A stretch of DNA of 64,000 nucleotides. Origin: Candidatus Sysuiplasma superficiale (GTDB taxonomy: Archaea; Thermoplasmatota; Thermoplasmata; Sysuiplasmatales; Sysuiplasmataceae). Positions 1-64,000 of this stretch are shown here, piece after piece (the first letter of the stretch is position 1; each line of letters begins with the position of its first letter). The notes below the pieces were generated by a model. The model had not been told where the DNA came from, did not search any database, and worked only from the letters and a program-made list of their open reading frames with translations. Position numbers and translations under genes: made by a program. Location of the stretch: positions 11,719 to 75,718 of the forward strand of contig JAGVSJ010000005.1 of assembly GCA_019720975.1 (NCBI GenBank). Direction: 5' to 3'.

Positions 1-546
1 CATCTTTGAAATGTCTGAGTCAAGAAGATTCACATTGAGCACAAGCATATCGGGAAGATACCAGGTCTTCTTATCCTCCTCAGTGGGCCAGCTCATAAGT
101 TCATTGCTGAACCTGTCCCTGTTCCCCCACCAGAACATATCTCCACAAAAAAGAATTCCCTTATCTCTTTTCAGCAGAACGCATGAGGATCCGGGCGTAT
201 AGCCCGGTGTGGGTATCAGGAGAACATCATCATACAGGTTCGTTTCTGATGTGAATTTGACATCAGCCTCGCATCCCTTAATCAGCTTTGCATCTTCCGC
301 ATTCATTATGATCTTTGATTTGAATATCGTCTTAATATTACACGCGTCGCCGAATGCCCTTATGTGTGTTATCACAATATTGGCAATGCCTCCCTTCTTT
401 GAAATGAAGCCCCTGTCTGCTTCATTCAGTTCCGGAGCGTCGATGAGTACATTCCCCTCAGGATGAGTTATAAAGTAACCCGAATTTCCAAAAGACTTCA
501 GCGAATAACGGTCTATAAGATAAACGCCGGGTAGAACTTCCTTCAT
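1..546 (-). CDS. MBL-fold (metallo-beta-lactamase superfamily) protein, 3' end outside window
   Basis: Absent from the ORF track because it runs off the window. Reverse translation from ATG 546-544 stays open to base 1: MKEVLPGVYLIDRYSLKSFGNSGYFITHPEGNVLIDAPE..IVITHIRAFGDA..LLIPTPGYTPGSSCVLL..LFCGDMFWW. The beta-lactamase-fold block order is recognisable, but the metal ligand motifs are eroded. Confidence 0.6.
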   Translation of the reverse strand, partial: MKEVLPGVYLIDRYSLKSFGNSGYFITHPEGNVLIDAPELNEADRGFISKKGGIANIVITHIRAFGDACNIKTIFKSKIIMNAEDAKLIKGCEADVKFTSETNLYDDVLLIPTPGYTPGSSCVLLKRDKGILFCGDMFWWGNRDRFSNELMSWPTEEDKKTWYLPDMLVLNVNLLDSDISKM

Positions 547-681
547 AAAGCAAAATAGATGCTAGCTCATTAATAATTTTATGCCATGCGCCGTCAAACG
601 GTGCAAATCGTTTTTGATGGTCACCCGGAGCCCGGCATAATTCTATAGGCGCATCATATTCTGTAAGGAGAGAAAGCCTGA

Positions 682-1323
682 ATGAACAGTATGAAACTCA
701 ACAGGTTGAGAGGTCTGCTCGAACATATATCGCAGTTGGATAAACCGGATCCTGCGCTCGAACAGTACTTCACTCCTCCAGACATAGCCGCGGGAATACT
801 GTATAACGCAGCCATGTGCGGAGACATAGAGGGACGGAAGGTCGCGGATCTCGGATGCGGGAGCGGTGTATTCTCGATAGGTGCGTGCCTTCTGGGCGCC
901 GAAAGCGTCACAGGGATAGATGTGGGACAGAACGCGGTCAGCAAGGCGAAAGAGAATGCAGAAAGGTTACTCAGCAGAGAACAACTAATGCGAATAAGTT
1001 TCCACAGGCTGAATGTGCTCGAATTCGAAGGCACCTATGACACTGTCTTCCAGAATCCGCCCTTCGGCTCTCAGACAAGAAATGCAGATATCCCATTCCT
1101 CAGGAAGGCGCTGGAGATTGGTACCACTGTCTATACAATGCATCTCAGGTCGACTGACAGGTTCATAAGGCAAAAGATAGGGGAGTTTGGGGGGAGGATA
1201 GAAGCTGCATCCGAGATAACCTATCGCATGCCAAGGACATTTCCCTTCCACACCCATGACAGGCAGATGTTCCGTCTAATCCTTTATAAGGCAGTTAACA
1301 TTAACAAGCTGCGAGATAGATGA
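682..1323 (+). CDS. Class I SAM-dependent methyltransferase, METTL5/COG2263-like (NPPF type)
   Basis: 213 aa. SAM motif I is VADLGCGSGVF and motif IV is FQNPPFG. AAGGAG lies upstream of the ATG. The stop overlaps the csl4 start (ATGA at 1320-1323). Confidence 0.8.
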   Translation: MNSMKLNRLRGLLEHISQLDKPDPALEQYFTPPDIAAGILYNAAMCGDIEGRKVADLGCGSGVFSIGACLLGAESVTGIDVGQNAVSKAKENAERLLSREQLMRISFHRLNVLEFEGTYDTVFQNPPFGSQTRNADIPFLRKALEIGTTVYTMHLRSTDRFIRQKIGEFGGRIEAASEITYRMPRTFPFHTHDRQMFRLILYKAVNINKLRDR

Positions 1324-1880
1324 AAGGTAAACTTGTCGTCCCAGGGGACGTTGTGGCCATCGTTGAGGAGTATGCTGCCGGTAAGGGCACGTATGAGGCT
1401 GACGGAAAGATCATTGCAAGCGAGACCGGAGAACTGGTTCTAGACGGGAAGAACCATGTTGCTTCAATAATACCCTTCAACCCTGTTGCAGAGCCGAAGA
1501 AGAAGGATGTTGTATATGCTACGGTCACTGATATCAGAAGCTCAATGGCAGTCTGCGAGCTCCTTTCCATCGAGGGAAAGGAGAGGGGAATAACAGGTAA
1601 CACTGACGCCACACTCCATGTATCTGCAATGTCCCCCCAGTATACGGAATCCGTAGGACAGGCGGTGCATGTTGGTGATATCATAAGGGCAGAGGTTATA
1701 CAGTCATCACCTTCAATACAGCTGAGCACAGTCAACAGCCATATGGGTGTGGTGATGGCCTACTGTTCGCGATGCCATTCGATTCTGAGGCTAAAAGACA
1801 GATCCCTTTATTGCGATGAATGCGAAAGGTTTGAAAAGAGAAAGATAGCAGACGATTACGGCTCTGCCGTTTTTCACTAA
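1320..1880 (+). CDS. csl4: Exosome complex RNA-binding protein Csl4
   Basis: 186 aa with an N-terminal domain, an S1-like core and a C-terminal zinc ribbon (CSRCHS..LYCDEC). This is the typical archaeal Csl4 layout. Confidence 0.85.
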   Translation: MKGKLVVPGDVVAIVEEYAAGKGTYEADGKIIASETGELVLDGKNHVASIIPFNPVAEPKKKDVVYATVTDIRSSMAVCELLSIEGKERGITGNTDATLHVSAMSPQYTESVGQAVHVGDIIRAEVIQSSPSIQLSTVNSHMGVVMAYCSRCHSILRLKDRSLYCDECERFEKRKIADDYGSAVFH

Positions 1881-1949
1881 TGTCGCCTCAAACGGAACAG
1901 AAAGGGTTAAAGCTTTATTGTGATAGAGTATTTCGAGGGTAAATAACAC

Positions 1950-2162
1950 ATGCCCAAGGATAAAGCACCCAGAAAGGAACGTGCACGCGGTAGAGAAGAG
2001 GAGCAGCTGAGGAAGGAAATAGATTCCCTTCGCGGCGAGATCAAGGAGATGAAGGAGATCGTCAACATGCTCCTCAACATGGTCATCGATACGGAAGATG
2101 AGGAGGAATATCCTGGGATCCAGTTTCCGGATTTTGACGAGAGATACAGTCAGAACAACTGA
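1950..2162 (+). CDS. Hypothetical small charged coiled-coil protein
   Basis: 70 aa: a K/R/E-rich heptad-like segment (EEQLRKEIDSLRGEIKEMKEIVNMLL) followed by an acidic tail. It fills the csl4-glyA gap. No family recognised. Confidence 0.45.
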   Translation: MPKDKAPRKERARGREEEQLRKEIDSLRGEIKEMKEIVNMLLNMVIDTEDEEEYPGIQFPDFDERYSQNN

Positions 2163-2171
2163 GGTTTCCGC

Positions 2172-3371
2172 TTGCCTCGGCATATCCCCGATCTTGTGAG
2201 ACAGCATGACAGCTGGCGATACACGAAATGCATAAATCTGCAGCCATCCGAAAACATACTTAGCCCTGCAGTAAGGAAAATACTCGGATCTGACATGGCA
2301 GGCAGGTACACCCTCAGAAGCAACGAATTCATTGACAACGGAGGTGCCCCCAACAGCTACGGAGGCACACGCTTCATGGACGAGGTTGAAGCAGAAGGCG
2401 CGGAGATTGCATCGCGCCTATTCGGTGCACAAACTTCGCTCAAACCCATATCAGGACATATAGCCTCCCTGCTCCTGTTCGCAAGCGTGTGCAGAAAGGG
2501 GGATACAGTGATGTCAATTTCCTCCATGGATGGCGGATATGACGGATATGGCAGCGCATTCATTCCAGATATATTCTCGCTGAAATCCATAGATTTGCCG
2601 TTTGACAGAACACGCTGGAACATTGACGCCGAGAAAGCCGCGTCCGCCATAAGGAGCAACAGACCGAGACTCGTCATACTCGGCCAGAGCTTCATACTAT
2701 TCCCATACGACGTGAAGGCGATACATGATGCGTGCAGCGATGCCGGTTCCATCCTTGCATATGATGCGTCACACGTGCTGGGACTTGTTGCAGGCGGAGT
2801 CTTCCAGAGGCCAATCCAGGAAGGATGTGACGTCCTCATTGGCAGCACACACAAGAGCTTTCCCGGACCCCAGGGGGGAATATTTGCCACAAACGATGAA
2901 GCCATCTGGAAGTCATTTCACAGAAACACGACATGGCGGATAATAGACAATGCACACTGGAACAGAATAGCTGCCCTTGCGCAGGCGATGTATGAGATGA
3001 AGAAGAATGGCAGGAATTACGCGCACAGGATACAGATGAATTCTGCTGAGCTTGGAAAGCAACTCAGCGACATAGGTCTCCGTTGCAGATTTCCCGAACT
3101 GGGATATTCGAAGTCTCATCAGCTTCATCTTGACCCCGAAAGCGTTGCAAGAACCGGGACAACATTTGGAGGCCTTAGTGCGAAACTGGAGGACAATGAT
3201 ATCATTGTGGATACCACAGGAAGGATAGGCACTTCAGAGGTCTCCAGGCTCGGAATGGGAAGGCCGGAAATGAAGAAGATAGCCTCGCTCATCGGCGAGG
3301 CGCTGCAGGGGAGAAATGTAAGGGCAAAGGCAAATAAACTCAGAAGAAGCTTTGTCATACATTACATATGA
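2172..3371 (+). CDS. glyA: Serine hydroxymethyltransferase
   Basis: 399 aa. PLP-lysine block GSTHKSFPGPQGG and N-terminal LQPSENILSP. TTG start. The stop overlaps the nob1 ATG. Confidence 0.9.
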   Translation: MPRHIPDLVRQHDSWRYTKCINLQPSENILSPAVRKILGSDMAGRYTLRSNEFIDNGGAPNSYGGTRFMDEVEAEGAEIASRLFGAQTSLKPISGHIASLLLFASVCRKGDTVMSISSMDGGYDGYGSAFIPDIFSLKSIDLPFDRTRWNIDAEKAASAIRSNRPRLVILGQSFILFPYDVKAIHDACSDAGSILAYDASHVLGLVAGGVFQRPIQEGCDVLIGSTHKSFPGPQGGIFATNDEAIWKSFHRNTTWRIIDNAHWNRIAALAQAMYEMKKNGRNYAHRIQMNSAELGKQLSDIGLRCRFPELGYSKSHQLHLDPESVARTGTTFGGLSAKLEDNDIIVDTTGRIGTSEVSRLGMGRPEMKKIASLIGEALQGRNVRAKANKLRRSFVIHYI

Positions 3372-3898
3372 CGGAAGTCAAGGGAGGAAAGGTGCTCGTC
3401 CTGGATACAAGTGCCATGTACAGCGGCACCGATTATCCGCCGGACGCTGTGCTCTACACGACGCCCGATATCGTCAGCGAGCTCCGGAGGGTTTACCGTT
3501 CCAGCAGGACTGAATTTTTCGTGGATACCAGGCTCACGGTGAAGATGCCCCGACAGAGCAGCATTGAAATGGTCAGGGAAATGGCAAAGAAAAATGGCGA
3601 TATAGCAAGGCTCTCCCCTGAGGATATAGATGTGCTCTCGCTCGCATTCGAGCTGAAGGCGACGATAGTGACGGAGGATTACTCGATACAGAACACGGCC
3701 TCCGCACTCGGAATAGAATACATTTCCCTTTACATACCTGCGATTAACGATTATGTCGAATGGAACGTCATCTGCGTTTCGTGCGGTCATGTCGCCGAAG
3801 ATGCCACACAGAAGGAATGCAGAATATGCGGCGGCAGGAACATCACAAAACGCAGAAAAAGCAGGAGTGTCAGAGATGCGAGAGAACCGGGCCGCTGA
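3368..3898 (+). CDS. nob1: Nob1-type PIN endonuclease with zinc ribbon (16S rRNA 3'-end maturation)
   Basis: 176 aa. PIN-like N-terminus (VLVLDTSAM .. IVTEDYSIQN) plus C-terminal CVSCGH..CRICGG. Confidence 0.8.
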   Translation: MTEVKGGKVLVLDTSAMYSGTDYPPDAVLYTTPDIVSELRRVYRSSRTEFFVDTRLTVKMPRQSSIEMVREMAKKNGDIARLSPEDIDVLSLAFELKATIVTEDYSIQNTASALGIEYISLYIPAINDYVEWNVICVSCGHVAEDATQKECRICGGRNITKRRKSRSVRDAREPGR

Positions 3899-3902
3899 CT
3901 CA

Positions 3903-5348
3903 TCACTTCCTCTTCCTGGACAGGAACACCGCAGCCACCGACAGCGTCACGGTAGTGAAGGCAAGGAAGCCGGCGCTGTCATAAACAGGAATGTATGCCC
4001 TGTCCGTCCTTACATAAGGCGTTTCATGCATTTGGCTGAGGTTCAGAGATGAACTGCCCTCCCTTGCATAGGGAAGTGATTCAAGGGGAAACTGCGGGAC
4101 CATTGGATAGTCGTTTTCAAGTGAGGCAGTAGGAAGAGACCGGAGGCTGAAATGGAGGGAGGAGGGCATCTGAATTCCAGGGAAGGACAGATTTAACGGC
4201 GGCCTCGGCTTTATGCCGGGAACAGATGTAAATGTGAACATATCAATCGGAATGTCTGAGAGGGCCACAAAAGTGTTCAGAGGCGGCATCATCCAGTTGT
4301 AATCAATGAATGCAAGCAGGGATGCGTGGTTCATGACGGTGGATGATACATAATCCTCCTTGGCGTAGGGGGAAACAAGGATGAGCGGTACCCTGAAGCC
4401 AAGCTGTTCCCCCTCAATCCTGGGCGGCGGAATGCTGTCATAGAAGCCTCCTCCTTCGTCATAATTGATGAAAACTGCCGTACTGTTCCACAGCGGACTG
4501 TTCATTATGCTGTGCAGTATGAAGAGTAGCCAGAGTTCGCCTGCAAGCATGTTATCAGACGGGTGCTGACTGAAACCGCTGACTCCGATGCCTATAGGCA
4601 TCAGATAACTCACCGCCGGAAGTGTGCCATTGCGCACCTCGCTGGAAAAGGTGCTCCAGCTGCGAAGGTGGGACTGAAGCGAAGGTATGCCGCTGACGTA
4701 GTCAAGGACAATGGAACCCATCGAAGGGCTGTACACATAGTATGCCCATGAGACACCGTACGAGTCGAGTTCGGAGAATATGGTCTCGGAATATGGGATG
4801 TAAGGGGGTGGCCCGTAGTCATTCATGATAGGGGAAAAGCCGGCGATCTCGTACAGTCTGTTTGGCATCGTGGCGGTAAGCGCGCTTGAGAAGTACATGT
4901 CGGCGATGGCGTACTGTTCGGCAATATCCCATTCTATGGCAAGCTGGGAAGGAGTGTAATAAGTCATGGACTGTTTACCGGAATTTGACGCAAATCCGTT
5001 CATCTTTCCCCCGTTCCAGTCGAGATGATATGCAGTATACCCCTCAACGGGGTCTGGTGTGGCGAAAGTGCCTGAAGGGACAGCAGTGAGTCCGGTCGAA
5101 TGATTTGATGACAGCAGATCCGCCGGCACAGACATTTCGGATGTCAGGTTGCCGTAAAGCGGATTGCCGCCCTCCGGGTAATAGCCGAATATGTTGTCAA
5201 AACTGTGGTTCTCCATGGTGATTATGACAACATGTTTTATGGGCGTCCTGGTTGGGCCGGATGAGGCAGCTGCCGGTGCTGCCGCATATGCCGGAAGCAG
5301 AAGAAGCACCACTGCAATCACAGAAATCAAGGGGTGAAGCGAGGACAT
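3903..5348 (-). CDS. Secreted, C-terminally membrane-anchored phosphoesterase-family protein (phospholipase C / acid phosphatase family)
   Basis: Start set at the internal ATG 5348, which has GGAAGGTGA upstream and gives the signal peptide MSSLHPLISVIAVVLLLLPAYAAAP. Family motif VVIITMENHSFDNIFGYYP. C-terminal TM plus RKRK. The 5' part of the 674-aa track ORF overlaps a better membrane-protein frame. Confidence 0.8.
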   Translation of the reverse strand: MSSLHPLISVIAVVLLLLPAYAAAPAAASSGPTRTPIKHVVIITMENHSFDNIFGYYPEGGNPLYGNLTSEMSVPADLLSSNHSTGLTAVPSGTFATPDPVEGYTAYHLDWNGGKMNGFASNSGKQSMTYYTPSQLAIEWDIAEQYAIADMYFSSALTATMPNRLYEIAGFSPIMNDYGPPPYIPYSETIFSELDSYGVSWAYYVYSPSMGSIVLDYVSGIPSLQSHLRSWSTFSSEVRNGTLPAVSYLMPIGIGVSGFSQHPSDNMLAGELWLLFILHSIMNSPLWNSTAVFINYDEGGGFYDSIPPPRIEGEQLGFRVPLILVSPYAKEDYVSSTVMNHASLLAFIDYNWMMPPLNTFVALSDIPIDMFTFTSVPGIKPRPPLNLSFPGIQMPSSLHFSLRSLPTASLENDYPMVPQFPLESLPYAREGSSSLNLSQMHETPYVRTDRAYIPVYDSAGFLAFTTVTLSVAAVFLSRKRK

Positions 5349-5407
5349 ACGGCTCACCTTCCTTTGACAGGGCGGCAATGAAGGAGATGAAGACGTTCCT
5401 TCATTGT

Positions 5408-5974
5408 CTACGCCGCCCCCGTACTGCCGGCCGGCCTCGACTGCATCTTCCATAAAAACAGGAATGCGAAAGAGAGCAGAGTTGATGCGATGATAATCAG
5501 AGGCATGAACCTGTAGAATAGCGCTATGTAGAACGAAAGAAGGACAGTGGTCATCAGAAGTGATTCCGTACCGAGCAGAAGTACAGTGGAGGGGATTCTG
5601 CGGGAGCTGTATACAGTCCCGCGACAGACCGATGCAGTCAGCAGGTTTCCCGACATGCAGAGTAGGGAGAAGAGCAGGGCTGAGCCGTTTGTGACTATCA
5701 TGTCGTAATGTACCGGCTCGTAGACGGCAGCAAACATCATGAGACACAGAACTCCAGAATAGAGCGCACCCTTCAGTCCGCCGAAATAACGTAGCGTGGA
5801 GAGCGAAGAAAAAAGGAATGAACCGAGAATCAGTCCTCCTATGACGTAGGGTATGGTTTCGGCCGTCCCTACCGAATCCATCAGACCGCTCAGATAGAGG
5901 AAGGAGGTCGCGATGACAGCGCTCCACAGGCTGTAAAACAAAGTATATGAGATACCTGCTGCTCTGCGGTGCAT
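5408..5974 (-). CDS. Hypothetical polytopic membrane protein (about 6 TM)
   Basis: 188 aa with alternating hydrophobic helices. It ends 59 nt upstream of the phosphoesterase start on the same strand. Confidence 0.6.
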   Translation of the reverse strand: MHRRAAGISYTLFYSLWSAVIATSFLYLSGLMDSVGTAETIPYVIGGLILGSFLFSSLSTLRYFGGLKGALYSGVLCLMMFAAVYEPVHYDMIVTNGSALLFSLLCMSGNLLTASVCRGTVYSSRRIPSTVLLLGTESLLMTTVLLSFYIALFYRFMPLIIIASTLLSFAFLFLWKMQSRPAGSTGAA

Positions 5975-6080
5975 TGTGAAGCGCCTGACCTCTTTTTCAT
6001 TATATTTTCTTTATTGCTAACAACTATATTTGTAACAACAAATTTTGTAGTAATGTGTTTATATCCATTGGGATTAGGAG

Positions 6081-6782
6081 ATGCCGGTTATGATGACACT
6101 GAACAGGATGGATGAAACCATCAGCGATGCGCTGAATGAACTGAAAAACGGAAGGATCATACTTCTGCATGATTCGTCCTCGCGCGAGAACGAGACGGAC
6201 ATGGTTGCGTTTGCCGGTTCATGCTCGCCGGAGACAATTTCGTGCATGAGAGAGACGGCAGGGGGACTCATATGTGCAGCCATAGGGAATGAGGTCGCAG
6301 CGAACCTCGGACTTCCGTACATGCATGACATACTTGAAGTCGCCTCATCCAGATACAGTGGACTGCTGTCAATGATAGAGAGAAGGACACCATACGGCGG
6401 CAGACCCGCATTCTCCATTTCTGTCAATCACAGGAATTCATTCACAGGCATAAGCGACATTGAACGAAGCGAGACGATAAGGGAGCTTGGCAGGATTGCC
6501 GGGATTGTCAAATCCGGTGACGATGCGTCGGATGCGTTCTATTCATCATTCAGGTCACCGGGCCACGTCCCCATACTGATAGAGGCAAGAGAGTCGCTCA
6601 GCGAAAGGCGGGGGCACACGGAACTTTCCATAAGACTCGCAAAACTGGCAGGCCTTCCGCCGGCGACGGTCGTTTGCGAGATGCTCGACGGCAGGACACA
6701 CAGGCCGTTGACAGCCGGGGAAGCAAGAAAGATTGCCAGGGCTGAAAATCTCTCCTTTGTTGAGGGAGAACTCATCCGGTGA
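6081..6782 (+). CDS. ribB: 3,4-dihydroxy-2-butanone 4-phosphate synthase
   Basis: 233 aa. Blocks LLHDSSSRENETDMV, GGLICAAI and RGHTELSIRLAKLAG. The start could instead be ATG 6090/6093 (leaderless). Confidence 0.9.
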   Translation: MPVMMTLNRMDETISDALNELKNGRIILLHDSSSRENETDMVAFAGSCSPETISCMRETAGGLICAAIGNEVAANLGLPYMHDILEVASSRYSGLLSMIERRTPYGGRPAFSISVNHRNSFTGISDIERSETIRELGRIAGIVKSGDDASDAFYSSFRSPGHVPILIEARESLSERRGHTELSIRLAKLAGLPPATVVCEMLDGRTHRPLTAGEARKIARAENLSFVEGELIR

Positions 6783-7247
6783 GTGCATTACATGCCTGGA
6801 AGGACAAAGGCACGCGCGGCCATTGTTTGCTCTGAATTCAATGAGGAGATAACATCGAGAATGTTCTCCAGGGCGACAGAGCGATGCAGGGAGAATGGAA
6901 TGGCGGTCACAGCAACATGCATTGTTCCGGGGGCTTTTGACATACCGCTTTTCCTTGACCTGCTTTTATCGAGACGGGATGTTGACTGCGCAATTACGCT
7001 GGGGGCCATAGTGAAGGGCGACACAGACCACGACAGTGTCATAGCCAGAGAGGTTGCGTCCTCGGTGGTCGGATTGTCGCTGAAGCACGGCAAGCCAGTG
7101 GCTCTCGGAATCTCCGGTCCCGGCATGACGTGGGAGCAGGCATCCGATCGGGCCGAGGAATATGCTGTCAGAGCCGCTGATGCTGCCATGAAGATGACGC
7201 TTACGCTGAGGAAGATGCGGCGCGCCCGCAGACGCAATGCCGAATAG
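6783..7247 (+). CDS. ribH: 6,7-dimethyl-8-ribityllumazine synthase
   Basis: 154 aa. Blocks VPGAFDIP and LGAIVKGDTDHDSVIA. The GTG 6783 start abuts the ribB stop (alternative ATG 6792). Confidence 0.9.
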   Translation: MHYMPGRTKARAAIVCSEFNEEITSRMFSRATERCRENGMAVTATCIVPGAFDIPLFLDLLLSRRDVDCAITLGAIVKGDTDHDSVIAREVASSVVGLSLKHGKPVALGISGPGMTWEQASDRAEEYAVRAADAAMKMTLTLRKMRRARRRNAE

Positions 7248-7258
7248 GGTGGTTCCGG

Positions 7259-8545
7259 TTGTTGCACTCCAGCGCCGACACATCCGGCAATGTGATAATA
7301 AGGAATGCGTCAGTCCTTCAAGGTCCGGAATTTGAGTTGAGGAAGAAAATGAACATACTGATCGCCGGCGGAATTATAGCTGACATTGGAGAGAATGAGA
7401 CAGCTGCATACAGGAGAAGGTACGACGGCCTGATCACCATTGACGGAAAGGGGATGCTTGCGATTCCGGGTTTTGTGAACGCACATGTCCATCTCAATGA
7501 TGCCCCGCTGAAGGATGCCGGCGCAGGGATGACTCTGGAAGAGCTTGTCCATCCTGTTACAGGCCTCAAGCGCACCGGTTTGAGCAGACTTGGCAGAGAG
7601 GAGAGGAGGGAGGCCATGAGAAGTGCGGTTGCAGAAATGATCCGCTCCGGAATTACAGACGCAATCGATTTCCATGAAGAGGATTACGGCATAATTGGCG
7701 AGATTTCTTCAGACAATCCACAGTCGTCAATACTGACAGTGCTGGGAAGACCTCAGAGATACTTCACTGAACAGGAGGTGGAGGGCAACGTGCCGCTCAA
7801 CGCAAGAGAATTGTCAGAATTCGCGGAAAGGATTGCACCGTTTGACGGTACCGGGTTGAGCGGGGTGAACGAGTACAGCGACAGCTCAATGGAGCAGATC
7901 AGGCAGTTAAGCGGGAAAAGAATCAGTGCGATACATGCCGCGGAGAGCGTGGCATCGCAGAGCAAATCGATAAAGATGACAGGAAAGACTGAGGTTTTCA
8001 GGGCTGTGAGAAGTTTCAGGCCCGACTTCGTTGTGCATATGACAAACGCAACAGATGACGACATAATGCTTGTAAAGGATGCCGGATGCAGTGCCGTATT
8101 ATGCCCACGGTCCAATTCCATCCTTGGCGTTGGTGTTCCGCCTGTCGAAAAAATGATGCAGGCCGGAATAAATATTGCTCTGGGGACGGACAACATCATG
8201 CTCAATTCCCCTGACATGTTCAGGGAAATGGATTTCATCTCCCGCATCTGCAATGTCAGGGCAGGACGTGCCGGTGTCCTGAAAGACATTGATGCATTGA
8301 GAATGGCGACACTCAACGGCGCAAAACTTGCAAGAAGGAAGGGTGCTGCTGAGTCGGGAAGCATCGTTGTTGGATTCGCAGGGGATATTGTGATGCTCGA
8401 CATGACCACAGAAAGGATGCTGGGAACAAAAAATCCCGTGTCCTCCGTGGTTCACAGAGCAGGCATTGATGAGGTTGTCTGCACGATCAAGTCAGGCAGG
8501 GTCGTCTTTGCCGGAAGTAGAACTGGAACACCCGGGGTGCGATAG
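7259..8545 (+). CDS. Amidohydrolase-superfamily deaminase-like protein (COG0402 / MtaD-SsnA-guanine deaminase branch)
   Basis: 428 aa with a complete signature: IPGFVNAHVHL (HxH), ISAIHAAES (HxxE), FVVHMT, LCPRSN, ALGTDN. It lies 11 nt after ribH and 2 nt before ribE. Confidence 0.85.
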   Translation: MLHSSADTSGNVIIRNASVLQGPEFELRKKMNILIAGGIIADIGENETAAYRRRYDGLITIDGKGMLAIPGFVNAHVHLNDAPLKDAGAGMTLEELVHPVTGLKRTGLSRLGREERREAMRSAVAEMIRSGITDAIDFHEEDYGIIGEISSDNPQSSILTVLGRPQRYFTEQEVEGNVPLNARELSEFAERIAPFDGTGLSGVNEYSDSSMEQIRQLSGKRISAIHAAESVASQSKSIKMTGKTEVFRAVRSFRPDFVVHMTNATDDDIMLVKDAGCSAVLCPRSNSILGVGVPPVEKMMQAGINIALGTDNIMLNSPDMFREMDFISRICNVRAGRAGVLKDIDALRMATLNGAKLARRKGAAESGSIVVGFAGDIVMLDMTTERMLGTKNPVSSVVHRAGIDEVVCTIKSGRVVFAGSRTGTPGVR

Positions 8546-8547
8546 TC

Positions 8548-9147
8548 TTGTTCACCGGCATAGTGGAGGGAACAGCGACAGTCAGGTCTGTTGAACGCCG
8601 GTCTGGCAGTATCAGACTATCGGTGGGCTTCGGAAAGGGCAGGATCGCGTCCATCGGGGACAGCATTGCACTTAACGGCGTTTGCCTGACAGCCGTGAAC
8701 TGCAGGCCTGGGATGGTCGCGTTTGATGTTGTTCCCGAAACACTCAGGAGGACAAACCTTGGCGAACTGCAGAAAGGGGATGCTGTCAACTTTGAACGAA
8801 GCATGAAGAGTTCCGACCTGATCGGGGGCCATATTGTCGCCGGCCATATTGACGGGACAGGCAGGATTGTTTCTGTGGGCAGGGATGGCGGATCTGTGAG
8901 GATGGTGATAAGCGTCCCTCCCGAAATAGGCGAGATGATATCGGACAAGGGCTTCGTTGCGGTTGACGGCGCAAGCCTCACCCCCGCAGAGGTTTCGCGG
9001 AGCGGTTTTACAATCTACCTGATTCCCCAGACGCTCGAAAGGACGGTATTCAAAGAGAGGAGGAAGGGAGACTTAGTAAATATTGAAGTCGATATATTTG
9101 CTAAATATGTGAAGAAATTCGTCGAAGGTCGCCTGAAGGGCAGATGA
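8548..9147 (+). CDS. ribE: Riboflavin synthase, bacterial-type alpha chain
   Basis: 199 aa. The TTG start gives the canonical MFTGIVEG N-terminus. Duplicated barrel blocks GDSIALNGVCLTAV and DKGFVAVDGASLT. Confidence 0.9.
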   Translation: MFTGIVEGTATVRSVERRSGSIRLSVGFGKGRIASIGDSIALNGVCLTAVNCRPGMVAFDVVPETLRRTNLGELQKGDAVNFERSMKSSDLIGGHIVAGHIDGTGRIVSVGRDGGSVRMVISVPPEIGEMISDKGFVAVDGASLTPAEVSRSGFTIYLIPQTLERTVFKERRKGDLVNIEVDIFAKYVKKFVEGRLKGR

Positions 9148-9255
9148 ATCTTCAATGCCGGATTGGCATATGGCATGAATTTCAGACCTCCTCCGACACC
9201 GGTTAAAGGGGCGACTATCATAAGTAATTATCAAAATTCAAAATGAGATGGCAAG

Positions 9256-9263
9256 CTTAAATA
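9256..9263 (+). promoter_or_regulatory. TATA-like box (CTTAAATA) for the wHTH-TPR gene, implying a leaderless mRNA
   Basis: The A/T box is centred about 29 nt upstream of ATG 9289, and there is no SD between them. This matches archaeal promoter geometry. Confidence 0.35.
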
Positions 9264-9288
9264 CAGAAACGTGTGAATTTTTATACAG

Positions 9289-10605
9289 ATGGCTTACGAC
9301 ATAGAGTTCGGCTGCAGGGCACTGATAAACATAATTGTCTCAAGGGAGACAAGGGAGAAGCTGCCGGACAAGGATCTCAGGAAGATACCTGAAAAGACAC
9401 TTCTTGAGTACATAAATGCACTCATAGACCTGGGATGGGTGAAGGAGCAGAAGGGCGTTCCCGAAGACAATGACTATGTCATTTACGCATTCACAGAAAA
9501 GGGAAGAAAGATATACGAGAATCCGGCCGAAATTCTCAACCTTTCCGATACCGAACAGGAACATGTTTCTCTTCTCAGAAGGCTTGATGCGCTGAAGAGG
9601 GATGACAGTGTTTCGATGATGCCCCAGACACTGATGGCCCTGTCGGATCTGTGCCTGGGCATCGGCAGATATGACAGCGCGCTTATTTACGCGATGGAAC
9701 TCAAGAAGAAAGCAGAGGAGTTGAGGAGTGTCTTCTTCGAAGGCGAATCGTCAATCCTGATGGGGAGGATAGAGAACGCGAGGGGAAACCTCGAAACTTC
9801 GCTGAAATACTTCATCAGCGCAACGGATGCGTTCGGCAAGGTAGGTGAGGTCTCGAGGGAAGCCGACAGTCTCCGCTATGCGGGAAGCGTCCTGTTCAAG
9901 ATGGGGGACTACAAGAGAGCGATGATGATGTTTGAGAAGAGTCGTGAGCGGTTTTTCCAGATCAGGAATATGCTTGGTGTTGCGAAGGTGAAAATCAACC
10001 TTGGCATTCTCTATTCGCTCGCAAAGGACTATGCAACTGCTGAAAGATACTGGTTGAATACTCTTGAATTCTTCGAAGCGCTCAATGACATAGAAGAACA
10101 GACACGTGTTCTCAACAATCTCGGGGCCATGCACATCCAGACCGGAAGGTACGGCGATGCGATACCGCTGCTGAGAAAGGCGATCATCCTGGCAAGGCAG
10201 GGCAACAACAAATACTCAGAATGCATAGGCGTACTCAATTTTGCCTATGCTAACTCCAAAATAGGAAACTACGAAATCGCAAAGAAGGCCGTGGACTCAA
10301 TCCAGAACGTTCTCAAAGAGGGTTTCGATGCATATCTGCTCTGTTACAGAGACCTTATAAACGCGATATATCTGACACACAGGGGCACATGGAATGAGGC
10401 GGAAAAGCTGTTCCTGTCGGCAATAAGACTGGCCAACACCTCAGGAAACCTTGAACTGGCAGGGGAATGCCACAAGGAGTTCGGTCTGGCACTGCTGTCG
10501 AAAAATGACAACGAAAGAGCGCAGCAGGAAATCATCGCGTCAAAAAATATTTCATGCAGCATTCCAGGAGAAGAAGTTAAAAAAGGTTTGTCGATCGGCG
10601 CTTAA
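9289..10605 (+). CDS. Tetratricopeptide-repeat protein with N-terminal winged-helix-like domain
   Basis: 438 aa. The N-terminal ~75 aa (LLEYINALIDLGWVKEQ..YAFTEKGRKIY) look wHTH-like. The rest is a series of 34-aa TPR-like units (e.g. GDYKRAMMMFEKS, KDYATAERYWLNTLEFF, GRYGDAIPLLRKAI). GC content is visibly lower than in the neighbouring genes. Confidence 0.7.
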   Translation: MAYDIEFGCRALINIIVSRETREKLPDKDLRKIPEKTLLEYINALIDLGWVKEQKGVPEDNDYVIYAFTEKGRKIYENPAEILNLSDTEQEHVSLLRRLDALKRDDSVSMMPQTLMALSDLCLGIGRYDSALIYAMELKKKAEELRSVFFEGESSILMGRIENARGNLETSLKYFISATDAFGKVGEVSREADSLRYAGSVLFKMGDYKRAMMMFEKSRERFFQIRNMLGVAKVKINLGILYSLAKDYATAERYWLNTLEFFEALNDIEEQTRVLNNLGAMHIQTGRYGDAIPLLRKAIILARQGNNKYSECIGVLNFAYANSKIGNYEIAKKAVDSIQNVLKEGFDAYLLCYRDLINAIYLTHRGTWNEAEKLFLSAIRLANTSGNLELAGECHKEFGLALLSKNDNERAQQEIIASKNISCSIPGEEVKKGLSIGA

Positions 10606-11210
10606 ATTTTATCTTTACACAGGATCCCAAAGTGGCAACTTGCAACCCCCTCCCTTTAATTCCGCAAAGGCGCGCAGACCAGCAGCAGGGCTGTAGTCGA
10701 AGTCGGTTACCGTCAGCCTCCTCCAGCTGAGGTAACAAAAAGCCACAGCTGCCGCTACCCACGAAGACGTGGTTCTGCCTACCAAATTCTCCCTCGCTGA
10801 TGAATAAAACGCAGGTGTCTTTTTAAAATGTTTGTCAAAACTGTATATTGACAGCGTGCCGAAAAGTATTCCGAGACACAATGAATGGTGAAGAAATTGT
10901 TAACAGCAGTCACCCGGCAATAATTATATTGTCAAAATTAAATTAATGATGTCCGGAAGGAAATGCTGATCTTTGCCTCCGGCCATGAAACACTGCCAGT
11001 CATGGCAGGAGAATCAGAGAGATCACTTCGCGGAAAAGAAGGCATGTCCTGCCCGTTCCATAAAGGATATAATTATAATAATAAATAGATGTAAAATAAT
11101 TGCATCAATACCTTGCCATATTTCTAATTCTAAAATCGTAGTATTACATCAATAATTCGTAATGATAAACTTACAAAAGACACATATGCGCTGCTGCCAA
11201 TAAGAGTGGC

Positions 11211-11735
11211 GTGGCAGAAGTCTATGCATACATTGCCGGCGAGGACGATCCAAAGAAGTGCACCGCGCGGAAAATGGTACGGTTCAGTCTGGCACATCCT
11301 GTAATGAAGCTCGCGCACATACCGCAGAATGCGGTCGTTCTCGATCCTACAGCCGCAAAGGCCCTTTCGGCCGAAGACAGACGGCGGATTGAGACTTCAG
11401 GCGTTGCAGTGCTTGATTTCTCATGGAGAAACATAGAATCCAACCCTCCTCTGCTAAGGTTCCAGCACAGGAGGGCACTTCCGTATCTCCTTGCCGCAAA
11501 TCCCGTAATGTGGGGCAGGCCTCTCCAGCTGAGCAGCGTGGAGGCTGTGGCTGCTGCGCTGTACATAGCGGGATTGCGCGAACAGGCGCTGAATACGCTT
11601 TCAAAATTTTCCTGGGGTCTGAATTTCATCACACTCAACAGGGAACCGCTGGAAAGATATGCGGCTGCCAGGACCAGCAGGGAAGTGGTAGAAATACAAT
11701 GGGAATATGTCTGCAGACCGGAAGGAGCACTTTGA
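11211..11735 (+). CDS. tsr3: 16S rRNA aminocarboxypropyltransferase Tsr3 (DUF367)
   Basis: 174 aa, GTG start. Blocks GEDDPKKCTARKM, LDFSW, LPYLLAANP and NYGRP-like (MWGRP). Confidence 0.85.
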   Translation: MAEVYAYIAGEDDPKKCTARKMVRFSLAHPVMKLAHIPQNAVVLDPTAAKALSAEDRRRIETSGVAVLDFSWRNIESNPPLLRFQHRRALPYLLAANPVMWGRPLQLSSVEAVAAALYIAGLREQALNTLSKFSWGLNFITLNREPLERYAAARTSREVVEIQWEYVCRPEGAL

Positions 11736-11889
11736 TACACCATATAACAGGCAGTGCGGCGCCGCTGCAGTGGAAACAGTATTTCGACTGTTTCCTTTGG
11801 AGATATGGATGCCAGTGTTTTCGGCCAGTCCCGGGTCACATTTATCTATAGTATTGCTTTCTCCAGTTCAAGAGCGCTGAGAGATAGGA

Positions 11890-13983
11890 ATGGCATATTC
11901 TATAGCGATACAGTACAATGAGGAGGCACTCATAAACAAGTGGGATGAGTTCTTCCACGAGACAGGTCTCGGTAGCCAGATAATGATCCTTGCTGACAGA
12001 TATCCGGAGGAGAAGAGCCTCACTGTTCAGTTCTCGATACTTGAGAGGTTCGACGCAGATTTTGCAACTTTTCTTCTTGAAGAACCCTCCAGATCATTTG
12101 AGGCTGCGCAGAAGGCCATAAGAAACCAGCTCGCGCCTGAAAGACAGAACGTGAATCTGAATTTCAGAGTCACAGGACTGCCCGTGGATTCGCACATAGA
12201 TATCAGGAACCTCAGAAGCAAGCATCTTGGCAAGTTTGTGTGCGTCGAAGGTCTTGTCAGGAAGGTGACGGAGGTCAGACCCAGGCTTCAGAAGGCTGCA
12301 TTCAGGTGCGTCAGATGCAATGAGATTTCATGGGTGGAACAGGAAGGGATGCTCCAGAAGGAACCGCTGGAGTGCTCGGGCTGCGGGAAGAGCGCAGGAG
12401 CCACCAAGTTTGTGCTTGTTACCGAACAGAGCACATACATAGACACACAGAAGATTGAGGTGCAGGAGCCTCCGGAAGGGCTGAGAGGGGGTGCACAGCC
12501 GGAAAGGCTCGAAGGCTATCTCATTGACGACATAACGGGCAGGATATCGCCCGGTGACAGGGTGATACTTAACGGCATACTCACCGGAACACAGAAGACC
12601 GGACCGCAGGGCAAATCAACACTCTTCAATATCATGCTCCAGGTCAATTCTGCGGAGTACAGGGAACACGAATATGATGAGATACAGATAACTCCGGAGG
12701 ACATTGAAAATATCCGCAGAGTCGCAGCCAGTGGCGACGTGCTGAAACAGATCGCCTCTTCCATATCCCCTACAATCTACGGTTTTGACGTGGAGAAGGT
12801 TGCTTTCACACTGCAGCTATTCAGCGGTGTCTCAAAGGAGATGCAGGACGGAACAAGGATCAGGGGAGACATACACATACTCCTTGTGGGCGACCCCGGT
12901 CTGGCCAAAAGCCAGCTGCTGCGCTATATGTCAGAACTCGCGCCAAGAGGCATCTATGCAAGCGGGAAGAGCTCGTCGGCTGCGGGACTCACCGCTGCCG
13001 CGGTGAAGGACGAATTCGGCGAGGGGAGATGGACGCTTGAAGCTGGGGCGCTGGTTCTTGCGGACAAAGGGATAGCGTGCGTTGATGAACTTGACAAGAT
13101 GACTGATTATGACAGGAGTGCAATGCACCAGATAATGGAAAGCCAGATCATCACTGTAGCTAAGGCCGGTATCACCGCAACGTTGCAGGCCCGGTGTTCA
13201 ATACTGGGAGCCGCGAACCCGCGTTATGGCAGATTCGAGGATGAGCAGCTCATAGCAGACCAGATAGATCTTCCGCCTGCACTTCTGTCAAGGTTTGATC
13301 TTATATTTGTGCTGAAGGACAGGCCGAACAGCGCAGTGGACAGGAATATTGCCGACCACATACTGAGGGCACACAGGGTTGGGGAGCGGAGAAAGGTCCT
13401 GGACCTTCCGCAGGGAATATCGGAGGAGAAGGTGGAACAGGAGAGCAGATCCGTTGAGCCGCGGTTTGACAGGCAGTTCCTCAGGAAGTACATATCCTAT
13501 GCAAAGCGAATCAATCCTGTCCTCACGGACGGAGCAATAAAGATCATTGAGGAGGAGTATCTGCGCATAAGAAAGATGGGGGAGGCCAAGGGCGCCTCCA
13601 TTCCAATAACTGCAAGGCAGCTTGAGGCATACGTGAGGCTTTCGGAGGCGAGTGCCAGGGGGCGGCTCAGCGAGACTGTGGAAATCGAAGATGCGGAGAG
13701 GGCAATAGAGATTGTCTGGCACTACCTTTCCAAGGTGACCGGAGGGGATATAGACAAGATCGCCGGTGAGATGAGCCACAGCCAGAGAACGCATGTAAGC
13801 GTCATACTCGACATTGTACGGCAGGGGGCATCGGGCGGTGTTTCGATTGAGGAGATTGTCGCAGGATCGGAGAAATACAACATAAGCGAGGAGGAAACAC
13901 GCAGGCTGATCGAAAAGCTGTCCAAGGCCGGCGAGCTTTTTGAAGTGAGGAACGGCATCTACCGCATCGTTTCACAAAAGTGA
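11890..13983 (+). CDS. mcm: Replicative helicase MCM
   Basis: 697 aa. Zinc motif CVRC..CSGC, Walker A LLVGDPGLAKSQLL, Walker B ACVDELDKM, arginine finger SRFDLIF, and a C-terminal wHTH. Confidence 0.97.
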   Translation: MAYSIAIQYNEEALINKWDEFFHETGLGSQIMILADRYPEEKSLTVQFSILERFDADFATFLLEEPSRSFEAAQKAIRNQLAPERQNVNLNFRVTGLPVDSHIDIRNLRSKHLGKFVCVEGLVRKVTEVRPRLQKAAFRCVRCNEISWVEQEGMLQKEPLECSGCGKSAGATKFVLVTEQSTYIDTQKIEVQEPPEGLRGGAQPERLEGYLIDDITGRISPGDRVILNGILTGTQKTGPQGKSTLFNIMLQVNSAEYREHEYDEIQITPEDIENIRRVAASGDVLKQIASSISPTIYGFDVEKVAFTLQLFSGVSKEMQDGTRIRGDIHILLVGDPGLAKSQLLRYMSELAPRGIYASGKSSSAAGLTAAAVKDEFGEGRWTLEAGALVLADKGIACVDELDKMTDYDRSAMHQIMESQIITVAKAGITATLQARCSILGAANPRYGRFEDEQLIADQIDLPPALLSRFDLIFVLKDRPNSAVDRNIADHILRAHRVGERRKVLDLPQGISEEKVEQESRSVEPRFDRQFLRKYISYAKRINPVLTDGAIKIIEEEYLRIRKMGEAKGASIPITARQLEAYVRLSEASARGRLSETVEIEDAERAIEIVWHYLSKVTGGDIDKIAGEMSHSQRTHVSVILDIVRQGASGGVSIEEIVAGSEKYNISEEETRRLIEKLSKAGELFEVRNGIYRIVSQK

Positions 13984-14288
13984 TGCTTTTGTTTGCAATC
14001 AAGATCCATCGGATGCCCCGGGAAACAATACTTGCAGTCTGCGACTCCGAAATACTGGGCATGAAATTCATGGACGGGGAGAAGAGGATTGAGGTCTACC
14101 GCAGCTTCTACGGTGACAGGGAGATCGGGGAGGATGAGCTCGGCCAATACATGTCTGAGGCGACAATCGTAAACATAGTTGGCCACAGATCCGTGGCCAA
14201 GGCAATAGAACTCGGATATGTGGATCCGGAAAGGGTGCTTGTCATCGGAAAGACGGTACATGCCCAGTTTGCCATTCTGTTGAAATGA
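13980..14288 (+). CDS. DUF424-family protein
   Basis: 102 aa. IKIHRMPRETILAVCDSEILG .. NIVGHRSV .. HAQF matches my recollection of archaeal DUF424. The GTG/ATG start overlaps the mcm stop. Confidence 0.65.
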   Translation: MMLLFAIKIHRMPRETILAVCDSEILGMKFMDGEKRIEVYRSFYGDREIGEDELGQYMSEATIVNIVGHRSVAKAIELGYVDPERVLVIGKTVHAQFAILLK

Positions 14289-14316
14289 GCTGGCACCGGA
14301 AAACCGGAGCGGCGCC

Positions 14317-15330
14317 TCACAGCGGATAGAGGCGTTCACCGAGCCTAACGGCCCGTATGCTTTCGCCGTTCCGCACGGCCCTTCCGTATCTCAGCACCTC
14401 TTCTGTCATGGTTGACATGTCCACAACTGTTATACGGCCGCCGGTGGATGATTTGACAGTGAGTTGAGTCTCCATTTCCCTTCCTCCTATGAAACGGACT
14501 CTTTCCAGATCCTGGAAGGGCAGGTGCATTCTTCTTCCGCCGGAAAGCGGTTCCAGCACAACACCGCCGGATGTATCAGAGACCCTGTAATGTGCGCCGG
14601 CGTATTCCACATAGTCGCCGGCCGCGAGCATGGGGACTCTCAGAAGATAGGTGGTCCTGTAGATGTTTCTCCCGTCCTTCTGTCCGTAGAGCGAGCGTGT
14701 GGCCACAACCCCCGTGCCAAAATGATGCGCAGCGCTCCTGGCGATAGAATAACCGGCGCTGCTTGAGCTGAGCGTCATGTCCACACCGCCTCTCGTTGAT
14801 CTGATTGAGGACACAAAGAAATCCGGTTCCCTCGCGGCTGTATCAGCGCACAGTTTCCTGACAAATTCCTCGGCGTCAGCCATCAGTTCACTTCTCATCC
14901 TGCCCAGGGCTCTTATCTGTATTGTTGACTCAAAATAATGGCCGCTCCTCCTGCTGCATGTGGGACATGTATTCCTCTGTACCCTGACGTTCACCTCACC
15001 TTCCTCTTTCCTCGTCACGCCGCTGTTTCTTGTCTCGAATGAAACATGAAGCGGAAACGAGTTCTGGTCCTCCCTGAAACCGCTCAGCTCGAAAGAAAGC
15101 ACTGAAGTACCCGGAATGGTCTCAAGCGACTTCCTGACTGCAGAGTAAACGTATTCAATCCTGTCTCCGACTTCGACCCAGTGCTGTCCTTCCCTGAACC
15201 TGCCGCAGGAAGGGCATGTGCTGAAGACAAACGACTGCTGCAGTTTTGCAAATGGCTCTGACTGCGAGTAGCACTCCTCGCAGAAGACCATGCCTCTGAT
15301 GGCCTCTCGACCGCACTTTATGCAGAACAT
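14317..15330 (-). CDS. nmd3: NMD3-family (60S export adaptor homologue) protein
   Basis: 337 aa. Four CxxC pairs (FCIKCG, FCEECY, CPSCG, CPTCSRRSGHYFESTIQIR), including the NMD3-typical yyE..iQiR block. Confidence 0.75.
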   Translation of the reverse strand: MFCIKCGREAIRGMVFCEECYSQSEPFAKLQQSFVFSTCPSCGRFREGQHWVEVGDRIEYVYSAVRKSLETIPGTSVLSFELSGFREDQNSFPLHVSFETRNSGVTRKEEGEVNVRVQRNTCPTCSRRSGHYFESTIQIRALGRMRSELMADAEEFVRKLCADTAAREPDFFVSSIRSTRGGVDMTLSSSSAGYSIARSAAHHFGTGVVATRSLYGQKDGRNIYRTTYLLRVPMLAAGDYVEYAGAHYRVSDTSGGVVLEPLSGGRRMHLPFQDLERVRFIGGREMETQLTVKSSTGGRITVVDMSTMTEEVLRYGRAVRNGESIRAVRLGERLYPL

Positions 15331-15361
15331 ACCGGAGTCTTTATCACGGCTGACCGGTTAA

Positions 15362-16306
15362 TTAATCTTTATGATGCGCGGGGAAATCAAATGGAATTAC
15401 ATCGCTTGCCTCGTTGGTCCAGCTCTCGGGTGTCGGGGCGCCCCAGAAGGTCTGGCGCCTTGGGTCGTGCACAGACCACCTGACAGGCTGAAGGTCAGGG
15501 TCTGCTGCCATGTAGTCTCCCGTATACAGCTCTATCCTGTGCCTGTCCGAGTCCCTCAGATAGAGAAAGAATGCGTTTGTAATCCCATGCCTTCCCGGAC
15601 CCCTTTCGATGCTGCGGAAATATCCCGATGAGGAGAGTATATCTGCGCAGTCGAGTATGCTGTCCCTGTCGGAAACAATGAAACCTGCATGATGGAAGCG
15701 CGGCCCATGCCCGCGCATTACAGCTATGTCATGGCTGGACTGCTTTCTCCTCAGCCACGCCGCCTGCATGCTGCCGTCGTCATCTTCAGTGAATTCCGAT
15801 AGTGCAAAATGAAGCTTCTCAACGTACCACTTCACAGTTCCAGCGACATCGGGCACGAGCACGTTGAAGTGGTCGATGCGCATTATCCTGCCGCCATGAT
15901 GCGAATGGTATTTCTGCAGTTCCCATTCCACCGCATCTGTACGGTAGAATAATTCCACAGGGAAGCCAGAGGGATCCTGGAAGCGGAGAGAAGGACCGAT
16001 ACCCTTCTCCTCCCCCTCCGCCAGCGAATGACGGATGCCCTCGGCCTCAAGGAATCTTTCTGCCTTCTTCATATCCAGTTCCGAGCGGAGTCTGAATGCC
16101 ATGTGCGAAAGGCCGGGCCTCCTCCCTTCTGTAAGAACGAGCGAATGATGTGTCCTGTCTTCTATCCCCCTGAGGTACACTCTGCTGCCCTCGGAAGCCG
16201 TTTCAACCATGCCCAGAGTTGCAGAATAGTACCTTCTTGCCTCATCAATGTCGGTCACGACATATTCGATATGTGATGCCCTGACGATATCGAACGGGGC
16301 ATCCAT
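15362..16306 (-). CDS. hpaD: Homoprotocatechuate (3,4-dihydroxyphenylacetate) 2,3-dioxygenase, type I extradiol
   Basis: Start set at ATG 16306, 4 nt after the hpaB stop. Blocks RIDHFNVLVPDV, GPRFHHAGF and ERGPGRHGITNAFFLYLRDSDRHRIELYT match the HPCD/MndD family closely. Confidence 0.88.
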   Translation of the reverse strand: MDAPFDIVRASHIEYVVTDIDEARRYYSATLGMVETASEGSRVYLRGIEDRTHHSLVLTEGRRPGLSHMAFRLRSELDMKKAERFLEAEGIRHSLAEGEEKGIGPSLRFQDPSGFPVELFYRTDAVEWELQKYHSHHGGRIMRIDHFNVLVPDVAGTVKWYVEKLHFALSEFTEDDDGSMQAAWLRRKQSSHDIAVMRGHGPRFHHAGFIVSDRDSILDCADILSSSGYFRSIERGPGRHGITNAFFLYLRDSDRHRIELYTGDYMAADPDLQPVRWSVHDPRRQTFWGAPTPESWTNEASDVIPFDFPAHHKD

Positions 16307-16310
16307 CCGT

Positions 16311-17768
16311 TCAGTCCTCCCTGTCCAGAAAATCGCTGACCATTTTCCTGAAATGGGATGTGTCATACCAGGAGTAAAATGCACTGGCCATCCTCACAGG
16401 GTCGCCGAAGAAGAATCTTTCATACATCTCCTGCCTTGAGCCGAAGGAGCTGCCGGCTATGTCCCACGCAAGCTTGAACAGCCTGATTCTCTCCTCGGCA
16501 CCGGAATTCTTTCCCTGGTAATATGTGTCTATATAGTGCCTGATCTCGCTTTCCATGTCTGCGGAGGAGGGCATTGCCATCAGGCCGCTGGCTCCAAGCT
16601 GCTGAAGCGTTTCCCTGATAGAAGGATAGAGGCGCGGATAGACGTTCCTGGCTACATTGAGATACTTGAAGCGCGGTGTCATTATGCCCCAGCTGTTCAG
16701 CTCCGCCTCCTGCTCTGATGCAATCAGCAAGGCCCGCAACGATTCCAGTATCATTTCGATCCTTGCAACCTTCTCCTGCACATGCTGGAACTGCCCGATA
16801 CCGATTGTTTCCACCATAAGGGAGACAACACCGAGAATGAATTCTGTCTTTGCTATCTCACGTGTAACCACCTGATGCGACATGTGCACAACAGCATCCG
16901 TCCGCTCGTGCAGCACATTTGCCCTTTCTGCATCCTCAAGCAGAAAGATACGCTCACGGGGAACGAAGACATCATCGAAGACAACAACAGCATCCATCTC
17001 CTCGAATCCGTAGGCAAGTGGATGATCGAACCTTGAATCGGAGCAGAAGGGCTCCCTGCAGAGAAACTTCAGGCCTGGAGAGTCGACAGGTATTGCGAAG
17101 GCCATTGAATACGGCAAATCCTCCGGTCCAGACTTTATCACAGTGGAGGGGAAAACAATTATTTCGTCTGCTAGAGGAAAGGTTGCGAGCATCCTTGCGC
17201 CCCTTACCACTATGCCGTCCCTTCTCTTCTCCACTATCCTCGCGGCAATGAACGGATCCTTCTGCTTCGATGGCGGTGCCGACCTGTTTGTCTGAGGGTT
17301 TATCAGGGTGTGAGTCATCAGAAGGTCATTCTCCCTCACGTATGTGTAGTAATTGACAATGTTTTCGCCGAATGAAGGGTCGGCGAGGGAAAAGAATCTT
17401 GAGGCGGAGGCCATCGCCATGATGTCGCTGTTGAGGTAATCCGGCGTTCTGCCCAGCATGCCGCCGGAGTAATCCGCCCAGCGCTTCATCATACGCCTTC
17501 TCCTAAGGAGGTCCTCTCTTGTTACGGGTTGAAGAAAACTCATTCCCACCCTGTCACCCGTGGAGGGGGAGACATATGTCATCTCATCCTCAAGTTCCGG
17601 GTCGCACTGCATGTCATAAAGTTTTGACATGGTGACAGCCATCTGTCTGAAGGCGGGATGTTCGGTGATGCCTGTTGTTATCTTTCTTCCACCGATCCAC
17701 ACCTCCCTCCTTGTTCTGTCAAGATCGTCCAAATACTTTCTGCCGTTCCTGACTGGCAAATTTATCAC
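16311..17768 (-). CDS. hpaB: 4-hydroxyphenylacetate 3-monooxygenase, oxygenase component (HpaB family)
   Basis: 485 aa. HpaB-type N-terminus (GRKYLDDL..REVWIGGRKI..ITEHPAF) and family-wide collinear blocks. Confidence 0.88.
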   Translation of the reverse strand: MINLPVRNGRKYLDDLDRTRREVWIGGRKITTGITEHPAFRQMAVTMSKLYDMQCDPELEDEMTYVSPSTGDRVGMSFLQPVTREDLLRRRRMMKRWADYSGGMLGRTPDYLNSDIMAMASASRFFSLADPSFGENIVNYYTYVRENDLLMTHTLINPQTNRSAPPSKQKDPFIAARIVEKRRDGIVVRGARMLATFPLADEIIVFPSTVIKSGPEDLPYSMAFAIPVDSPGLKFLCREPFCSDSRFDHPLAYGFEEMDAVVVFDDVFVPRERIFLLEDAERANVLHERTDAVVHMSHQVVTREIAKTEFILGVVSLMVETIGIGQFQHVQEKVARIEMILESLRALLIASEQEAELNSWGIMTPRFKYLNVARNVYPRLYPSIRETLQQLGASGLMAMPSSADMESEIRHYIDTYYQGKNSGAEERIRLFKLAWDIAGSSFGSRQEMYERFFFGDPVRMASAFYSWYDTSHFRKMVSDFLDRED

Positions 17769-17788
17769 CTGTTCATATCCACTTCATC

Positions 17789-19318
17789 TTATTTAGAGGA
17801 TCCAGTGGTCTTCGCTCCCCCGCCCCGGACAGAAGAGCCGAAACGCGGTATCCTGTGCCTTCCAAGAGAGACATGAACCGTTTTCTCCTCCATGTAGAAA
17901 TCGAAGCTGTACCTTCCGCCCTCCCTGCCTATGCCGCTGCATTTCATGCCACCGAACGGTGTTCTCAGGTCGCGCACATTATGCGAGTTTATCCAGCAGA
18001 GACCTGCATCGAGCGCTGATGCCACCCTGTGTGCCCTCCCTATGTCCCTGCTCCACACATATGAGGCAAGACCGTACTGCGTGTCGTTTGCGATGGATAT
18101 TGCCTCTGCTTCATCTGAAAAACGCAGTGCGACGAGAACAGGTCCGAATATCTCCTCCCTCGCAATCTTCATACTGTTATCGACCTCAGTGAAGAGCGTC
18201 GGCTCCAGATAGTTTCCCTCGCGCAATCCTGCAGGTCTCCGTCCCCCCTGAAGGAGAACGGCTCCTTCCTCTTTGCCTGATTCAATGTAACCCATCACCC
18301 TCTTCAAATGTTCAGGATGGATCAGCGGGCCTATCTCCGTCTGTTCGTCGAGAGGGTCACCTATGGTTATGTTTCCGATCCTTTCAGCAACCGCATTCAC
18401 AAAGTCATCGTATATTGAATCCTGTAGCAGCAGCCTCGAATTCGCCGTGCACCTCTCACCGTTCAGCGAATAGACACCGAATATGACTGCATCGACAGCC
18501 CTTTCAATGTCAGCATCCTCAAAGACAACAGCAGGCGATTTGCCGCCTAGTTCCATTGAAAAACGTTTGAGTGTGGATGCACCGTTTCTCATTATTTCCA
18601 TTCCCGTGACCGTTTCCCCAGTGAATGATATGAGCCTCACTCCCGGATGCGACACAAGAGAGGCACCCGCTGTTTCACCAAACCCATGGACGAGGTTGAA
18701 CACTCCCTTTGGAAGGGATGTTCCGTCGATGAGCTCAGCAAGCCTTGAGGCAGTCAATGGCGACCATTCAGCAGGCTTCAGCACGCAGGTATCGCCTGCA
18801 GCGAGGCAGGGTGCTATCTTCCAGGTTTCGAGCATAAGCGGCGTATTCCATGGAGTGATCAGGCCGGCAACACCTGCAGGCCTCTTTTCCGTGTAGTTTA
18901 CAAATTCGCCTCTGAATGGAAAGGATTGGCCTGATATCTCCGTTGCCATGTCTGCAAAGAAGCGGAAGTTTTCCGCCGCTCTCGCGACCTGGCCCCTTGT
19001 CTGCCTGACAGGTATGCCTGTGTCAATTGCTTCCAGGACTGAGAGCTCCTCTGCATTCTCATCAATTGCGTCAGCAATCTCATTCAGAACGTTTCCTCTG
19101 TCCTCAGCATCCACGTCCCTCCACCCATGCCCTTCGAAGGCCTTTGAAGCCGAAGCAACTGCATCGTCTATATCGTCTGAGTCGCCCGAAGGAATCCTTG
19201 CAATAACAGAATTATCGGAAGGAGATATGTCCTCAAAGTATTCTCCGTTCCTGGACACAACAAAACGGCCGCCGATGTAGTGCTTCGCCGGCCGGTTAGT
19301 TAACCTTTCAGCTGACAT
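17789..19318 (-). CDS. hpaE: NAD-dependent aldehyde dehydrogenase, probably 5-carboxymethyl-2-hydroxymuconate semialdehyde dehydrogenase
   Basis: Start set at ATG 19318 (GGAGGAAAAGA upstream). ALDH motifs ELGGKSP and GERCTANSRLL. It ends 20 nt upstream of hpaB. The substrate assignment comes from context only. Confidence 0.8.
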   Translation of the reverse strand: MSAERLTNRPAKHYIGGRFVVSRNGEYFEDISPSDNSVIARIPSGDSDDIDDAVASASKAFEGHGWRDVDAEDRGNVLNEIADAIDENAEELSVLEAIDTGIPVRQTRGQVARAAENFRFFADMATEISGQSFPFRGEFVNYTEKRPAGVAGLITPWNTPLMLETWKIAPCLAAGDTCVLKPAEWSPLTASRLAELIDGTSLPKGVFNLVHGFGETAGASLVSHPGVRLISFTGETVTGMEIMRNGASTLKRFSMELGGKSPAVVFEDADIERAVDAVIFGVYSLNGERCTANSRLLLQDSIYDDFVNAVAERIGNITIGDPLDEQTEIGPLIHPEHLKRVMGYIESGKEEGAVLLQGGRRPAGLREGNYLEPTLFTEVDNSMKIAREEIFGPVLVALRFSDEAEAISIANDTQYGLASYVWSRDIGRAHRVASALDAGLCWINSHNVRDLRTPFGGMKCSGIGREGGRYSFDFYMEEKTVHVSLGRHRIPRFGSSVRGGGAKTTGSSK

Positions 19319-19695
19319 TCTTTTCCTCCGCGGATGCGTTGGAAGATACGTGGTGTTCCACTCTAAAATTGTTCGTATGCCACGGGATGCCATTTGAGAT
19401 GCAATCCTGCTGTTCAACTCACCTCCGCAATCCAGTACTCCGGGGAGGCTGAAATATTGCAGGGAAAGCCTCCTGCATCTGACGGGCACGCTGATGCGGG
19501 CAGCAAACTAAACAGCTGTTTTCCCAACTGTGGCCACATCCTGCAGTATTTCGTTTCACCGTTCGCGGAGGGTGCTTCTCACTTCCATCGAAAGGTGCCC
19601 GGCCATTCTCCTCTAACAGGTAAAACTCCTGCACCCTGGCGTTCGCTTTGCTGCGGGCTGCAATCACCTTCTGAACCTGTCGCCGCCTCTTCCCT

Positions 19696-20388
19696 TCATT
19701 TTGGCCTTTCCGGGTAGACAAGCACAATGCCAGTGCCAACGGAGGCGGCAACGAGAGCGAATGGTCCGATGACGGCGTACCAGGGAACAAAATCCAGCCC
19801 CTGCGTATCCACAGTTATCACCTCGCCGGTTGACTGGACAAATGGCTTCGAAGCGGCAATTGTCCGGAATGAAAATGACTGGGCATAGCCGCCCGGCGCT
19901 GATGGAGAAAGCAGGGAGAATGAAAGCGTGGAATTACTTCCTGGCGTGGCGTTCGCAGGCACGTACACGTCTATGACGTCTGAAAAGCTGCTGCCGGAAT
20001 AAAGAGTGAAAGCGGTGTGCTCAATGGAGTAAGTCCATCCACCTGGTCCTGTGAAATTTATATCAGCGATTGAAAGGGGTATGGCCCTGTAACCGTCCCT
20101 TGCGCTGAAATTGATGTAGTAGGTTGCGGGAGTACCGCTGGTCTGAACAAGGCTTGTTGCACTGGTTGACTGTGTTATTGATGTCGGTGTGAGGAACAGG
20201 TAGCCTACGAAGACCAGACAAACAAGGACCACAACAGCTACTATGTCCAGTATCTCGATTCTCACGTTCACGGGTGGAAATAGCCAGCTATTAATTAATG
20301 TCTTCTGTCTGTTTGGGGGATTGCCGCAAAAAAAGGGTGAAAGCAGTTTGGTAAAAGGTTTGGGGAGTCGTATAGCATGAATGCTCAT
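19696..20388 (-). CDS. Hypothetical bitopic envelope protein (N-terminal TM, beta-rich ectodomain, C-terminal TM)
   Basis: 230 aa. The ATG overlaps the stop of the upstream giant gene (ATGA 20385-20388). TM segments are ILDIVAVVVLVCLVFVGYLF and AVIGPFALVAASVGTGIVLV. The ectodomain carries N-x-S/T sequons. Confidence 0.6.
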   Translation of the reverse strand: MSIHAIRLPKPFTKLLSPFFCGNPPNRQKTLINSWLFPPVNVRIEILDIVAVVVLVCLVFVGYLFLTPTSITQSTSATSLVQTSGTPATYYINFSARDGYRAIPLSIADINFTGPGGWTYSIEHTAFTLYSGSSFSDVIDVYVPANATPGSNSTLSFSLLSPSAPGGYAQSFSFRTIAASKPFVQSTGEVITVDTQGLDFVPWYAVIGPFALVAASVGTGIVLVYPERPK

Positions 20389-23147
20389 GTCGGTGGACCG
20401 GTGGGATTCAGAAACAGGAACGCAATCGACTCAGCAAGGTGGCTTCCTGCACTTCCGCTGACTGAAAGCGGAAGACCTGCAAAATGGCCGGTAGCCTGTC
20501 CGGTGATGCTGAACGAACCCTGGACATAGAGCGATGAACCTGCGTATGCGAGGGGCTGGACAAACATCAGCTTTATCTTCACTGATGGGGCTGCTGTATT
20601 GAATGCATAAGCAGACTCTGCTTCAGTTCCCTGCTGTTCGACTGGATTGCTGTTTTCACTGCTGCCTTCGTTACCATGTTCCGTGGTTGAAGAGCCAATA
20701 CTCAAAGTGCCGTTATCAAGACAGATGATTGTCGTATAGGACGGTGACTGCGCGCTGAGCTCTATGTGTATTCCGCCTTTGACAGAAACGGTCATATGGG
20801 AGTTGTTGAGGCATATGAGGGTGTAGAACTGCAGCACCGTCACATTCTGCGGTGGAGGTGGAGGTGGGGGCGGCGGAGGTGCTCCTTCGATGCCAACCGA
20901 AAAACCGCCCTTTATGCTGACGTCCATGGTGGAGTTGCGTAGGAATATGTATGTCTCGATCTGCAGTTCGAACGGGCCTGGCGGGGGCGGCGGAGGTGTC
21001 TGAACTCCGAGATTCAGTCCTCCGCTTACGGAAAGGGTCATGCTGGAATGGTCCATGACTACAAGTGTCAGCACAGGTATTGTTGAATTCGATGGCGGCG
21101 CGTAATTCACTGAGAGGTGAAGTCCTCCGCTGATGCGCAATGAGGCTTCAGAACTGTTCATGAGGATGGATGTGTAGATGAGCGTTGCAGTCGAATTTGT
21201 GCCTGTGGAACTCATTCCGGCCGGAGTCGGTGCACTCTGCTCCTGCTCGCCGCCGTTGATGTTGACGGATATCTCCGAATTGTTGCTGTATATCTGCGTC
21301 GATGTGATGATCCGGACCTGCTGCGATGGGGGTGAAGGCTGCATTGTGCCAACTGTGATTCCGCCGTTTATGTTCAGCTGGAGTTCCGAATTGTTTGCGA
21401 TAACAACTGTGTCGAATATGAATTCGCTCTGTGCCGGCGGTTGAATATTCAGCTCTATGTGTATTCCGCCGTTGATGCTGAGTGCCATTTCAGAGTTGTT
21501 GAGGCATATCAGCGTGTAGAACATGAATACCTCCATGTTTCCCGGCGGTGGCGGTGTCATTGGCATGGCACGGACATGCACATGTATTCCGCCGTTGATG
21601 CGTACTGAAAGGCTCGAGTTGGAAAGACAGACGGATGTATATACCAGGTAGTTCGGCCTGGGGAGCGATGTGTTGGTTGCTGTCACTATGAAGGTGAGCG
21701 TTGAACTGTTCTGGATTCCGGCGGAAGATGAGGCGGTGATGGTAACGACGAACGTTCTGTTGAAAGAGAACAGGCTTGAGATGACGGACGGGCTGAGCGG
21801 CGGCGGAATCACTATCGGCGCTGTATAGTTTGCATCAGTGCTGCTGGAATTGATCTGCTGCAGTGCAACCCATGGCACACTCGATGTCCAGGTCAGGTTG
21901 CCTGTGATGTTGATTGCGGCAAATTCAATGAGGTATGTGCCAGTTGCGCCCGAAGGTACCGTGACTGTTGCCGGGAGGTTCCGGAATATTATCCTGCCTG
22001 TAGGCGGTGCGGTCACCGGCTTCTCGAATAAGACATTGAATGTTATCGTTGAGGAGTTGCTCACGTTGTTGCTCGAAACCACCGATATCTTGACTGTGAA
22101 GGAAATATTCGCACTGACAACGGGGGCAGTGTAGTTTGCGTAGGCTGCTGTACCGTTGTGTGTGGATACATTTACCCAGCTTGCATTGGCTGTCCAGGTC
22201 AGCGGCTGTGATGCGTTGACTGCTGTGTAGTTGATGATGAATGTTCCCTTGGCACCCGACTGAACAGTTATAGTTGCTGGAAGGTTGTCCAGTTCTATGC
22301 GTGAGACTGGATGAACTGTGACAGGTGAAATGACATCGATGACGGTTAGTGTCGAGCTGTTTGTTGCGCCGTTTGCTGACAGGACTGATATGTTTGCAAC
22401 GTAAGTTGTGTTTACAGTCACAACCGGCGCAGTGAAACTTGCAAGTGCGGTCGTGCTGTTAACTGTTGAAACGGACATCCAGCTCTGATTGGTTGACCAT
22501 GTAAGTGGCTGTCTCACATCGACTGCAGTATAATTTATGACATAGCTGCCGGAGCTGCCTGACTGGACTGTCACTGTTGCCGGCAGGTTGGTCAGGGAGA
22601 TGGAGGGCTTCTGGGTCACAGGAGGCCTTGTCACAGGATGATAACTGGTCACGTTGACAGTGACGAACGAAGGAGAAACACTTCCAAGTGTTGCCTGTTC
22701 GTAGAAATAGAGCTTGCCGCTTGCATTTTCGTTTCCTGAAACTACAACACTTATGTTTCTGTCAGTGAAGCCGACTGGCATTTCTCCGAGAGTGGACTGA
22801 ACTGCCTTCCCCCCGTTGATGACGTTCCAGTTACTTCCCCTCACGCTGAAATAGGCTGTTGCGTTGGTGACTGGCGACTGGGTGTCGAAACTGATTGTTA
22901 TGCCCTCAACATATCTCAGATTTACAGTGAATGTGAGGGTATAACTCTGGTTTGTGCTTACGGACATGTTCACAACAGACGGATAACCGGAGACAGTTGC
23001 GCTTCCCGGAAGCGAGGTGGATGGCAATGTGTGCCTGCTCTGCAGCATGGTAAGGTAGATGGCAAGCCCGCTGATTATCAGTACAGCAACGACGGCCGTA
23101 ACAACTATGCGTCTCCCGGTTCTGGTCTTGAGCAATTTTCCGAGCAT
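20385..23147 (-). CDS. Large N-terminally anchored surface protein with Ig/BACON-like domains and a novel tandem repeat array
   Basis: 920 aa. Signal anchor RRIVVTAVVAVLIISGLAIYL. About 40 N-x-S/T sequons by hand count. Three ~95-aa repeats are followed by 8-9 repeats of 34-43 aa separated by proline runs. Confidence 0.85.
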   Translation of the reverse strand: MLGKLLKTRTGRRIVVTAVVAVLIISGLAIYLTMLQSRHTLPSTSLPGSATVSGYPSVVNMSVSTNQSYTLTFTVNLRYVEGITISFDTQSPVTNATAYFSVRGSNWNVINGGKAVQSTLGEMPVGFTDRNISVVVSGNENASGKLYFYEQATLGSVSPSFVTVNVTSYHPVTRPPVTQKPSISLTNLPATVTVQSGSSGSYVINYTAVDVRQPLTWSTNQSWMSVSTVNSTTALASFTAPVVTVNTTYVANISVLSANGATNSSTLTVIDVISPVTVHPVSRIELDNLPATITVQSGAKGTFIINYTAVNASQPLTWTANASWVNVSTHNGTAAYANYTAPVVSANISFTVKISVVSSNNVSNSSTITFNVLFEKPVTAPPTGRIIFRNLPATVTVPSGATGTYLIEFAAINITGNLTWTSSVPWVALQQINSSSTDANYTAPIVIPPPLSPSVISSLFSFNRTFVVTITASSSAGIQNSSTLTFIVTATNTSLPRPNYLVYTSVCLSNSSLSVRINGGIHVHVRAMPMTPPPPGNMEVFMFYTLICLNNSEMALSINGGIHIELNIQPPAQSEFIFDTVVIANNSELQLNINGGITVGTMQPSPPSQQVRIITSTQIYSNNSEISVNINGGEQEQSAPTPAGMSSTGTNSTATLIYTSILMNSSEASLRISGGLHLSVNYAPPSNSTIPVLTLVVMDHSSMTLSVSGGLNLGVQTPPPPPPGPFELQIETYIFLRNSTMDVSIKGGFSVGIEGAPPPPPPPPPPQNVTVLQFYTLICLNNSHMTVSVKGGIHIELSAQSPSYTTIICLDNGTLSIGSSTTEHGNEGSSENSNPVEQQGTEAESAYAFNTAAPSVKIKLMFVQPLAYAGSSLYVQGSFSITGQATGHFAGLPLSVSGSAGSHLAESIAFLFLNPTGPPT
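20688..21653 (-). repeat. Coding tandem array: 8-9 copies of a 34-43-aa unit, consensus roughly [FL]xFYTLICLNNSxMxLSxNGGIHIELxxxPP(P)n
   Basis: Units start at residues 499, 541, 576, 612, 655, 693, 731, 772 and 806 (partial) of the 920-aa protein. Each ends in a P-rich linker (TPPPPG, QPPAQ, PSPPSQ, APPS, TPPPPPPGP, APPPPPPPPPPQ). Confidence 0.85.
20850..20879 (-). repeat. Ten consecutive proline codons (GGN-rich simple sequence on the + strand)
   Basis: The + strand reads cggtggaggtggaggtgggggcggcggagg, which is P757-P766 of the surface protein. Confidence 0.95.
21678..22601 (-). repeat. Three tandem ~95-105-aa Ig/BACON-like domain repeats
   Basis: Recurring blocks: NLPATVTVQSGSSGSYVINYTAV..PLTWSTNQSWMSVS..FTAPVV..; NLPATITVQSGAKGTFIINYTAV..PLTWTANASWVNVS..YTAPVV..; NLPATVTVPSGATGTYLIEFAAI..LTWTSSVPWVAL..YTAPIV. 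Confidence 0.8.
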
Positions 23148-23159
23148 GGCGTGTTACCC

Positions 23160-23888
23160 TCAGCCCGAACCTGCGGTTCCGCCGGCCGTACCGCTGTGCT
23201 CACTGGCCTTCTGCCTCGCCTCAATGTCTACCTTCAGCTGTTGGATCTCTGAATTAACCTTTTCCATTCTTGCCTTGAGCTTCATCCTGTAGCTGTCATT
23301 ACGGTAGATTATGGAGTCGTAGTCACTCTGAGTTATCTCATTCTTTGCTATACGGGTTTTACTCCCCTGTTCTATCATATCACATATTCTCAATTCCTCC
23401 TCCAGTTTCTCCTTCTCCTTCGTGAGTATAAGGAGCTTCTTTGACAGTCTGCTGATCTCGGTTTCGGCGACAACGGGCTCAGCAGTCTTTGCACCCTCAA
23501 TCAGAGAGAGCACACCAGAATCAGCCAGTCCCCCAACTGCACCGCCTGTCAGGGAAAGTATGATAAAAAATACCATTGTGAATATCTCCTGCGAAGAGCC
23601 GGAGCTTGCGACATAGGGCGAAACGGTGGAACGAAAGGGAACCATCGCGAGTGGGTAGTACATGAAAAACCTCTGCCAGTAGAGAAGCGCACCGATAGCT
23701 GTCAGCGAGAAAATGAATACCATTGCGAATGGTGATGACCTGCGGATGCGCGGACTGAAGATGCCTCCGGCCACTGCGGATGCGAGAAACACTGACGGAT
23801 ATGCGGGTGAGGGCAGAAAATAATACATTAGAGAGAGAGCCAGAACTGCACAAGCTACACCAGCAACTACCCTGTATGCAGTTTTCAT
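23160..23888 (-). CDS. Hypothetical membrane protein with C-terminal coiled coil
   Basis: 242 aa with about 4-5 TM helices. These are followed by a heptad-rich segment (ISRLSKKLLILTKEKEKLEEELRICD .. KLKARMEKVNSEIQQLKVDIEARQKA) and a G/T/A-rich tail. It ends 12 nt upstream of the giant surface gene. Confidence 0.6.
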   Translation of the reverse strand: MKTAYRVVAGVACAVLALSLMYYFLPSPAYPSVFLASAVAGGIFSPRIRRSSPFAMVFIFSLTAIGALLYWQRFFMYYPLAMVPFRSTVSPYVASSGSSQEIFTMVFFIILSLTGGAVGGLADSGVLSLIEGAKTAEPVVAETEISRLSKKLLILTKEKEKLEEELRICDMIEQGSKTRIAKNEITQSDYDSIIYRNDSYRMKLKARMEKVNSEIQQLKVDIEARQKASEHSGTAGGTAGSG

Positions 23889-24049
23889 ATCCGGACGGCT
23901 CCGAGCCTGATGATATAGGCGTTCTTCCGCATCCCCTTGGCCGGATGGACAGCAGCCAGCATTCAGGCACGCAGTCCTATCAACATTGATAATTTATAAA
24001 TTGTGGTCAGAAAGTTCATCCAATGGCCGCCGGCCACAAGTCTGGCATT

Positions 24050-24457
24050 TCACAGATTTATCATGTCGTTGAGAACCTGAAGTGATGTCTTCTGGTTCGG
24101 CCATGTCAGCCTGGCCATGGCCTCCTCGTATGGCAACCACGAATAGGCGCTGTGTTCGTTCGAAAGCCGGACATCCTTTGTATTGACCTGTACGCCGAAT
24201 GAATGTTCCTCAACATTCTGTTCGCCCTTCGAATACCTGAAAGGGACCCTGAGATCTATGATGTATGTAAGCTCGGATATGCCCGTCTCCTCCTCTATCT
24301 CTCTCTGGAGCGCGTCAAGCAATCTCTCTCCCTTCTCAACATGGCCTGTTACTGGTCCCCAGACGCCGCCCCTCGAGTCCGGACGCCGCAGCAAAAGGTA
24401 TTCTATTCTGCCTCCCGGACTGTAAAGTATGCCCTGTATCTTCATTACCTCTTCCAT
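24050..24457 (-). CDS. NUDIX hydrolase (NudB-like)
   Basis: 135 aa. Nudix box GHVEKGERLLDALQREIEEETGI. WGPVTG and the C-terminal EHSAYSWL resemble dihydroneopterin-triphosphate pyrophosphatase-type Nudix proteins. Confidence 0.8.
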   Translation of the reverse strand: MEEVMKIQGILYSPGGRIEYLLLRRPDSRGGVWGPVTGHVEKGERLLDALQREIEEETGISELTYIIDLRVPFRYSKGEQNVEEHSFGVQVNTKDVRLSNEHSAYSWLPYEEAMARLTWPNQKTSLQVLNDMINL

Positions 24458-24500
24458 TGGATTGCCTCATATGGACATCCTACTTAAGTTCAGTGCACAT

Positions 24501-25691
24501 TCATTCCAGACCGTACCTTGCAATATTCCTTCCTATCACCATTCTCTGTATTTCATTTGTCCCCTCATAAATTTCGGATATGCGCGCATCCCTGTACATC
24601 CGCTCTATCTCCGTCCTCCTGGTGAACCCGGTCCCGCCATGTATCTGAAGGCTCTCATCGACACAGAAGGAGGCGGTTTCAGATGCAAGCACCTTCAGCA
24701 TTGCCGCGTGCCTTGTCAGTGAACGCCTGTCATTCTCCGTCCAGGTAGCAGGCTGGTTGCCCATCCTGTCCGCCCTGGATGCAACATTATACAGGAAATA
24801 ACGAAGCGCCTCGGTCTTCATCCCCATGTCTGCAAGTTTGAACTGTATTGCCTGATGCTCTGCTATCGGTCTGCCGAACTGAACCCTGTTTCTTGCGTGC
24901 TGGAGCGCGAGCTCGATTGCCCTCCGGGAAGCGCCGAGAGAGCCCGCAGCGAGGGAGAGCCTGCCCACATCCAGAGTAGTCATTGCAATCGAGAAACCCT
25001 TGCCTTGCTCCCCCAGCAGGTTTTCGCGGGGAACGCGGACGCCGTCATAGTATATCTGAAGGGTGCTGCTTCCCCGGATGCCCATCTTATCCTCCTCACT
25101 GCCGAAACGCAGACCGTCATATCCGCGTTCCACTATGAAGGCGGAGATGCCACGTGCGCCCTGTTTCCTGTCAGTAACCGCAAAAACGATGAACACATCA
25201 GCCTCCTTTCCATTGGTGGCCCACAGCTTTGTTCCGTTGAGTATGAAATCGCTGCCGTCCCTGACAGCAGTGGTTCTTATCGACGCAGCGTCCGAACCGG
25301 CCTCCGGTTCTGACAGGTTGAATGAGTGTATTGTCCTGCCCCTGGCGGCCGGTACCAGATACCTCTCCTTTTGCTCCTCGCTGCCGAAGTAAAGCAGCGG
25401 AATACTTCCCAGGGAACAATGGGCAGCAAGAATGGTCGTGACGGAAGCGTCCACACGCCCCAGTTCCTCCATCAGTAAGCAGTAACCCACCTTGCCCAGT
25501 CCGGCACCGCCGTACCGTTCCGGCACAGGAACCCCCATATACCCCATTTGCCCCATTTTTCTGATTATATCTGCGGGAAATTTTGCCTCACGGTCAATGG
25601 ACTCTGAAAGCGGCCTGAGTTCAGACTCGAAGAACTCTCTCGCACTGCGTCTCAGCAGCTCCTGCTCCTCGCTGAAAGTGAAATCTATCAT
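24501..25691 (-). CDS. Acyl-CoA dehydrogenase
   Basis: 396 aa with ACAD blocks throughout (FNLSEPEAGSDA, GTKLWATNG, QIHGGTGF, YEGTNEIQ). Confidence 0.93.
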   Translation of the reverse strand: MIDFTFSEEQELLRRSAREFFESELRPLSESIDREAKFPADIIRKMGQMGYMGVPVPERYGGAGLGKVGYCLLMEELGRVDASVTTILAAHCSLGSIPLLYFGSEEQKERYLVPAARGRTIHSFNLSEPEAGSDAASIRTTAVRDGSDFILNGTKLWATNGKEADVFIVFAVTDRKQGARGISAFIVERGYDGLRFGSEEDKMGIRGSSTLQIYYDGVRVPRENLLGEQGKGFSIAMTTLDVGRLSLAAGSLGASRRAIELALQHARNRVQFGRPIAEHQAIQFKLADMGMKTEALRYFLYNVASRADRMGNQPATWTENDRRSLTRHAAMLKVLASETASFCVDESLQIHGGTGFTRRTEIERMYRDARISEIYEGTNEIQRMVIGRNIARYGLE

Positions 25692-25812
25692 GTGTCATCC
25701 CTCTCTGCCTTCAGGATGGCTGATGCAGGCATCGGGCATCTGTTTCATCGTGGAGGGCGGGGCTGCAGGCACCGGCCCGCACGGCTGCGATGATGAAATC
25801 GGACTCACCGAC

Positions 25813-26787
25813 TCACGTCTTCTTGCTGTAATCAAAGAATCCCCTTCCCGTTTTCCTTCCGAGCCTCCCTGCGTCAACCATCCTTCTCAGCAGTGGAGAA
25901 GGCCTGTACTTGGAGTCTGCGAATTCCTCATAGAGCACGCGTGCGACATTGTATGAAATGTCAATACCGACCATATCTGCAAGTTCAAGCGGTCCCATCG
26001 GAAGTCCTGCACCGCTCTTCATGGCGGTGTCTATATCCCCTGCAGAGGCTATCCCCTCTTCAAGCAGGAAACAAGCCTCGTTCAGCATGGGAACAAGAAG
26101 CCTGTTGACAAGGAAGCCCGGCGATTCCTTCACCCTGACAGGCACCATTGAAGTCCTGTGATTCCTCATGGTCAGGAGAAAACCGATCACATCGGAAACA
26201 ACCTGTTCCGAAGTCTCCATGCCGGGTATAACCTCGACGAGCGGAAGTGTGTAAGGAGGATTGAAAAAATGCATCCCGATCACTCTTTCCCTTCTTGTGA
26301 CGGAGGCGGCAATTGCTGTTATCGATATGGAGGAAGTATTGGAGGCAAGTATTGCGCCCTCTCCAACCGTCCTTTCAAGTTCGCGGAATATTCCTTTCTT
26401 GACATCAAGCGACTCAAATGCAGCCTCTATGACGATCTCGGCGTCTCCAAGATCGTCGTATGATGTTGTGCCATGTATCCTTGACATTATCTCCGACTTC
26501 TCCCTTTCGCCGTACATGGGTCTGAGAGCTTGCATGACAGTATCCTTCTGTTCCTGCGTGAGCCTCACGCCCAGTTCTTCTATTTTCCTGATCTGGTCTG
26601 CTGCCCTCTTTGAATGGTAAGCAACGAGACCGGAAAGTATTCTGTCGACGTTCTGAATGCCCCTCCGGACCAATGTGTCGCTGACATCCTTCAGCGCGAC
26701 CTCAAAGCCGTTGAATGCGAACAGATCGGCTATCGCAGAGCCCATGGTTCCTGCACCTATTATTCCCGCCTTCCTTACCTTCAGCAT
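25813..26787 (-). CDS. 3-hydroxyacyl-CoA (3-hydroxybutyryl-CoA) dehydrogenase
   Basis: 324 aa. Rossmann AGIIGAGTMGSAIA and SNTSSISIT. The C-terminal domain is PMGPLELADMVGID. Confidence 0.9.
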   Translation of the reverse strand: MLKVRKAGIIGAGTMGSAIADLFAFNGFEVALKDVSDTLVRRGIQNVDRILSGLVAYHSKRAADQIRKIEELGVRLTQEQKDTVMQALRPMYGEREKSEIMSRIHGTTSYDDLGDAEIVIEAAFESLDVKKGIFRELERTVGEGAILASNTSSISITAIAASVTRRERVIGMHFFNPPYTLPLVEVIPGMETSEQVVSDVIGFLLTMRNHRTSMVPVRVKESPGFLVNRLLVPMLNEACFLLEEGIASAGDIDTAMKSGAGLPMGPLELADMVGIDISYNVARVLYEEFADSKYRPSPLLRRMVDAGRLGRKTGRGFFDYSKKT

Positions 26788-26885
26788 TTACTCTCCCTCT
26801 GGCAGAAAGGACACACCGGAGATAAATAATAACTTGCAGCATTCTGGTCACCGTGAGCCGTGGCACACAACAGTGCAACTTTCCG

Positions 26886-27263
26886 TCACAGTTTCTCAAA
26901 CGCAATGCCCTTGCCCTTCAAGCCCGCAAACCTCACCCTCATCCCGGTTGATATTTCGGCGGGTGTGGATATGCCCTTCATCCAGCCGGAAGCTGTGCAG
27001 CCGTCGTCGAGATCGACCACAACATAAGCATACGGGGCGCTGTCGGCGAACATCTCTGACGGAACATTGAGTATGGTGAAGGATCTCACACTTCCCGTAT
27101 GAGAGCACTGGGAATCCTCCAGCCTTGCGGAGCCGCACCTGGGGCAGGCAAGTGCAAAAGTGGTGCCCCTGTGGCCGCAATCCATGCAGCGGTATCCCTT
27201 CAGTTCCCCCCGCTCTGCGCTTTCGAAAAAATCAGCGATGGAATGCAAACAATCACCTAACAC
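26886..27263 (-). CDS. DUF35 zinc-ribbon/OB-fold protein (thiolase partner)
   Basis: 125 aa. CMDCGH..CPRCGS ribbon followed by an OB fold (YAYVVVDLDDG). It overlaps the thiolase stop by 11 nt. Confidence 0.85.
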   Translation of the reverse strand: MLGDCLHSIADFFESAERGELKGYRCMDCGHRGTTFALACPRCGSARLEDSQCSHTGSVRSFTILNVPSEMFADSAPYAYVVVDLDDGCTASGWMKGISTPAEISTGMRVRFAGLKGKGIAFEKL

Positions 27264-28422
27264 GCCTCAATATATGCACTGAGCACGAGCCACCTGTGGC
27301 TCCCACATTGTGGGCAATCCCGATCTCTGCGTTGCCGACCTGCCTTCCACCTGCCGTTCCGGTGAGCTGTTCATACAGCTCATGTATCTGAGCGACACCG
27401 GTGGCGCTGACCGGGTGCCCCTTTGCTTTCAGCCCGCCGGACGGGTTGACTGCAACCCTTCCTCCGATTGCTGTCTCTCCTTCGATTGCCGCTCTCCCTC
27501 CTTCACCTTTCGGGAAAAGTCCAATATCCTCTGTAGCAATTATCTCTGCAATAGTGAAGCAGTCGTGGACTTCGGCGACGTCGATATCACCTGGGTCAAT
27601 GTGAGATCTGGAAAAAGCCCTTCTCGCTGCAGCAACCGCGCCGTCAATGCTGGTAATGTCAGCCCTGTCCTGGAGCGTGGCGACACTTCCTCCACGCTCG
27701 CTGGCAGCAATCTCCACTAACTCCTGTTTCAGTGCTCTGGCCTTCTCCTCCGAGGCGATGACTACAGCAGCAGAGCCGTCTGAGAACGGGCAGCAGTCAT
27801 AGAGATGGAATGGATAGGCAATGACCGGGGACTCCATATAATCGGAAATGGATATCCTCTTCCGGAAGTGGGCGAGCGGATTGTGCATGGCATTCGCATG
27901 GTTCTTGATTGCCACACTCGCCAGCATCTCCTGCGTCGTTCCATATCTCTTCATGTGAGCAACAGCTATGTTTGCGTAAAGACCGGGAAATGTGACGCCG
28001 CTCATTGCCTCGAACGGAAAGTCCGAGCCCATTGCAAAATATGTTGTTGCCGAAAGTGTGCCAAGATGGCTGAGCTTTTCAGAGCCCGCGACCAGGCAGA
28101 TATCGTCAAGACCGCTGGCGACATGAACGAATGCCTCATGAAGTGCTGCGGAGGAACTTGAACATGCGCTTTCCACACTCACGGAGGGGACTCCGGGTAT
28201 GCCAAGTGCGCTGTTTATGAGCGGACCGACATGCGCCTGTCTTTCAGTCAGGCCGAATGCATTGGAGTAGAATGTGGAATCAATCTCAGACGCTTCAACT
28301 CCGGCATCCCTGATTGCATCAAAGCACACCTTTGTAAGCGATTCCCTTCCGCTCTCGGCGATCTTTCCAAACCTTGACATGGAACTGCCTATAACGAATA
28401 CACTCCTCATACGGCCAGTCAC
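27253..28422 (-). CDS. Thiolase (acetyl-CoA C-acetyltransferase, archaeal SCP-x-like type)
   Basis: 389 aa. Active-site Cys context VESACSSSSAAL. C-terminal blocks EVHDCFT and NPSGGLKAKGHPVSATG. Confidence 0.9.
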   Translation of the reverse strand: MTGRMRSVFVIGSSMSRFGKIAESGRESLTKVCFDAIRDAGVEASEIDSTFYSNAFGLTERQAHVGPLINSALGIPGVPSVSVESACSSSSAALHEAFVHVASGLDDICLVAGSEKLSHLGTLSATTYFAMGSDFPFEAMSGVTFPGLYANIAVAHMKRYGTTQEMLASVAIKNHANAMHNPLAHFRKRISISDYMESPVIAYPFHLYDCCPFSDGSAAVVIASEEKARALKQELVEIAASERGGSVATLQDRADITSIDGAVAAARRAFSRSHIDPGDIDVAEVHDCFTIAEIIATEDIGLFPKGEGGRAAIEGETAIGGRVAVNPSGGLKAKGHPVSATGVAQIHELYEQLTGTAGGRQVGNAEIGIAHNVGATGGSCSVHILRRVR

Positions 28423-28512
28423 TTCTGGATAACATCAGTGCAAAACAGTGATATATAGTGATGGAGACCGGCGCATTCCGCTGATGGCCCGTCAGGAAGG
28501 GGTTCGCTGCGC

Positions 28513-28541
28513 CTGCCGAAAGGCACAGGTGCCTCCGGCAG
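28513..28541. promoter_or_regulatory. 29-nt imperfect palindrome in the thiolase/ogg divergent promoter region
   Basis: CTGCCGaaaGGCACagGTGCCtcCGGCAG: 11 of 11 arm positions pair, apart from the asymmetric spacers. It lies about 45 nt upstream of ogg ATG 28584. Confidence 0.35.
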
Positions 28542-28583
28542 CCGGGATGTATTTTATTAGAAGGCTCCATTACACAAGCCAAC

Positions 28584-29543
28584 ATGAGGAGATATACCGG
28601 GCATCATACCGGGCGGGAGCCGGCAGAAGAACACAAGGGTGCGGAAATTTCGGTTGCCGTCTCCCAGCCGTTTGACCTCAGGCTCAGCGTTGAATGCGGG
28701 CAGGCATTCAGATGGAACAGGATTGGAGAGAACTACTACTGCGTGCTGGGGAGAAGAATACTGAAGATCAGACAGCATGGCAGGACGCTCAAGGCTTCTC
28801 TCTCGCCCGATACAGGTTTCTTCGGTGTCCTTGGACTTATCGGCGACGTCTTCAGGTTTGATGACGATATCGACTCAATAATACATGAAATATCGGTCGA
28901 CAAAATCATAGCAGAGGCTGTCATGCGATATCGCGGTCTGAGAATCATAAGGCAGGATCCATGGGAGTGTCTTGTATCCTACCTCTGTTCAATCAACTCA
29001 AACATACCGAGAATAAGGAAGGATGTAGAAAGGCTCTCCGATGCTTTCGGGGAGGAGATCACATTCGACGGCCTGAAATTCAGTACTTTTCCAACAGTCA
29101 GTTCACTCGCTGAGGCGAGCGAGACGGAACTCAGGAAGCTGAGGCTCGGGTTCAGGGCGAAATACATTTCAAGTGCCGCCAGAAGGATAAGGGATGAGGG
29201 TGTGGATCTGCTTTCACTGAGAAGGATGGGGTATGAGGAAGCTTTCAACCTGCTCACAGAATTCGACGGCGTTGGTCCCAAGGTCGCTGATTGCGTCCTC
29301 CTCTTTTCACTTGACAAACTTGAGGCCTTTCCTGTTGACAGATGGGTGAAAAGGGCAGTGGAGATCCTTTATTTCGACGGAAGGGAGATGCCTGCGTCAA
29401 AGGTGAGGGAGTGGGCCTCCGAACATTTCGGTGCATATGCAGGTTATGCACAGGAATATCTGTTCTATGGTTCCAGGCTCAGGGAAATAGTTGCCTCTGC
29501 ACCCGGTTCACGCCCCGAAACGCCTCTGCCTGAGCTGGTATGA
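28584..29543 (+). CDS. ogg: 8-oxoguanine DNA glycosylase/AP lyase (OGG1 type, HhH-GPD)
   Basis: 319 aa. OGG N-domain block SVECGQAFRW. HhH-GPD with catalytic Lys/Asp context FDGVGPKVADCVLLFSLDKLEAFPVDRW. Confidence 0.85.
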   Translation: MRRYTGHHTGREPAEEHKGAEISVAVSQPFDLRLSVECGQAFRWNRIGENYYCVLGRRILKIRQHGRTLKASLSPDTGFFGVLGLIGDVFRFDDDIDSIIHEISVDKIIAEAVMRYRGLRIIRQDPWECLVSYLCSINSNIPRIRKDVERLSDAFGEEITFDGLKFSTFPTVSSLAEASETELRKLRLGFRAKYISSAARRIRDEGVDLLSLRRMGYEEAFNLLTEFDGVGPKVADCVLLFSLDKLEAFPVDRWVKRAVEILYFDGREMPASKVREWASEHFGAYAGYAQEYLFYGSRLREIVASAPGSRPETPLPELV

Positions 29544-30326
29544 ACGTATCGCTCTGAGGAAGTCCACCAGAGTGAATGTCGGCCAGTAAACATCGCTGAA
29601 ATACAGCTCGCTGTAGGCAGCCTGCCATAGAAGGAAGTTTGATATCCTTTCCTCACCGGAAGTCCTGAGGACAAGATCCGGATCTGGGATACCGTCTGTG
29701 TAGAGAAATTTGGATATCATGTTCTCATCTATCTCATCCACACTTATTTCTCCGGCAGTTGCCTTGCGCGCTATCTTCCTGATTGCGCTGAGTATCTCCT
29801 GCCTGCTTCCATATGCAACGGCTATGTTGTAGGTGTAGTCTGTGTAATCCCTTGTCCGTTCCTCCGCGTAGCGGATTGCCTTCTGAACCGCATCGGGAAG
29901 AAGTTCTGTCTGCCCTATTGCCCTTATCCTTATCCTGTGGCGGTGTACCCTCTCATCGTCTCCCACCTTCCTGAAGTTCTCCTCGAACATTTTCATGAGA
30001 GAGTCCACCTCCTCGCTCTTCCTCTTCATGTTCTCAGTGGAGAACGCATAAACGGTCAATACCCTTATGTCGAGAAGAAGGCACCAGTCAAGCATTTCCT
30101 CAAGCTTGTCCTTTCCTCTTTTGTGCCCTTCATTCAGCAGCAGTTCCATTTCTGCTGCATATCTCCTGTTTCCGTCCATAATAACGGCAACATGCCTCGG
30201 TACAGGATACTTCTTCACTTCCATCAGGAGCCTTTTCTCATAGGCATTGTAGGCCGTATCGGCTATTGCCTTTGCGATACCTGCAGCTGTTGAAATGCCA
30301 TCCTTCCTGCCACGGCTCTGCGTCAT
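29508..30326 (-). CDS. uppS: cis-prenyltransferase (undecaprenyl/di-trans,poly-cis polyprenyl diphosphate synthase)
   Basis: 272 aa. Blocks PRHVAVIMDGNRRYA, YAFSTEN and RTSGEERISNFLLWQ. Confidence 0.93.
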   Translation of the reverse strand: MTQSRGRKDGISTAAGIAKAIADTAYNAYEKRLLMEVKKYPVPRHVAVIMDGNRRYAAEMELLLNEGHKRGKDKLEEMLDWCLLLDIRVLTVYAFSTENMKRKSEEVDSLMKMFEENFRKVGDDERVHRHRIRIRAIGQTELLPDAVQKAIRYAEERTRDYTDYTYNIAVAYGSRQEILSAIRKIARKATAGEISVDEIDENMISKFLYTDGIPDPDLVLRTSGEERISNFLLWQAAYSELYFSDVYWPTFTLVDFLRAIRSYQLRQRRFGA

Positions 30327-30337
30327 CAGAAATCCTT

Positions 30338-31027
30338 TCAGATGTCTATTGTTTCCCCTACCTTCATAATCTTTACCCTGATCTTCCCGGATCCAGCCTT
30401 TCTGACCTGCTCTTCGAACAGCTCCGGATTCTGCTCTATGGCGGGAAATGTGCTGTAATGCATAGGTATCACAACCTCAGGCTGTATCACCGATGCGGCG
30501 TAAGCCGCCTCCCTTATACCCATGGTGAAGCGGTCGCCGATCGGCAGCATAGCGACCTTCGGCCTGTAGAATTCACCAATCCATTTCATGTCGCCGAAAT
30601 ACCCTGTGTCTCCCGCATGGTAGACGGTAACGCCGCTATCCACCACAAAGCCCGCAGGCGAACCGCCTGTCTGCATTGTCTCCCCCTCGAATACATCGGA
30701 TGAATGAAGAGCATTGACCATTGTAATGTCGGTGTCGAGAATGCGGACGCTTCCTCCGATGTTCATCTGTTCCACCTTTGCCCCGCTGGAATCGAATCTC
30801 GATGCAAGCTCAAATATCGATGCCACAGGTGCCTTGTTCCTTTTGGCTATGTCGACGCAGTCCCCCACGTGGTCTCCATGTCCGTGCGATACGCATATCA
30901 TGTCCGTCTTTACCTCTGATGCCTTGATCTTTGCAACAGGATTCCCTGAAATGAAAGGATCGAAGAGTATCCTGTTCTTCCCCTCAAGCATGAAGGCTGA
31001 ATGCCCTATCCAGGTCAGTTTTGCCAT
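30338..31027 (-). CDS. UPF0173-family metal-dependent hydrolase (MBL fold)
   Basis: 229 aa. Blocks MAKLTWIGHSAFMLEG, ILFDPFISGNP and CVSHGHGDHVGD. Confidence 0.85.
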   Translation of the reverse strand: MAKLTWIGHSAFMLEGKNRILFDPFISGNPVAKIKASEVKTDMICVSHGHGDHVGDCVDIAKRNKAPVASIFELASRFDSSGAKVEQMNIGGSVRILDTDITMVNALHSSDVFEGETMQTGGSPAGFVVDSGVTVYHAGDTGYFGDMKWIGEFYRPKVAMLPIGDRFTMGIREAAYAASVIQPEVVIPMHYSTFPAIEQNPELFEEQVRKAGSGKIRVKIMKVGETIDI

Positions 31028-31212
31028 ACTACCACCATCTCCTGAAATGGTAATGACATATCGATATTAAAGTTTGGAGAAGTGCGGCGATGCGGTCATC
31101 CGAACATGCATTTATGCAGCCTCAAGCGAAGCAGGACGTTGAAAATGCTGTACTTTCCTGTGTAATCTTTAAAATGGTGAACGGTTTCAGACACACAACA
31201 CATGGTGTGCAG

Positions 31213-32415
31213 ATGAATTTCAGGTGCCTGGACTGCGGATCCACATTTGGCAGGCTCAGAGCCGATTTGCAGTGTGATGCATGCGGCGGCCTGCTTGAAT
31301 GGGTTATGGAAAGGGAGGTTACTGTCAGCAGCCTGCTTCCACCGCCCCAGGACTTCAATCTGTGGAGGTATTCCGCACTCCTGCCTCCCACGGAGGATGA
31401 AAAGATCATTTCCCTGTCTGAGGGCGGGACGCCGCTTCACTACGCAGAGAACCTTGCAAGGAGCATCGGCATAGATGAACTCTTCATCAAGAACGAAGGT
31501 AAAAATCCGACCGGTTCATTCAAAGACAGAGGCATGAGCGTTGCAGTAACAATGGCAAGGGCTTCCGGTGCGAGGGTCATCATCTGTGCCTCGACAGGCA
31601 ACACGGCGTCCTCCATGGCTGCCTACGGCGCGAAGGCGGGGCTGAAAACGGTTGTCGTGATACCCAGAGGAAAGATAGCAAAGACAAAACTGGCGCAATG
31701 CGCCGAATATGGTGCCAGGATCGTGGAGGTTGAAGGCAACTTCGATGTCGCACTTGACTTTGTACGGCGGAATTCGGGGACCGATGGTACAGTTGTCATG
31801 AACTCCGTGAATCCCTTCAGGATCGAAGGACAGAAGACTGCTGCCTTTGAGATCTGCGATCAGCTTTCATCAGCACCCGACTGGCTTGTGATACCTGTCG
31901 GCAACGGTGGAAACATAAGTTCCTACTGGAAAGGTTTCAGCGAGTTCATGTCAATAGGCGCAATATCATCCCTCCCCCGGATTGCGGCCGTGCAGGCGGC
32001 CGGTGCCTCGCCGATCGTTGACGCGTTCAAGGGCAATTCAGAAACAGTGAAGTTTTATGATGAACCTGAAACAGTTGCCTCAGCAATCAGGATCGGCAGG
32101 CCTGCAAACTGGAAGAGGGCCCTCTCAGCCGTTAGGGAATCGCATGGTGTTGCCGTTGCAGTGACCGACAGAGAGATCATCGAGGCGAGGAAATCGCTTG
32201 CAGACAGGGAAGGCATACTGGCAGAACTTGCAAGCGCATCCACTGTTGCGGCCGTGAAGAGGCTTGCATCAGAAAATATAATAGGGAAAGGCCAGACTGT
32301 TGTGTGTGTTGCGACCGGCAACGGCCTGAAGGATGTTGCAGAGCATACAGAGACCATAGAAACAGACACGATAAGCAGCTCCCGTGAACTGGGAAGAATT
32401 CTCACATCCATTTGA
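31213..32415 (+). CDS. thrC: Threonine synthase
   Basis: Start set at ATG 31213 (MNFRCLDCGS.., an N-terminal zinc ribbon as in archaeal ThrC). PLP lysine block NPTGSFKDRG. The 41 aa upstream in the track ORF look non-coding. Confidence 0.9.
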   Translation: MNFRCLDCGSTFGRLRADLQCDACGGLLEWVMEREVTVSSLLPPPQDFNLWRYSALLPPTEDEKIISLSEGGTPLHYAENLARSIGIDELFIKNEGKNPTGSFKDRGMSVAVTMARASGARVIICASTGNTASSMAAYGAKAGLKTVVVIPRGKIAKTKLAQCAEYGARIVEVEGNFDVALDFVRRNSGTDGTVVMNSVNPFRIEGQKTAAFEICDQLSSAPDWLVIPVGNGGNISSYWKGFSEFMSIGAISSLPRIAAVQAAGASPIVDAFKGNSETVKFYDEPETVASAIRIGRPANWKRALSAVRESHGVAVAVTDREIIEARKSLADREGILAELASASTVAAVKRLASENIIGKGQTVVCVATGNGLKDVAEHTETIETDTISSSRELGRILTSI

Positions 32416-32434
32416 ACAGAGGAAGTGTTTTGAT

Positions 32435-33445
32435 TTGAGAGCTGTTTTACTGGGACTCGGTGCCGTTGGCCTTTCGCTTCTGACCCTGCTTGAAAGAACT
32501 GATTCTCCGTGCGTTCCGGGACTGAATATTGATATCGCGGGGGTGGCGGATTCATCCGGCTACCTTGTCGGGAAACAGGTGATTGGAGTGCACGATTTAG
32601 TCAAGGCGAAAAGGGAATCTTCGCTCTCCTTCCTCCCCGGATTCATAGAAGGAGGCAGGGCAAGGGAACTGATTGAGACAGCTGAAGCTGATGTTGTCGT
32701 GGACTGCCTCCCAACTGATTACTCGGACTGTTCGGAATCCAGGGAATGCATGTTCACTTCCCTCAAAGCGGGGAGACATTATGTGACAGCCTCAAAGGCT
32801 GTTATGGCGCTGCATATGAAAGAGGCGCTTGAAAAGGCAGAAGGAAATGGTGTCCTGCTGAAGTTCGGTGCGACGGTAGGGGGCGGGACTCCATTCATAG
32901 ACTTCGGAAGCAGATGTATCTGTCCTGGAACTGTAACATCGCTGAGGGGTGTTCTCAACGGAACATCCAACTACATACTTACCAGAATGGCGGAGGGCCT
33001 TACCATGCAGGAGGCACTTTCAGAAGCAAGGCAAAGAGGCATCGCCGAAGCAGATCCCTCCAACGACCTGAGCGGAAGGGATTCCGCAGCAAAGATCGTC
33101 ATACTTGCAAACTGGCTGTGCGGGACATCACTCACTCTGCACCAGGTCAGAACCAGAGGCATAGAAACACTATCCTCCGGGGAAATATCTGAAGCAGGAA
33201 GGAGAGGCAAGGTCATCAAGCTGATCGCCTCATACAGATCGGTCGCAACCGTGTCACCCGAGGAGATAGACATCAATGACAGGATCAATGTAAGCGGATC
33301 GCTGAATGCGCTTTCCTATTTTACCGGAAGCGGAGATTCATTCACGCTTTCAGGGGAAGGGGCAGGCGGGGAGAGTACTGCCAGGGCAGTACTGCGTGAT
33401 TTGGCAGCAGTACATCTGGAGGCGGGTCCGCGCAGGACACACTGA
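32435..33445 (+). CDS. hom: Homoserine dehydrogenase
   Basis: Likely TTG start at 32435 (GAGGAAGTG about 8 nt upstream), giving LRAVLLGLGAVG (GxGxxG). Block NGTSNYILTRM..AEADPSNDLSGRDSAAKIVILAN. The track ORF start at 32384 would overlap thrC. Confidence 0.85.
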   Translation: MRAVLLGLGAVGLSLLTLLERTDSPCVPGLNIDIAGVADSSGYLVGKQVIGVHDLVKAKRESSLSFLPGFIEGGRARELIETAEADVVVDCLPTDYSDCSESRECMFTSLKAGRHYVTASKAVMALHMKEALEKAEGNGVLLKFGATVGGGTPFIDFGSRCICPGTVTSLRGVLNGTSNYILTRMAEGLTMQEALSEARQRGIAEADPSNDLSGRDSAAKIVILANWLCGTSLTLHQVRTRGIETLSSGEISEAGRRGKVIKLIASYRSVATVSPEEIDINDRINVSGSLNALSYFTGSGDSFTLSGEGAGGESTARAVLRDLAAVHLEAGPRRTH

Positions 33446-33512
33446 CATGTTGCGATTTGTGACCGCTCATTCCTGAAACATATCCAATACGGAATCTGCC
33501 GCTGAGCGCTGT

Positions 33513-33992
33513 TCAGTTTTGCTGCGACTGCACGACATACTGAGGGGGCTGTCTCCTGTTTCTTTCAGAATCTCTTATCTTGACATATGCCACGATGAGC
33601 AGTATTCCCGTTATTATCCCGCCGAAAAGAAGCTGAAGTATGCCAAGGACAAGAGACGGCGTTTCGGCCTCCTCAACCTTCTCTTCAACAAGTTTCTTGT
33701 AGACGAGAAAGTAGTCGAGCAGTATCCATACCAGCCCTATCAGAAAAATCACGCTGAAAAATGCTGAAAAGAGGAAGGTCGGAGGAGGTCCCACAACCGT
33801 TGCGCCCGTCGGCGAGGTTGTTGTCACGGATGCTGTTACCGCAAGGAAAAAGATGGCCGAAATAAGGCCAATCGCGAAAAATATGCTCTGAATTATCAGT
33901 GCAACAAGCGTGAGGGTTTTGGCTGTGCTCGCATCGCTGTCAAGCATAGATGAAATGAATGGCAGGGAATATTTAAAACTACGTACTTTCAT
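33513..33992 (-). CDS. Hypothetical membrane protein (4 TM)
   Basis: Start set at ATG 33992 (MKVRSFKYS..). The hydrophobic helices are separated by a T/S/G/P-rich loop, and the tail is basic. The upstream 94 aa of the track ORF look non-coding. Confidence 0.55.
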   Translation of the reverse strand: MKVRSFKYSLPFISSMLDSDASTAKTLTLVALIIQSIFFAIGLISAIFFLAVTASVTTTSPTGATVVGPPPTFLFSAFFSVIFLIGLVWILLDYFLVYKKLVEEKVEEAETPSLVLGILQLLFGGIITGILLIVAYVKIRDSERNRRQPPQYVVQSQQN

Positions 33993-34317
33993 CCGAATGA
34001 CTGCCGGAAGAATAGAAATATCCTGGCAGAACAACAGAATACCAGCGTGTGCCAATGTGCTGCAGTGTTTTGTGAAGACCAGTCGATTGCCGGGCGACGC
34101 AAATCCATACCTGAGCTTGAAAGGACGCAGAGGCGGAAGGGGGTCACGGACACACAACAGGTGCTTCTGCCTGCATACTTCGCCACAGCGTATTGCGGCG
34201 GCAGAAATGGGCATGTATTTTCTGAAACGTGTGTGCCTGGGATGAGGGAATGGAGATTGCCTCAGGCCATGCATTCACAATAAATAATGTGACGTCAATA
34301 CATGTGCAGGAAACAGG

Positions 34318-35223
34318 ATGAAGACTGAAATAAGAGGGTCTGTTGTTCCGCTGATCACGCCGTTCAGGGATGATTTGTCTATTGATTTCGAATGCCTGGC
34401 CAGGCTCATCGACTGGCATGTCAGGGAGGGGACTCACTGCATATCCGTTGCCGGGACAACAGGCGAACCCTCCTCGCTCTCAATTGAAGAAAGAGAAAAG
34501 TTGTTTGAAAAAGCAATCGAATGTGTTGACGGCAGAGTACCGTTCGTTGCCGGAACAGGCACCAACAACCTGGAGGACACTCTTCGTCTCACCAGGAAGG
34601 CTGAAGGGCTTGGAGCTGACGCTGCACTGGTGATTGCACCATATTACGTGAAGCCATCACAGGAAGGACTTTTCAGGTATTTTTCGAAGATAGCCTCCTC
34701 TGTCTCAATCCGCATCATACTGTATAACATACCGGGAAGAGCCGCGGTGAATATCGAGCCGGAGACCGTCGGGAGGCTTGCAGAAGAGTATGGAAACGTA
34801 TACGGAATAAAGGAGTCCATCAGAGACCTCGACCATGTGACAGCAGTGCTCTCACTCTGCGGCAGGGATTTCAAGGTGTATTCTGGAATAGAGTCTCTCT
34901 GTTTCCCGATGCTCGCTATAGGAGGTGCAGGGCATTTCAGTGCCACAGCCAACATCCTTCCCAGAGAGGTTGCCGGCATCTACGATCTCACTGTGGCCGG
35001 AAGATGGGGTGAGGCAGCTGACATGCATTTCAGGCTCTTTCCTTTCAATGATGCTGTTTTCTGGGAAACCAACCCCGTGCCGATAAAGGCAGCCATGTCA
35101 ATAATGGGCCTTTCCGGGGCTTCTGTGAGGCCCCCTCTTTCCTCACTTTCGGATGAAAATATGCAGAGGATGAGGAAACTCCTGTCCGAACATCTTCCGG
35201 CAAGCACGGGTGCGGGGAAATGA
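34318..35223 (+). CDS. DapA-family class I aldolase/synthase (4-hydroxy-tetrahydrodipicolinate synthase-like)
   Basis: 301 aa. Blocks GTTGEPSSL, APYYVKP, YNIPGRAAV (Tyr and Arg retained) and Schiff-base Lys in YGIKES. The stop overlaps the next ATG. Confidence 0.8.
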   Translation: MKTEIRGSVVPLITPFRDDLSIDFECLARLIDWHVREGTHCISVAGTTGEPSSLSIEEREKLFEKAIECVDGRVPFVAGTGTNNLEDTLRLTRKAEGLGADAALVIAPYYVKPSQEGLFRYFSKIASSVSIRIILYNIPGRAAVNIEPETVGRLAEEYGNVYGIKESIRDLDHVTAVLSLCGRDFKVYSGIESLCFPMLAIGGAGHFSATANILPREVAGIYDLTVAGRWGEAADMHFRLFPFNDAVFWETNPVPIKAAMSIMGLSGASVRPPLSSLSDENMQRMRKLLSEHLPASTGAGK

Positions 35224-35972
35224 AGAGTGCAAGGTTCATCTCGTCAGGGGTTGTATGCAGCGGGGTGGTTGAAGGGCAGGTCCTCGTCGACAGCAAAGGC
35301 AACGAGCACAGAATGGATGAGGTGCGGTTTCTGCCTCCTGTCGAACCTTCAAAGATCATAGGGCTGGTGCTGAATTACAGCGATCACGCTGATGAACTTG
35401 GTCTGAGTCCGGGTGACGCACCGGTTGTCTTCATCAAGCCGCAAAACACACTCATAGGTCACCTTGAAGACATAATCTACCCTGAGGGTGTCGAGTTTCT
35501 GCACTACGAGGGCGAGCTTGCGGTCGTCATCGGAAAGAGGGCAAGAAAGGTCAAATCAGCGGAAGCAATGGATTACGTTGGCGGATACACTGTGGCGAAC
35601 GATGTCACGGCGAGGGATTTCATAACAAATACATTCCGGCCTCCTGTGAAGGCAAAGGGGTTTGACACATTCTGTCCCCTTGGCCCTTATCTGGCGGACG
35701 CCGGTGAAGTGGACATATCACGGGGAGTTGAAATCAGGACAGAGTTAAACGGCAGGACGGTGCAGAGCAGCAACACCGGAATGTTCATTCACGACATTCC
35801 TTCGGTAATAGAGTACCTCAGCGCCTTCATGACGCTGAATCAGGGCGACGTCATACTTACGGGTACGCCAAGGGGAATATCGCGGCTCACTCCCGGTGAC
35901 AGGATAGACGTGACAGTCGGTGGCATAGGAACGCTCACAAACATGGTTGCCCCTGAGCACACACATATTTAG
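35220..35972 (+). CDS. Fumarylacetoacetate hydrolase (FAH) family protein
   Basis: 250 aa. Blocks IIGLVLNY, YEGELAVVIGKRA, AKGFDTFCPLGP and GDVILTGTPRG. Confidence 0.9.
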   Translation: MKSARFISSGVVCSGVVEGQVLVDSKGNEHRMDEVRFLPPVEPSKIIGLVLNYSDHADELGLSPGDAPVVFIKPQNTLIGHLEDIIYPEGVEFLHYEGELAVVIGKRARKVKSAEAMDYVGGYTVANDVTARDFITNTFRPPVKAKGFDTFCPLGPYLADAGEVDISRGVEIRTELNGRTVQSSNTGMFIHDIPSVIEYLSAFMTLNQGDVILTGTPRGISRLTPGDRIDVTVGGIGTLTNMVAPEHTHI

Positions 35973-36037
35973 CCGGTTTCGCCGCCCGCGGAGGACAGAT
36001 GGACAATCTTTTACTATCTCAACATGTATTACTGTCT

Positions 36038-37219
36038 ATGAAAATAAGCAGTTTTGAGATATATCAGCTGGGGAAGGAAGTGGCCCATGGTCAGACCTGG
36101 GCATCATCTGCCATTATGGTTAAACTGACAACATCTGACGGTCTTGTGGGGTTTGGAGAGGCAGTTCCCACGCTGAGGGTGGAGCCTGTTGTTGCTTCAC
36201 TCAAGGAAGTCGGAAGGGTCTATACGGGAAAGGATCCGTTCAATGTTGAGAGGAACAGATGGGAATGGTACAAGAACGACTTCTACCTGTCGGAATCCTT
36301 TGAAAGTACGAGCGCCCTCAGCGCCTTCGACATTGCCTGCTGGGACATCATCGGCAAAAGCCTTGGAACTCCGCTCCACAGGCTCATCGGCGGCACATTC
36401 AGGGAAAGGGTCAGGGTCTATGCAAACGGATGGTACAGCAACTGCGTCACGCCTGACGAATGGGCCAAAAGAACAAAGGAAACTGTTGCCAGGGGATACA
36501 CAGGTCTGAAATTTGACATATTCGGCCCCTACTTCGACTGGATTGATGAGGAGGGGCTGCACCAGGCGGTGGAAAGGCTGGAGGCAGTGAGAAATGCAGC
36601 CGGAGACAGGGTCGATCTGATGATAGAGCATCACGGAAGATTCAACCCCAATTCTGCCATAAGAATAGCAAATGCGCTTGAGCCCTTCAATCCGCTTTTT
36701 GCGGAGGAGCCCGTTCATCCGGAAAACATCGAGGGGCTGGAAAAATACAGGAATTCGACAAATGTCCGTGTCGCGCTCGGAGAAAGGGTGATAACGAAGC
36801 AGCATTTTGTGTCACTGGCATCGCGCCACCTTCTCGATTTTTTTCAGGCGGACATCACAAACTGCGGCGGTGTGACGGAGGCAAGGAAGATGGCTGCAAT
36901 AGCGGAATCTTACGGCATAGAGATGGCCTTCCACAATGCATTCGGACCAATACAGAATGCCGTTACAATACAGCTTGACGCTGCAATACCGAATTTTCTG
37001 ATACAGGAGGCGTTCTACGATTTCTTCCCACAGTGGAAACGGGACCTCATCAGTGACTCAACCCCTGTTGAGGGAGGTCATTTCAGTGTCAGCAAGAAAC
37101 CCGGACTGGGTGTCCAGGTGAACGAAAAGATGCTTGAAGAGCTGAGGGTTCAGGGACAGGAGTATTTCAATCCGGATGAGCCTGTATGGGTGATCGGCGG
37201 AACCTGGAAGAACTACTGA
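36038..37219 (+). CDS. Enolase-superfamily dehydratase (mandelate racemase/muconate lactonizing family, galactonate-dehydratase-like)
   Basis: Start at ATG 36038 (MKISSFEIYQL). Blocks GLKFDIFGP, DLMIEHHGRF, FAEEPV, LGERV and AFHNAFGPI. Confidence 0.88.
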   Translation: MKISSFEIYQLGKEVAHGQTWASSAIMVKLTTSDGLVGFGEAVPTLRVEPVVASLKEVGRVYTGKDPFNVERNRWEWYKNDFYLSESFESTSALSAFDIACWDIIGKSLGTPLHRLIGGTFRERVRVYANGWYSNCVTPDEWAKRTKETVARGYTGLKFDIFGPYFDWIDEEGLHQAVERLEAVRNAAGDRVDLMIEHHGRFNPNSAIRIANALEPFNPLFAEEPVHPENIEGLEKYRNSTNVRVALGERVITKQHFVSLASRHLLDFFQADITNCGGVTEARKMAAIAESYGIEMAFHNAFGPIQNAVTIQLDAAIPNFLIQEAFYDFFPQWKRDLISDSTPVEGGHFSVSKKPGLGVQVNEKMLEELRVQGQEYFNPDEPVWVIGGTWKNY

Positions 37220-37237
37220 CGCACTGACTGTCCGCTG

Positions 37238-37432
37238 TCATTTTTCCCTTGCGGTTTCAAAGAGTATTGCGGCAACAACATGCGAACATATGACAGGTTT
37301 TCCGGCCTTCAGGCTGGCCAGCGTGCATGTGCAGTTGAATGTGCCTCCGCTCATGAGCCTTACGCTGTACCGCTGATGTTCACCCTCAACGAAGAGATAG
37401 ACGCCTTTATCCGTCTCCGCATCCAGCGACAC
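37238..37432 (-). CDS. Stand-alone SWIM-type zinc-finger mini-protein
   Basis: 64 aa. FNCTCTLASLKAGKPVICSHVVAAI fits the SWIM signature CxCx(n)CxH. Confidence 0.5.
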   Translation of the reverse strand: MSLDAETDKGVYLFVEGEHQRYSVRLMSGGTFNCTCTLASLKAGKPVICSHVVAAILFETAREK

Positions 37433-37540
37433 CCTGCCGGAAGCGAAGAGTTCGGCACCCTTTGAGTAGATGGATGAACGGGGCAGACTGAAACACCGTC
37501 ACTTGAAGCGCCGGCGTGGTATTAAGAGATCGCATTACGC

Positions 37541-40381
37541 CTATTTCCTTCTGACGATAAAATAGCTCGCGGTTGCTGCAACAATTATCATCAGCACCAG
37601 TATTATCAGCGTTGTGCTATTCTCTAACAGAGGGATCAGTCCAAGGCCCTGGATGGTCACATTTGTAGTAATGTTGACACTGTCCCCCGCGCTGTCGGTG
37701 ACGGTGAGCCTGACGCTGTAAGTGCCGCCGTTCGCAAATACATGGTTAACAGGGTTCCCTGTCGCCGTGCTGCCTGAGCCGAAATGCCATTTGTAGAAGT
37801 AGACGCCGGAACCGCCTGAGACAGATGCGTTGAACGTCGCATTGTAGGGTGCAACACCGTTTGACGAGGGAAGGACGGCTATTGTTCCTGTGAGCGGGGA
37901 ATATATGCGGATTGAGGCTGTAACAGTTGAAACGGAGGAGTAGTAATCGCGCACGGTGAGCGAGACGGAGTAATTACCTGTCGACGTATAGGTGACATTC
38001 AGCACACCTCCGGAATAACTGCGCGTGCCGGAAACGTTGGTGAAGCTCCAGCTGTATGTGTAGGGCGGTCTGCCGCCGTAGGGATCTGCTCTGAATGTCA
38101 ATGTGAGAGGGTAGCTGCCCGAGTACCTGGGCGAACTGATCCGGGCTACAAGATGGGGATATACCCTGAGGGAGAAGGTGCCCTGTGCGGTGAAATTCCC
38201 CTGTGTGCTGTTTTCATATGCTGTCACAAGCACGGTGAAATTGCCACCGGCGCTGTATGTGTGGCTCACGCCGGACCTCTGGCTTATTAGATAAGCACCG
38301 TCAGCAAAGGCATAGCTGTAGTAGGTGGATACGGCGATACTTGGCCCGCCAGACAGGGAGGTGGAGAAGGAGACTGTGAGATTGGCATCGCCGTTTGATG
38401 GCGTTCCGGTAAGAGAAGCGTTCAGTGTATTCTGCGAAGGAGGGGCCAATGCGCTGACATTGAAGAAGGATGTGGATATCTCCGAAGCATTGTCCTTCAC
38501 TGTGAGCCTGATGTGATAGGAACCTGCATAATCCAGCCTCAGCATGTACTGTCTGCTGTCGCTGAAATTCTTCCATCCGTTTCCGCTGCTGGCGTTGAGA
38601 GCCCACGCGATGCTGTAGGGCGCTATGCCGCCGGTTATTGATGCGTAGAGGGACACGTTCAGGGGCGCATCGCCCCAGCCAGGGGAGCCTGTTGCAACTG
38701 CCCTCAGCGGTTGTGTTGGAAGCTTCGCGAGTATGAGAAGCAGGTTGTACACCGACGGCGTACCTATGCCTGTCACCATGCTGTATCCGGGGCCTGCCGA
38801 ATAATAACCGTTGTAACCCTTTGTTATGTCATTGAAGGCGATCGTGTAGTTGTTGCTGTTGAGAATCCTGTAAATATCCGGATTGATGAACCCGACGCTG
38901 TTCTCTCCCCTTGATGCCCTGATCTGGTTTTCGAGGGCCATCATTCCTCCCCAGATGGGAGCGCCGAAACTCGTTCCTCCTGCCTCATCCCAAGTCGAAT
39001 TGTAGTAGACAAAATAGCCGCTGCTTGGCTTAGCGTCAAGGGAAACGTCCGGAACCTCCCTGCCGTTTCCCTGGAAATCACCGTAACCTGTCTGCCATGT
39101 GGGGCGGGAGAACACCGAACTCATGCCGCCGCCGCTTCTGTTCCAGCCCGTTTCGGAGGATATTGCAACATTGCCGCCCACCTGAGTGAGATTCAGCCAT
39201 GTTCCTCCGACACCTGTGACAAAGGGGGAGGAGGCCGGGAAATCGGGAGTCGGTGAAGAGGTGTTGTCGTAGGCACCGAAGTCACCGCTGGCCACAAAAG
39301 TGGTGATGCCCTCTGCTGCCGCCTGCATGAATGTCTGATTGTCAGCTGTCATGACAGAAGCCGGTGTCTCGCTTTCAGGTGTTCCCCAGCTTGTGGTCAT
39401 GACTGATGAAAGGTTGTGTTCTGCGACATAGTTGAATAGTTCTGTAAAGGTCTGCAGCTGCGGATTCGGTCCTTCAACAACGTTGATCGTGGCGTTTGGT
39501 GCTGTTGCTGTCATCCATTCCGTGTCGAGTGTTGTCTCGAGATCCAGCTGATTTGTATAACCGGCCGGCTGAATGACGTTGATCCTGTAGGGAGAGATTC
39601 CGAAAACACTGTCGAAATTCGCTACAGTTGCATTGCTGAAGGCATATGCCGTAACAATCGAGACTGAAGTTCCGGCTCCGGAAAAGCCATCTCTGTAAAT
39701 TCCAGTGAAATTGTATGCCTCATGTATCGTCGCCGGATTGTATGGGGGCTGTGCGTCGGGTGACACAGGAGGAACGTAGGATGGAGATGCACGCTTGGTG
39801 AGGTACACATGCGGATGCTCGGCAACGTCGAAATTCTGCAGACCCTCTATGCCGTCGACAGCGGAGGCTATCTGCGGGGGCAACATTGCTCTGCCCTCTG
39901 CCGTGTAATATACTGAGCCTCTGTAATTGAATGAGTAGAGCATCACTCCGAAGGCGCTCTTTAGCTCTGCCCCGGTCGCCCTTGCCTCGATGAGCATCCT
40001 GTTGGAGGACACATGCAGTATGCGGATACCTTTTCCCTCGAGATAGGATGTGACCGAATGGACCTGCGAAAGGCGCGGTGAGAATTCTGATTCGAATTCT
40101 GCAGGCGTGAGCCACCGTTCATACAGGCTGCTTGACGGATTTGACTGCCTTGAGATAAGGAGTTCAAGGCCGGATATGTTGTTGAGCTTAAGCGATACGA
40201 GTATGTTTACTGTCAGATTTCCCGCACTGTGAATGGAGGATGCGCCCTGCGGGATGGAAACGGAATCTGACATCACCGGAACGAGAAACTGTGGATCTGC
40301 GGCACGTGTCGCAGGTGCAAACTGGACCATGCTCACTGTGAGCAATACAAGGGCAACAGAAACACTCAGCGCCTTCTTCAT
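37541..40381 (-). CDS. Sedolisin (S53) family serine-carboxyl peptidase with PKD-like repeats and C-terminal membrane anchor
   Basis: Start at MKKALSV (ATG 40381), giving a signal peptide. Pro-kumamolisin-like propeptide (ERWLTPAEFESEF). Catalytic Ser block AGGTSFGAPIWGGMMAL. At least 4 PKD-like modules. The C-terminus is a TM helix plus RRK. Confidence 0.85.
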   Translation of the reverse strand: MKKALSVSVALVLLTVSMVQFAPATRAADPQFLVPVMSDSVSIPQGASSIHSAGNLTVNILVSLKLNNISGLELLISRQSNPSSSLYERWLTPAEFESEFSPRLSQVHSVTSYLEGKGIRILHVSSNRMLIEARATGAELKSAFGVMLYSFNYRGSVYYTAEGRAMLPPQIASAVDGIEGLQNFDVAEHPHVYLTKRASPSYVPPVSPDAQPPYNPATIHEAYNFTGIYRDGFSGAGTSVSIVTAYAFSNATVANFDSVFGISPYRINVIQPAGYTNQLDLETTLDTEWMTATAPNATINVVEGPNPQLQTFTELFNYVAEHNLSSVMTTSWGTPESETPASVMTADNQTFMQAAAEGITTFVASGDFGAYDNTSSPTPDFPASSPFVTGVGGTWLNLTQVGGNVAISSETGWNRSGGGMSSVFSRPTWQTGYGDFQGNGREVPDVSLDAKPSSGYFVYYNSTWDEAGGTSFGAPIWGGMMALENQIRASRGENSVGFINPDIYRILNSNNYTIAFNDITKGYNGYYSAGPGYSMVTGIGTPSVYNLLLILAKLPTQPLRAVATGSPGWGDAPLNVSLYASITGGIAPYSIAWALNASSGNGWKNFSDSRQYMLRLDYAGSYHIRLTVKDNASEISTSFFNVSALAPPSQNTLNASLTGTPSNGDANLTVSFSTSLSGGPSIAVSTYYSYAFADGAYLISQRSGVSHTYSAGGNFTVLVTAYENSTQGNFTAQGTFSLRVYPHLVARISSPRYSGSYPLTLTFRADPYGGRPPYTYSWSFTNVSGTRSYSGGVLNVTYTSTGNYSVSLTVRDYYSSVSTVTASIRIYSPLTGTIAVLPSSNGVAPYNATFNASVSGGSGVYFYKWHFGSGSTATGNPVNHVFANGGTYSVRLTVTDSAGDSVNITTNVTIQGLGLIPLLENSTTLIILVLMIIVAATASYFIVRRK
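37621..38716 (-). repeat. Four or more tandem PKD/Ig-like modules in the sedolisin C-terminal half (approximate borders)
   Basis: Recurring pattern: ..PLNVSLYASITGGIAPYSIAW.., ..NLTVSFSTSLSGG.., ..PLTLTFRADPYGGRPPYTYSW.., ..PYNATFNASVSGGSGVYFYKWHFG..GTYSVRLTVTDSAGDS. Confidence 0.7.
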
Positions 40382-40559
40382 GCATACACACATTTCAGTT
40401 CTTTTTTAAATTCATTTCACGGAAAAAGGCGCAGACAGATACACCAATCTGTGCCGTCCCTCCGCTGTGACTGCCTTATAATGGGCGCTATTTAAATCTA
40501 AGGTCAAAAGTGTTCTCTTCAGTAAATATTAATACACATTAAGGGCTAAATGAGCACAG

Positions 40560-40871
40560 GTGACAGATATGCCAACAGAGGAAGAGGTGCTCGAAGTTCT
40601 CAAGGAATGCTACGATCCGGAGATACCGATAAATATTGTTGATCTGGGTCTTGTCTACAACGTCTCCATCGAGGACGGCAAGGTCAGCGTTACCATGACG
40701 CTGACAGCGCCGGGCTGCCCGGTCAGCGGCATGCTGAAGGAGGATGTGACCTCCAAGCTGCTTTCAATCGAAGGGGTTAAGGAAGCGAATGTGGACATAG
40801 TGTGGGAGCCGGTATGGACGCCCGAAAAGATGTCTGAGGACGCAAAGAGACAGCTAGGCTGGATGACCTGA
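40560..40871 (+). CDS. DUF59/SufT-like Fe-S assembly protein
   Basis: 103 aa. Blocks VLKECYDPEIPINIVDLGLVY and MTLTAPGCPVSGM. GTG 40560 or ATG 40569. Confidence 0.85.
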   Translation: MTDMPTEEEVLEVLKECYDPEIPINIVDLGLVYNVSIEDGKVSVTMTLTAPGCPVSGMLKEDVTSKLLSIEGVKEANVDIVWEPVWTPEKMSEDAKRQLGWMT

Positions 40872-40907
40872 GCAGCGGATGGCTCAATGACCACTGCCTG
40901 AATCCAT

Positions 40908-41567
40908 TCAGAAATTTACGCCGTACTTGGACGCCAGTTTGTTTACTTCCTTGTCACTCCATTTGTAAAATTCCTTCTGACTGACAGAGACGATGTCTAT
41001 GCCATTCCCCGTCGCCGCATCCCTCTTCAGTGCAGCGCAGAGCGCCCTGACACCAAGTTCAAAACCTTCGTCCCTGGATATGTTCGTCTCTCTGTATCTG
41101 TCCTCCATGACACCGTAAACATACGGCGATCCGGAACCGACCGATATGAAATCATCTTCCTCCGCTCCTCCGGCAGGGTCCACTGAAAAAACATGGGAAC
41201 CAAGTCTGTCCACGCCTGCCACTATGGGGAATGTATACTCCGGATAGAATTTGGTCTGATTCAGCATGTTTGCGAGAAGTGTCGATATGCCGCTTACACT
41301 GATCTCGTATCCGTTCTTGAACCGGAATATGTTGCTTTCAGCCTGGAGCACCCTTACAACGTGCTGGCTGTCCCCGAGCCCCCCTGCTATTGTTGCAACT
41401 ATGTGGTCGCTTATCCTGTGGAGTTTTGTTGTGTTCTTTGAACTTATCATGGTATCCATTGTGGCTCTTCTGTCCGTGGCCACTATGACACCGTCCTTCC
41501 ACTTGAAGCCGAGCGTCGTCGTGCCTGTTGACTGCACTGTCATATCCATGGATGATGCAATATTCAA
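40908..41567 (-). CDS. psmB: Proteasome subunit beta
   Basis: 219 aa. A propeptide precedes the catalytic Thr in TTTLGFKWKDGVIVATDRRAT. GSGSPYVYG is also present. Confidence 0.95.
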   Translation of the reverse strand: MNIASSMDMTVQSTGTTTLGFKWKDGVIVATDRRATMDTMISSKNTTKLHRISDHIVATIAGGLGDSQHVVRVLQAESNIFRFKNGYEISVSGISTLLANMLNQTKFYPEYTFPIVAGVDRLGSHVFSVDPAGGAEEDDFISVGSGSPYVYGVMEDRYRETNISRDEGFELGVRALCAALKRDAATGNGIDIVSVSQKEFYKWSDKEVNKLASKYGVNF

Positions 41568-41661
41568 CCGATATATTAGCGATTTGATTGCGTGGAACTG
41601 CGGGCGACAATAAAATTGGGTTAAGAGATTTCAGCAGCAGGTCCTGAAGGCTGCAGGAACA

Positions 41662-41880
41662 CTACTTCTTCATTACCTTCATGAAGCCGCCGCTCTCGTG
41701 AACTGACAGACCGCGGGCATAAAGCAGGTTCTCGAAATCATCCCAGGTCGTTTCCTCGAGCCTGGGGTTGTTGCCCTTGGTAAACTCGAGCTTTGTCGTT
41801 CCCTTTACTTTCGCCGGCCTCAGTCCCTTTGAATAGGCTATGCGCTTTGCCTCTTCGAAGGGTATTTCTCTCATTGCCAT
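41662..41880 (-). CDS. Hypothetical small protein
   Basis: 72 aa from ATG 41880 (MAMREIPFEEAKRIAY..). The track ORF starts at a TTG 60 nt upstream. No family recognised. Confidence 0.45.
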   Translation of the reverse strand: MAMREIPFEEAKRIAYSKGLRPAKVKGTTKLEFTKGNNPRLEETTWDDFENLLYARGLSVHESGGFMKVMKK

Positions 41881-42091
41881 TTCTAATGCATCCCTCTCTT
41901 CTGTTTTTAGCCGCTTTCGCAGCTGTTGGCTATATCGCAAACCAAGTATTTCATACTTTCCGTCAGACAGTTGTCGTACGAATAATGGATAATTTTATAT
42001 ATTACATAACCGGAAAGCGCAGAAGATGAATCTGCCTGAGAACATGCTCCGGGAAATCATCAGGAGCAGCGCAAACAGTTTATCACTGTAA

Positions 42092-42826
42092 TTGCGTCTC
42101 CCCATCATGAGCGGGACAGAATGGAACGGCGAAGGCATAGGATTCAAGATACCCTTTTCGATCCCGGGCGTTTCGACATCGATACTCGTTTCTGTGGATG
42201 GGGATGCGTCGCATCTCCTTGTGGAGTGCGGCGACGGAACCTCTCTCTTCCTGCATTCCATATTCGGCAGGCATTCAGAGCGGTATGAGAATGTTTCCTG
42301 CGTAATGGTCACGCATGAACATCTTGACCACGCCGGTGGAATACCGGCCCTGCTGATGCTGATGGAGGTTGCCGGAAGAAAATCGCCAATGAACATATAC
42401 ACGCCCTGCAGAGCAGGTGGTTTCATAAGAGGTTCTCTTCAGCATCTGAAGAGAAGATTGCATTTCGAAGTCAACGTCCTCTCCACAGACGGCGCGAACG
42501 CGTTTCGTGAAGCAGGCATCGATGTGACACCGTTCCGCACTGAGCACAGGGACAGTTTTCCCTCTGACAGGTGCGGGAAGAAGGTGCCGTCCAATGGCTA
42601 TTCGCTGACATACAGAGGCAACAGATACGTCTTTTCGGGAGACACCGGTCCCTGCAGGGCACTCGAAGAAGCATGCAGCCGCGCAAGTCTTGCAGTGATC
42701 GAGTCAACCTGGGAAAAGCCTGTAGATTGCGACTCGCTGCACCTCACGGTCGATCAGGCATCGGCATACGGCTCGCTTGCAAGGGAACACATACTGATAC
42801 ATCCGCTGCGCGACAACCATTCCTGA
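42092..42826 (+). CDS. MBL-fold metallo-hydrolase (RNase Z/BN-like)
   Basis: 244 aa. Intact VMVTHEHLDHAGG motif, plus GDTG later. The start may be ATG 42107. Confidence 0.75.
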   Translation: MRLPIMSGTEWNGEGIGFKIPFSIPGVSTSILVSVDGDASHLLVECGDGTSLFLHSIFGRHSERYENVSCVMVTHEHLDHAGGIPALLMLMEVAGRKSPMNIYTPCRAGGFIRGSLQHLKRRLHFEVNVLSTDGANAFREAGIDVTPFRTEHRDSFPSDRCGKKVPSNGYSLTYRGNRYVFSGDTGPCRALEEACSRASLAVIESTWEKPVDCDSLHLTVDQASAYGSLAREHILIHPLRDNHS

Positions 42827-42858
42827 GGTTCTGCGGAAAGGAAGTGCTTTCAATGCGC

Positions 42859-45800
42859 TTACATCGAAGCGTCGTTGAGCCATTCGTCTGTCTGTATCCT
42901 CCGCTGGGATGGAAGGAATATGTTGAAAGTCGAACCCTTGCCCATTCTGCTTTCCGCCCATATCCTTCCTCCATGCCTTTCAACTATCATCTTGGATATG
43001 GGCAATCCGAGCCTGAATCCCGCACCAGTGTGCAGTATTGATGAATCGACGACGTGGTACCTGTCAAACACGTAGGGGAGATCCTCTTCCGGTATGCCCC
43101 TGCCGGTGTCGCTGACGGACAGAAGTATGCCGTCTCCGTCATTCCTGGCAGCGATGTGTATGGAGCCGCCGGGAACGTTGTATTTTATCGCATTGGTGAC
43201 CAGATTGTTTATTGCGCGCTTTATAAGGCCGGCATTCGCAGTCACCTTCCTCAGGTCCTTTTCCATTTCGATCTTGAGTTCTATTGACTTTGAAAGAAGC
43301 TGGGGAGAGACTACAGAGCATACCTCCTCGATGAGCGGTATTATTGATATGGACTGCATCTCTGTTTCAAGCATGAGCGCCTCCATGCGAGTGAATTCCA
43401 GCATGTTGTTGACTATCTCATTGAGCTCAGAAATGCTCGCGAGCAAATTCTCTATGTTCATCATCTCCTGTTCTGTGAATTTCCCCACCTTCCCCATTTT
43501 CATGAGTTCTATGTAGACCCGGATGGAAGTGAGAGGCGTTCTCAGTTCATGTGCCGCAATGCTTGAAAAGTTGGATCTCAGCGTGTCGAGTTTGCTCAGC
43601 TTGTTCAGCGCATCGTAGGTTGCCCTGAAGTTTCTTGAATTCTCAATGCCCGTAGAGAGCAGAACAGACGCTGCATCTATGTAATCAAGGTGCCATTCAC
43701 TGAAGGAATCTTCGCTCCTGTTATTGAAGCAGACAAGTATGCCGAGCAATCTGCCGGCGAAGGAAATGGGTGTGCCTGCGATCGATTTTGGTGTTTCCGC
43801 CCCGTTGAGAAGACGGAGGACTGCCTTGAAATCTTCAGGGAGACGGGATATTGTCTCCGAGCATATCTTCTCACTTCTTATGTTGAAATGGCCGCCTGCC
43901 TCAAGAGCAACCGAAAGAAGGCCGCTGTTTCTGTCATCCGATACCATCCATCCCTGTGAGTTTCGGAGAGCTTCCCTGTCGACATTAGTGTTTGAAGAAA
44001 CAGATGCGACTCTCATGAGGCCTGAATCGTCCACCAGAAAAACTGCGACGAGATCGCACCTTGCAAAATATTTCACTTCCTCAACTGTCTGGTTGAGTAT
44101 GATGTCCAGGTCAAATGTGGAACTTATGTTTCGGGCGATCCTGAGTTCTGATGCAAGCGCGTTGAGTGTTTCATCTGTTTTTCTTCTGATGTTTCTGTTC
44201 TCTACGACATAGCAGAACGCATCTACAAGTCTGCTGGATTCACTTATCTGCTTGCTGGTAACAGCAGGTTCACCGGTATGGAAAGCCACAAACACTGTCT
44301 CACTTCGGCAGTTCCTGCCGGCCGGTGAAAGAACGGAGAGGTGACTCACACCCTCCCGCCTGATGAAGTTGTGCTCGCTGACCTCCTTCTGTGTCAGCTG
44401 CAGAACCGAAAAATTGATATCGTCGTCCTTCGCCGCCACGCCATTGTGCAGCAGTGTTCCCGCCTCTTCAAGCACATCCACGTCCTGTCCCCCGGAAGAT
44501 GAGAAGGATGCAACAGGCAATGCGACATGCTTTTCCCTGTCAACGGCATATGCTGCTGTGAGACGCGCGTCGAGTATTCTTCCAATCATCATGCAGAATG
44601 CCTTTGCTATCTCCGCGTCGGAAACAGCCCAGCCGTTATCTTCGGCCCTGAATGCGTCGAGAAGCACTTCAATCAGCTGATCTCCGGCATATGCATGCCT
44701 TGTCTGACCCAGAAATGATTCGTGAAATGAAATTGCCCTGCTGAAAAGGTCGGTTGCATGCTTCAGTGCAGATATGTTCATCGAATCCATGCTTTCCGAA
44801 GGGGCGGAAAGGATGATCAGGCCGTCAGGCAGCGCATCCCCATTGCCGGAATAGAGAGGAACGATCATCACTCTTTCATCAGTCCCTTCCCCTGTTCCGA
44901 GCATCGACAGCATGCTGTCACCTTCGTTCAGTCCGATATGCCATTTTGCTCCTCTGTTCAGAAAGTTGATTGTCAGGAGATTGTTCAGGCTCAATTCCCT
45001 GTTCGGATGCCGTGTAACAGGAAAGAAAGATATCAATTCGTATGCCTTCTGGCTGTAAAGACGGTAGAAGGATACAGAAGAAAACCCGAAGGAATTGGAA
45101 AGGAATCTGCAGAAGCTGCCCGCAAATTCCTGAATTGTGTGATGGGAGCCGGGGACGAGGAGTTCCTCAAGTAATTCCCTGTTCACTGCCCCGATGTCAT
45201 CTTCAGCGGCCTTCTGTTCGAGCGATCGCAGGTGTGTTGTCCAGTAATCAAACAGCGTCCGGAGTATTCCGGCGGTGTGACGCGCCTCATCAACCGATTC
45301 CGATGAAACAACATACATCATGGAATCCACTTCAATGCCGTCGCGATGGAAAAGGACTGTAATCGTGTAATTATCATCGCCCATGTACCCCTCAGTGAGT
45401 TGAAGAAGCGACTTCCCCAGCCTGTCGGTGCAACCTTCTCTGTCGAAGACAATCTCATCCTGATATCCGAAATCAGTTCCTGGATAATCTATGCGACTTC
45501 TCTGCAGCACATTCTTCCAACTCTCTCCCCTTGCAGAATGAGATACAGACTTCATGACGCCTTCTCTCCTGAAAAACGCCACGAAGACAAATTTCGAGTA
45601 CGCCTTCAGAATGAGATCGGCGCTGTTCTTCAGGTCATCAAAGTTGACCTTGTCGGACGAGTATTCGGATATCAGCCTTTTCAAACTTTCAAAATCCAGC
45701 CTCTCCTTGTGCAGCTGAGAGGCCATTGAGATCTCGCGATAGCGTGCCCTGCTGATCATTGATACGGCGGTGAGCATGCCCCGGAAATGCGGACAACTCA

Positions 45801-47082
45801 TCTCTCTGATTGATTCAGCATAGACAACGCTTGCCCCCTCATCCCCCGAGAGGAGCGGTACATAGCATCTAATTGGGCCAGGCTCCTGCCCGCGGTCCGC
45901 CATCCCCTTCCCGGCACTATCCTCTCCCGAAGTGGAGGACAGTATAACCTCCTGTCCCCTGAGTGCCCTCAGGAACTCCGTGTCCCTTTTCAGCCATTCA
46001 GGCGAGGGGCACTCCTTTCCGTCAGCGCATTTGCAGTCTGCTACTGAAATGCTTCTCGAACCGCGATGAAACTCAAGGAGACACAGAACCGTCGGCGCAT
46101 GCAGCACGTATCTTATGGCAGACAGTGCGCTTTCAATGATCGATTCCCTGTCCGGTGCCATACCTATCCGTTCAAGAAATCTCACCCGCCCGCCTGGGGC
46201 TGATTCATCGCGGTCCACCCGCACCTGCTCCATCAAACCCAGAACGAAGCGTGAGGCTTGCCTCTGAAGGAGATGCGGGAAATCACCGAAGTGACTGGCA
46301 AATCCCTGTGGTTCCTCCATGACAATCAGAAATCCAGTATTTGATGAAACAGCCACAGGACAGAAGAGCAGCCCGTTAAAGGCGGCCATAAGCTCCGGAT
46401 ACGGCTTTGCCGAATCGCCGGACATCCTCACGCAATCTCCTGAAATGAGAAGAGATCTGATCTCAGAAGTGACACCATCGCCGGCAGAAGCCACTAAAGA
46501 AGCGCCGAGTGTGCCGCATGCGTCTGATACGCCCAGAACACCGTCGCTGTATGGGTACAGGGCAAGGCCTCTGTGCGGAACCAGGTCCGAAATGAAGCTT
46601 CTGAGCTCCTGCATAATTTTCCTTTCTGCCTGCAGGTGCGGCAGCGGCAAGCGCCATTCCGCATGGTTCGGCTCAGGGCGTCCATCCGAGCTGGCGTTAT
46701 AGAGCGCCATGACGCACCTGACCGCACTGCAGAGGGACTGGCGGATTTCGTCCTTCTGCATATCGGCATGAGGGTCCAGTGCGGTGAGTCTGCACGAAAT
46801 GCCTCTGTCGATTTCAAACTCCCCCCTTATTACTTTGTGAGGGCTGAAGCCGGATTTTCCGGCGCCCGAAGCACCGTCACCGTCCGGTGCCTCGAAGAGG
46901 ATCCGTTCATCCTCCTCCACAGGTGTCATCGAGCCGGTCACCTTCGCACCATTGATGAAAATACTGAGTTCACATGCGTGTGATTGAAGCAGGTCTTTGC
47001 ACACACCGGCTGCGACGGACATTGAGCGGGCAAAAGTCAGCGCGGTCCCCTCCCTGAATCTGGCGACATCTTCAGTGTTCAA
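42859..47082 (-). CDS. Giant soluble sensor histidine kinase (about 1150-aa sensor region + HisKA + HATPase_c)
   Basis: 1407 aa, TTG start. H box FSSIAAHELRTPLTSI (His codon 43548-43550), N box NLVTNAIKYN, G1 SVSDTGRGIP, G2 GAGFRLGLPISKMIV. I saw no convincing TM helix. The long N-terminal part looks like serial GAF/PAS-size modules, which I have not verified. Confidence 0.88.
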   Translation of the reverse strand: MNTEDVARFREGTALTFARSMSVAAGVCKDLLQSHACELSIFINGAKVTGSMTPVEEDERILFEAPDGDGASGAGKSGFSPHKVIRGEFEIDRGISCRLTALDPHADMQKDEIRQSLCSAVRCVMALYNASSDGRPEPNHAEWRLPLPHLQAERKIMQELRSFISDLVPHRGLALYPYSDGVLGVSDACGTLGASLVASAGDGVTSEIRSLLISGDCVRMSGDSAKPYPELMAAFNGLLFCPVAVSSNTGFLIVMEEPQGFASHFGDFPHLLQRQASRFVLGLMEQVRVDRDESAPGGRVRFLERIGMAPDRESIIESALSAIRYVLHAPTVLCLLEFHRGSRSISVADCKCADGKECPSPEWLKRDTEFLRALRGQEVILSSTSGEDSAGKGMADRGQEPGPIRCYVPLLSGDEGASVVYAESIREMSCPHFRGMLTAVSMISRARYREISMASQLHKERLDFESLKRLISEYSSDKVNFDDLKNSADLILKAYSKFVFVAFFRREGVMKSVSHSARGESWKNVLQRSRIDYPGTDFGYQDEIVFDREGCTDRLGKSLLQLTEGYMGDDNYTITVLFHRDGIEVDSMMYVVSSESVDEARHTAGILRTLFDYWTTHLRSLEQKAAEDDIGAVNRELLEELLVPGSHHTIQEFAGSFCRFLSNSFGFSSVSFYRLYSQKAYELISFFPVTRHPNRELSLNNLLTINFLNRGAKWHIGLNEGDSMLSMLGTGEGTDERVMIVPLYSGNGDALPDGLIILSAPSESMDSMNISALKHATDLFSRAISFHESFLGQTRHAYAGDQLIEVLLDAFRAEDNGWAVSDAEIAKAFCMMIGRILDARLTAAYAVDREKHVALPVASFSSSGGQDVDVLEEAGTLLHNGVAAKDDDINFSVLQLTQKEVSEHNFIRREGVSHLSVLSPAGRNCRSETVFVAFHTGEPAVTSKQISESSRLVDAFCYVVENRNIRRKTDETLNALASELRIARNISSTFDLDIILNQTVEEVKYFARCDLVAVFLVDDSGLMRVASVSSNTNVDREALRNSQGWMVSDDRNSGLLSVALEAGGHFNIRSEKICSETISRLPEDFKAVLRLLNGAETPKSIAGTPISFAGRLLGILVCFNNRSEDSFSEWHLDYIDAASVLLSTGIENSRNFRATYDALNKLSKLDTLRSNFSSIAAHELRTPLTSIRVYIELMKMGKVGKFTEQEMMNIENLLASISELNEIVNNMLEFTRMEALMLETEMQSISIIPLIEEVCSVVSPQLLSKSIELKIEMEKDLRKVTANAGLIKRAINNLVTNAIKYNVPGGSIHIAARNDGDGILLSVSDTGRGIPEEDLPYVFDRYHVVDSSILHTGAGFRLGLPISKMIVERHGGRIWAESRMGKGSTFNIFLPSQRRIQTDEWLNDASM

Positions 47083-47264
47083 ACAGAATCATCTCCGGAA
47101 TTTTGGTGATGACCACTGAGAGATTATGTGAGGCAATACCGCATAAAGTGAGCGTCATTTTAGCAACATTTCAGCTCATGAATCGCTTTTAAAGCTTATT
47201 TTGAAAATTTCACATGGCGGATTCAGCTGCGGCATGCCCGCGTCTTGACATGCAACCGGAGTTG

Positions 47265-47274
47265 TTATAATTTT
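47265..47274 (+). promoter_or_regulatory. TATA-like box (TTATAATTTT) upstream of the first KaiC-like gene
   Basis: Centred about 31 nt upstream of ATG 47301 with no SD between, suggesting a leaderless or near-leaderless transcript. Confidence 0.3.
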
Positions 47275-47300
47275 GATATCTCAACACGACACCATTAAAT

Positions 47301-48086
47301 ATGGACATTCTCACTGAAATACTGATAAATTTAACGGTTGTCAGAACGATGCCAGAATTTGACGTGGACGGATCATTTCCGATGGGAAGTTCTATTCTTC
47401 TCCGTGGTCCTCCGGGGGTTGGTAAGACAGAACTCCTCCTGAATCTTTCCAGGAGGTGGATACGGAATGGAGACAAGGTACTGTATGTTACTGTCTCTGC
47501 CGGAGGGGAGGAGATCCTCTCCAGATTCCTGTCGGAATTCAACAGAGATCAGCTTGACAACAGACTGCTTATTATTGACTGCTTCAGAAACAACACCACC
47601 GAATCAAAGGACAAGCTGATAGTGAACATAAACGGCCTTTCCCATCTGGAAAGCATAACGCTCGCCATATCGACTGCGGTGGAAGCGCTCGGTGCGCCGG
47701 TAAGGGTCGTGTTTGACGGCCTTTCAACGCTCTTCCTGCACAATGCACCACAGACAATGGCAAAATTCTTTCAGGTCCTCTCCGTCAGATCCAAAAACGA
47801 ATTCGGCTTCATTGTCTCGAGCCTTGTTGAAGGGATGCATGAAAGCGTCACAACAAATACGCTTATGTCCATCGCAGACGGTGTCATAGAGATTGAACTG
47901 GGAAAGTCAATGGCGCGCTTTGTCAGGTTGCGCTTCCTGAAAGGAAGGACAACAGACCCTGTATGGTACCGCTACAGACTCCACAGGAATGAATTGCAGC
48001 TTGCACAGCATGGCCTGTTCATAAATGAAGACACCGTACTGGACGAGATACGCATCCACAAAAGGAACAAGACGGAGGAGGAATGA
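47301..48086 (+). CDS. KaiC/RecA-superfamily single-domain ATPase (canonical P-loop)
   Basis: 261 aa. Walker A LLRGPPGVGKTELL (47406-47429) and Walker B-like VRVVFDGLS. The start may be the internal M17. Confidence 0.75.
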   Translation: MDILTEILINLTVVRTMPEFDVDGSFPMGSSILLRGPPGVGKTELLLNLSRRWIRNGDKVLYVTVSAGGEEILSRFLSEFNRDQLDNRLLIIDCFRNNTTESKDKLIVNINGLSHLESITLAISTAVEALGAPVRVVFDGLSTLFLHNAPQTMAKFFQVLSVRSKNEFGFIVSSLVEGMHESVTTNTLMSIADGVIEIELGKSMARFVRLRFLKGRTTDPVWYRYRLHRNELQLAQHGLFINEDTVLDEIRIHKRNKTEEE

Positions 48087-48805
48087 GAAGTACGGAGATG
48101 ACAGAGGAGAGCCGGGTGAAGACATACATAGAGGGTTTCGATGAGATACTCGGCGGCGGCATTCCGGAAGGAAGTGTTGTGCTGCTCTGCGGGCAGCCGG
48201 GTACGATGAAATCTTCGGTGGCTTTCAGCATACTGTATAACAATTCACTTCACAATCAGGCAGAAACTGTTTACGTCTCGCTGGAACAGAGAAAGAACAG
48301 CCTGATACGCCAGATGAAGTCCATGGGGTTTGATGCTGAAACACAGAACAGGATCAGGATAATGGATCTGAGCGGTATACGGGAGGAACTTGAAAAGGCT
48401 GAGACAGACGAGACTGTTATATCAGTGCTCAGGGAATATCTGCAGAGGACACTCAAGGACAGCAGATGCAGCATTTTCGTACTGGATTCGCTCAATGTCA
48501 TAGACATATCCGCCGGCCATTTGTCGAGGAGGAGCCAGATCTTTTTCCTTTTCGAATGGCTGAGGGAGATGAATATGACCTCAATTCTCATCTCCGAAAG
48601 CAGCCCGGAGGACATAATGGAGAAGGGCATTGAGGAAGGCTATCTCTCGGACGGCATAATCAATCTGAGCCTGTCGTCAGATGATGAAAGCGCTGTCGCG
48701 AGGAGCATCAGGTGTGTGAAGATGAGAGGAACACCCCACGACACATCATTTTATTCGCTTCAATTCAGGAACGGCAGGTTTGCGGTAACTGAGTCAATGA
48801 GGTGA
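48083..48805 (+). CDS. KaiC-like protein with non-canonical P-loop
   Basis: 240 aa. KaiC-type N-terminus YIEGFDEILGGGIPEGSVVLLCGQPGTMKSS. The P-loop GQPGTMKS (48191-48214) lacks the Gly before Lys. Also YVSLEQ and IFVLDSL. The ATG overlaps the previous stop (ATGA). Confidence 0.75.
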   Translation: MRSTEMTEESRVKTYIEGFDEILGGGIPEGSVVLLCGQPGTMKSSVAFSILYNNSLHNQAETVYVSLEQRKNSLIRQMKSMGFDAETQNRIRIMDLSGIREELEKAETDETVISVLREYLQRTLKDSRCSIFVLDSLNVIDISAGHLSRRSQIFFLFEWLREMNMTSILISESSPEDIMEKGIEEGYLSDGIINLSLSSDDESAVARSIRCVKMRGTPHDTSFYSLQFRNGRFAVTESMR

Positions 48806-48808
48806 ACT

Positions 48809-50032
48809 GTGACGGCGAGTGTTCAGCTCTGTCCTGTCTGCGGCTACGCTCTGAAGAAATCAGAAATGCAGTGCGGCAGGTGCGGGGAAGATCTTTCGGG
48901 GAGCAGAAGCGTCAAAGAAGGCAGCAGGGCACAGGACACAGGCAGGGCCTCAAGGTGGGGCGGCGACTATACGATAGAGACCATAGGCATGGGACATTCT
49001 GCGCCCAGTTATGGTATCAGGGAAATGAACTATGCTGAAGTGGAAGCGCCGCATGAAAGGGACAGGGCGGAGGAGAAGCAGGAGAGTGCTGCCGTTATAG
49101 AAGAACTGAAGAGGCAGATCGAGGAGATGAACAGGAAGATGTCTCTCCTTTCCTCGCAGAAGAGTTTTCAGGCAAGTGCTTCCGGAAGCACGCCGCCGCC
49201 CCCATCCTCCACGATGCCTGCCGTGTCGAGGAGAAGGATGACAGGCAGAAACGATCCGGAGTTCAGGGCTCTTGTTGCAGCGCATCTGAAGAGAATAGAG
49301 GAGATGCTGAATTCCGGGCATGCGGACGGCCATTCCTCGGGAAACAGACATTTCAAATTCCTTTCCGAGAGCATAATTGCGCCTGGCGTTCCGGAGGACT
49401 CTGCAATTCTCTTTGTAGGGCCTCCCGGAACGCTGAAATCGGTCTCCGCCTTTGTATCATCCGTTGAAATTGCGAAGAGCACAGGCAAGAGTGCACTTTA
49501 TGTTCTTCTCAACGAGTCTTCACGCAAATTCATGGGCAAGCTGCTTGCCCGGGGGATAGTGAGCGCGGATGACATGCAAAGGACCAGGATAGTGGACGGA
49601 GCGGAGATAAGAAAGGCAACGACTGGGCTGAATGGAAGCTGGAGGGAAGTTCTGCTGAAATACCTTGACATGGAAATGAAGGGTAAAGCCTATGCTGTCG
49701 TTGTCCTTGACAACCTGAATGCGCTTTCATCAATGGTCATAGGGGAAAGGGAGAGAAGGGTGGCATACGATTATTTTGAATGGTGCAGAAGAAAGAGCCT
49801 GGTGTCGATAGCGATAAGGGAGGGAAGCTATTCCACGGCGGTAAGGGAGAAGGCGGCTGATGCATATCTCGCTGACGGTGTGGTGCAGTTTTCTTCAAGG
49901 TCGACAGAGAGCGGAAATACCATTCCGGTCTTCAGGGTGATGAAGCTCAGGGGGGCAGAGATAGATACGAGGTACTACACGATTCAGCTTGCTTCAGGCA
50001 CCCTGAAATTTGTACCGGCTGTTGCAGTCTGA
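48809..50032 (+). CDS. Zinc-ribbon + coiled-coil + KaiC-like domain protein with non-canonical P-loop
   Basis: 407 aa, GTG start 3 nt after the previous stop. CPVCGY..CGRCG ribbon, coiled coil AAVIEELKRQIEEMNRKMSLL, and an S/P-rich linker. The KaiC-like domain has P-loop GPPGTLKS (49418-49441) and VVVLDNL. Confidence 0.7.
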   Translation: MTASVQLCPVCGYALKKSEMQCGRCGEDLSGSRSVKEGSRAQDTGRASRWGGDYTIETIGMGHSAPSYGIREMNYAEVEAPHERDRAEEKQESAAVIEELKRQIEEMNRKMSLLSSQKSFQASASGSTPPPPSSTMPAVSRRRMTGRNDPEFRALVAAHLKRIEEMLNSGHADGHSSGNRHFKFLSESIIAPGVPEDSAILFVGPPGTLKSVSAFVSSVEIAKSTGKSALYVLLNESSRKFMGKLLARGIVSADDMQRTRIVDGAEIRKATTGLNGSWREVLLKYLDMEMKGKAYAVVVLDNLNALSSMVIGERERRVAYDYFEWCRRKSLVSIAIREGSYSTAVREKAADAYLADGVVQFSSRSTESGNTIPVFRVMKLRGAEIDTRYYTIQLASGTLKFVPAVAV

Positions 50033-51054
50033 CCGTCAGCACCTGCATTGCTCTCCTGGCCGTATGACCGGAGATGCACCGCTGCATTCTCCGGAGAAAT
50101 TGAATTAATGAAGAAGCCTGTTCCCTTTTCAAATCCTGCCATTTTGCTTACTGCAGGTATTATCTCAATATGCCAGTGGTAGAAGGGGAATTCCCTGCTG
50201 TTGACAGGAGCGGTGTGGATGTAGAAATTATATGGAGGGTCGTCGAGGATGGTATGGAGCGCATGAAGTGTTTTCTGAAGGATGGAGGCAAGATCCGATG
50301 CCTCCTCGTGCGAGCAGTCAGCGAATGAAGAGCAGTGCCTCTTTGGAAGGATCATGAGTTCATACGGGTACTTGGAGGCGAACGGTGTGATGCAGACAAA
50401 CGAGCTGTTCTCGAAGACCAGCCTTTTAGAACTCTCAATCTCCTCGCGTATCACTGTATCATATATGCACTCGCCCCCCATGTCGGTGAAATAATTCTCT
50501 GCGCCCCGCAGCTCGCCCGCGACCTGGACAGGTATCATCGGAGTGGCTATTATCTGGCTGTGAGGATGCTCCAGGGATGCCCCCGCCTCCTGGCCGTGAT
50601 TCTCGAATATGAGTATGTATTTAAAACGCCTGTCTTTTGAAAGATCCATGAGACGTTCCCGGTACATTTCGACAAGCTCCCTGACCTGCCAGGATGCCAT
50701 CAGAGCTATCGGCCTGCTGTGGTCCGTCGATTCTATCACAACCTCATGACACCCTATTCCCGTCATTTGCGTGAAAACAGATCTTGAATTCTTGTCCAGT
50801 CTTCCCTCGATCTTGAGTGCGGGAAATTTATTCGGAACGGTTCTTATCCACCACCCCTTCGTATCCGGCCCCGTCCCCACGTTCCTGTACGCATATATCT
50901 CCGGGGGCGTCATCTTCTCATTTCCTTCGCAAAAGGCACACACACCACCGTTTGTCGCAGGACGCGGCCTTATGAAGTCCTTTGGCCTCCTTGCCCGTTC
51001 CTCTGAAATCACAACCCAAGTATCAGTCACATAATCCTTTCTTATCTCGGACAA
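49984..51054 (-). CDS. galT: Galactose-1-phosphate uridylyltransferase (HIT superfamily)
   Basis: 356 aa. Zinc motif CAFCEGNE and catalytic HPHSQI. The last 49 nt overlap the 3' end of the convergent KaiC-like gene. Confidence 0.9.
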   Translation of the reverse strand: MSEIRKDYVTDTWVVISEERARRPKDFIRPRPATNGGVCAFCEGNEKMTPPEIYAYRNVGTGPDTKGWWIRTVPNKFPALKIEGRLDKNSRSVFTQMTGIGCHEVVIESTDHSRPIALMASWQVRELVEMYRERLMDLSKDRRFKYILIFENHGQEAGASLEHPHSQIIATPMIPVQVAGELRGAENYFTDMGGECIYDTVIREEIESSKRLVFENSSFVCITPFASKYPYELMILPKRHCSSFADCSHEEASDLASILQKTLHALHTILDDPPYNFYIHTAPVNSREFPFYHWHIEIIPAVSKMAGFEKGTGFFINSISPENAAVHLRSYGQESNAGADGQTATAGTNFRVPEAS

Positions 51055-51244
51055 TCCGCTACCCCTCCAGCAGAAACAGGACGGTCTGCATATGACAGCA
51101 GGCGGTTGTAGGAACTCTCACTATTTATGCATTCTTTAATCAGTCGCTTTCGCCGGAATCAGTCAATTCACAGGAGAAAGTTTCCACCACAAATGAAATA
51201 TATAAGAGTATAGCGATGCAATGGGACGATGGAAGAGGATTCTG

Positions 51245-51604
51245 ATGAAGGTTCTTGTTGTCGATGATTCATCGCTGACACGCGCCGCGATGGTCGCTGC
51301 GCTGTCCGCCTACAATTATGAAATAGTGGCGGAGGGGCAGGACGGTAATGAGGCTGTGTCTCTTTACAGGAGCCTGAAGCCGGACGTTGTGCTGATTGAC
51401 CTTGCAATGCCGAACAAGGACGGACTCGAAGCAATCAGGGAGATCCTTGAATTTGACAGGAATGCAAAGATAGTGGCCGTAAGTGCCCTCTACGACAGGA
51501 GCATGCAGAAGAGGGCCATGGAGCTTGGAGCATCCTCGTACATTGTCAAGCCCTTTGAGCTCACTGAACTCATATCAGTAATGAACAAGCTTGAAAAGAA
51601 GTAA
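51245..51604 (+). CDS. Stand-alone CheY-like response-regulator receiver
   Basis: Start at ATG 51245 (MKVLVVDDS). Phospho-acceptor context VVLIDLAMP, and conserved Lys in YIVKPF. There is no output domain. Confidence 0.9.
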   Translation: MKVLVVDDSSLTRAAMVAALSAYNYEIVAEGQDGNEAVSLYRSLKPDVVLIDLAMPNKDGLEAIREILEFDRNAKIVAVSALYDRSMQKRAMELGASSYIVKPFELTELISVMNKLEKK

Positions 51605-52448
51605 CAGGTGTGTTCCTTTGCTCATAGGTGCTCACGTCGGCATTGGAGGCGGTTTCACCAACGCCGTTTCATCCGGACTTGCAATTAAGGCTGACATAAT
51701 ACAGATCTTCACAAGAAACCAGATGCAGTGGAAATCCAGGCCGCTGGACGTCCGGGACGCGGAGAGGTTCAGGGACGCATTTGCAGAAAGCGGACTGAAG
51801 GGAGTGATTGCCCACGGCTCATATCTCATAAATCTGGCGGGGAGCGATGCCGGAAATGCCGCCATGTCGGTAAGCGCCGTCGTGGAGGAGATGAGAAGAT
51901 GCGATGCACTTGGCATCGGGACATACATATTCCATCCTGGCAGCCACCGCGGCGCAGGGGAGGAGAGGGGAATCACGAATGAAATACAAAACATCGGAAG
52001 GATACTGGATGCGACAGCGGACATGCAGGTGAAGATGGCAGTAGAGACAATGGCAGGACAGGGGGATGTCATATGCAGCTCATTCGAGTCAATCGCCAGG
52101 ATCATTGAGGGCGTCGATTCGCCGAGAATTGGCGTCTGTCTGGACACCTGCCATGTCTTTGCAGCCGGTTATGATGTACGGACGGCAGAAGGCGTCAGGA
52201 AAACACTGAAGCGGTTCAGGGAAGTGATTGGATTCGACAGACTGCTTGCAGTTCATCTCAACGATTCGAAGGCGAAGCTTGGAAGCCGTGTGGACAGGCA
52301 TGAGAACATTGGGAAGGGAGAGATAGGAAAGGAGTGCTTCCGTTCGCTGATGCATACAGCCTCCCTCTCCAGAATACCGATGGCGCTCGAGACACCCGGA
52401 GGGGAAAAGATGTATTCCAGGGAGCTCAGGCTACTCAGGAAACTTTAG
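51591..52448 (+). CDS. nfo: Endonuclease IV
   Basis: LIGAHVGIGGG N-terminus, plus FHPGSH, ETMAGQG, CLDTCH and HLNDSK. Start is TTG 51591 (overlapping the CheY stop) or TTG 51618. Confidence 0.9.
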   Translation: MKRSNRCVPLLIGAHVGIGGGFTNAVSSGLAIKADIIQIFTRNQMQWKSRPLDVRDAERFRDAFAESGLKGVIAHGSYLINLAGSDAGNAAMSVSAVVEEMRRCDALGIGTYIFHPGSHRGAGEERGITNEIQNIGRILDATADMQVKMAVETMAGQGDVICSSFESIARIIEGVDSPRIGVCLDTCHVFAAGYDVRTAEGVRKTLKRFREVIGFDRLLAVHLNDSKAKLGSRVDRHENIGKGEIGKECFRSLMHTASLSRIPMALETPGGEKMYSRELRLLRKL

Positions 52449-53841
52449 GTGTCCTCACAATTTCGCCGTACAGTTCCGCATATTTTGACGCGGAGGCATC
52501 CCAGGAGAAGTTCTTTGTCATGCAGTTGATGACAGCGCTGCGCCATATTTCAGGCGACGAATAGATGGAGAGCGCCTCGCCGATAGCGTCCGCCAGCTGC
52601 TCATGATTTTCATCCTCGAACAGGAAGCCCTCGCCGGTCGCCGTGTCCGGGTCAAATTGCGTGACGGTGTCTGCCAGACCGCCTGTCCTTCGCACAACCG
52701 GCACCGTGCCGTATCTCATGCTTATCATCTGGCTCAGGCCGCAGGGTTCGAAGCGCGAAGGCATGACAAATACGTCCGCGGCCGCATAGAGCCTGTGTGC
52801 CAGCTGTTCATCGTATCGAAGGACGGCCCGGAAACCTGGTGTCGAAGAAGCCATGTCCTGCACCTTCCTCATAAGGTCCGGATCGCCTGTTCCGAGAATG
52901 ATGAACTGGAAGCCCTCTTCAATATCCTGCAGGGCGTCGAGGAGCAGATCTATGCCCTTCTGTCTCCACAGCCTGCCTATCGATACAATCAGCGGGCGCC
53001 TGACTTGTGGCAGGGAAAACTCCCGCTGCGTGTGGCTCTTGCACACGGCCTTTCCGCTCCTGTTGTCGCGGCTGTAATTTGCGGGTATGGATCTGTCTGT
53101 CTCCGGATTCCACATCCTGTAGTCGATGCCGTTCAGTATTCCCCTGAGCTTGCCCGCATACTTTCTGATCACACCGTCCATTCTGAAGCCGTACTCGGGT
53201 GTCTGTATCTCCTGACTGTATGTCGGGCTCACTGTGACAAGTCTGTCGCAGTAAACTATGCCGGCCTTCATTGCACTCACGTTCCCGTAGAATTCTATTC
53301 CCTCGATAAAGAAGTACGAATGGTCTATGCCTATCTCATCCATGAGTGACGGGCTGTAATTTCCCTGAAATTCAAGATTGTGTATCGCAAAGACTGTCGG
53401 GAGATCCGATTTTCTCTGTTTGAGAAGGAGCGGAACAAAACCTGTCTGCCAGTCGTTGCAGTGAAGGACGTCGTAGTCACCGGCTGAAGCAAGCGCAGAA
53501 ACAGCCGCAGAAAAGTGGCCGAACCTGACCGGATCGTCATCATAACCGTACATCCTTTCCCTTGAAAAGAGTTCGCTGTTCCCTATCTTCAGCGCCCTCC
53601 ATTCTCCGATGCTCTCCTCCGATACAGTGAACTGTCTTCCGTTGACGCTGATCGGAGCGGCCGCATTCGTCCCTGTGGCGGAATTCGAAGTGCCTCCCGG
53701 CGCATAGTCTGGCACCATGACATCGACATGATGACCGGCGGCCGCAAATGCGTTTGCCAGGGAATAGACATAATCTGCGAGACCGCCGCTCTTTGATAAA
53801 GGCAGTGTTTCAGCAGCAACCAGTCCTATCTTCATGGGCAA
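52435..53841 (-). CDS. glgA: Glycogen/starch synthase (GT5)
   Basis: 468 aa. MKIGLVAAETLPLSKSGGLADYV (KxGGL motif) and C-terminal PSRFEPCGLSQM. The 3' end overlaps the nfo 3' end by 14 nt. Confidence 0.9.
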   Translation of the reverse strand: MPMKIGLVAAETLPLSKSGGLADYVYSLANAFAAAGHHVDVMVPDYAPGGTSNSATGTNAAAPISVNGRQFTVSEESIGEWRALKIGNSELFSRERMYGYDDDPVRFGHFSAAVSALASAGDYDVLHCNDWQTGFVPLLLKQRKSDLPTVFAIHNLEFQGNYSPSLMDEIGIDHSYFFIEGIEFYGNVSAMKAGIVYCDRLVTVSPTYSQEIQTPEYGFRMDGVIRKYAGKLRGILNGIDYRMWNPETDRSIPANYSRDNRSGKAVCKSHTQREFSLPQVRRPLIVSIGRLWRQKGIDLLLDALQDIEEGFQFIILGTGDPDLMRKVQDMASSTPGFRAVLRYDEQLAHRLYAAADVFVMPSRFEPCGLSQMISMRYGTVPVVRRTGGLADTVTQFDPDTATGEGFLFEDENHEQLADAIGEALSIYSSPEIWRSAVINCMTKNFSWDASASKYAELYGEIVRTPKVS

Positions 53842-53931
53842 TCAGCCCCTTCGTCCGTCATAAATTCCTCACTCTGTCCTGCTGATGAATAACAGCGAAT
53901 TATTTTAACCCCTGACCTTACTTACAGCCAT

Positions 53932-54339
53932 ATGCCTCATTTCATCCACCGTTTTCCTGTGAACTGGGTTGACACTGACGGACTGGCAGTGGTGCATTTC
54001 TCCAACTATCTCAGGTACTTTGAAAAGACAGAAGAGGAGTTCTACAGGAGCGCGGGCGGTGAGAGTTCTCTGATGCGGGAAAGGGGGATTGCCTTTCCGC
54101 GGGTTGAGGTGAAGTGCACATACACCTACCCGTGCAGGTACGGAGACATCGTACAGACAGAAATCTGGCTCGATCGACTCACTGACAGATCCGTCCGCAT
54201 AAATTTCATTGTGAAGAACGTTTCGGAGGATCGGGTATCTGCTGAAGGGTATGCTGTTCTGGTGTGCGTGGAGACAGCAGGCTGGAAGGCTGCTGTCATA
54301 CCGGATGAAGTGAGAGAGATATTCGAGAAGCTGAGGTGA
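53932..54339 (+). CDS. Hotdog-fold acyl-CoA thioesterase (4HBT/YbgC-like)
   Basis: 135 aa. VNWVDTDGLAVVHFSNYLRYFE is the typical catalytic Asp context. Confidence 0.8.
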   Translation: MPHFIHRFPVNWVDTDGLAVVHFSNYLRYFEKTEEEFYRSAGGESSLMRERGIAFPRVEVKCTYTYPCRYGDIVQTEIWLDRLTDRSVRINFIVKNVSEDRVSAEGYAVLVCVETAGWKAAVIPDEVREIFEKLR

Positions 54340-54345
54340 ACTTCT

Positions 54346-55527
54346 CTATCCGAGGGAAGGCGTTCTCATCTGGACATATGCCATCAGCAATGCGGCAAGC
54401 ATGGATGTTGCGAATGCATACACATAGGAGTCGAATACGCTGAATGTGAAAAGAACACCCATCAGCAGGTTTGATGCGAACAGGCCGATGCTCCTCCATG
54501 CGCCCAGGCTTCCCATCCCTCGTGAAATTCTCGATGGATGGACGAGCAGGGAAGCAACAACCGGCTCAAATGTTTCGATGCTGCCTGTTCCCGTGCCGAG
54601 GACGGCAGCCGATATGTAGAAGGAAGCAAGACCCAGGTGGAACAAATAAGTCATGCCGATCATGAGTGAGCCAAGAGCCGACAGGGCGTAGCCGAACACC
54701 CAGAGTCCGCGGGCAGGCTTGAGGGACGAAGAGCCCATGAGGTATCCAGCCAGTCCAGATACTCCGAGAAATACAGTGTAGGTAAGGAGACCGAAGGCAT
54801 AGCTGTTCTGCGCTCTTGCGACGGTTATTATCGGAAAGCCAAGGCTGTAGTAACTGAAGCCGAAGAGACCTGCGGATATGAGAAAGAGTTTCATTGAACC
54901 TTCGTTTCCCGTAATGTCGTTACGCTCTTCTTTTGAAGCGGCTGTGCCCGGGTCACCCTTCCTCTCCCTCACGGGGAACAGGACAGCAGATGAAACAAGT
55001 ATAGGAAAGACTGTGAGCAGCATAATAACGGAAACTGTGAAACCTGAGTAGAGAAGGGCGAAGGCAATCAGTGTCGATACCATTCCTCCTCCCACATCAA
55101 GCATGTGAAGAAAACCGAATACTCTGGACCTGTGATCAGTGCCGGAAACGTCGAGGAGAAGGGCCCTCCTCGGCGGAGAACGGAAGTTCCTTGACCACCA
55201 TCCGCCCAGATAGAGAGCGGAACTCTCGGCTATGTTTCCGGCTGTTCCGCTGAAGGAGAGGAGAGGTATCAGCAAATTTCCGGCAATTGCAAGTTTCTTC
55301 CTGCTGAATCTGTCGCCGAGCCTTCCGCCCAGATAGGAGAACAGCGATCCCGCGCCGTAGGACAGAGCCATGAGCAGACCGAAGACATACGCAGGCTGCC
55401 TGTACAGGAAGGTGACAGTAACGGGGAAGAGGCCGATGACTGTCTGGTACCCGAGGTCTGCGAAGAATGCGGAGAGGGAGATGAGCATTACATCCCTTGT
55501 CAGCCATCCGTGCCATCTTCCGCCCAT
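54346..55527 (-). CDS. MFS transporter
   Basis: 393 aa, about 12 TM. Motif A-like GGRLGDRFSRKK. Confidence 0.75.
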   Translation of the reverse strand: MGGRWHGWLTRDVMLISLSAFFADLGYQTVIGLFPVTVTFLYRQPAYVFGLLMALSYGAGSLFSYLGGRLGDRFSRKKLAIAGNLLIPLLSFSGTAGNIAESSALYLGGWWSRNFRSPPRRALLLDVSGTDHRSRVFGFLHMLDVGGGMVSTLIAFALLYSGFTVSVIMLLTVFPILVSSAVLFPVRERKGDPGTAASKEERNDITGNEGSMKLFLISAGLFGFSYYSLGFPIITVARAQNSYAFGLLTYTVFLGVSGLAGYLMGSSSLKPARGLWVFGYALSALGSLMIGMTYLFHLGLASFYISAAVLGTGTGSIETFEPVVASLLVHPSRISRGMGSLGAWRSIGLFASNLLMGVLFTFSVFDSYVYAFATSMLAALLMAYVQMRTPSLG

Positions 55528-55603
55528 CGACTTTGCCTAATGGAACATGTTATTAAAATGATGCCATATTCGCGAATTTGCATGCGTTTGTTGTGATCCG
55601 TAG

Positions 55604-55795
55604 ATGTTCACCACAGATTTTCAAAGTGTCCGGTGTCCCCCGGAATTCGTTACAGCTCATATTGCCGGGAAGCTGCTGACCACACATGTGCGTGAAAAGA
55701 ATGAAATACCAATCGGACCGTATTATATGGATGCAAGCTATTCAAAAGTGCATGTCATGATGCTGGTGAGGAAAGGGAAGAGGGGAAAAAGATGA
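55604..55795 (+). CDS. Possible small upstream ORF coupled to the nucleotidyltransferase gene
   Basis: 63 aa. The stop overlaps the downstream ATG (ATGA 55792-55795). A TATA-like GTTATTAAAATGA lies at about 55545-55560. No family recognised, so it may be only a 5' leader. Confidence 0.25.
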   Translation: MFTTDFQSVRCPPEFVTAHIAGKLLTTHVREKNEIPIGPYYMDASYSKVHVMMLVRKGKRGKR

Positions 55796-56874
55796 AGGCA
55801 ATTGTTATGGCGGCAGGAAAGGGAACTCGTCTTCTTCCCATAACTGCGACGAGGCCCAAGCCGATGATTCCCCTTCTCAACGAACCTATCATGGACAACA
55901 TGATGAGCGTGCTGCGAAATGCAGGCATTGATGAAGCTGTGATTCTGGTCGACTACCTCTCGGACAGAATAGTGAATCACCTCGGCGACGGGAAGAGATT
56001 TGGAATGAAGATCGACTACACAACAGACAACATCCGAAGGGGGACGGCCGGTGCTGTCAGATATGCGGCAAGAGAGATGGATGAGCCCTTCGTTGTCGTT
56101 TCAGCTGACGTGCTGACAACCATCGACCTCAGGAAGTTGATAAAGGCGCATGAGGAAAGCGATGCGCGCATAACAATGGCACTTTCAACTGTCAGCGATC
56201 CCTCACAGTACGGGGTGGCAATACTTGATGGAAGCAACCGCATCACCAGATTCCAGGAAAAGCCGAGAAGGGAGGAGGCGTTCAGCAACCTTGTCAATGC
56301 AGGCATGTACATATGCGATCCGGAGATCGTGAAGATGATACCGGACAACACTCCGTTTGATTTCTCAAGGGATCTCTTCCCCCGGATGCTCTCGGAAGGT
56401 GAACTTATAGGCGGGTATGCCTTCGACGGCTACTGGAATGATGTGGGTCTTCCAAGCACCTACCTCGGGGCGACAAGGGATATGATTGAGGGAAGGGTTG
56501 AAGGGCACGTGTCAGAAATAACCGCAGACGAGGATGAAATAACATACGGCAGGATTGTGACTGGCAGCAACTGCTCCATTTCAGCGTCAGTACAGATAGA
56601 CGGTTTTGCAGTTCTGGGGGACAACGTGGTCGCAGGGAAGAATGTCAGGATATCGCATTCGATTATATACTCAAATACGCTGATAGGGGACAATTCGGTC
56701 ATATCCGATGCGATAGTTGGTGAAGGTGTGATCCTGGGCCGTGACGTGACACTCGACGAGGGAGTGGTCATAGGCGACAGAACAAAGATAGGCGAGGGGA
56801 GCCGGATAGGACATAACATAAAGATATGGGTCCATTCCAGACTCGGACCCGGAACAAAAATGCTCCATACGTGA
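55792..56874 (+). CDS. Sugar-1-phosphate nucleotidyltransferase with C-terminal left-handed beta-helix
   Basis: 360 aa. MKAIVMAAGKGTRLLPIT..PKPM signature. Hexapeptide repeats run through the last ~120 aa. Confidence 0.9.
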   Translation: MKAIVMAAGKGTRLLPITATRPKPMIPLLNEPIMDNMMSVLRNAGIDEAVILVDYLSDRIVNHLGDGKRFGMKIDYTTDNIRRGTAGAVRYAAREMDEPFVVVSADVLTTIDLRKLIKAHEESDARITMALSTVSDPSQYGVAILDGSNRITRFQEKPRREEAFSNLVNAGMYICDPEIVKMIPDNTPFDFSRDLFPRMLSEGELIGGYAFDGYWNDVGLPSTYLGATRDMIEGRVEGHVSEITADEDEITYGRIVTGSNCSISASVQIDGFAVLGDNVVAGKNVRISHSIIYSNTLIGDNSVISDAIVGEGVILGRDVTLDEGVVIGDRTKIGEGSRIGHNIKIWVHSRLGPGTKMLHT

Positions 56875-56878
56875 TAAA

Positions 56879-57634
56879 ATGAGACTCTATTCGTGGGACA
56901 GGTACGAACCGCTTAAGGTGACAAGGGCTGGAATTGCGATTGCAAAGTTCTTTGGAGAAGGTTGCACCCTGGCCACAGGCAGAGATGGCCATCCCATTTC
57001 CCGTTTCACGAGAAGGTGCATAGTAAGCGGGCTTGTGACAAAGGGGGCACAGGTCGTTGACTTCAGGGTTGTACCAAGCCAGGCACTCCGCTACGGCATC
57101 ACGAGGCAGAAGCTTGAAGGGGCCGTCTACGTCTCCTTCTACAGGGGGGAGGTTCAGATCCATGTCTACACAAGCGACGGCAAGAACCTTCATGCGGAGG
57201 GCATGCTCAGGATAAGAGAGCTTGCGGAGGATACAGAGAATGAGACGTGCTCTATCAACGACATTGGCTCTCTTCTGCAGTACACAAACGGAATTGAGGA
57301 TTATACTGAGTACCTTCTTTCAAAGGTCAAATCCAAGATAGCTGACAGGATGCTCATCGATACACAGGCCGATCCGATATCCCTTGTTGTGGAGCCTCTT
57401 ATGAACAGGATGGGTGTCGAGTGCAGGATTTTCAATCCAATGCTGATAGACAACGGCGACATCAGGGGGAAAGAGGAGTTCTTCAATGAACTCAGGAACG
57501 GGAAGTTCGACTGCGGCGCAATAATCGAGAGGGATGAGCTGCTTGGTGCCACATTCATTGATGGAAAAGGGGAGAACATTCGCTTCGCCTCGTTTGAGGA
57601 GATGCTGACGAAGCTCTCTGAAAGGAAAAGATGA
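56879..57634 (+). CDS. Truncated phosphoglucomutase/phosphomannomutase-like protein lacking catalytic motifs
   Basis: 251 aa. It is collinear with PGM/PMM domains I-II (TLATGRDGHPIS..SGLVTKGAQVVDFRVVPSQAL..GAVYVSFYRGE..). However, TASHNP is replaced by VSFYRG and DGDADR by ERDELL, and domains III-IV are absent. Confidence 0.6.
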   Translation: MRLYSWDRYEPLKVTRAGIAIAKFFGEGCTLATGRDGHPISRFTRRCIVSGLVTKGAQVVDFRVVPSQALRYGITRQKLEGAVYVSFYRGEVQIHVYTSDGKNLHAEGMLRIRELAEDTENETCSINDIGSLLQYTNGIEDYTEYLLSKVKSKIADRMLIDTQADPISLVVEPLMNRMGVECRIFNPMLIDNGDIRGKEEFFNELRNGKFDCGAIIERDELLGATFIDGKGENIRFASFEEMLTKLSERKR

Positions 57635-57640
57635 AGAAGG

Positions 57641-59242
57641 ATGGCCGGAAGATGCAGTTTGGCCATTGTGCTCAGCGCCCATTTTCCGTTTTCAGGGACG
57701 GATGACGAACTGGCCGGAATCAGGCTCAGCGAAGTTGTTTTCAACAGTTACCTCCCCCTTCTGATGACGCTCCAGACAGTCCGCTCGGACAGTGGAACAG
57801 TGCCGGTCGGAATTTCGGTGTCTCCGACACTGCTGGAGATGATCTCACGGGACGGCTTCACTGAAAAATTAAGGAGATATGCTGATGAAACAGCATATCA
57901 CATCGCCAGGGACATGCGTTTTTTTGCTGAAGGAGGCAGAAAGGAATACGTCAGGGCAGCTGAATACTGGCTCCAGCGCATAGAAAGACTGGTTGAATTC
58001 TCTGACAGGATAGACGGTGACATAATCGGGGCACTGAAGGATCTTGCCGGACATGGACTGGAACTGCTCGCGGCGCCTGCGACAAACAGCTGCCTTCAAC
58101 TCATCGGGAACACCAGGAGTGCCAGAATGCAGATCCTGACCGGCGTCAGCGCGTTTGAGGAACACCTTGGCTTCACCCCGGAAGGAATGCTTGTCCATTG
58201 TATAGACAGCCTACCTGCAAAAGACACGGATGACATAATTGATGAGGCAGGTCTGAAGTACATTTTGTCCGCAGACTCTGTCGCAGGATGTTGCGACATT
58301 GTTTCAGGCAGAGCCGGAGACCGCAGGCTGACAGGAAAAGCGGCTTCCGGACAGCCTGGGTGGCTGCCGTTGCCCGCGAAGGTCTCTTCACATGTGATGC
58401 GACTGGAGGAGGGAAGGCATCCGGATGTCGTAAGGAAGTCTGCCTGTTTGCCTGCAAACCTGATTGGAAGGATCGAGACATATCCACTGAACACATGTTA
58501 CCTTGATACGGCGAAGAGGAACTTTCCCGGCCATGGCCGTTACTGGAGAAGAGGTGGGAGCATTGACGGCACCAGGGCAGGTGCCTACGATCCTTCGGAA
58601 GCAGAAAGCATGGTCATCTCGCAGGCAACCGATTTCCTGGAAACGTTGAGGACAGGGTGCCGCAAAGGTGCAGAATTTGCTCCACTGGTAATCGGTGCAG
58701 GCTTGCTCGGCAATATATGGCACGAGGGACCGCAGTGGTTTGAAAGTGTCCTGGCAGGCGCAGCGGAGAACAGGATAGAACTCATAGGGCCGCGACGTTT
58801 TGCGATGGACGCACCGGCTGAATGCGCTGACAGGGATGATGCTTCAACTTCGGGGGAGGAGTGCATGGCTCTGCTGTCAAGCCGACAGGCGGAAAGGATG
58901 ATGAAGAAGGTTCGCTCATCCCAGGAGCTCTACTGGAATTTTCTGGTCAGGTACCTTGCAGGGGAGGCGAAAGACGACATCAGAGCGAGAGCGGCAGAAC
59001 AGGCAGGGAGGGAACTTCTGCTGCTTGAGAGCATTGACTGGCCTGTGATGGCTTCACTGGAAGGCGAAAGCGATTACGCAGGGAGGAGGGTGGACTCACA
59101 CCACAGGAGATTCATTGAAATGGCAAAGATATCAGCCGGAAAGGTGAAAGGCACTGCTTCACTCAGACTGGTTGAGGAATGCGAAACGTCCGTTCCTGTT
59201 TTCAATGTCAGGGACGGAATGGTGCATTTTCAGCAGCGTTAG
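57641..59242 (+). CDS. GH57 branching-enzyme-like protein with substituted catalytic residues
   Basis: 533 aa. It is collinear with GH57 glucan branching enzymes (LAIVLSAHFPF, SYLPLLMTL, RIDGDIIGALKDL, LELLAAPATNS, GNIWHEGPQWF). The nucleophile block reads GMLVHCID instead of GxWLxECxY, and the acid/base block reads GAGLLGNIW instead of DxELFGHWW. Confidence 0.75.
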   Translation: MAGRCSLAIVLSAHFPFSGTDDELAGIRLSEVVFNSYLPLLMTLQTVRSDSGTVPVGISVSPTLLEMISRDGFTEKLRRYADETAYHIARDMRFFAEGGRKEYVRAAEYWLQRIERLVEFSDRIDGDIIGALKDLAGHGLELLAAPATNSCLQLIGNTRSARMQILTGVSAFEEHLGFTPEGMLVHCIDSLPAKDTDDIIDEAGLKYILSADSVAGCCDIVSGRAGDRRLTGKAASGQPGWLPLPAKVSSHVMRLEEGRHPDVVRKSACLPANLIGRIETYPLNTCYLDTAKRNFPGHGRYWRRGGSIDGTRAGAYDPSEAESMVISQATDFLETLRTGCRKGAEFAPLVIGAGLLGNIWHEGPQWFESVLAGAAENRIELIGPRRFAMDAPAECADRDDASTSGEECMALLSSRQAERMMKKVRSSQELYWNFLVRYLAGEAKDDIRARAAEQAGRELLLLESIDWPVMASLEGESDYAGRRVDSHHRRFIEMAKISAGKVKGTASLRLVEECETSVPVFNVRDGMVHFQQR

Positions 59243-59304
59243 CTGCGCCAGTCGCAGCATCAATCGACTTTATCTACATGCAGGATTGTGAGCGGAAAGT
59301 CTTC

Positions 59305-60528
59305 ATGGACAGCCCACTCCGTTTCAGCCGCAATTCGGAAAGCATACTTGCAATAAGTCTTGCAGATATGGTGAGGACGCTTGGAAGGTCATCGGCCGTG
59401 ATCCTCCTCCCAATCTATTTTCTCACCGGGAGGCACGCCAGCTACATCGTAATAGGAGCCGTCATAGCTGTGAGCTACATCGCCACAGCACCGTTCAGCA
59501 TACTTGGCGGATCACTGGCCGACAGGATAGGCAGACGCCCTCTCTTCACACTTCTGCCGCTTGTCTCATTTGCGGTTTTCCTTTCAATGAGTATTGAAAT
59601 AATATTCAGGATGCGGCTCTGGCTGCTTCTGTTCACATTTGTCTTCACCTCGCCGATAGGTTCGCTCCAGGGCACCGTCGACTCTGCTGTTCTTTCCGAT
59701 CTCACGGCACCTCAGGACAGGATAAAGGCGTTTGGACTGCTGAGGCTGTTCTCCAACGTCGGATTCGCACTGGGCCCTGCCCTTGGCGGACTTGTCGCTT
59801 CCATCGGATACGGCACACTGCTCCTGGTACCAGCTGCCGCAAACCTTGTGGAAGAGACAGTCTACTTCAGTTTCGTGAGAGAGTCGATGCCCTCCGTGCC
59901 TTCTGAAATCAATGCGTCCTGGACAATGAAAAGGGGGCTCGTCTCGTTTCCGGCGCATGACGGACCTTTCATGATACTGGTGGGTGTGATGGTTGTCGCC
60001 TCACTGTGCCTGGGACAGTGGGGGACAACGCTCACCCTCTTCCTGTCCGGCAGCTACAGGCTCAGCGCTGCCCAGATAGGTCTAATGTACTCGCTCAACG
60101 GGCTGGTTGTTGTTCTGTTCCAGCTGCCAGTGAACAGAATGATGTCCAGATTCGGAGACATAGAGCGACTTGCGGCCGGTATCGGGCTGTATGCCGTCTC
60201 CTTCCTCATGTACGGTGTTCTGCGTGACTATGTTCTGATACTCCTGACAACCGCAGTGCTCACCATAGGTGAGAACATATACAGCCCCGCGGCAAGCACT
60301 GCGATTTCAAAGATAGCCCCTCAGGACAGGAGAGGGGAATATTTCGGCGCCTACAGCGCAGTGAATTCATTCACCTCGCCTCTGGTGGTGATATTCGGCT
60401 CGATGATGCTCACATTTTTCATCAGATCGCCTTACCTCATGTGGTCGGTTGTTTCGCTCATAGGAGCTGTATCCTGTGCGCTCATGCTCTATTCAAGACA
60501 GCAAATACCGCGATCAAGGCTGGATTGA
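59305..60528 (+). CDS. MFS transporter
   Basis: Start at ATG 59305 (alternative 59278). Motif A GGSLADRIGRRPLF, about 12 TM. The track ORF start at 59179 would overlap the GH57-like gene. Confidence 0.8.
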   Translation: MDSPLRFSRNSESILAISLADMVRTLGRSSAVILLPIYFLTGRHASYIVIGAVIAVSYIATAPFSILGGSLADRIGRRPLFTLLPLVSFAVFLSMSIEIIFRMRLWLLLFTFVFTSPIGSLQGTVDSAVLSDLTAPQDRIKAFGLLRLFSNVGFALGPALGGLVASIGYGTLLLVPAAANLVEETVYFSFVRESMPSVPSEINASWTMKRGLVSFPAHDGPFMILVGVMVVASLCLGQWGTTLTLFLSGSYRLSAAQIGLMYSLNGLVVVLFQLPVNRMMSRFGDIERLAAGIGLYAVSFLMYGVLRDYVLILLTTAVLTIGENIYSPAASTAISKIAPQDRRGEYFGAYSAVNSFTSPLVVIFGSMMLTFFIRSPYLMWSVVSLIGAVSCALMLYSRQQIPRSRLD

Positions 60529-60610
60529 TACATCCGCCGTTCCCCTGTGAGAGGGTGAGCACACAACGCGATTCCGGGAGACCCGGCATGCGGCCCGCTA
60601 CTATCCACCC

Positions 60611-61021
60611 TCACCGGTTTCTCATCCTGCCGCGTCGGGAAATATAATACCTGAAAATTGCAGACCCGGCAAAAGCCCCCGTGGCTGACAGGAGAAATGA
60701 GAGAATAACGATAAACAGAGCGGTTGACGTGTAGGCGAGGCCGCGGATCTGGAAAGCATATAGTACGGACTGAATGCCCGGTATGCCTGCGCTACCGTAT
60801 ATCGAGAGCAGCACAGTTATTGCAATAGCCGATGCAAGACCGTTCATGGCACCATCCACGACTCCACGCCTTGACATCGAGCCGAATATGAAACCGGTGA
60901 TGGAAAGCCACAGTGGATTCCCTGCGAACAGAACCAGGACACCTGAAGCCAGGCTGCCCAGGAATACTGACCACATATCCAGCTTGAGCTGTTCACCCAT
61001 CAGCTGTATCTTGAACTGCAT
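60611..61021 (-). CDS. Hypothetical membrane protein (about 4 TM)
   Basis: 136 aa from ATG 61021 (MQFKIQLMGEQLKLDMWSVFLG..). The C-terminal tail is basic. The upstream 50 aa of the track ORF are hydrophilic and doubtful. Confidence 0.45.
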   Translation of the reverse strand: MQFKIQLMGEQLKLDMWSVFLGSLASGVLVLFAGNPLWLSITGFIFGSMSRRGVVDGAMNGLASAIAITVLLSIYGSAGIPGIQSVLYAFQIRGLAYTSTALFIVILSFLLSATGAFAGSAIFRYYISRRGRMRNR

Positions 61022-61373
61022 TGCCTTGAATGGATGCAAAATGGGTGATAAATCTTTTCTCGACGTAAGCGCTTCATCATGAGGCAAACAGTTTTTATTG
61101 ATGGCTTCTCTCATGACAGCGGGAGTGATTGATCTGTCAGATGAGAAACGGACTGGTATGCCGGAGAGCACGAAATGCGCTGTGAATCACGGCAGGATCG
61201 TCAGAAGCGACAAGGACACAATTACTTTTGAGGATGGAGTCGTCGTCAGGAAGGGAACAATGGAGGTTCTGTTCGACCCCCGTTCAAAATGAGGCGTGGT
61301 CCAACACGTTTGACCGCCTCAGCCGGTGTGAAGCTCACAAGGATTAAATCCGCACAGCGGATAGGCCGGGACA

Positions 61374-61901
61374 ATGTCAGTTTTTTCGTTTGAAGGCAGA
61401 ACGCCAAGGATCGACAAAACAGCTTATGTGTTCGAGAATGCTACCATAATAGGCAGTGTGGATATTGGAGAGAATGTCTGGATTGGACCCGGGGCAGTCC
61501 TGCGTGGGGATTATGGTGACATCAGGATAGGAGGATACACTGCGGTGGAGGACAACTGCGTCATTCACGCAAGACCGGGGGAATTCACTGAGGTGGGTGA
61601 ACATGTCACGCTCGGCCACGCCTGCATAGTCCATACAGGGAGGGTATCAGACTGGGCAACTGTTGGAATGGGCGCAGTGGTGTCCGATTTTGCAAGGGTC
61701 GGAAGATGGGCCGCTGTCGGTGAAGGCGCCGTCGTCAGGGCGAGGTTCGAGATACCCGATGAATCAATAGCTGTGGGTGTACCTGCGAAGATCATCGGCA
61801 AAATAACAGAGGAATACAGGCAGGTATGGACGAAGTACAAGGAAAATTACAACTCTTTCTGCCGCAGATACAGGGAAAACCTGGATACGCCTAAATCATG
61901 A
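61374..61901 (+). CDS. Gamma-carbonic-anhydrase-like / PaaY-like left-handed beta-helix protein
   Basis: 175 aa. PRIDKTAYVFENATIIGSVDIGENVWIGPGAVLRGDYG.I.IG, plus the His ligand context VIHA..LGHACIVH. Confidence 0.85.
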   Translation: MSVFSFEGRTPRIDKTAYVFENATIIGSVDIGENVWIGPGAVLRGDYGDIRIGGYTAVEDNCVIHARPGEFTEVGEHVTLGHACIVHTGRVSDWATVGMGAVVSDFARVGRWAAVGEGAVVRARFEIPDESIAVGVPAKIIGKITEEYRQVWTKYKENYNSFCRRYRENLDTPKS

Positions 61902-61923
61902 AAGGAAGGCACGGTGTCTTCAA

Positions 61924-62709
61924 ATGAGCAGAAGAACAGGCGGACGCAAAAGCGCGGGAACGTTTGCATCGCTCGAAGGGAAGGTCATCCTTGTCACAGG
62001 AGGCAGCAGAGGCATAGGGAGGGCAATTGTGCGTGCAGTATCTGATGCTGGAGCGCTTCCAATAATACACTACAACAGGGACGAGCGCAGCGCAAGATCC
62101 CTCGCCAGGGAGATCGGCATGAAGACAGACGGATCTCTGGTGAAGGCAGACATATCATCGCCTGACGGAATTGAAAGGCTTGTCGAATATGTTCGCAACG
62201 CAGCCGGGAAACTGGATGCGCTTGTGAACAATGCAGGCATCTATTCAGGCAATGGAATCGATGAGGAGAATTTCAGCGAGTGGGACAGGGTTGTGGATAC
62301 GAACCTGAGATCTCATTTTTTCATCACAAAAATGCTCTATCCACTGCTCAAGGAGAGAAGGGGAAGCGTCGTCAACATATCATCAATAATGGGCATAGCA
62401 CCTTCTGCAGGAGCTTACCCGTATCAGGCAAGCAAGGCGGCCCTAATACACCTTACAAGGGCACTTGCTCTTGAGCTTGCTCCCGATGTGCGTGTGAACT
62501 GTGTCGCACCGGGATTCATAATGACGGACATCAACAGGGAAGGATGGGAGAACGCTTCATTCAGGCGGGAGGTGGAGCAGGATACTCCTCTGGGGAGGTG
62601 GGGAGTGCCTGAGGACATTGCGGGTGCGGTGCGTTTCCTGCTGTCTGACAGCGCTTCCTTCATCACTGGGCAGACGCTGCTGATCGACGGAGGCAAGGGT
62701 CTTCACTGA
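61924..62709 (+). CDS. Short-chain dehydrogenase/reductase (FabG-like)
   Basis: 261 aa. Blocks VTGGSRGIGRAI, NNAG and YQASKAAL. Confidence 0.9.
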   Translation: MSRRTGGRKSAGTFASLEGKVILVTGGSRGIGRAIVRAVSDAGALPIIHYNRDERSARSLAREIGMKTDGSLVKADISSPDGIERLVEYVRNAAGKLDALVNNAGIYSGNGIDEENFSEWDRVVDTNLRSHFFITKMLYPLLKERRGSVVNISSIMGIAPSAGAYPYQASKAALIHLTRALALELAPDVRVNCVAPGFIMTDINREGWENASFRREVEQDTPLGRWGVPEDIAGAVRFLLSDSASFITGQTLLIDGGKGLH

Positions 62710-63284
62710 GGCGGAGCCTGTCGGGCCATCCCAGGGCGCTTCTTCCTAAGCACATTGAGGAGCCAGTAGAGGAAGAGAACGACTATGGCTGCGACGACGA
62801 TATATGTCAGGAAGTCGAAGAATGGTATCAGCCTTTCCCAGTTTCTTCCGAGTGTGATGCCAAGGTAGACGAGGACGACATCCCATATCAGTGTGCCAAG
62901 GGTTGTGTAGAGAAGAAATGTTCTGATATTCATCTGGGCGATTCCGGCAGGTATGGATATGAATGTCCTGAATATCGGGAGAAGCCTTGTTCCAAACACG
63001 GAGAGCTGCCCGTATCTGTCGAAGAATCGCTGCGCCGTTGCTATCGACCTGTTGTCTATGAGGAAATACCTTCCGTACCTTTCTATAAATCTTATTCCAC
63101 CGATCCTTCCAATCCAGTAGGCAATGAATGCACCGGTCACGTTACCCGTTGTTCCTGCGGTGAGCAGGAGCAGTACGGCAGGAATGCCGAAAGTCCCCTG
63201 AAGGTCGCCTGTGACGACCAGGTAGCCTCCGAATGCCATCACCACCTCGGAAGGGACAGGAAGCAGCATCCCTTCCAGAAGCAT
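62703..63284 (-). CDS. DedA/SNARE-associated family membrane protein (annotated from first ATG; the true start probably lies upstream)
   Basis: LLEGMLLPVPSEVVMAFGGYL plus the RLLPIFRTFISIPAG block. The conserved GYPGIFF segment lies in frame upstream of the ATG, with no ATG/GTG/TTG before the TAA at 63363-63365. Confidence 0.8.
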   Translation of the reverse strand: MLLEGMLLPVPSEVVMAFGGYLVVTGDLQGTFGIPAVLLLLTAGTTGNVTGAFIAYWIGRIGGIRFIERYGRYFLIDNRSIATAQRFFDRYGQLSVFGTRLLPIFRTFISIPAGIAQMNIRTFLLYTTLGTLIWDVVLVYLGITLGRNWERLIPFFDFLTYIVVAAIVVLFLYWLLNVLRKKRPGMARQAPPQ

Positions 63285-63470
63285 GAGGAAGAAAATTCCC
63301 GGATAGCCGATCCTGACAATGACTTCGATGGTAAGGGAGATCAGATATGCAGGAATAGACAGTTACAACCCACTCTTCCAATAATAATCGATCAACTATA
63401 TTTTAACATTCTTTTATCCGACTGGTAAAGGGAATGGACTGGATGACACATTCACTGCAATCAACTGGAG

Positions 63471-64000
63471 ATGATCGTGTGGCAAGCATTAATCTACATC
63501 CTGTCTGATGGAAGACATCCCATGGCACAGATACGGATGAGAGGGACGGTTGAGAGCCTCTACAAGGTGAGTACTGCCTTCGTCGTATCGTTCGTGCTCA
63601 CAGTCCTGATGGTTGACAGGGATTTCAGCAGATTCGGGCTGTATTCCGCCTCCTCAAATTTCAAGGTGTTCTTTGGGACACCTGAGCTTCTGACCGTATA
63701 CAGCACAATCATAGGTCTGGGCCTTGCTGCCTATGCGATAATGGTTACGATGCTTCCGCATTTTTCGGGAGAGAGCCTCAGGCAGCCAATATTCGCACAG
63801 GTGAACAGGCTCTTCCTGTTCACAATACTCAACGGAATACTGCTTATGCTCATAGATTTCGTCAATGCGGTCTCTGCCATCAATACGATTCCTCTGTTCG
63901 AAGATGCAGAGATATTCTTCTTCATCACGCTGATGATAGGCCTCATCTTCTGCGTGCTGGCTCTTGCCGATATTTTCACAATCGTCAGAAAGAGAGGACA
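63471..64000 (+). CDS. Hypothetical membrane protein, 3' end outside window
   Basis: Absent from the track because no stop falls in the window. It is open from ATG 63471 (alternative 63522): ..MAQIRMRGTVESLYKVSTAFVVSFVLTVLMV..IIGLGLAAYAIMVTML..LFLFTILNGILLMLIDF..FFFITLMIGLIFCVLALA. At least 4 TM helices. Confidence 0.5.
   Translation, partial: MIVWQALIYILSDGRHPMAQIRMRGTVESLYKVSTAFVVSFVLTVLMVDRDFSRFGLYSASSNFKVFFGTPELLTVYSTIIGLGLAAYAIMVTMLPHFSGESLRQPIFAQVNRLFLFTILNGILLMLIDFVNAVSAINTIPLFEDAEIFFFITLMIGLIFCVLALADIFTIVRKRG

What the first reader, a model, noticed from the sequence alone, without database searches (positions are those of the whole stretch)
7259..8545. Deaminase-fold amidohydrolase embedded in the riboflavin operon: candidate for the unassigned archaeal pyrimidine deaminase step
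The four genes ribB (6081-6782), ribH (6783-7247), X (7259-8545) and ribE (8548-9147) have spacers of 0, 11 and 2 nt, so X is almost certainly co-expressed with riboflavin genes. X has every signature of the cytosine/guanine/MTA-deaminase branch of the amidohydrolase superfamily: NAHVHL, IHAAES, VVHMT, CPRSN and LGTDN. Archaea use the reduce-then-deaminate route. As far as I know, the deaminase acting on 2,5-diamino-6-ribitylamino-4(3H)-pyrimidinone 5'-phosphate is still unassigned in many archaea that lack a RibD deaminase domain. No CMP/dCMP-deaminase-type gene is present in this window. A ring-deaminase fold in exactly this position is therefore a specific hypothesis. The competing explanation is an MtaD/DadD-type 5'-deoxyadenosine/MTA deaminase located here by chance.
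Basis: partly seen in the sequence, partly recalled or inferred. Interest (0 to 1): 0.65.

Follow-up and report, generated by a model that had tools for sequence, protein, structure and literature searches.

The report
Predicted archaeal riboflavin pyrimidine deaminase gene

Summary
ribB (6081-6782), ribH (6783-7247), X (7259-8545) and ribE (8548-9147) lie on one strand with spacers of 0, 11 and 2 nt.

- X belongs to the same family as M. jannaschii MJ0699: 31% identity over the full length, E 4e-50. Both have NCBIfam NF005552 as their top model, and the family separates from MTA deaminases and AtzA with 98% bootstrap support.
- X scores far below the cut-offs of the MtaD, DadD and guanine-deaminase models.
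- In all 86 related loci examined, the homologue sits inside riboflavin operons of four different layouts.
- In Nitrososphaerota it lies between arfA and a reductase-only arfC, in an operon that holds every other known archaeal pathway enzyme except the phosphatase.

The idea is already published. Rodionova et al. 2017 (citing Osterman et al. 2010) name this candidate "PyrD". Pfeiffer and Dyall-Smith 2021 list MJ0699/HVO_2483 as an unconfirmed prediction, and some GenBank records already read "Pyrimidine deaminase archaeal predicted". I found no report of a biochemical test.

X is therefore a new, divergent Thermoplasmata member of a known predicted family. A conserved RbkR-like operator and TATA box precede ribB.

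The parts
6018..6053 (+). Candidate RbkR operator. Site 1 is TAACAACTATATTTGTAA (6018-6035), one mismatch from the published TTAC-N10-GTAA consensus. It overlaps a second imperfect palindrome, TAACAACAAATTTTGTAGTAA (6033-6053).
   Evidence: The motif was found and read. The core ACAACAA..TTGTAGTAA is invariant in five syntenic Thermoplasmata relatives. The consensus comes from Rodionova 2017. The window-wide motif count equals chance (8 found, 8.06 expected), so only position and conservation support it. Binding by RbkR is inferred.
6058..6064 (+). TATA-box-like TTTATAT, 4 nt after the operator and 17 nt before the annotated ribB ATG.
   Evidence: TTTATA is invariant in the alignment of six upstream regions. 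The spacing matches the roughly 5 nt operator-to-TATA distance reported in PMC5397151. Promoter function is inferred. With this TATA position the real ribB start may be ATG 6090 or 6093, giving a leaderless mRNA.
6081..6782 (+). [quoted passage not shown]
   Evidence: PF00926 4.2e-50. TIGR00506 scores 189 bits, above its cut-off of 177.
6783..7247 (+). ribH, 6,7-dimethyl-8-ribityllumazine synthase.
   Evidence: PF00885 2.5e-34. TIGR00114 scores 113 bits, above its cut-off of 84.6.
7259..8545 (+). X: an amidohydrolase-superfamily metal-dependent deaminase of the MJ0699/'PyrD' family (NCBIfam NF005552). Predicted 2,5-diamino-6-ribitylamino-4(3H)-pyrimidinone 5'-phosphate deaminase.
   Evidence: Family scans. 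Homology to MJ0699. Phylogeny. Conserved operon context. Catalytic residues. Predicted fold.
8548..9147 (+). ribE, riboflavin synthase of the bacterial/eukaryotic (lumazine-binding) type, not the archaeal RibC type.
   Evidence: PF00677 3.6e-46. NF006767 scores 212 bits, above its cut-off of 155.

Best explanation
X is the archaeal pyrimidine deaminase of riboflavin (and F420 precursor) biosynthesis.

**Proposed mechanism.** X is a (beta/alpha)8-barrel amidohydrolase with one divalent metal held by H76, H78, H226 and D311. The metal activates water. E229 (from the HxxE motif) and H260 shuttle protons. Hydroxide attacks C2 of 2,5-diamino-6-(5-phospho-D-ribitylamino)pyrimidin-4(3H)-one, the product of the ArfC reductase. 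Ammonia leaves, giving 5-amino-6-(5-phospho-D-ribitylamino)uracil. After dephosphorylation, that product is condensed by RibH with the RibB product, and RibE converts the resulting lumazine to riboflavin.

The target, a 2-amino group on a 4-oxopyrimidine ring, is chemically the same as in guanine, isocytosine and pterin. All of those are deaminated by enzymes of this same superfamily branch.

Family-only invariant residues, including four basic ones (K104, R164, R284, R400), are proposed to bind the ribityl phosphate.

The four genes are probably transcribed together from a TATA box preceded by an RbkR-type operator.

**What is shown:** gene order, family membership, the catalytic residue set, the predicted fold, and conserved operon context.

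**What is inferred:** substrate, metal ligation, phosphate binding, co-transcription and RbkR control.
For: 1. **Tight junctions.** Spacers of 0, 11 and 2 nt join X to ribB, ribH and ribE.

2. **Conserved context.** All 86 related loci place the homologue next to rib genes, in four layouts:
- Thermoplasmata: ribB-ribH-X-ribE.
- Nitrosopumilus: ribE-ribB-ribH-arfA-X-arfC.
- Nitrososphaerales: ribB-ribH-arfA-X-arfC-arfB-ribE, with overlapping reading frames.
- Hecatella: X-arfC.
In the Nitrososphaerales layout, X is the only gene without an assigned step, and the deaminase is the only catalytic step without a gene apart from the phosphatase.

3. **No competing deaminase in the operon.** The operon RibD homologues have only PF01872, so no CDA-type deaminase domain is present there.

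4. **Catalytic residues.** The deaminase set H-x-H, H-x-x-E, H and D is invariant in 22 diverse family members.

5. **Fold.** The AF2 model (pLDDT 89.9, pTM 0.91) matches metal-dependent ring deaminases at TM about 0.8. These include isocytosine deaminase Vcz and guanine deaminases.

6. **Same family as MJ0699.** X and MJ0699 share 31% identity over the full length, E 4e-50. Both have NF005552 as their top model. MJ0699 is the published 'PyrD' candidate, and its M. lauensis orthologues are deposited as 'Pyrimidine deaminase archaeal predicted'.

7. **Separate clade.** The family splits from MTA deaminases and AtzA with 98% bootstrap support.

8. **Regulatory element.** A conserved RbkR-like operator and TATA box lie upstream of ribB. 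PyrD is reported in RbkR regulons of 15 genomes.
Against: - No member of the family has a published enzymatic or genetic test that I could find. Everything rests on guilt by association plus fold chemistry.
- X reaches the NF005552 cut-off only marginally (294.7 against 294). Its closest relatives fall just below it: P0002 at 285.5 and P0021 at 269.8. The Thermoplasmata clade is therefore divergent.
- Linkage is not universal. In Methanobacterium (L087) and in a Thermoplasmatales MAG (L088) the homologue is not next to rib genes.
- The 86 loci are phylogenetically redundant. 74 or more are Nitrosopumilaceae, so the number of independent lineages is about four to six.
- In the window, arfA, arfB and arfC are absent, so the upstream half of the pathway in this organism is unseen.
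- Clustering with rib genes can also reflect damage control or salvage rather than biosynthesis.
Confidence: 0.77

Rival explanations
1. X is an MtaD/DadD-type nucleoside deaminase, acting on 5'-methylthioadenosine, 5'-deoxyadenosine, SAH or adenosine, that happens to sit in the rib operon.
For: It has the same superfamily and the same catalytic motifs. The best PDB matches by sequence and by fold are MTA/adenosine deaminases 4gbd, 4dyk, 4dzh and 4f0r.
Against: - Those matches share only 22-24% identity.
- X scores 101 bits against the 522 cut-off on the DadD model, and 48 against 779 on the MtaD model.
- The family separates from MTA deaminases in 98% of bootstraps.
- The Glu of the CPESN motif in MTA deaminases is an invariant Arg in this family.
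- Chance placement cannot explain conservation inside four differently arranged rib operons across two phyla.
Confidence: 0.03
2. X is the pathway deaminase but acts in the bacterial order, on the ribosyl intermediate 2,5-diamino-6-ribosylamino-pyrimidinone 5'-phosphate (EC 3.5.4.26) before reduction, at least in Thermoplasmata or Nitrososphaerota. Alternatively, it accepts both forms.
For: The reduce-first order was established only for M. jannaschii and fungi (cited). This lineage uses a bacterial-type RibE. In the operons X precedes arfC, although gene order is weak evidence.
Against: The operon reductases are ArfC-like stand-alone RibD_C proteins. MJ0671-type reductases act on the non-deaminated substrate (literature cited). 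No data exist for these lineages.
Confidence: 0.1
3. X hydrolyses a different bond in the pathway. For example, it could be a formamide hydrolase replacing ArfB, or a bifunctional deformylase/deaminase, in lineages whose rib operon lacks a creatininase-type arfB.
For: - The Nitrosopumilus and Thermoplasmata operons contain X but no creatininase-family arfB.
- ArfB is known to have non-orthologous replacements. One is BrbF, described in PMC9478397 as a cyclic-amide hydrolase family member. Another is the haloarchaeal HVO_1235 candidate.
Against: In Nitrososphaerales operons X and a creatininase-type ArfB coexist, so X is not simply ArfB's substitute. The HxxE-containing active site is the signature of the deaminase branch.
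Confidence: 0.04
4. X is a damage-control or salvage enzyme that deaminates a reactive or off-pathway pyrimidine or pterin by-product of riboflavin/F420 synthesis. On this reading it is not a biosynthetic step.
For: Metabolite-repair genes are known to cluster with rib genes in other organisms (general knowledge, not tested here). Relatives in this superfamily branch deaminate pterins, 8-oxoguanine and isocytosine.
Against: This would leave the essential deaminase step without any candidate in operons that otherwise contain the whole pathway. The family is broadly distributed in riboflavin-prototrophic archaea according to PMC5397151.
Confidence: 0.05

Closest known systems
MJ0699 / HVO_2483 family: 'PyrD' of Rodionova et al. 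2017, SEED role 'Pyrimidine deaminase archaeal predicted', NCBIfam NF005552 (PRK07213 'chlorohydrolase')
   Same: - Full-length homology: 31% identity, E 4e-50.
- Same top NCBIfam model.
- Same clade.
- Same invariant catalytic and family-specific residues.
- Same habit of clustering with rib genes and lying behind RbkR-type sites.
   Different: - X belongs to a divergent Thermoplasmata subclade, about 40-50 residues longer than the Methanococcales proteins.
- X scores 294.7 bits where MJ0699 scores 589.
- Its operon is ribB-ribH-X-ribE with a bacterial-type RibE and no arfA or arfC.
- The family's function is itself only predicted.
RibD N-terminal domain / yeast Rib2 deaminase (CMP/dCMP-deaminase fold; EC 3.5.4.26 and the Rib2 reaction)
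   Same: It is the proposed same pathway step. With Rib2, it is the proposed same substrate, the ribityl form reached after reduction.
   Different: The fold is unrelated: the zinc-dependent CDA fold with its H/C-A-E and PCxxC motifs, against a TIM-barrel amidohydrolase. X has no PF00383 domain. If the prediction is right, this is a non-orthologous displacement.
Amidohydrolase-superfamily ring deaminases of the COG0402 branch: MTA/SAH deaminases (4f0r, 4gbd, TM0936), guanine deaminase, isocytosine deaminase Vcz (7ww2), 8-oxoguanine deaminase, AtzA/TrzN
   Same: The predicted fold matches at TM about 0.8. The metal-binding and proton-shuttle residues are in register: HxH, HxxE, H and D. Guanine, isocytosine and pterin deaminases attack the same 2-amino-4-oxopyrimidine moiety.
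   Different: - Only 17-28% identity.
- Far below every curated equivalog cut-off.
- A separate clade.
- Family-specific substitutions: D81, K104, F138, E140, R164, R284 (Glu in MTA deaminases), N312 (Gly in MTA deaminases) and R400.

Membership tests
MJ0699/'PyrD' predicted archaeal pyrimidine deaminase (NCBIfam NF005552) | Scores at or above the curated cut-off of NF005552, and that model is the best hit by a wide margin. | tested here: met
   X scores 294.7 bits against a cut-off of 294, and the next model scores 127 bits. This is marginal: close relatives P0002 (285.5) and P0021 (269.8) fall just below, while MJ0699 scores 589.
MJ0699/'PyrD' predicted archaeal pyrimidine deaminase (NCBIfam NF005552) | End-to-end homology with MJ0699 (Q58110). 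| tested here: met
   BLASTP gives 31% identity and E 4e-50, aligning X residues 13-407 with MJ0699 residues 5-371.
MJ0699/'PyrD' predicted archaeal pyrimidine deaminase (NCBIfam NF005552) | Monophyly with MJ0699 to the exclusion of characterised superfamily deaminases. | tested here: met
   In an NJ tree of 26 sequences and 381 columns, the family/outgroup split appears in 98% of 500 bootstraps. The outgroups were limited to 4f0r, 4dyk, 3lnp and 4v1x. DadD and guanine deaminase were excluded only by HMM scores.
MJ0699/'PyrD' predicted archaeal pyrimidine deaminase (NCBIfam NF005552) | Frequent chromosomal clustering with riboflavin genes, which is the criterion used in the literature. | tested here: met
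   The window shows it, as do all 86 related loci. Exceptions exist elsewhere in the family (L087 and L088).
MJ0699/'PyrD' predicted archaeal pyrimidine deaminase (NCBIfam NF005552) | Phylogenomic co-occurrence with the archaeal pathway and absence of a RibD deaminase domain in the same genomes. | not testable with these tools
I rely on the statement in PMC5397151.
MJ0699/'PyrD' predicted archaeal pyrimidine deaminase (NCBIfam NF005552) | Deaminase activity on 2,5-diamino-6-ribitylamino-pyrimidinone 5'-phosphate. | not testable with these tools
   This needs an experiment. No published assay for any member was found.
Amidohydrolase superfamily, mononuclear-metal deaminase branch (COG0402 type) | HxH after strand 1, His and an HxxE glutamate at strand 5, His at strand 6, and Asp at strand 8. 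| tested here: met
   H76, H78, H226, E229, H260 and D311 are invariant in 19 and in 22 family sequences. They align with the same residues of 4f0r, 4dyk, 4v1x and 3lnp.
Amidohydrolase superfamily, mononuclear-metal deaminase branch (COG0402 type) | (beta/alpha)8 barrel with a composite beta-sandwich formed from the N and C termini. | tested here: met
   The AF2 model has pLDDT 89.9 and pTM 0.91. Foldseek gives TM 0.78-0.82 to 4gbd, 4dzh, 4v1x and 7ww2. This is a predicted structure, not a solved one.
MtaD / DadD (MTA, SAH and 5'-deoxyadenosine deaminases) | Reaches the curated equivalog cut-offs (NF005557 DadD, NF012037 MtaD) and groups with the characterised members. | tested here: not met
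   X scores 101.4 against 522, and 48.2 against 779. It never groups with the MTA deaminase clade, which has 100% support on its own.
Guanine deaminase (TIGR02967) | Reaches the curated cut-off. | tested here: not met
   X scores 65.7 bits against 375.4, and only the C-terminal third aligns.
RibD/Rib2 CDA-fold pyrimidine deaminase | CMP/dCMP-deaminase zinc-binding domain (PF00383). | tested here: not met
   X matches only PF01979 and PF07969. It may work like RibD-N/Rib2, but it is not a member of that family.

The most novel reading that the evidence does not exclude
The MJ0699/X family really is the missing archaeal deaminase. That would make it a TIM-barrel amidohydrolase that replaced the CDA-fold RibD/Rib2 deaminase. 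The divergent Thermoplasmata subclade represented by X would then have a distinct specificity, for example accepting the ribosyl as well as the ribityl intermediate, or also covering the ArfB deformylation in operons that lack a creatininase-type arfB. Its setting is a compact ribB-ribH-X-ribE operon with bacterial-type RibE and no arfA, arfB or arfC nearby. The first half alone would close a pathway gap that has been open since the archaeal route was described, but it has been predicted in print since 2010.
Probability: 0.08. Interest if true: 0.6.

Novelty: new member of a known kind. Interest (0 to 1): 0.3.

Why it matters
The deamination step is one of the last steps of archaeal riboflavin (and F420 precursor) synthesis without an experimentally proven enzyme. 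The other is the phosphatase.

The evidence gathered here strengthens the existing prediction in three ways:
- X-family genes are embedded in complete arfA-X-arfC-arfB rib operons.
- The family forms a clean clade apart from nucleoside deaminases.
- It carries a family-specific set of basic active-site residues.

The work also supplies a new, divergent candidate for assay from Thermoplasmata. Confirmation would establish a non-orthologous displacement of the CDA-fold deaminase by an amidohydrolase. It would also correct thousands of 'chlorohydrolase' and 'cytosine deaminase-related' annotations. As a discovery it is a rediscovery, and the value lies in making the test concrete.

Tried and rejected
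- **Rodionova 2017 supplement.** I looked for the table of PyrD locus tags, but it is not held. The link to MJ0699 therefore went through a profile search of representatives, cluster look-ups and a second homologue search seeded with the Methanotorris protein.
- **Failed look-up.** The Methanocaldococcus fervens protein P0301 is not on record for contig retrieval, so the Methanocaldococcus gene context was not seen.
- **Discarded bootstrap value.** The first tree gave a family support of 53. I discarded it because Biopython counts rooted clades. I recomputed it as an unrooted split and obtained 98%.
- **RbkR motif count.** The window-wide count of TTAC-N10-GTAA with one mismatch equals chance: 8 found, 8.06 expected. 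The motif count alone is no evidence. Only its position and its conservation in relatives count.
- **Rfam.** A scan of 5700-9400 found nothing above gathering score, so there is no FMN riboswitch.
- **Solved structures.** No family member has a solved structure.
- **Genome scan.** The genome-collection scan with a single sequence was dominated by Nitrosopumilus. An alignment query would have sampled more lineages.
- **Phosphoesterase.** I considered whether the divergent phosphoesterase (3903-5927) could be the missing phosphatase. I rejected it as unlikely because it carries a signal peptide and belongs to the PF04185 family.
- **HVO_2483.** It was not retrieved. Its relation to MJ0699 (34% identity) is taken from PMC8305020.
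Full report
**Observation.**
Pfam and NCBIfam identify them as follows:
- 6081-6782 is RibB (PF00926, 4e-50).
- 6783-7247 is RibH (PF00885, 2.5e-34).
- 8548-9147 is a bacterial-type riboflavin synthase RibE (PF00677, 3.6e-46).
- X, 7259-8545, is an amidohydrolase (PF01979, 3e-35).

The junctions read from the sequence give spacers of 0, 11 and 2 nt. A GGTGG lies in the 11-nt spacer. The start of X is ambiguous between TTG 7259, TTG 7262 and GTG 7292; the 99%-identical database protein uses 7262. The motifs NAHVHL, IHAAES, VVHMT, CPRSN and LGTDN are all present.

The rest of the window is archaeal: MCM, Tsr3, NMD3, exosome Csl4 and a proteasome subunit. Among 58 ORFs scanned it contains no other riboflavin gene and no CMP/dCMP-type deaminase. 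That last point carries little weight, because 64 kb is a few per cent of a genome.

**What X is by sequence and fold.**
The best NCBIfam model is NF005552 (PRK07213, 'chlorohydrolase'), at 294.7 bits against a curated cut-off of 294. The next model scores 127 bits. The models for characterised enzymes are far from their cut-offs:
- DadD: 101 against 522.
- MtaD: 48 against 779.
- Guanine deaminase: 66 against 375.
- 8-oxoguanine deaminase: 96 against 532.

No solved structure belongs to the family. The nearest PDB sequences are MTA/adenosine deaminases and AtzA, at E about 1e-25 for X alone and up to 3e-46 with a family profile.

An AlphaFold2 model built on a 19-sequence alignment is confident (pLDDT 89.9, pTM 0.91). 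It superposes at TM about 0.8, with 17-24% identity, on MTA/adenosine deaminases, AtzA/TrzN, isocytosine deaminase Vcz, TM0936 and guanine deaminases.

The mononuclear-metal deaminase residues are invariant in the family and in register with the solved enzymes: H76, H78, H226, E229, H260 and D311. Residues invariant only in this family are D81, K104, F138, E140, R164, R284, P294, N312 and R400. R284 replaces the Glu of the CPESN motif of MTA deaminases, and N312 replaces their Gly. That these four basic residues bind the substrate's phosphate is my inference. I could not inspect coordinates.

**Context elsewhere.**
Homologues at 43-50% identity from Thermoplasmata and Methanomassiliicoccales MAGs have the same ribB-ribH-X-ribE block. 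They also share the wider synteny of methyltransferase, Csl4, SHMT, PIN, phosphoesterase and, downstream, a TPR gene.

In Nitrososphaerota the homologue (35-40% identity) lies in ribB-ribH-arfA-X-arfC-arfB-ribE, with start and stop overlaps on both sides of X. The RibD homologue there has only the reductase domain PF01872 and is 220-232 aa long. That operon contains every known enzyme of the archaeal pathway. X is its only unassigned gene, and the deaminase is its only unassigned catalytic step apart from the phosphatase.

A tblastn survey of all 86 fetched loci found rib genes adjacent to the homologue in every one, in four layouts. Besides the two above, these are ribE-ribB-ribH-arfA-X-arfC in Nitrosopumilus and X-arfC in Hecatella.

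Two caveats apply. At least 74 of the loci are Nitrosopumilaceae, so the independent lineages number about four to six. Linkage is also not universal: the Methanobacterium and one Thermoplasmatales homologue are not near rib genes.

**Link to the literature.**
Rodionova et al. 2017 (PMC5397151) state three things:
[quoted passage not shown] - The prediction remained to be tested. They list PyrD in RbkR regulons of 15 genomes.

Pfeiffer and Dyall-Smith 2021 (PMC8305020) list HVO_2483, 34% identical to MJ0699 (Q58110), as that candidate and say it requires experimental confirmation.

Neither paper states the fold, so I tested whether MJ0699 is X's family.
- A profile search of 1.8 billion representatives gave 1,996 clusters at E <= 1e-30.
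- One representative is the Methanotorris igneus protein WP_013798840.
- A search seeded with it recovered the Methanococcales and Methanobacteriales members.
- A cluster look-up showed that P0403 is AAB98692.1 = Q58110 = 'Uncharacterized protein MJ0699', originally named 'atrazine chlorohydrolase isolog'.
- The same look-up showed that the Methanocaldococcus lauensis orthologues are deposited as 'Pyrimidine deaminase archaeal predicted'.

X aligns with MJ0699 end to end: 31% identity, E 4e-50. MJ0699 scores 589 bits on NF005552. All ten diverse family members tested have that model as top hit, although the Thermoplasmata relatives of X fall just under its cut-off.

In a neighbour-joining tree of 22 family members and four characterised outgroups, the family/outgroup split is found in 98% of 500 bootstraps. 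X groups with the Thermoplasmata sequences in 82%.

Seven full-text searches found no enzymatic or genetic test of any member. The library covers only open-access PMC and bioRxiv, so a test published elsewhere cannot be excluded.

**Mechanism proposed.**
*Shown:* family membership, catalytic residues, predicted fold and operon context.

*Inferred:*
- X binds one divalent metal through H76, H78, H226 and D311.
- With E229 and H260 as proton shuttles, it hydrolytically removes the 2-amino group of 2,5-diamino-6-(5-phospho-D-ribitylamino)pyrimidin-4(3H)-one, the ArfC product. This yields 5-amino-6-(5-phospho-D-ribitylamino)uracil.
- The chemistry is that of the guanine, isocytosine and pterin deaminases of the same branch, which act on the same 2-amino-4-oxopyrimidine moiety.
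- The reduce-then-deaminate order is taken from the M. jannaschii work cited. It is not established for Thermoplasmata or Nitrososphaerota.

**Regulation.**
Upstream of ribB lies TAACAACTATATTTGTAA (6018-6035), one mismatch from the Thermoplasmata/Thaumarchaeota RbkR consensus TTAC-N10-GTAA reported in PMC5397151. It overlaps a second palindrome (6033-6053) and is followed 4 nt later by TTTATAT (6058-6064).

The window-wide motif count is at chance. However, the element and the TATA box are conserved in five syntenic relatives, two of which match the consensus perfectly. No Rfam family, and hence no FMN riboswitch, is present. RbkR control and co-transcription of the four genes are inferences.

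**Rivals.**
- *A misplaced MtaD/DadD.* This is rejected by HMM scores, phylogeny, the E-to-R change in the ribose-binding motif, and conserved context.
- *The bacterial order of steps.* X could be the deaminase but act on the ribosyl intermediate. This remains open.
- *An ArfB-like deformylase role.* This is suggested only by the absence of creatininase-type arfB from some operons. It is contradicted by the coexistence of X and ArfB in others.
- *A damage-control role.* This would leave the essential step without a gene in otherwise complete operons.

**Verdict.**

It is a rediscovery of a prediction that is in the literature and already in some database annotations. What is new is modest: a divergent Thermoplasmata member at the edge of the curated model, a compact operon with bacterial-type RibE, quantified operon evidence, a family signature and a candidate operator. 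The biochemical question remains open and is directly testable.

Noticed in passing
window 6018-6064: A tandem palindromic element resembling the published RbkR operator (TTAC-N10-GTAA), followed by a TATA box, lies just upstream of ribB. It is conserved in five syntenic Thermoplasmata relatives. With this TATA position the true ribB start may be ATG 6090 or 6093, giving a leaderless transcript.
   Followed up: partly
window 7259-7294: The start codon of X is ambiguous: TTG 7259, TTG 7262 (used by the 99%-identical protein P0001) or GTG 7292. Residues 1-8 of the model have pLDDT below 50.
   Followed up: partly
window 3903-5927 (- strand): A PF04185 phosphoesterase with an apparent signal peptide is divergently oriented from ribB and syntenic in relatives L081-L083. 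The mechanically listed 674-aa ORF probably starts too far upstream, since the relatives are 440-498 aa. It is unlikely to be the missing riboflavin-pathway phosphatase.
   Followed up: no
L084 2078-2812 (-), 3098-5775, 11699-12364: Three features flank the complete rib operon in a Nitrososphaerota MAG. One is an HTH_3 + DMRL_synthase fusion protein, possibly a lumazine- or flavin-sensing regulator. The second is cofG/cofH (F0 synthase). The third, immediately downstream, is a HAD hydrolase, which is a candidate for the still-missing pathway phosphatase.
   Followed up: no
window 14317-28422 (- strand): A block of catabolic genes: HpaB-type 4-hydroxyphenylacetate 3-hydroxylase, an extradiol dioxygenase, an aldehyde dehydrogenase, then acyl-CoA dehydrogenase, 3-hydroxyacyl-CoA dehydrogenase, and a thiolase with its OB-fold partner. 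This suggests aromatic or fatty-acid degradation in this Thermoplasmata lineage.
   Followed up: no
window 42859-52448: A 1407-aa GAF/HisKA/HATPase sensor kinase, three consecutive KaiC-like ATPase genes (47301-50032) and a stand-alone response regulator (51221-51604).
   Followed up: no
window 52435-59242: A glycogen-type cluster: GT5 starch/glycogen synthase, a sugar-nucleotidyltransferase, a truncated-looking phosphoglucomutase domain I protein and a GH57 branching enzyme.
   Followed up: no
window 20385-23147 (- strand): A 920-aa ORF with no Pfam match at E <= 1e-5. The neighbouring ORFs 19696-20388 and 23160-23888 are also unmatched.
   Followed up: no
L039; proteins P0094 and P0438: Archaeal-type rib operons or X homologues sit on contigs binned as bacteria (Phycisphaerae, Methylomirabilota, Actinomycetota). 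The L039 operon is Nitrosopumilus-like, so mis-binning is the likely cause.
   Followed up: no
L087 1415-7152: In Methanobacterium sp. SMA-27 the family member lies directly after carA-carB (carbamoyl-phosphate synthase) and before serS, not with rib genes. Linkage to the pathway is lineage-dependent.
   Followed up: no

Follow-up and report, generated by a model that had tools for sequence, protein, structure and literature searches.

A tandem repeat new at the sequence level, predicted to form a sequon-bearing beta-solenoid in a putative surface glycoprotein of an acid-mine-drainage archaeon

A 920-aa open reading frame (ORF) from an acid-mine-drainage Thermoplasmata archaeon of the Sysuiplasma group carries eight full repeat units and one degenerate unit within residues 499-830. 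We consider it probable, at about 60%, that residues ~499-830 fold as a single-chain, three-sided parallel beta-solenoid with sequon-bearing rungs, which would serve as the outer module of a surface protein. Judged from its sequence, the repeat is new and constitutes an unannotated family. Surface proteins built on beta-solenoids are well known, and this repeat opens no new kind of biology; the family has been missed by current domain databases and comes from a little-known uncultivated archaeal order. Table 1 gives coordinates within the window, the whole 64,000-nucleotide stretch of DNA that was analysed.

Table 1. Coordinates of the ORF, its domains and repeat units, and the neighbouring genes (AF2, AlphaFold2; TM, transmembrane)
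Feature	Window position	Strand	Support or description
Putative surface glycoprotein ORF, 920 aa	20385..23147	minus	15 homologues, sequon excess, AF2 secondary structure
N-terminal hydrophobic helix, residues 9-33	23049..23123	minus	Helix in AF2 model
N-terminal all-beta domain, residues ~45-170	22638..23015	minus	AF2 strands, pLDDT about 80-86
Three tandem Ig-like domains, ~95-108 aa each	21675..22607	minus	Residues 181-273, 282-375, 384-491
Unit 1, residues 499-540	21528..21653	minus	41.8 bits, homologue-only profile; three strands
Unit 2, residues 541-575	21423..21527	minus	48.3 bits, homologue-only profile
Unit 3, residues 576-611	21315..21422	minus	25.7 bits, homologue-only profile
Unit 4, residues 612-654	21186..21314	minus	13.9 bits, homologue-only profile
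Unit 5, residues 655-692	21072..21185	minus	36.8 bits, homologue-only profile
Unit 6, residues 693-730 (in-register start 690)	20958..21071	minus	16.1 bits, homologue-only profile
Unit 7, residues 731-771 (in-register start 728)	20835..20957	minus	28.5 bits, homologue-only profile
Unit 8, residues 772-805	20733..20834	minus	46.5 bits, homologue-only profile
Degenerate unit 9, residues 806-830	20658..20732	minus	28.8 bits, all-unit profile
C-terminal tail, residues 831-920	20388..20657	minus	Predicted disordered, AF2 pLDDT 21-35
Upstream partner gene, 242-aa polytopic membrane protein	23160..23888	minus	C-terminal coiled coil
Downstream partner gene, about 191 aa	19696..20271	minus	N-terminal TM, beta domain, C-terminal TM

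With a unit profile built from homologues only, the real protein reaches 231.8 bits while none of 500 shuffles exceeds 7.3 bits, in agreement with the first-pass annotation, which had described a tandem repeat of eight full copies and one partial copy. Its coordinates and frame (window 20688-21653, minus strand, equivalent to residues 499-820) are correct, yet the array continues to about residue 830 (window 20658). Each unit consists of a 25-26 aa core, hIYTxIxL-NNS-ELxhxIN-GG-IHhxh, followed by a variable linker; in unit 1 the core reads YLVYTSVCL-SNS-SLSVRIN-GG-IHVHV and the linker contains PPPP. The unit starts defined by the HMM (residues 500, 541, 576, 613, 655, 690, 728, 772 and 802/805) mostly agree with those first proposed, except that units 6 and 7, placed at 693 and 731, were three residues out of register. 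A G-G doublet thought to be invariant is present in eight of the nine units and missing from unit 9; the sequon expected in each unit is conserved across them, with unit 6 (MDHSS) the only full unit to lack it. Proline runs of 2 to 10 residues had been attributed to every unit, and runs of 2, 2, 2, 4, 6 and 10 do occur, but in units 4 and 8 no two prolines are adjacent. The linker of unit 6 is PPPPPP and that of unit 7 is P10, where Tandem Repeats Finder marks a GGTGGA run at 20851-20867.

Two units depart from the common plan. In unit 4 some 20 disordered residues are inserted in place of the third strand, as in every homologue (AF2 pLDDT <50 at residues 634-654), and unit 9, with two strands (residues 311-319 and 322-328 of the repeat-region model), is probably a C-terminal cap rung. 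Units 2 and 8 are identical at 19 of 26 residues. At the DNA level the array is an old one, with 60-76% identity between direct-repeat copies; a recent tandem duplication was rejected, Tandem Repeats Finder reporting only the polyproline codon run.

From the N-terminus, the protein comprises a TM helix, a beta-sandwich domain, three Ig-like domains, the repeat array and a C-terminal tail. This layout allows a 'hypothetical protein' to be described domain by domain as a candidate surface glycoprotein. Its 15 homologues (35-57% identity) all come from Thermoplasmata metagenome-assembled genomes (MAGs). The N-terminal helix, which we read as a signal-anchor, would hold the protein in the membrane; it is preceded by R-x-G-R-R, of which R9, G11, R12 and R13 are invariant in the family alignment; a twin-arginine signal is possible. 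The protein contains 39 N-x-S/T sequons compared with 16.2 +/- 3.4 in shuffles, and its glycosylation is putative. The N-terminal all-beta domain is kept in 16 of 16 family members. Each of the three Ig-like domains opens with an NLPAT motif, and they share 39-50 identical residues pairwise. Two motifs of the tail, [KM]IKL and a terminal [ST]GPP, occur family-wide and are retained even in members without the solenoid. A Foldseek search with the full-length AF2 model returned the Ig arrays of titin, cadherin, SbsB and RTX-adhesins; because it was dominated by the Ig-like array and uninformative on the repeat, the repeat region was modelled separately.

The AF2 model of residues 493-826, a monomer built on a shallow alignment of 10 sequences, has a mean pLDDT of 76.9 and a pTM of 0.78. 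It contains the three strands per full unit that had been described at first pass, with strand pLDDT of about 90-98 and a first strand (s1) of 10-13 residues, and its linkers have pLDDT of 45-70. Foldseek against the PDB ranked beta-solenoids as most of the top matches, all of them weak. The best, SufB/SufD, reached a probability of 0.99 with a TM-score of 0.34-0.36, and others included fucoidan lyase, pertactin, tapirin, polygalacturonases, SRRP, TibA and Ag43; matches in a viral structure library included 'parallel beta-helix repeat' and pectate-lyase superfamily proteins. No structural match fell below E = 1e-3 and TM-scores were about 0.3, which indicates a fold class rather than a specific homologue. 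The parallel stacking and handedness of the rungs are predicted, on the strength of the pTM and the kind of Foldseek neighbours. AlphaFold2 tends to favour solenoids for repetitive beta-rich sequences. The position profile of 57 units gives a clean in/out alternation, positions 5/7/9, 14/16/18 and 22/24/26 being threonine or hydrophobic at 82-100%, and two nearly invariant arcs, N10-N11-S12 and G20-G21, as expected for stacked ladders.

In the proposed structure one repeat would make one rung. A long s1 (hIYTxIxL) would be followed by a tight N-N-S arc, s2 (ELxhxIN), a tight G-G arc and s3 (IHhxh), with a variable third corner after s3 closing the rung. In this lineage the third corner would be proline-rich, a solenoid loop instead of a spacer between independent domains. 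About nine such rungs of 4.8 Å each would give a body roughly 4-4.5 nm long, distal to the N-terminal TM anchor, the beta-sandwich domain and the three Ig-like domains.

The first-pass annotation had instead proposed beads on a string, that is, independent three-stranded mini-domains of ~25 aa, each with one glycan, separated by rigid polyproline-II spacers. The three strands per unit, the low confidence of the linkers, the sequons and the proline runs of up to 10 residues are all compatible with that arrangement, which we now regard as very unlikely. Independent beads on flexible linkers are expected to give a low pTM, whereas the isolated region, at 0.78, comes out of the prediction as a single compact body; the inward-facing hydrophobic positions need a neighbouring rung for burial, and the top-ranked structural neighbours are mostly solenoids. 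Without disulfides or metal sites, 25 residues are too few for an independently folding unit. What the model gives, a continuous beta-helix-like fold with proline loops, is the outcome that the first reading had itself named as its contrary. Nor do rigid polyproline spacers define the repeat, since five of the nine repeat-bearing homologues (P0005, P0007, P0008, P0009 and P0011) keep it with linkers of just 8-11 aa and 2-5% proline. Proline runs between repeats are not necessarily domain spacers. The period of these five is a tight 33-36 residues within a family-wide range of 33-44, and every full unit has at least 33, which fits a minimum length for closing a rung. The argument that the period is too long for a beta-helix coil fails if the linker is the variable third corner of a rung. 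Its counterpart, that the period is too short for Ig or PKD domains, holds: units are 34-44 aa against 80-110 aa for such beta-sandwiches, and the protein's actual Ig-like domains occupy residues 181-491, upstream of the array.

Array layout is orthologous column by column, with three units, the long-insertion unit, two to four units and a degenerate cap. The resulting number of units, 6 to 9 among orthologues, would be poorly tolerated by the closed ring of an eight-bladed, Kelch- or LVIVD-style beta-propeller with one G-G doublet per blade. Such a ring is suggested by the G-G doublet that follows a hydrophobic strand in eight units and by a period near the lower end of blade sizes, yet it is extremely improbable: units have three strands, not four, s1 alone spans 10-13 residues, the top 50 listed Foldseek matches include no propeller, and Kelch, LVIVD and other propeller models in Pfam give no match. 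Membership in the Kelch/beta-propeller class, defined by a four-stranded antiparallel blade of 40-55 aa in a closed ring, was accordingly rejected. So were the hexapeptide repeats of left-handed beta-helices, which follow a [LIV]-[GAED]-x2-[STAV]-x hexad with 18-residue rungs; the unit profile shows no hexad period, and there was no Hexapep match.

The novelty of the repeat at the sequence level was assessed with several searches, which together bear out the first-pass statement that no described family has this signature. Pfam-A hmmscan of the whole protein (E<=1) found no beta-helix, propeller or other described family, and the same search of the repeat regions of 10 of 10 family members (E<=10) found no described family either. 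NCBIfam (E<=10) yielded no family for the protein or the repeat regions. These scans returned noise only (YkpC, INTS7_C, single weak DGF-1 and DUF2807 matches). PDB sequences searched with 9-unit, 44-unit and whole-array profiles gave chance matches only (E>0.5). In an exhaustive unit-profile search of 1.84 billion representative proteins, the database search proposed at first pass, the whole unit was confined to the 5 clusters of the family itself, every one of them from Thermoplasmata MAGs of the Ca. Sysuiplasma type. Eight partial matches lay beyond the family, P0021 covering positions 1-12 and the other seven only about half the unit, within positions 11-28; they were rejected as relatives, the four inspected being Calx-beta-like and low-complexity repeats. 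A scan of GTDB genomes with one narrow peptide pattern, which says nothing on absence elsewhere, recovered two Thermoplasmata MAG loci.

These searches bear most directly on the idea that the repeat is a very divergent member of the described right-handed beta-helix superfamily (PbH1/Beta_helix/NosD, or PMP-like with GGAI/FxxN), set apart by drift and loop insertions only. We consider this possible, if doubtful. Foldseek gives the same fold class, and the predicted three-strand rungs, inward hydrophobic ladders, Asn/Gly-rich arcs and extracellular location are shared with three-sided pectate-lyase-like helices; the N/G-rich arcs may be likened to Asn ladders and to the GGxI motif in PMP repeats. 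Against it, Beta_helix PF13229, NosD PF05048, Pectate_lyase_3 and SMART PbH1 gave no HMM match (Pfam E<=1-10, NCBIfam E<=10, the protein and 10 family members), PDB sequence profiles gave none, and the search of 1.84e9 representatives found no bridging sequences outside the family. Pectate-lyase-like rungs are about 22-25 aa, whereas here they are 33-44 aa with a very long first strand and a proline-rich third corner; there is no sequence-profile relationship or recognisable catalytic signature, and TM-scores are only about 0.3 (best about 0.35). Chlamydial and archaeal PMP repeats (PF02415, TIGR01376), presumably similar short surface beta-helix repeats with a G-G-[ILV] and Asn motif, are a lead only: neither Pfam nor NCBIfam gave a match to them, and their motif spacing (GGA[ILV], FxxN) and period differ from those of the unit here (LNNSEL...INGGIH).

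A further argument for the divergent-member reading is that archaeal adhesin-like proteins (ALPs), such as those of Methanobacteriales, often combine a right-handed beta-helix with Ig-like domains (PMC11532034). Like the 920-aa protein with its predicted solenoid, ALPs are large, repeat-rich archaeal surface proteins with tandem Ig-like domains and a beta-helical module, presumed to mediate surface interaction. However, their helices are recognised by PbH1/Beta_helix models and the repeat here is not. The present protein also belongs to a different phylum-level lineage, the acidophilic Thermoplasmata, and its solenoid would be short (about 9 rungs) and anchored by an N-terminal TM helix.

An N-x-S/T sequon lies at the first turn in 65 of 67 family units. 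Among units lacking the first Asn, 8/8 have S/T at position 13 compared with 10/49 otherwise (Fisher p = 6.7e-6; units are not phylogenetically independent and represent roughly six independent losses), and in 6 of those 8 this yields a shifted sequon. The first-pass idea of one glycan site per unit gains support from this pattern, in which compensatory changes keep the turn-1 sequon. In the solenoid model the Asn ending s1 should face outward, so that, from rung to rung, potential N-glycans would line up on one edge, presumably the work of the archaeal oligosaccharyltransferase AglB. With 4.8 Å between one rung and the next, N-glycans would crowd each other, and some of the sites may therefore stay empty. 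The module may function as the rigid glycan-coated outer part of a cell-envelope or adhesin-like protein.

A bacterial parallel exists in the self-associating autotransporters TibA, AIDA-I and Ag43. TibA (PDB 4q1q; rank 32, E = 1.1 among the Foldseek matches to the repeat-region model) is a beta-helix glycosylated on successive rungs, with the sugars in a row along the helix. The likeness, a repeated glycosylation site per rung, comes here from sequons alone; the bacterial proteins have 19-aa rungs with no sequence similarity to the repeat, and their Ser residues are O-heptosylated in the cytoplasm by a dedicated heptosyltransferase. We are inclined to doubt a stronger version of the model, in which a solenoid confined to Sysuiplasma-type archaea would carry an occupied N-glycan on each long rung, forming a continuous 'glycan ridge' with a polyproline-II third side. 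If true, the ridge would be the first N-linked counterpart of O-heptosylated autotransporter helices, and such a glyco-armoured rod a distinct solution for acidophile surface protection. One sequon per rung, if confirmed, would also offer a clean natural system for studying how glycan coats shield cells at low pH and at what density an archaeal oligosaccharyltransferase can modify a regular scaffold.

The monomeric solenoid might instead be a prediction artefact, with the repeats assembling between chains (as a trimeric triple-beta-helix or beta-spiral fibre of the viral-fibre kind, or a lattice contact) or with the products of the two neighbouring genes. The AF2 input was a monomer only, a second stripe on the outward face of s1 is partly hydrophobic (Y at position 4, C/Y at position 8) and could serve as an interface, and the partner genes are conserved. 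We consider this unlikely, given the high intra-chain confidence of the monomer model, an in/out pattern that a single-chain solenoid satisfies, and the lack of high-ranking fibre-type matches in Foldseek against the PDB and the viral library. As a single-chain solenoid, the protein would work together with the two neighbouring membrane proteins. Two other MAGs share the three-gene cluster as well as the synteny around it. The upstream partner has equivalents at the same position in L001 and L002 (46-49% identity), and the beta domain of the downstream partner appears glycosylatable. The L001 and L002 homologues of the latter are 189 aa long and match its residues 40-228 with 44-46% identity; translation therefore probably begins at the GTG near 20271 rather than at the ATG at 20388.

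A tandem repeat had been claimed in the first-pass annotation for part of the 920-aa protein (see table), and the claim is confirmed. The nine segments named there share a common pattern in alignment, and a profile made from them recovers nine units in the protein. As an independent test, a profile was built from the units of homologous proteins only, leaving out the window protein's own; the real sequence obtains 231.8 bits, and none of 500 shuffles exceeds 7.3 bits. This profile places eight unit starts, at residues 500, 542, 580, 617, 655, 690, 730 and 773, and a weaker ninth start at 805. The starts annotated earlier broadly agree, except that those of units 6 and 7 have to be moved three residues towards the N-terminus. 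The G-G described as invariant is found in most units but not in unit 9, a sequon is kept in nearly all but is missing from unit 6, and the proline run said to follow each unit is lacking in units 4 and 8. DNA identity between copies is low, at 60-76%, and the poly-Pro codon run is all that Tandem Repeats Finder detects; the array is therefore old and did not arise by recent expansion.

Features of the surface-protein locus (window coordinates)
Feature	Window position	Strand	Residues	Remarks
Upstream gene	23160-23888	minus		242-aa polytopic membrane protein; about four TM segments, strongly predicted C-terminal coiled coil
Window-protein ORF	20385-23147	minus	1-920	920 aa
N-terminus	23049-23147	minus	1-33	invariant R9, G11, R12, R13 directly before hydrophobic helix
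Three tandem Ig-like domains	21675-22607	minus	181-491	about 95-108 aa each
Repeat array	20688-21653	minus	499-820	nucleotide and residue limits correspond exactly
Unit 2	21423-21527	minus
Unit 8	20733-20834	minus
C-terminal tail	20388-20657	minus	831-920	predicted disordered
Downstream gene, mechanical ORF	19696-20388	minus		230 aa; ATG overlaps stop codon of 920-aa gene
Extradiol dioxygenase-like gene, 4-hydroxyphenylacetate 3-hydroxylase (HpaB), aldehyde dehydrogenase	15362-19489	minus		directly downstream of envelope cluster

This is a genuine, conserved repeat that carries no annotation. Pfam-A yields scattered noise only (E<=1 for the window protein, E<=10 for each of the ten repeat regions), NCBIfam has no matches at E<=10, and PDB sequences give nothing credible whether searched with the 9-unit, the 44-unit or the whole-array profile. 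A 30-position HMMER profile of 44 units, run exhaustively against all 1.84 billion representatives at E<=1e-3, matches 13 proteins, of which five represent clusters of the family itself (E 1e-53 to 1e-78). The other eight are partial: P0021 covers positions 1-12, and in the remaining seven the match takes in roughly half a unit, inside positions 11-28; four of these eight were read and are Calx-beta-like or low-complexity repeats, and the partial matches are rejected as relatives. No known family is matched at the sequence level, and "previously unrecognised" holds for the sequence family.

Searching 5.8 billion protein clusters brought up 15 relatives of the window protein (P0002-P0016); members with a named source come from Candidatus Sysuiplasma jiujiangense, Ca. 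S. acidicola and MAGs labelled "Thermoplasmata archaeon". At least two GTDB loci carry relatives, both in Thermoplasmata MAGs, and the window itself contains archaeal MCM and NMD3 genes. Nine relatives (P0002-P0009 and P0011) have 6-9 copies of the unit. The array aligns column by column among the repeat-bearing proteins: three units, a fourth in which a 20-25 aa insertion takes the place of the third strand across the family, two to four more, and a degenerate last one. The remaining six (P0010, P0012-P0016) resemble the window protein over its N-terminal two thirds and in the C-terminal tail, and an unrelated segment replaces the array; the distal domain has been swapped as a module between related species. 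These six, from Ca. S. acidicola and relatives, form a sister subfamily that keeps the N-terminal anchor, the N-domain, the Ig-like repeats and the tail, and their replacement segment is about 150 aa long (GNGNYFVYTYQNLSVNKTF...).

Across 57 units the profile reads (I/V)3-Y4-T5-x-I7-(C/Y)8-(L/M)9-N10-N11-S12-E13 in its first half and (L/M)14-x-(V/I)16-x-(I/V)18-(N/D)19-G20-G21-(I/V)22-H23-(I/L/V)24-x-(L/I/V)26 in its second. The inward-facing set, positions 5/7/9, 14/16/18 and 22/24/26, alternates, with T or a hydrophobic residue in 82-100% of cases. The arcs are near-invariant (S12 in 56/57 units, G20 in 56/57, G21 in 55/57), which is the pattern that stacked ladders would yield. In the predicted structure the first strand runs to N10, followed by the arc N11-S12, the second strand (E13-N19), the arc G20-G21 and the third strand. 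Start-to-start periods in proline-poor homologues are 33-36 residues, the unit-4 insertion excepted, and no full unit is shorter than 33, a floor that would fit a minimum length for closing one rung.

In the full-length AlphaFold2 model (16 sequences, pLDDT 66), residues 9-33 form a helix, followed by an N-domain that is all-beta and by three Ig-like domains; each repeat unit after these has three strands, the linkers are of low confidence and the C-terminal 100 residues are disordered. Because Ig arrays (titin, cadherins, SbsB, RTX adhesins) dominate its Foldseek matches, residues 493-826 were modelled alone from a shallow alignment of the ten repeat-bearing sequences. This array model reaches pLDDT 76.9 and pTM 0.78. 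Its strand blocks attain pLDDT 90-98, and values below 50 are confined to the unit-4 insertion and the four residues at the C-terminal end. Such a pTM over 334 residues indicates that the units are confidently placed relative to one another, and would not be expected of the chain of independent mini beta-units proposed in the first-pass annotation. Foldseek matches in the PDB are mostly beta-solenoids, including SufB/SufD (prob 0.99, TM 0.34-0.36), fucoidan lyase FdlA, pertactin, tapirin, polygalacturonases, YbhC, a pentapeptide-repeat protein, the SRRP adhesin, hyper-glycosylated TibA, Hap and Ag43. Viral-library matches are weak, and some are "parallel beta-helix repeat", pectate-lyase-superfamily and curlin-associated proteins. 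No match in the PDB or the viral library has E<1e-3; the fold class is indicated, with a close structural relative absent from the libraries used. AlphaFold2 is known to favour solenoids for beta-rich repeats. The best-supported structure is one beta-solenoid with unusually long rungs, a sequon per rung and, in the window protein's lineage, proline-rich corner loops. A predicted single continuous fold of a known type is the outcome that the first-pass annotation itself named as refuting its beads-on-a-string reading.

Proline makes up 31% of the linkers in the window protein, 15-26% in P0002, P0003, P0004 and P0006, and 2-5% in P0005, P0007, P0008, P0009 and P0011. Since the core repeat is conserved equally well in these last five, polyproline is a lineage-specific composition of the third corner (the variable linker after the third strand) and not a defining part of the repeat, and the notion of rigid spacers between beads loses its basis.

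The glycan site proposed for each unit is retained as a sequon pattern: 65 of 67 recognised units, from ten proteins, have N-x-S/T at turn 1, 59 of them as N10-x-S12. Where D, H, G, S or A replaces N11, N10 and S12 persist. All eight units that have lost N10 carry Ser/Thr instead of the usual Glu at position 13, versus 10/49 otherwise (Fisher p = 6.7e-6, the units being phylogenetically non-independent, with about six separate N10-loss events), which restores an N11-S12-[ST]13 sequon in 6/8. This points to selection for a glycosylation site, beyond a structural Asn ladder alone. As L9 faces inward, N10 should, by alternation, face outward at the corner; with rungs 4.8 Å apart, occupancy of the putative glycan sites may be incomplete. 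Over its full length the protein contains 39 sequons, compared with 16.2 +/- 3.4 in shuffles (max 28).

Within each protein, units 2 and 8 resemble each other (18-23/28 residues) as closely as orthologous units do between species (15-21/28). They have 104 nt in common at 72% identity in the window, and in the homologue P0004 the likeness takes in the linker before the unit as well (QGNQSTVY). Distant rungs may therefore have undergone gene conversion or concerted evolution.

Each Ig-like domain begins NLPAT(I/V)TV and is sequon-rich, with 39-50 identical residues pairwise; homologues differ in how many copies they have (P0005 has four, P0010 up to four or five), and no Pfam model matches save a faint precomputed Bact_surface_Ig-like hit on P0005. 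The tail motifs [KM]IKL and terminal [ST]GPP are kept in every family member, solenoid-less ones included, the window protein ending in ...NPTGPPT. Unlike PGF-CTERM-type archaeosortase signals, the tail motif is followed by no TM helix; the tail could be a partner-binding or processing signal. The N-terminal motif is spelled K-T-R-x-G-R-R-I-V-V, and its invariant arginines may be no more than what the positive-inside rule predicts of a signal-anchor. They could also belong to a twin-arginine export signal, which, if true, would bear on whether the solenoid folds before export.

The 242-aa membrane protein is always encoded immediately upstream of the surface protein and belongs to no known family, with only weak SHE3 and WWC1 matches. 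The product of the downstream gene, about 190 aa, has a hydrophobic helix at each terminus and a beta domain with sequons. Its mechanical ORF is probably too long: orthologues are 189 aa long, their alignment beginning at residue 40 (VNVRIEILD...), which would put the start at a GTG near 20271 and leave about 110 nt between the genes. The three genes occur in identical order in two other MAGs (loci L001 and L002) at 44-49% identity, and the wider synteny is conserved (OGG, thiolase, OB-fold protein, 3-hydroxyacyl-CoA dehydrogenase, acyl-CoA dehydrogenase, NUDIX). We infer a three-component cell-envelope module in which the N-terminal helix would hold the 920-aa protein in the membrane, the Ig-like domains would project outward and the glycan-decorated solenoid would lie outermost. 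The combination of beta-helix and Ig-like domains predicted here is typical of archaeal adhesin-like proteins, for which glycan or polymer binding has been proposed (PMC11532034). The role may be structural or protective, or else adhesive. The genes directly downstream of the cluster look like an aromatic-compound degradation set; at L001 and L002 their position is occupied by a Pro-kumamolisin-type protease with PKD domains.
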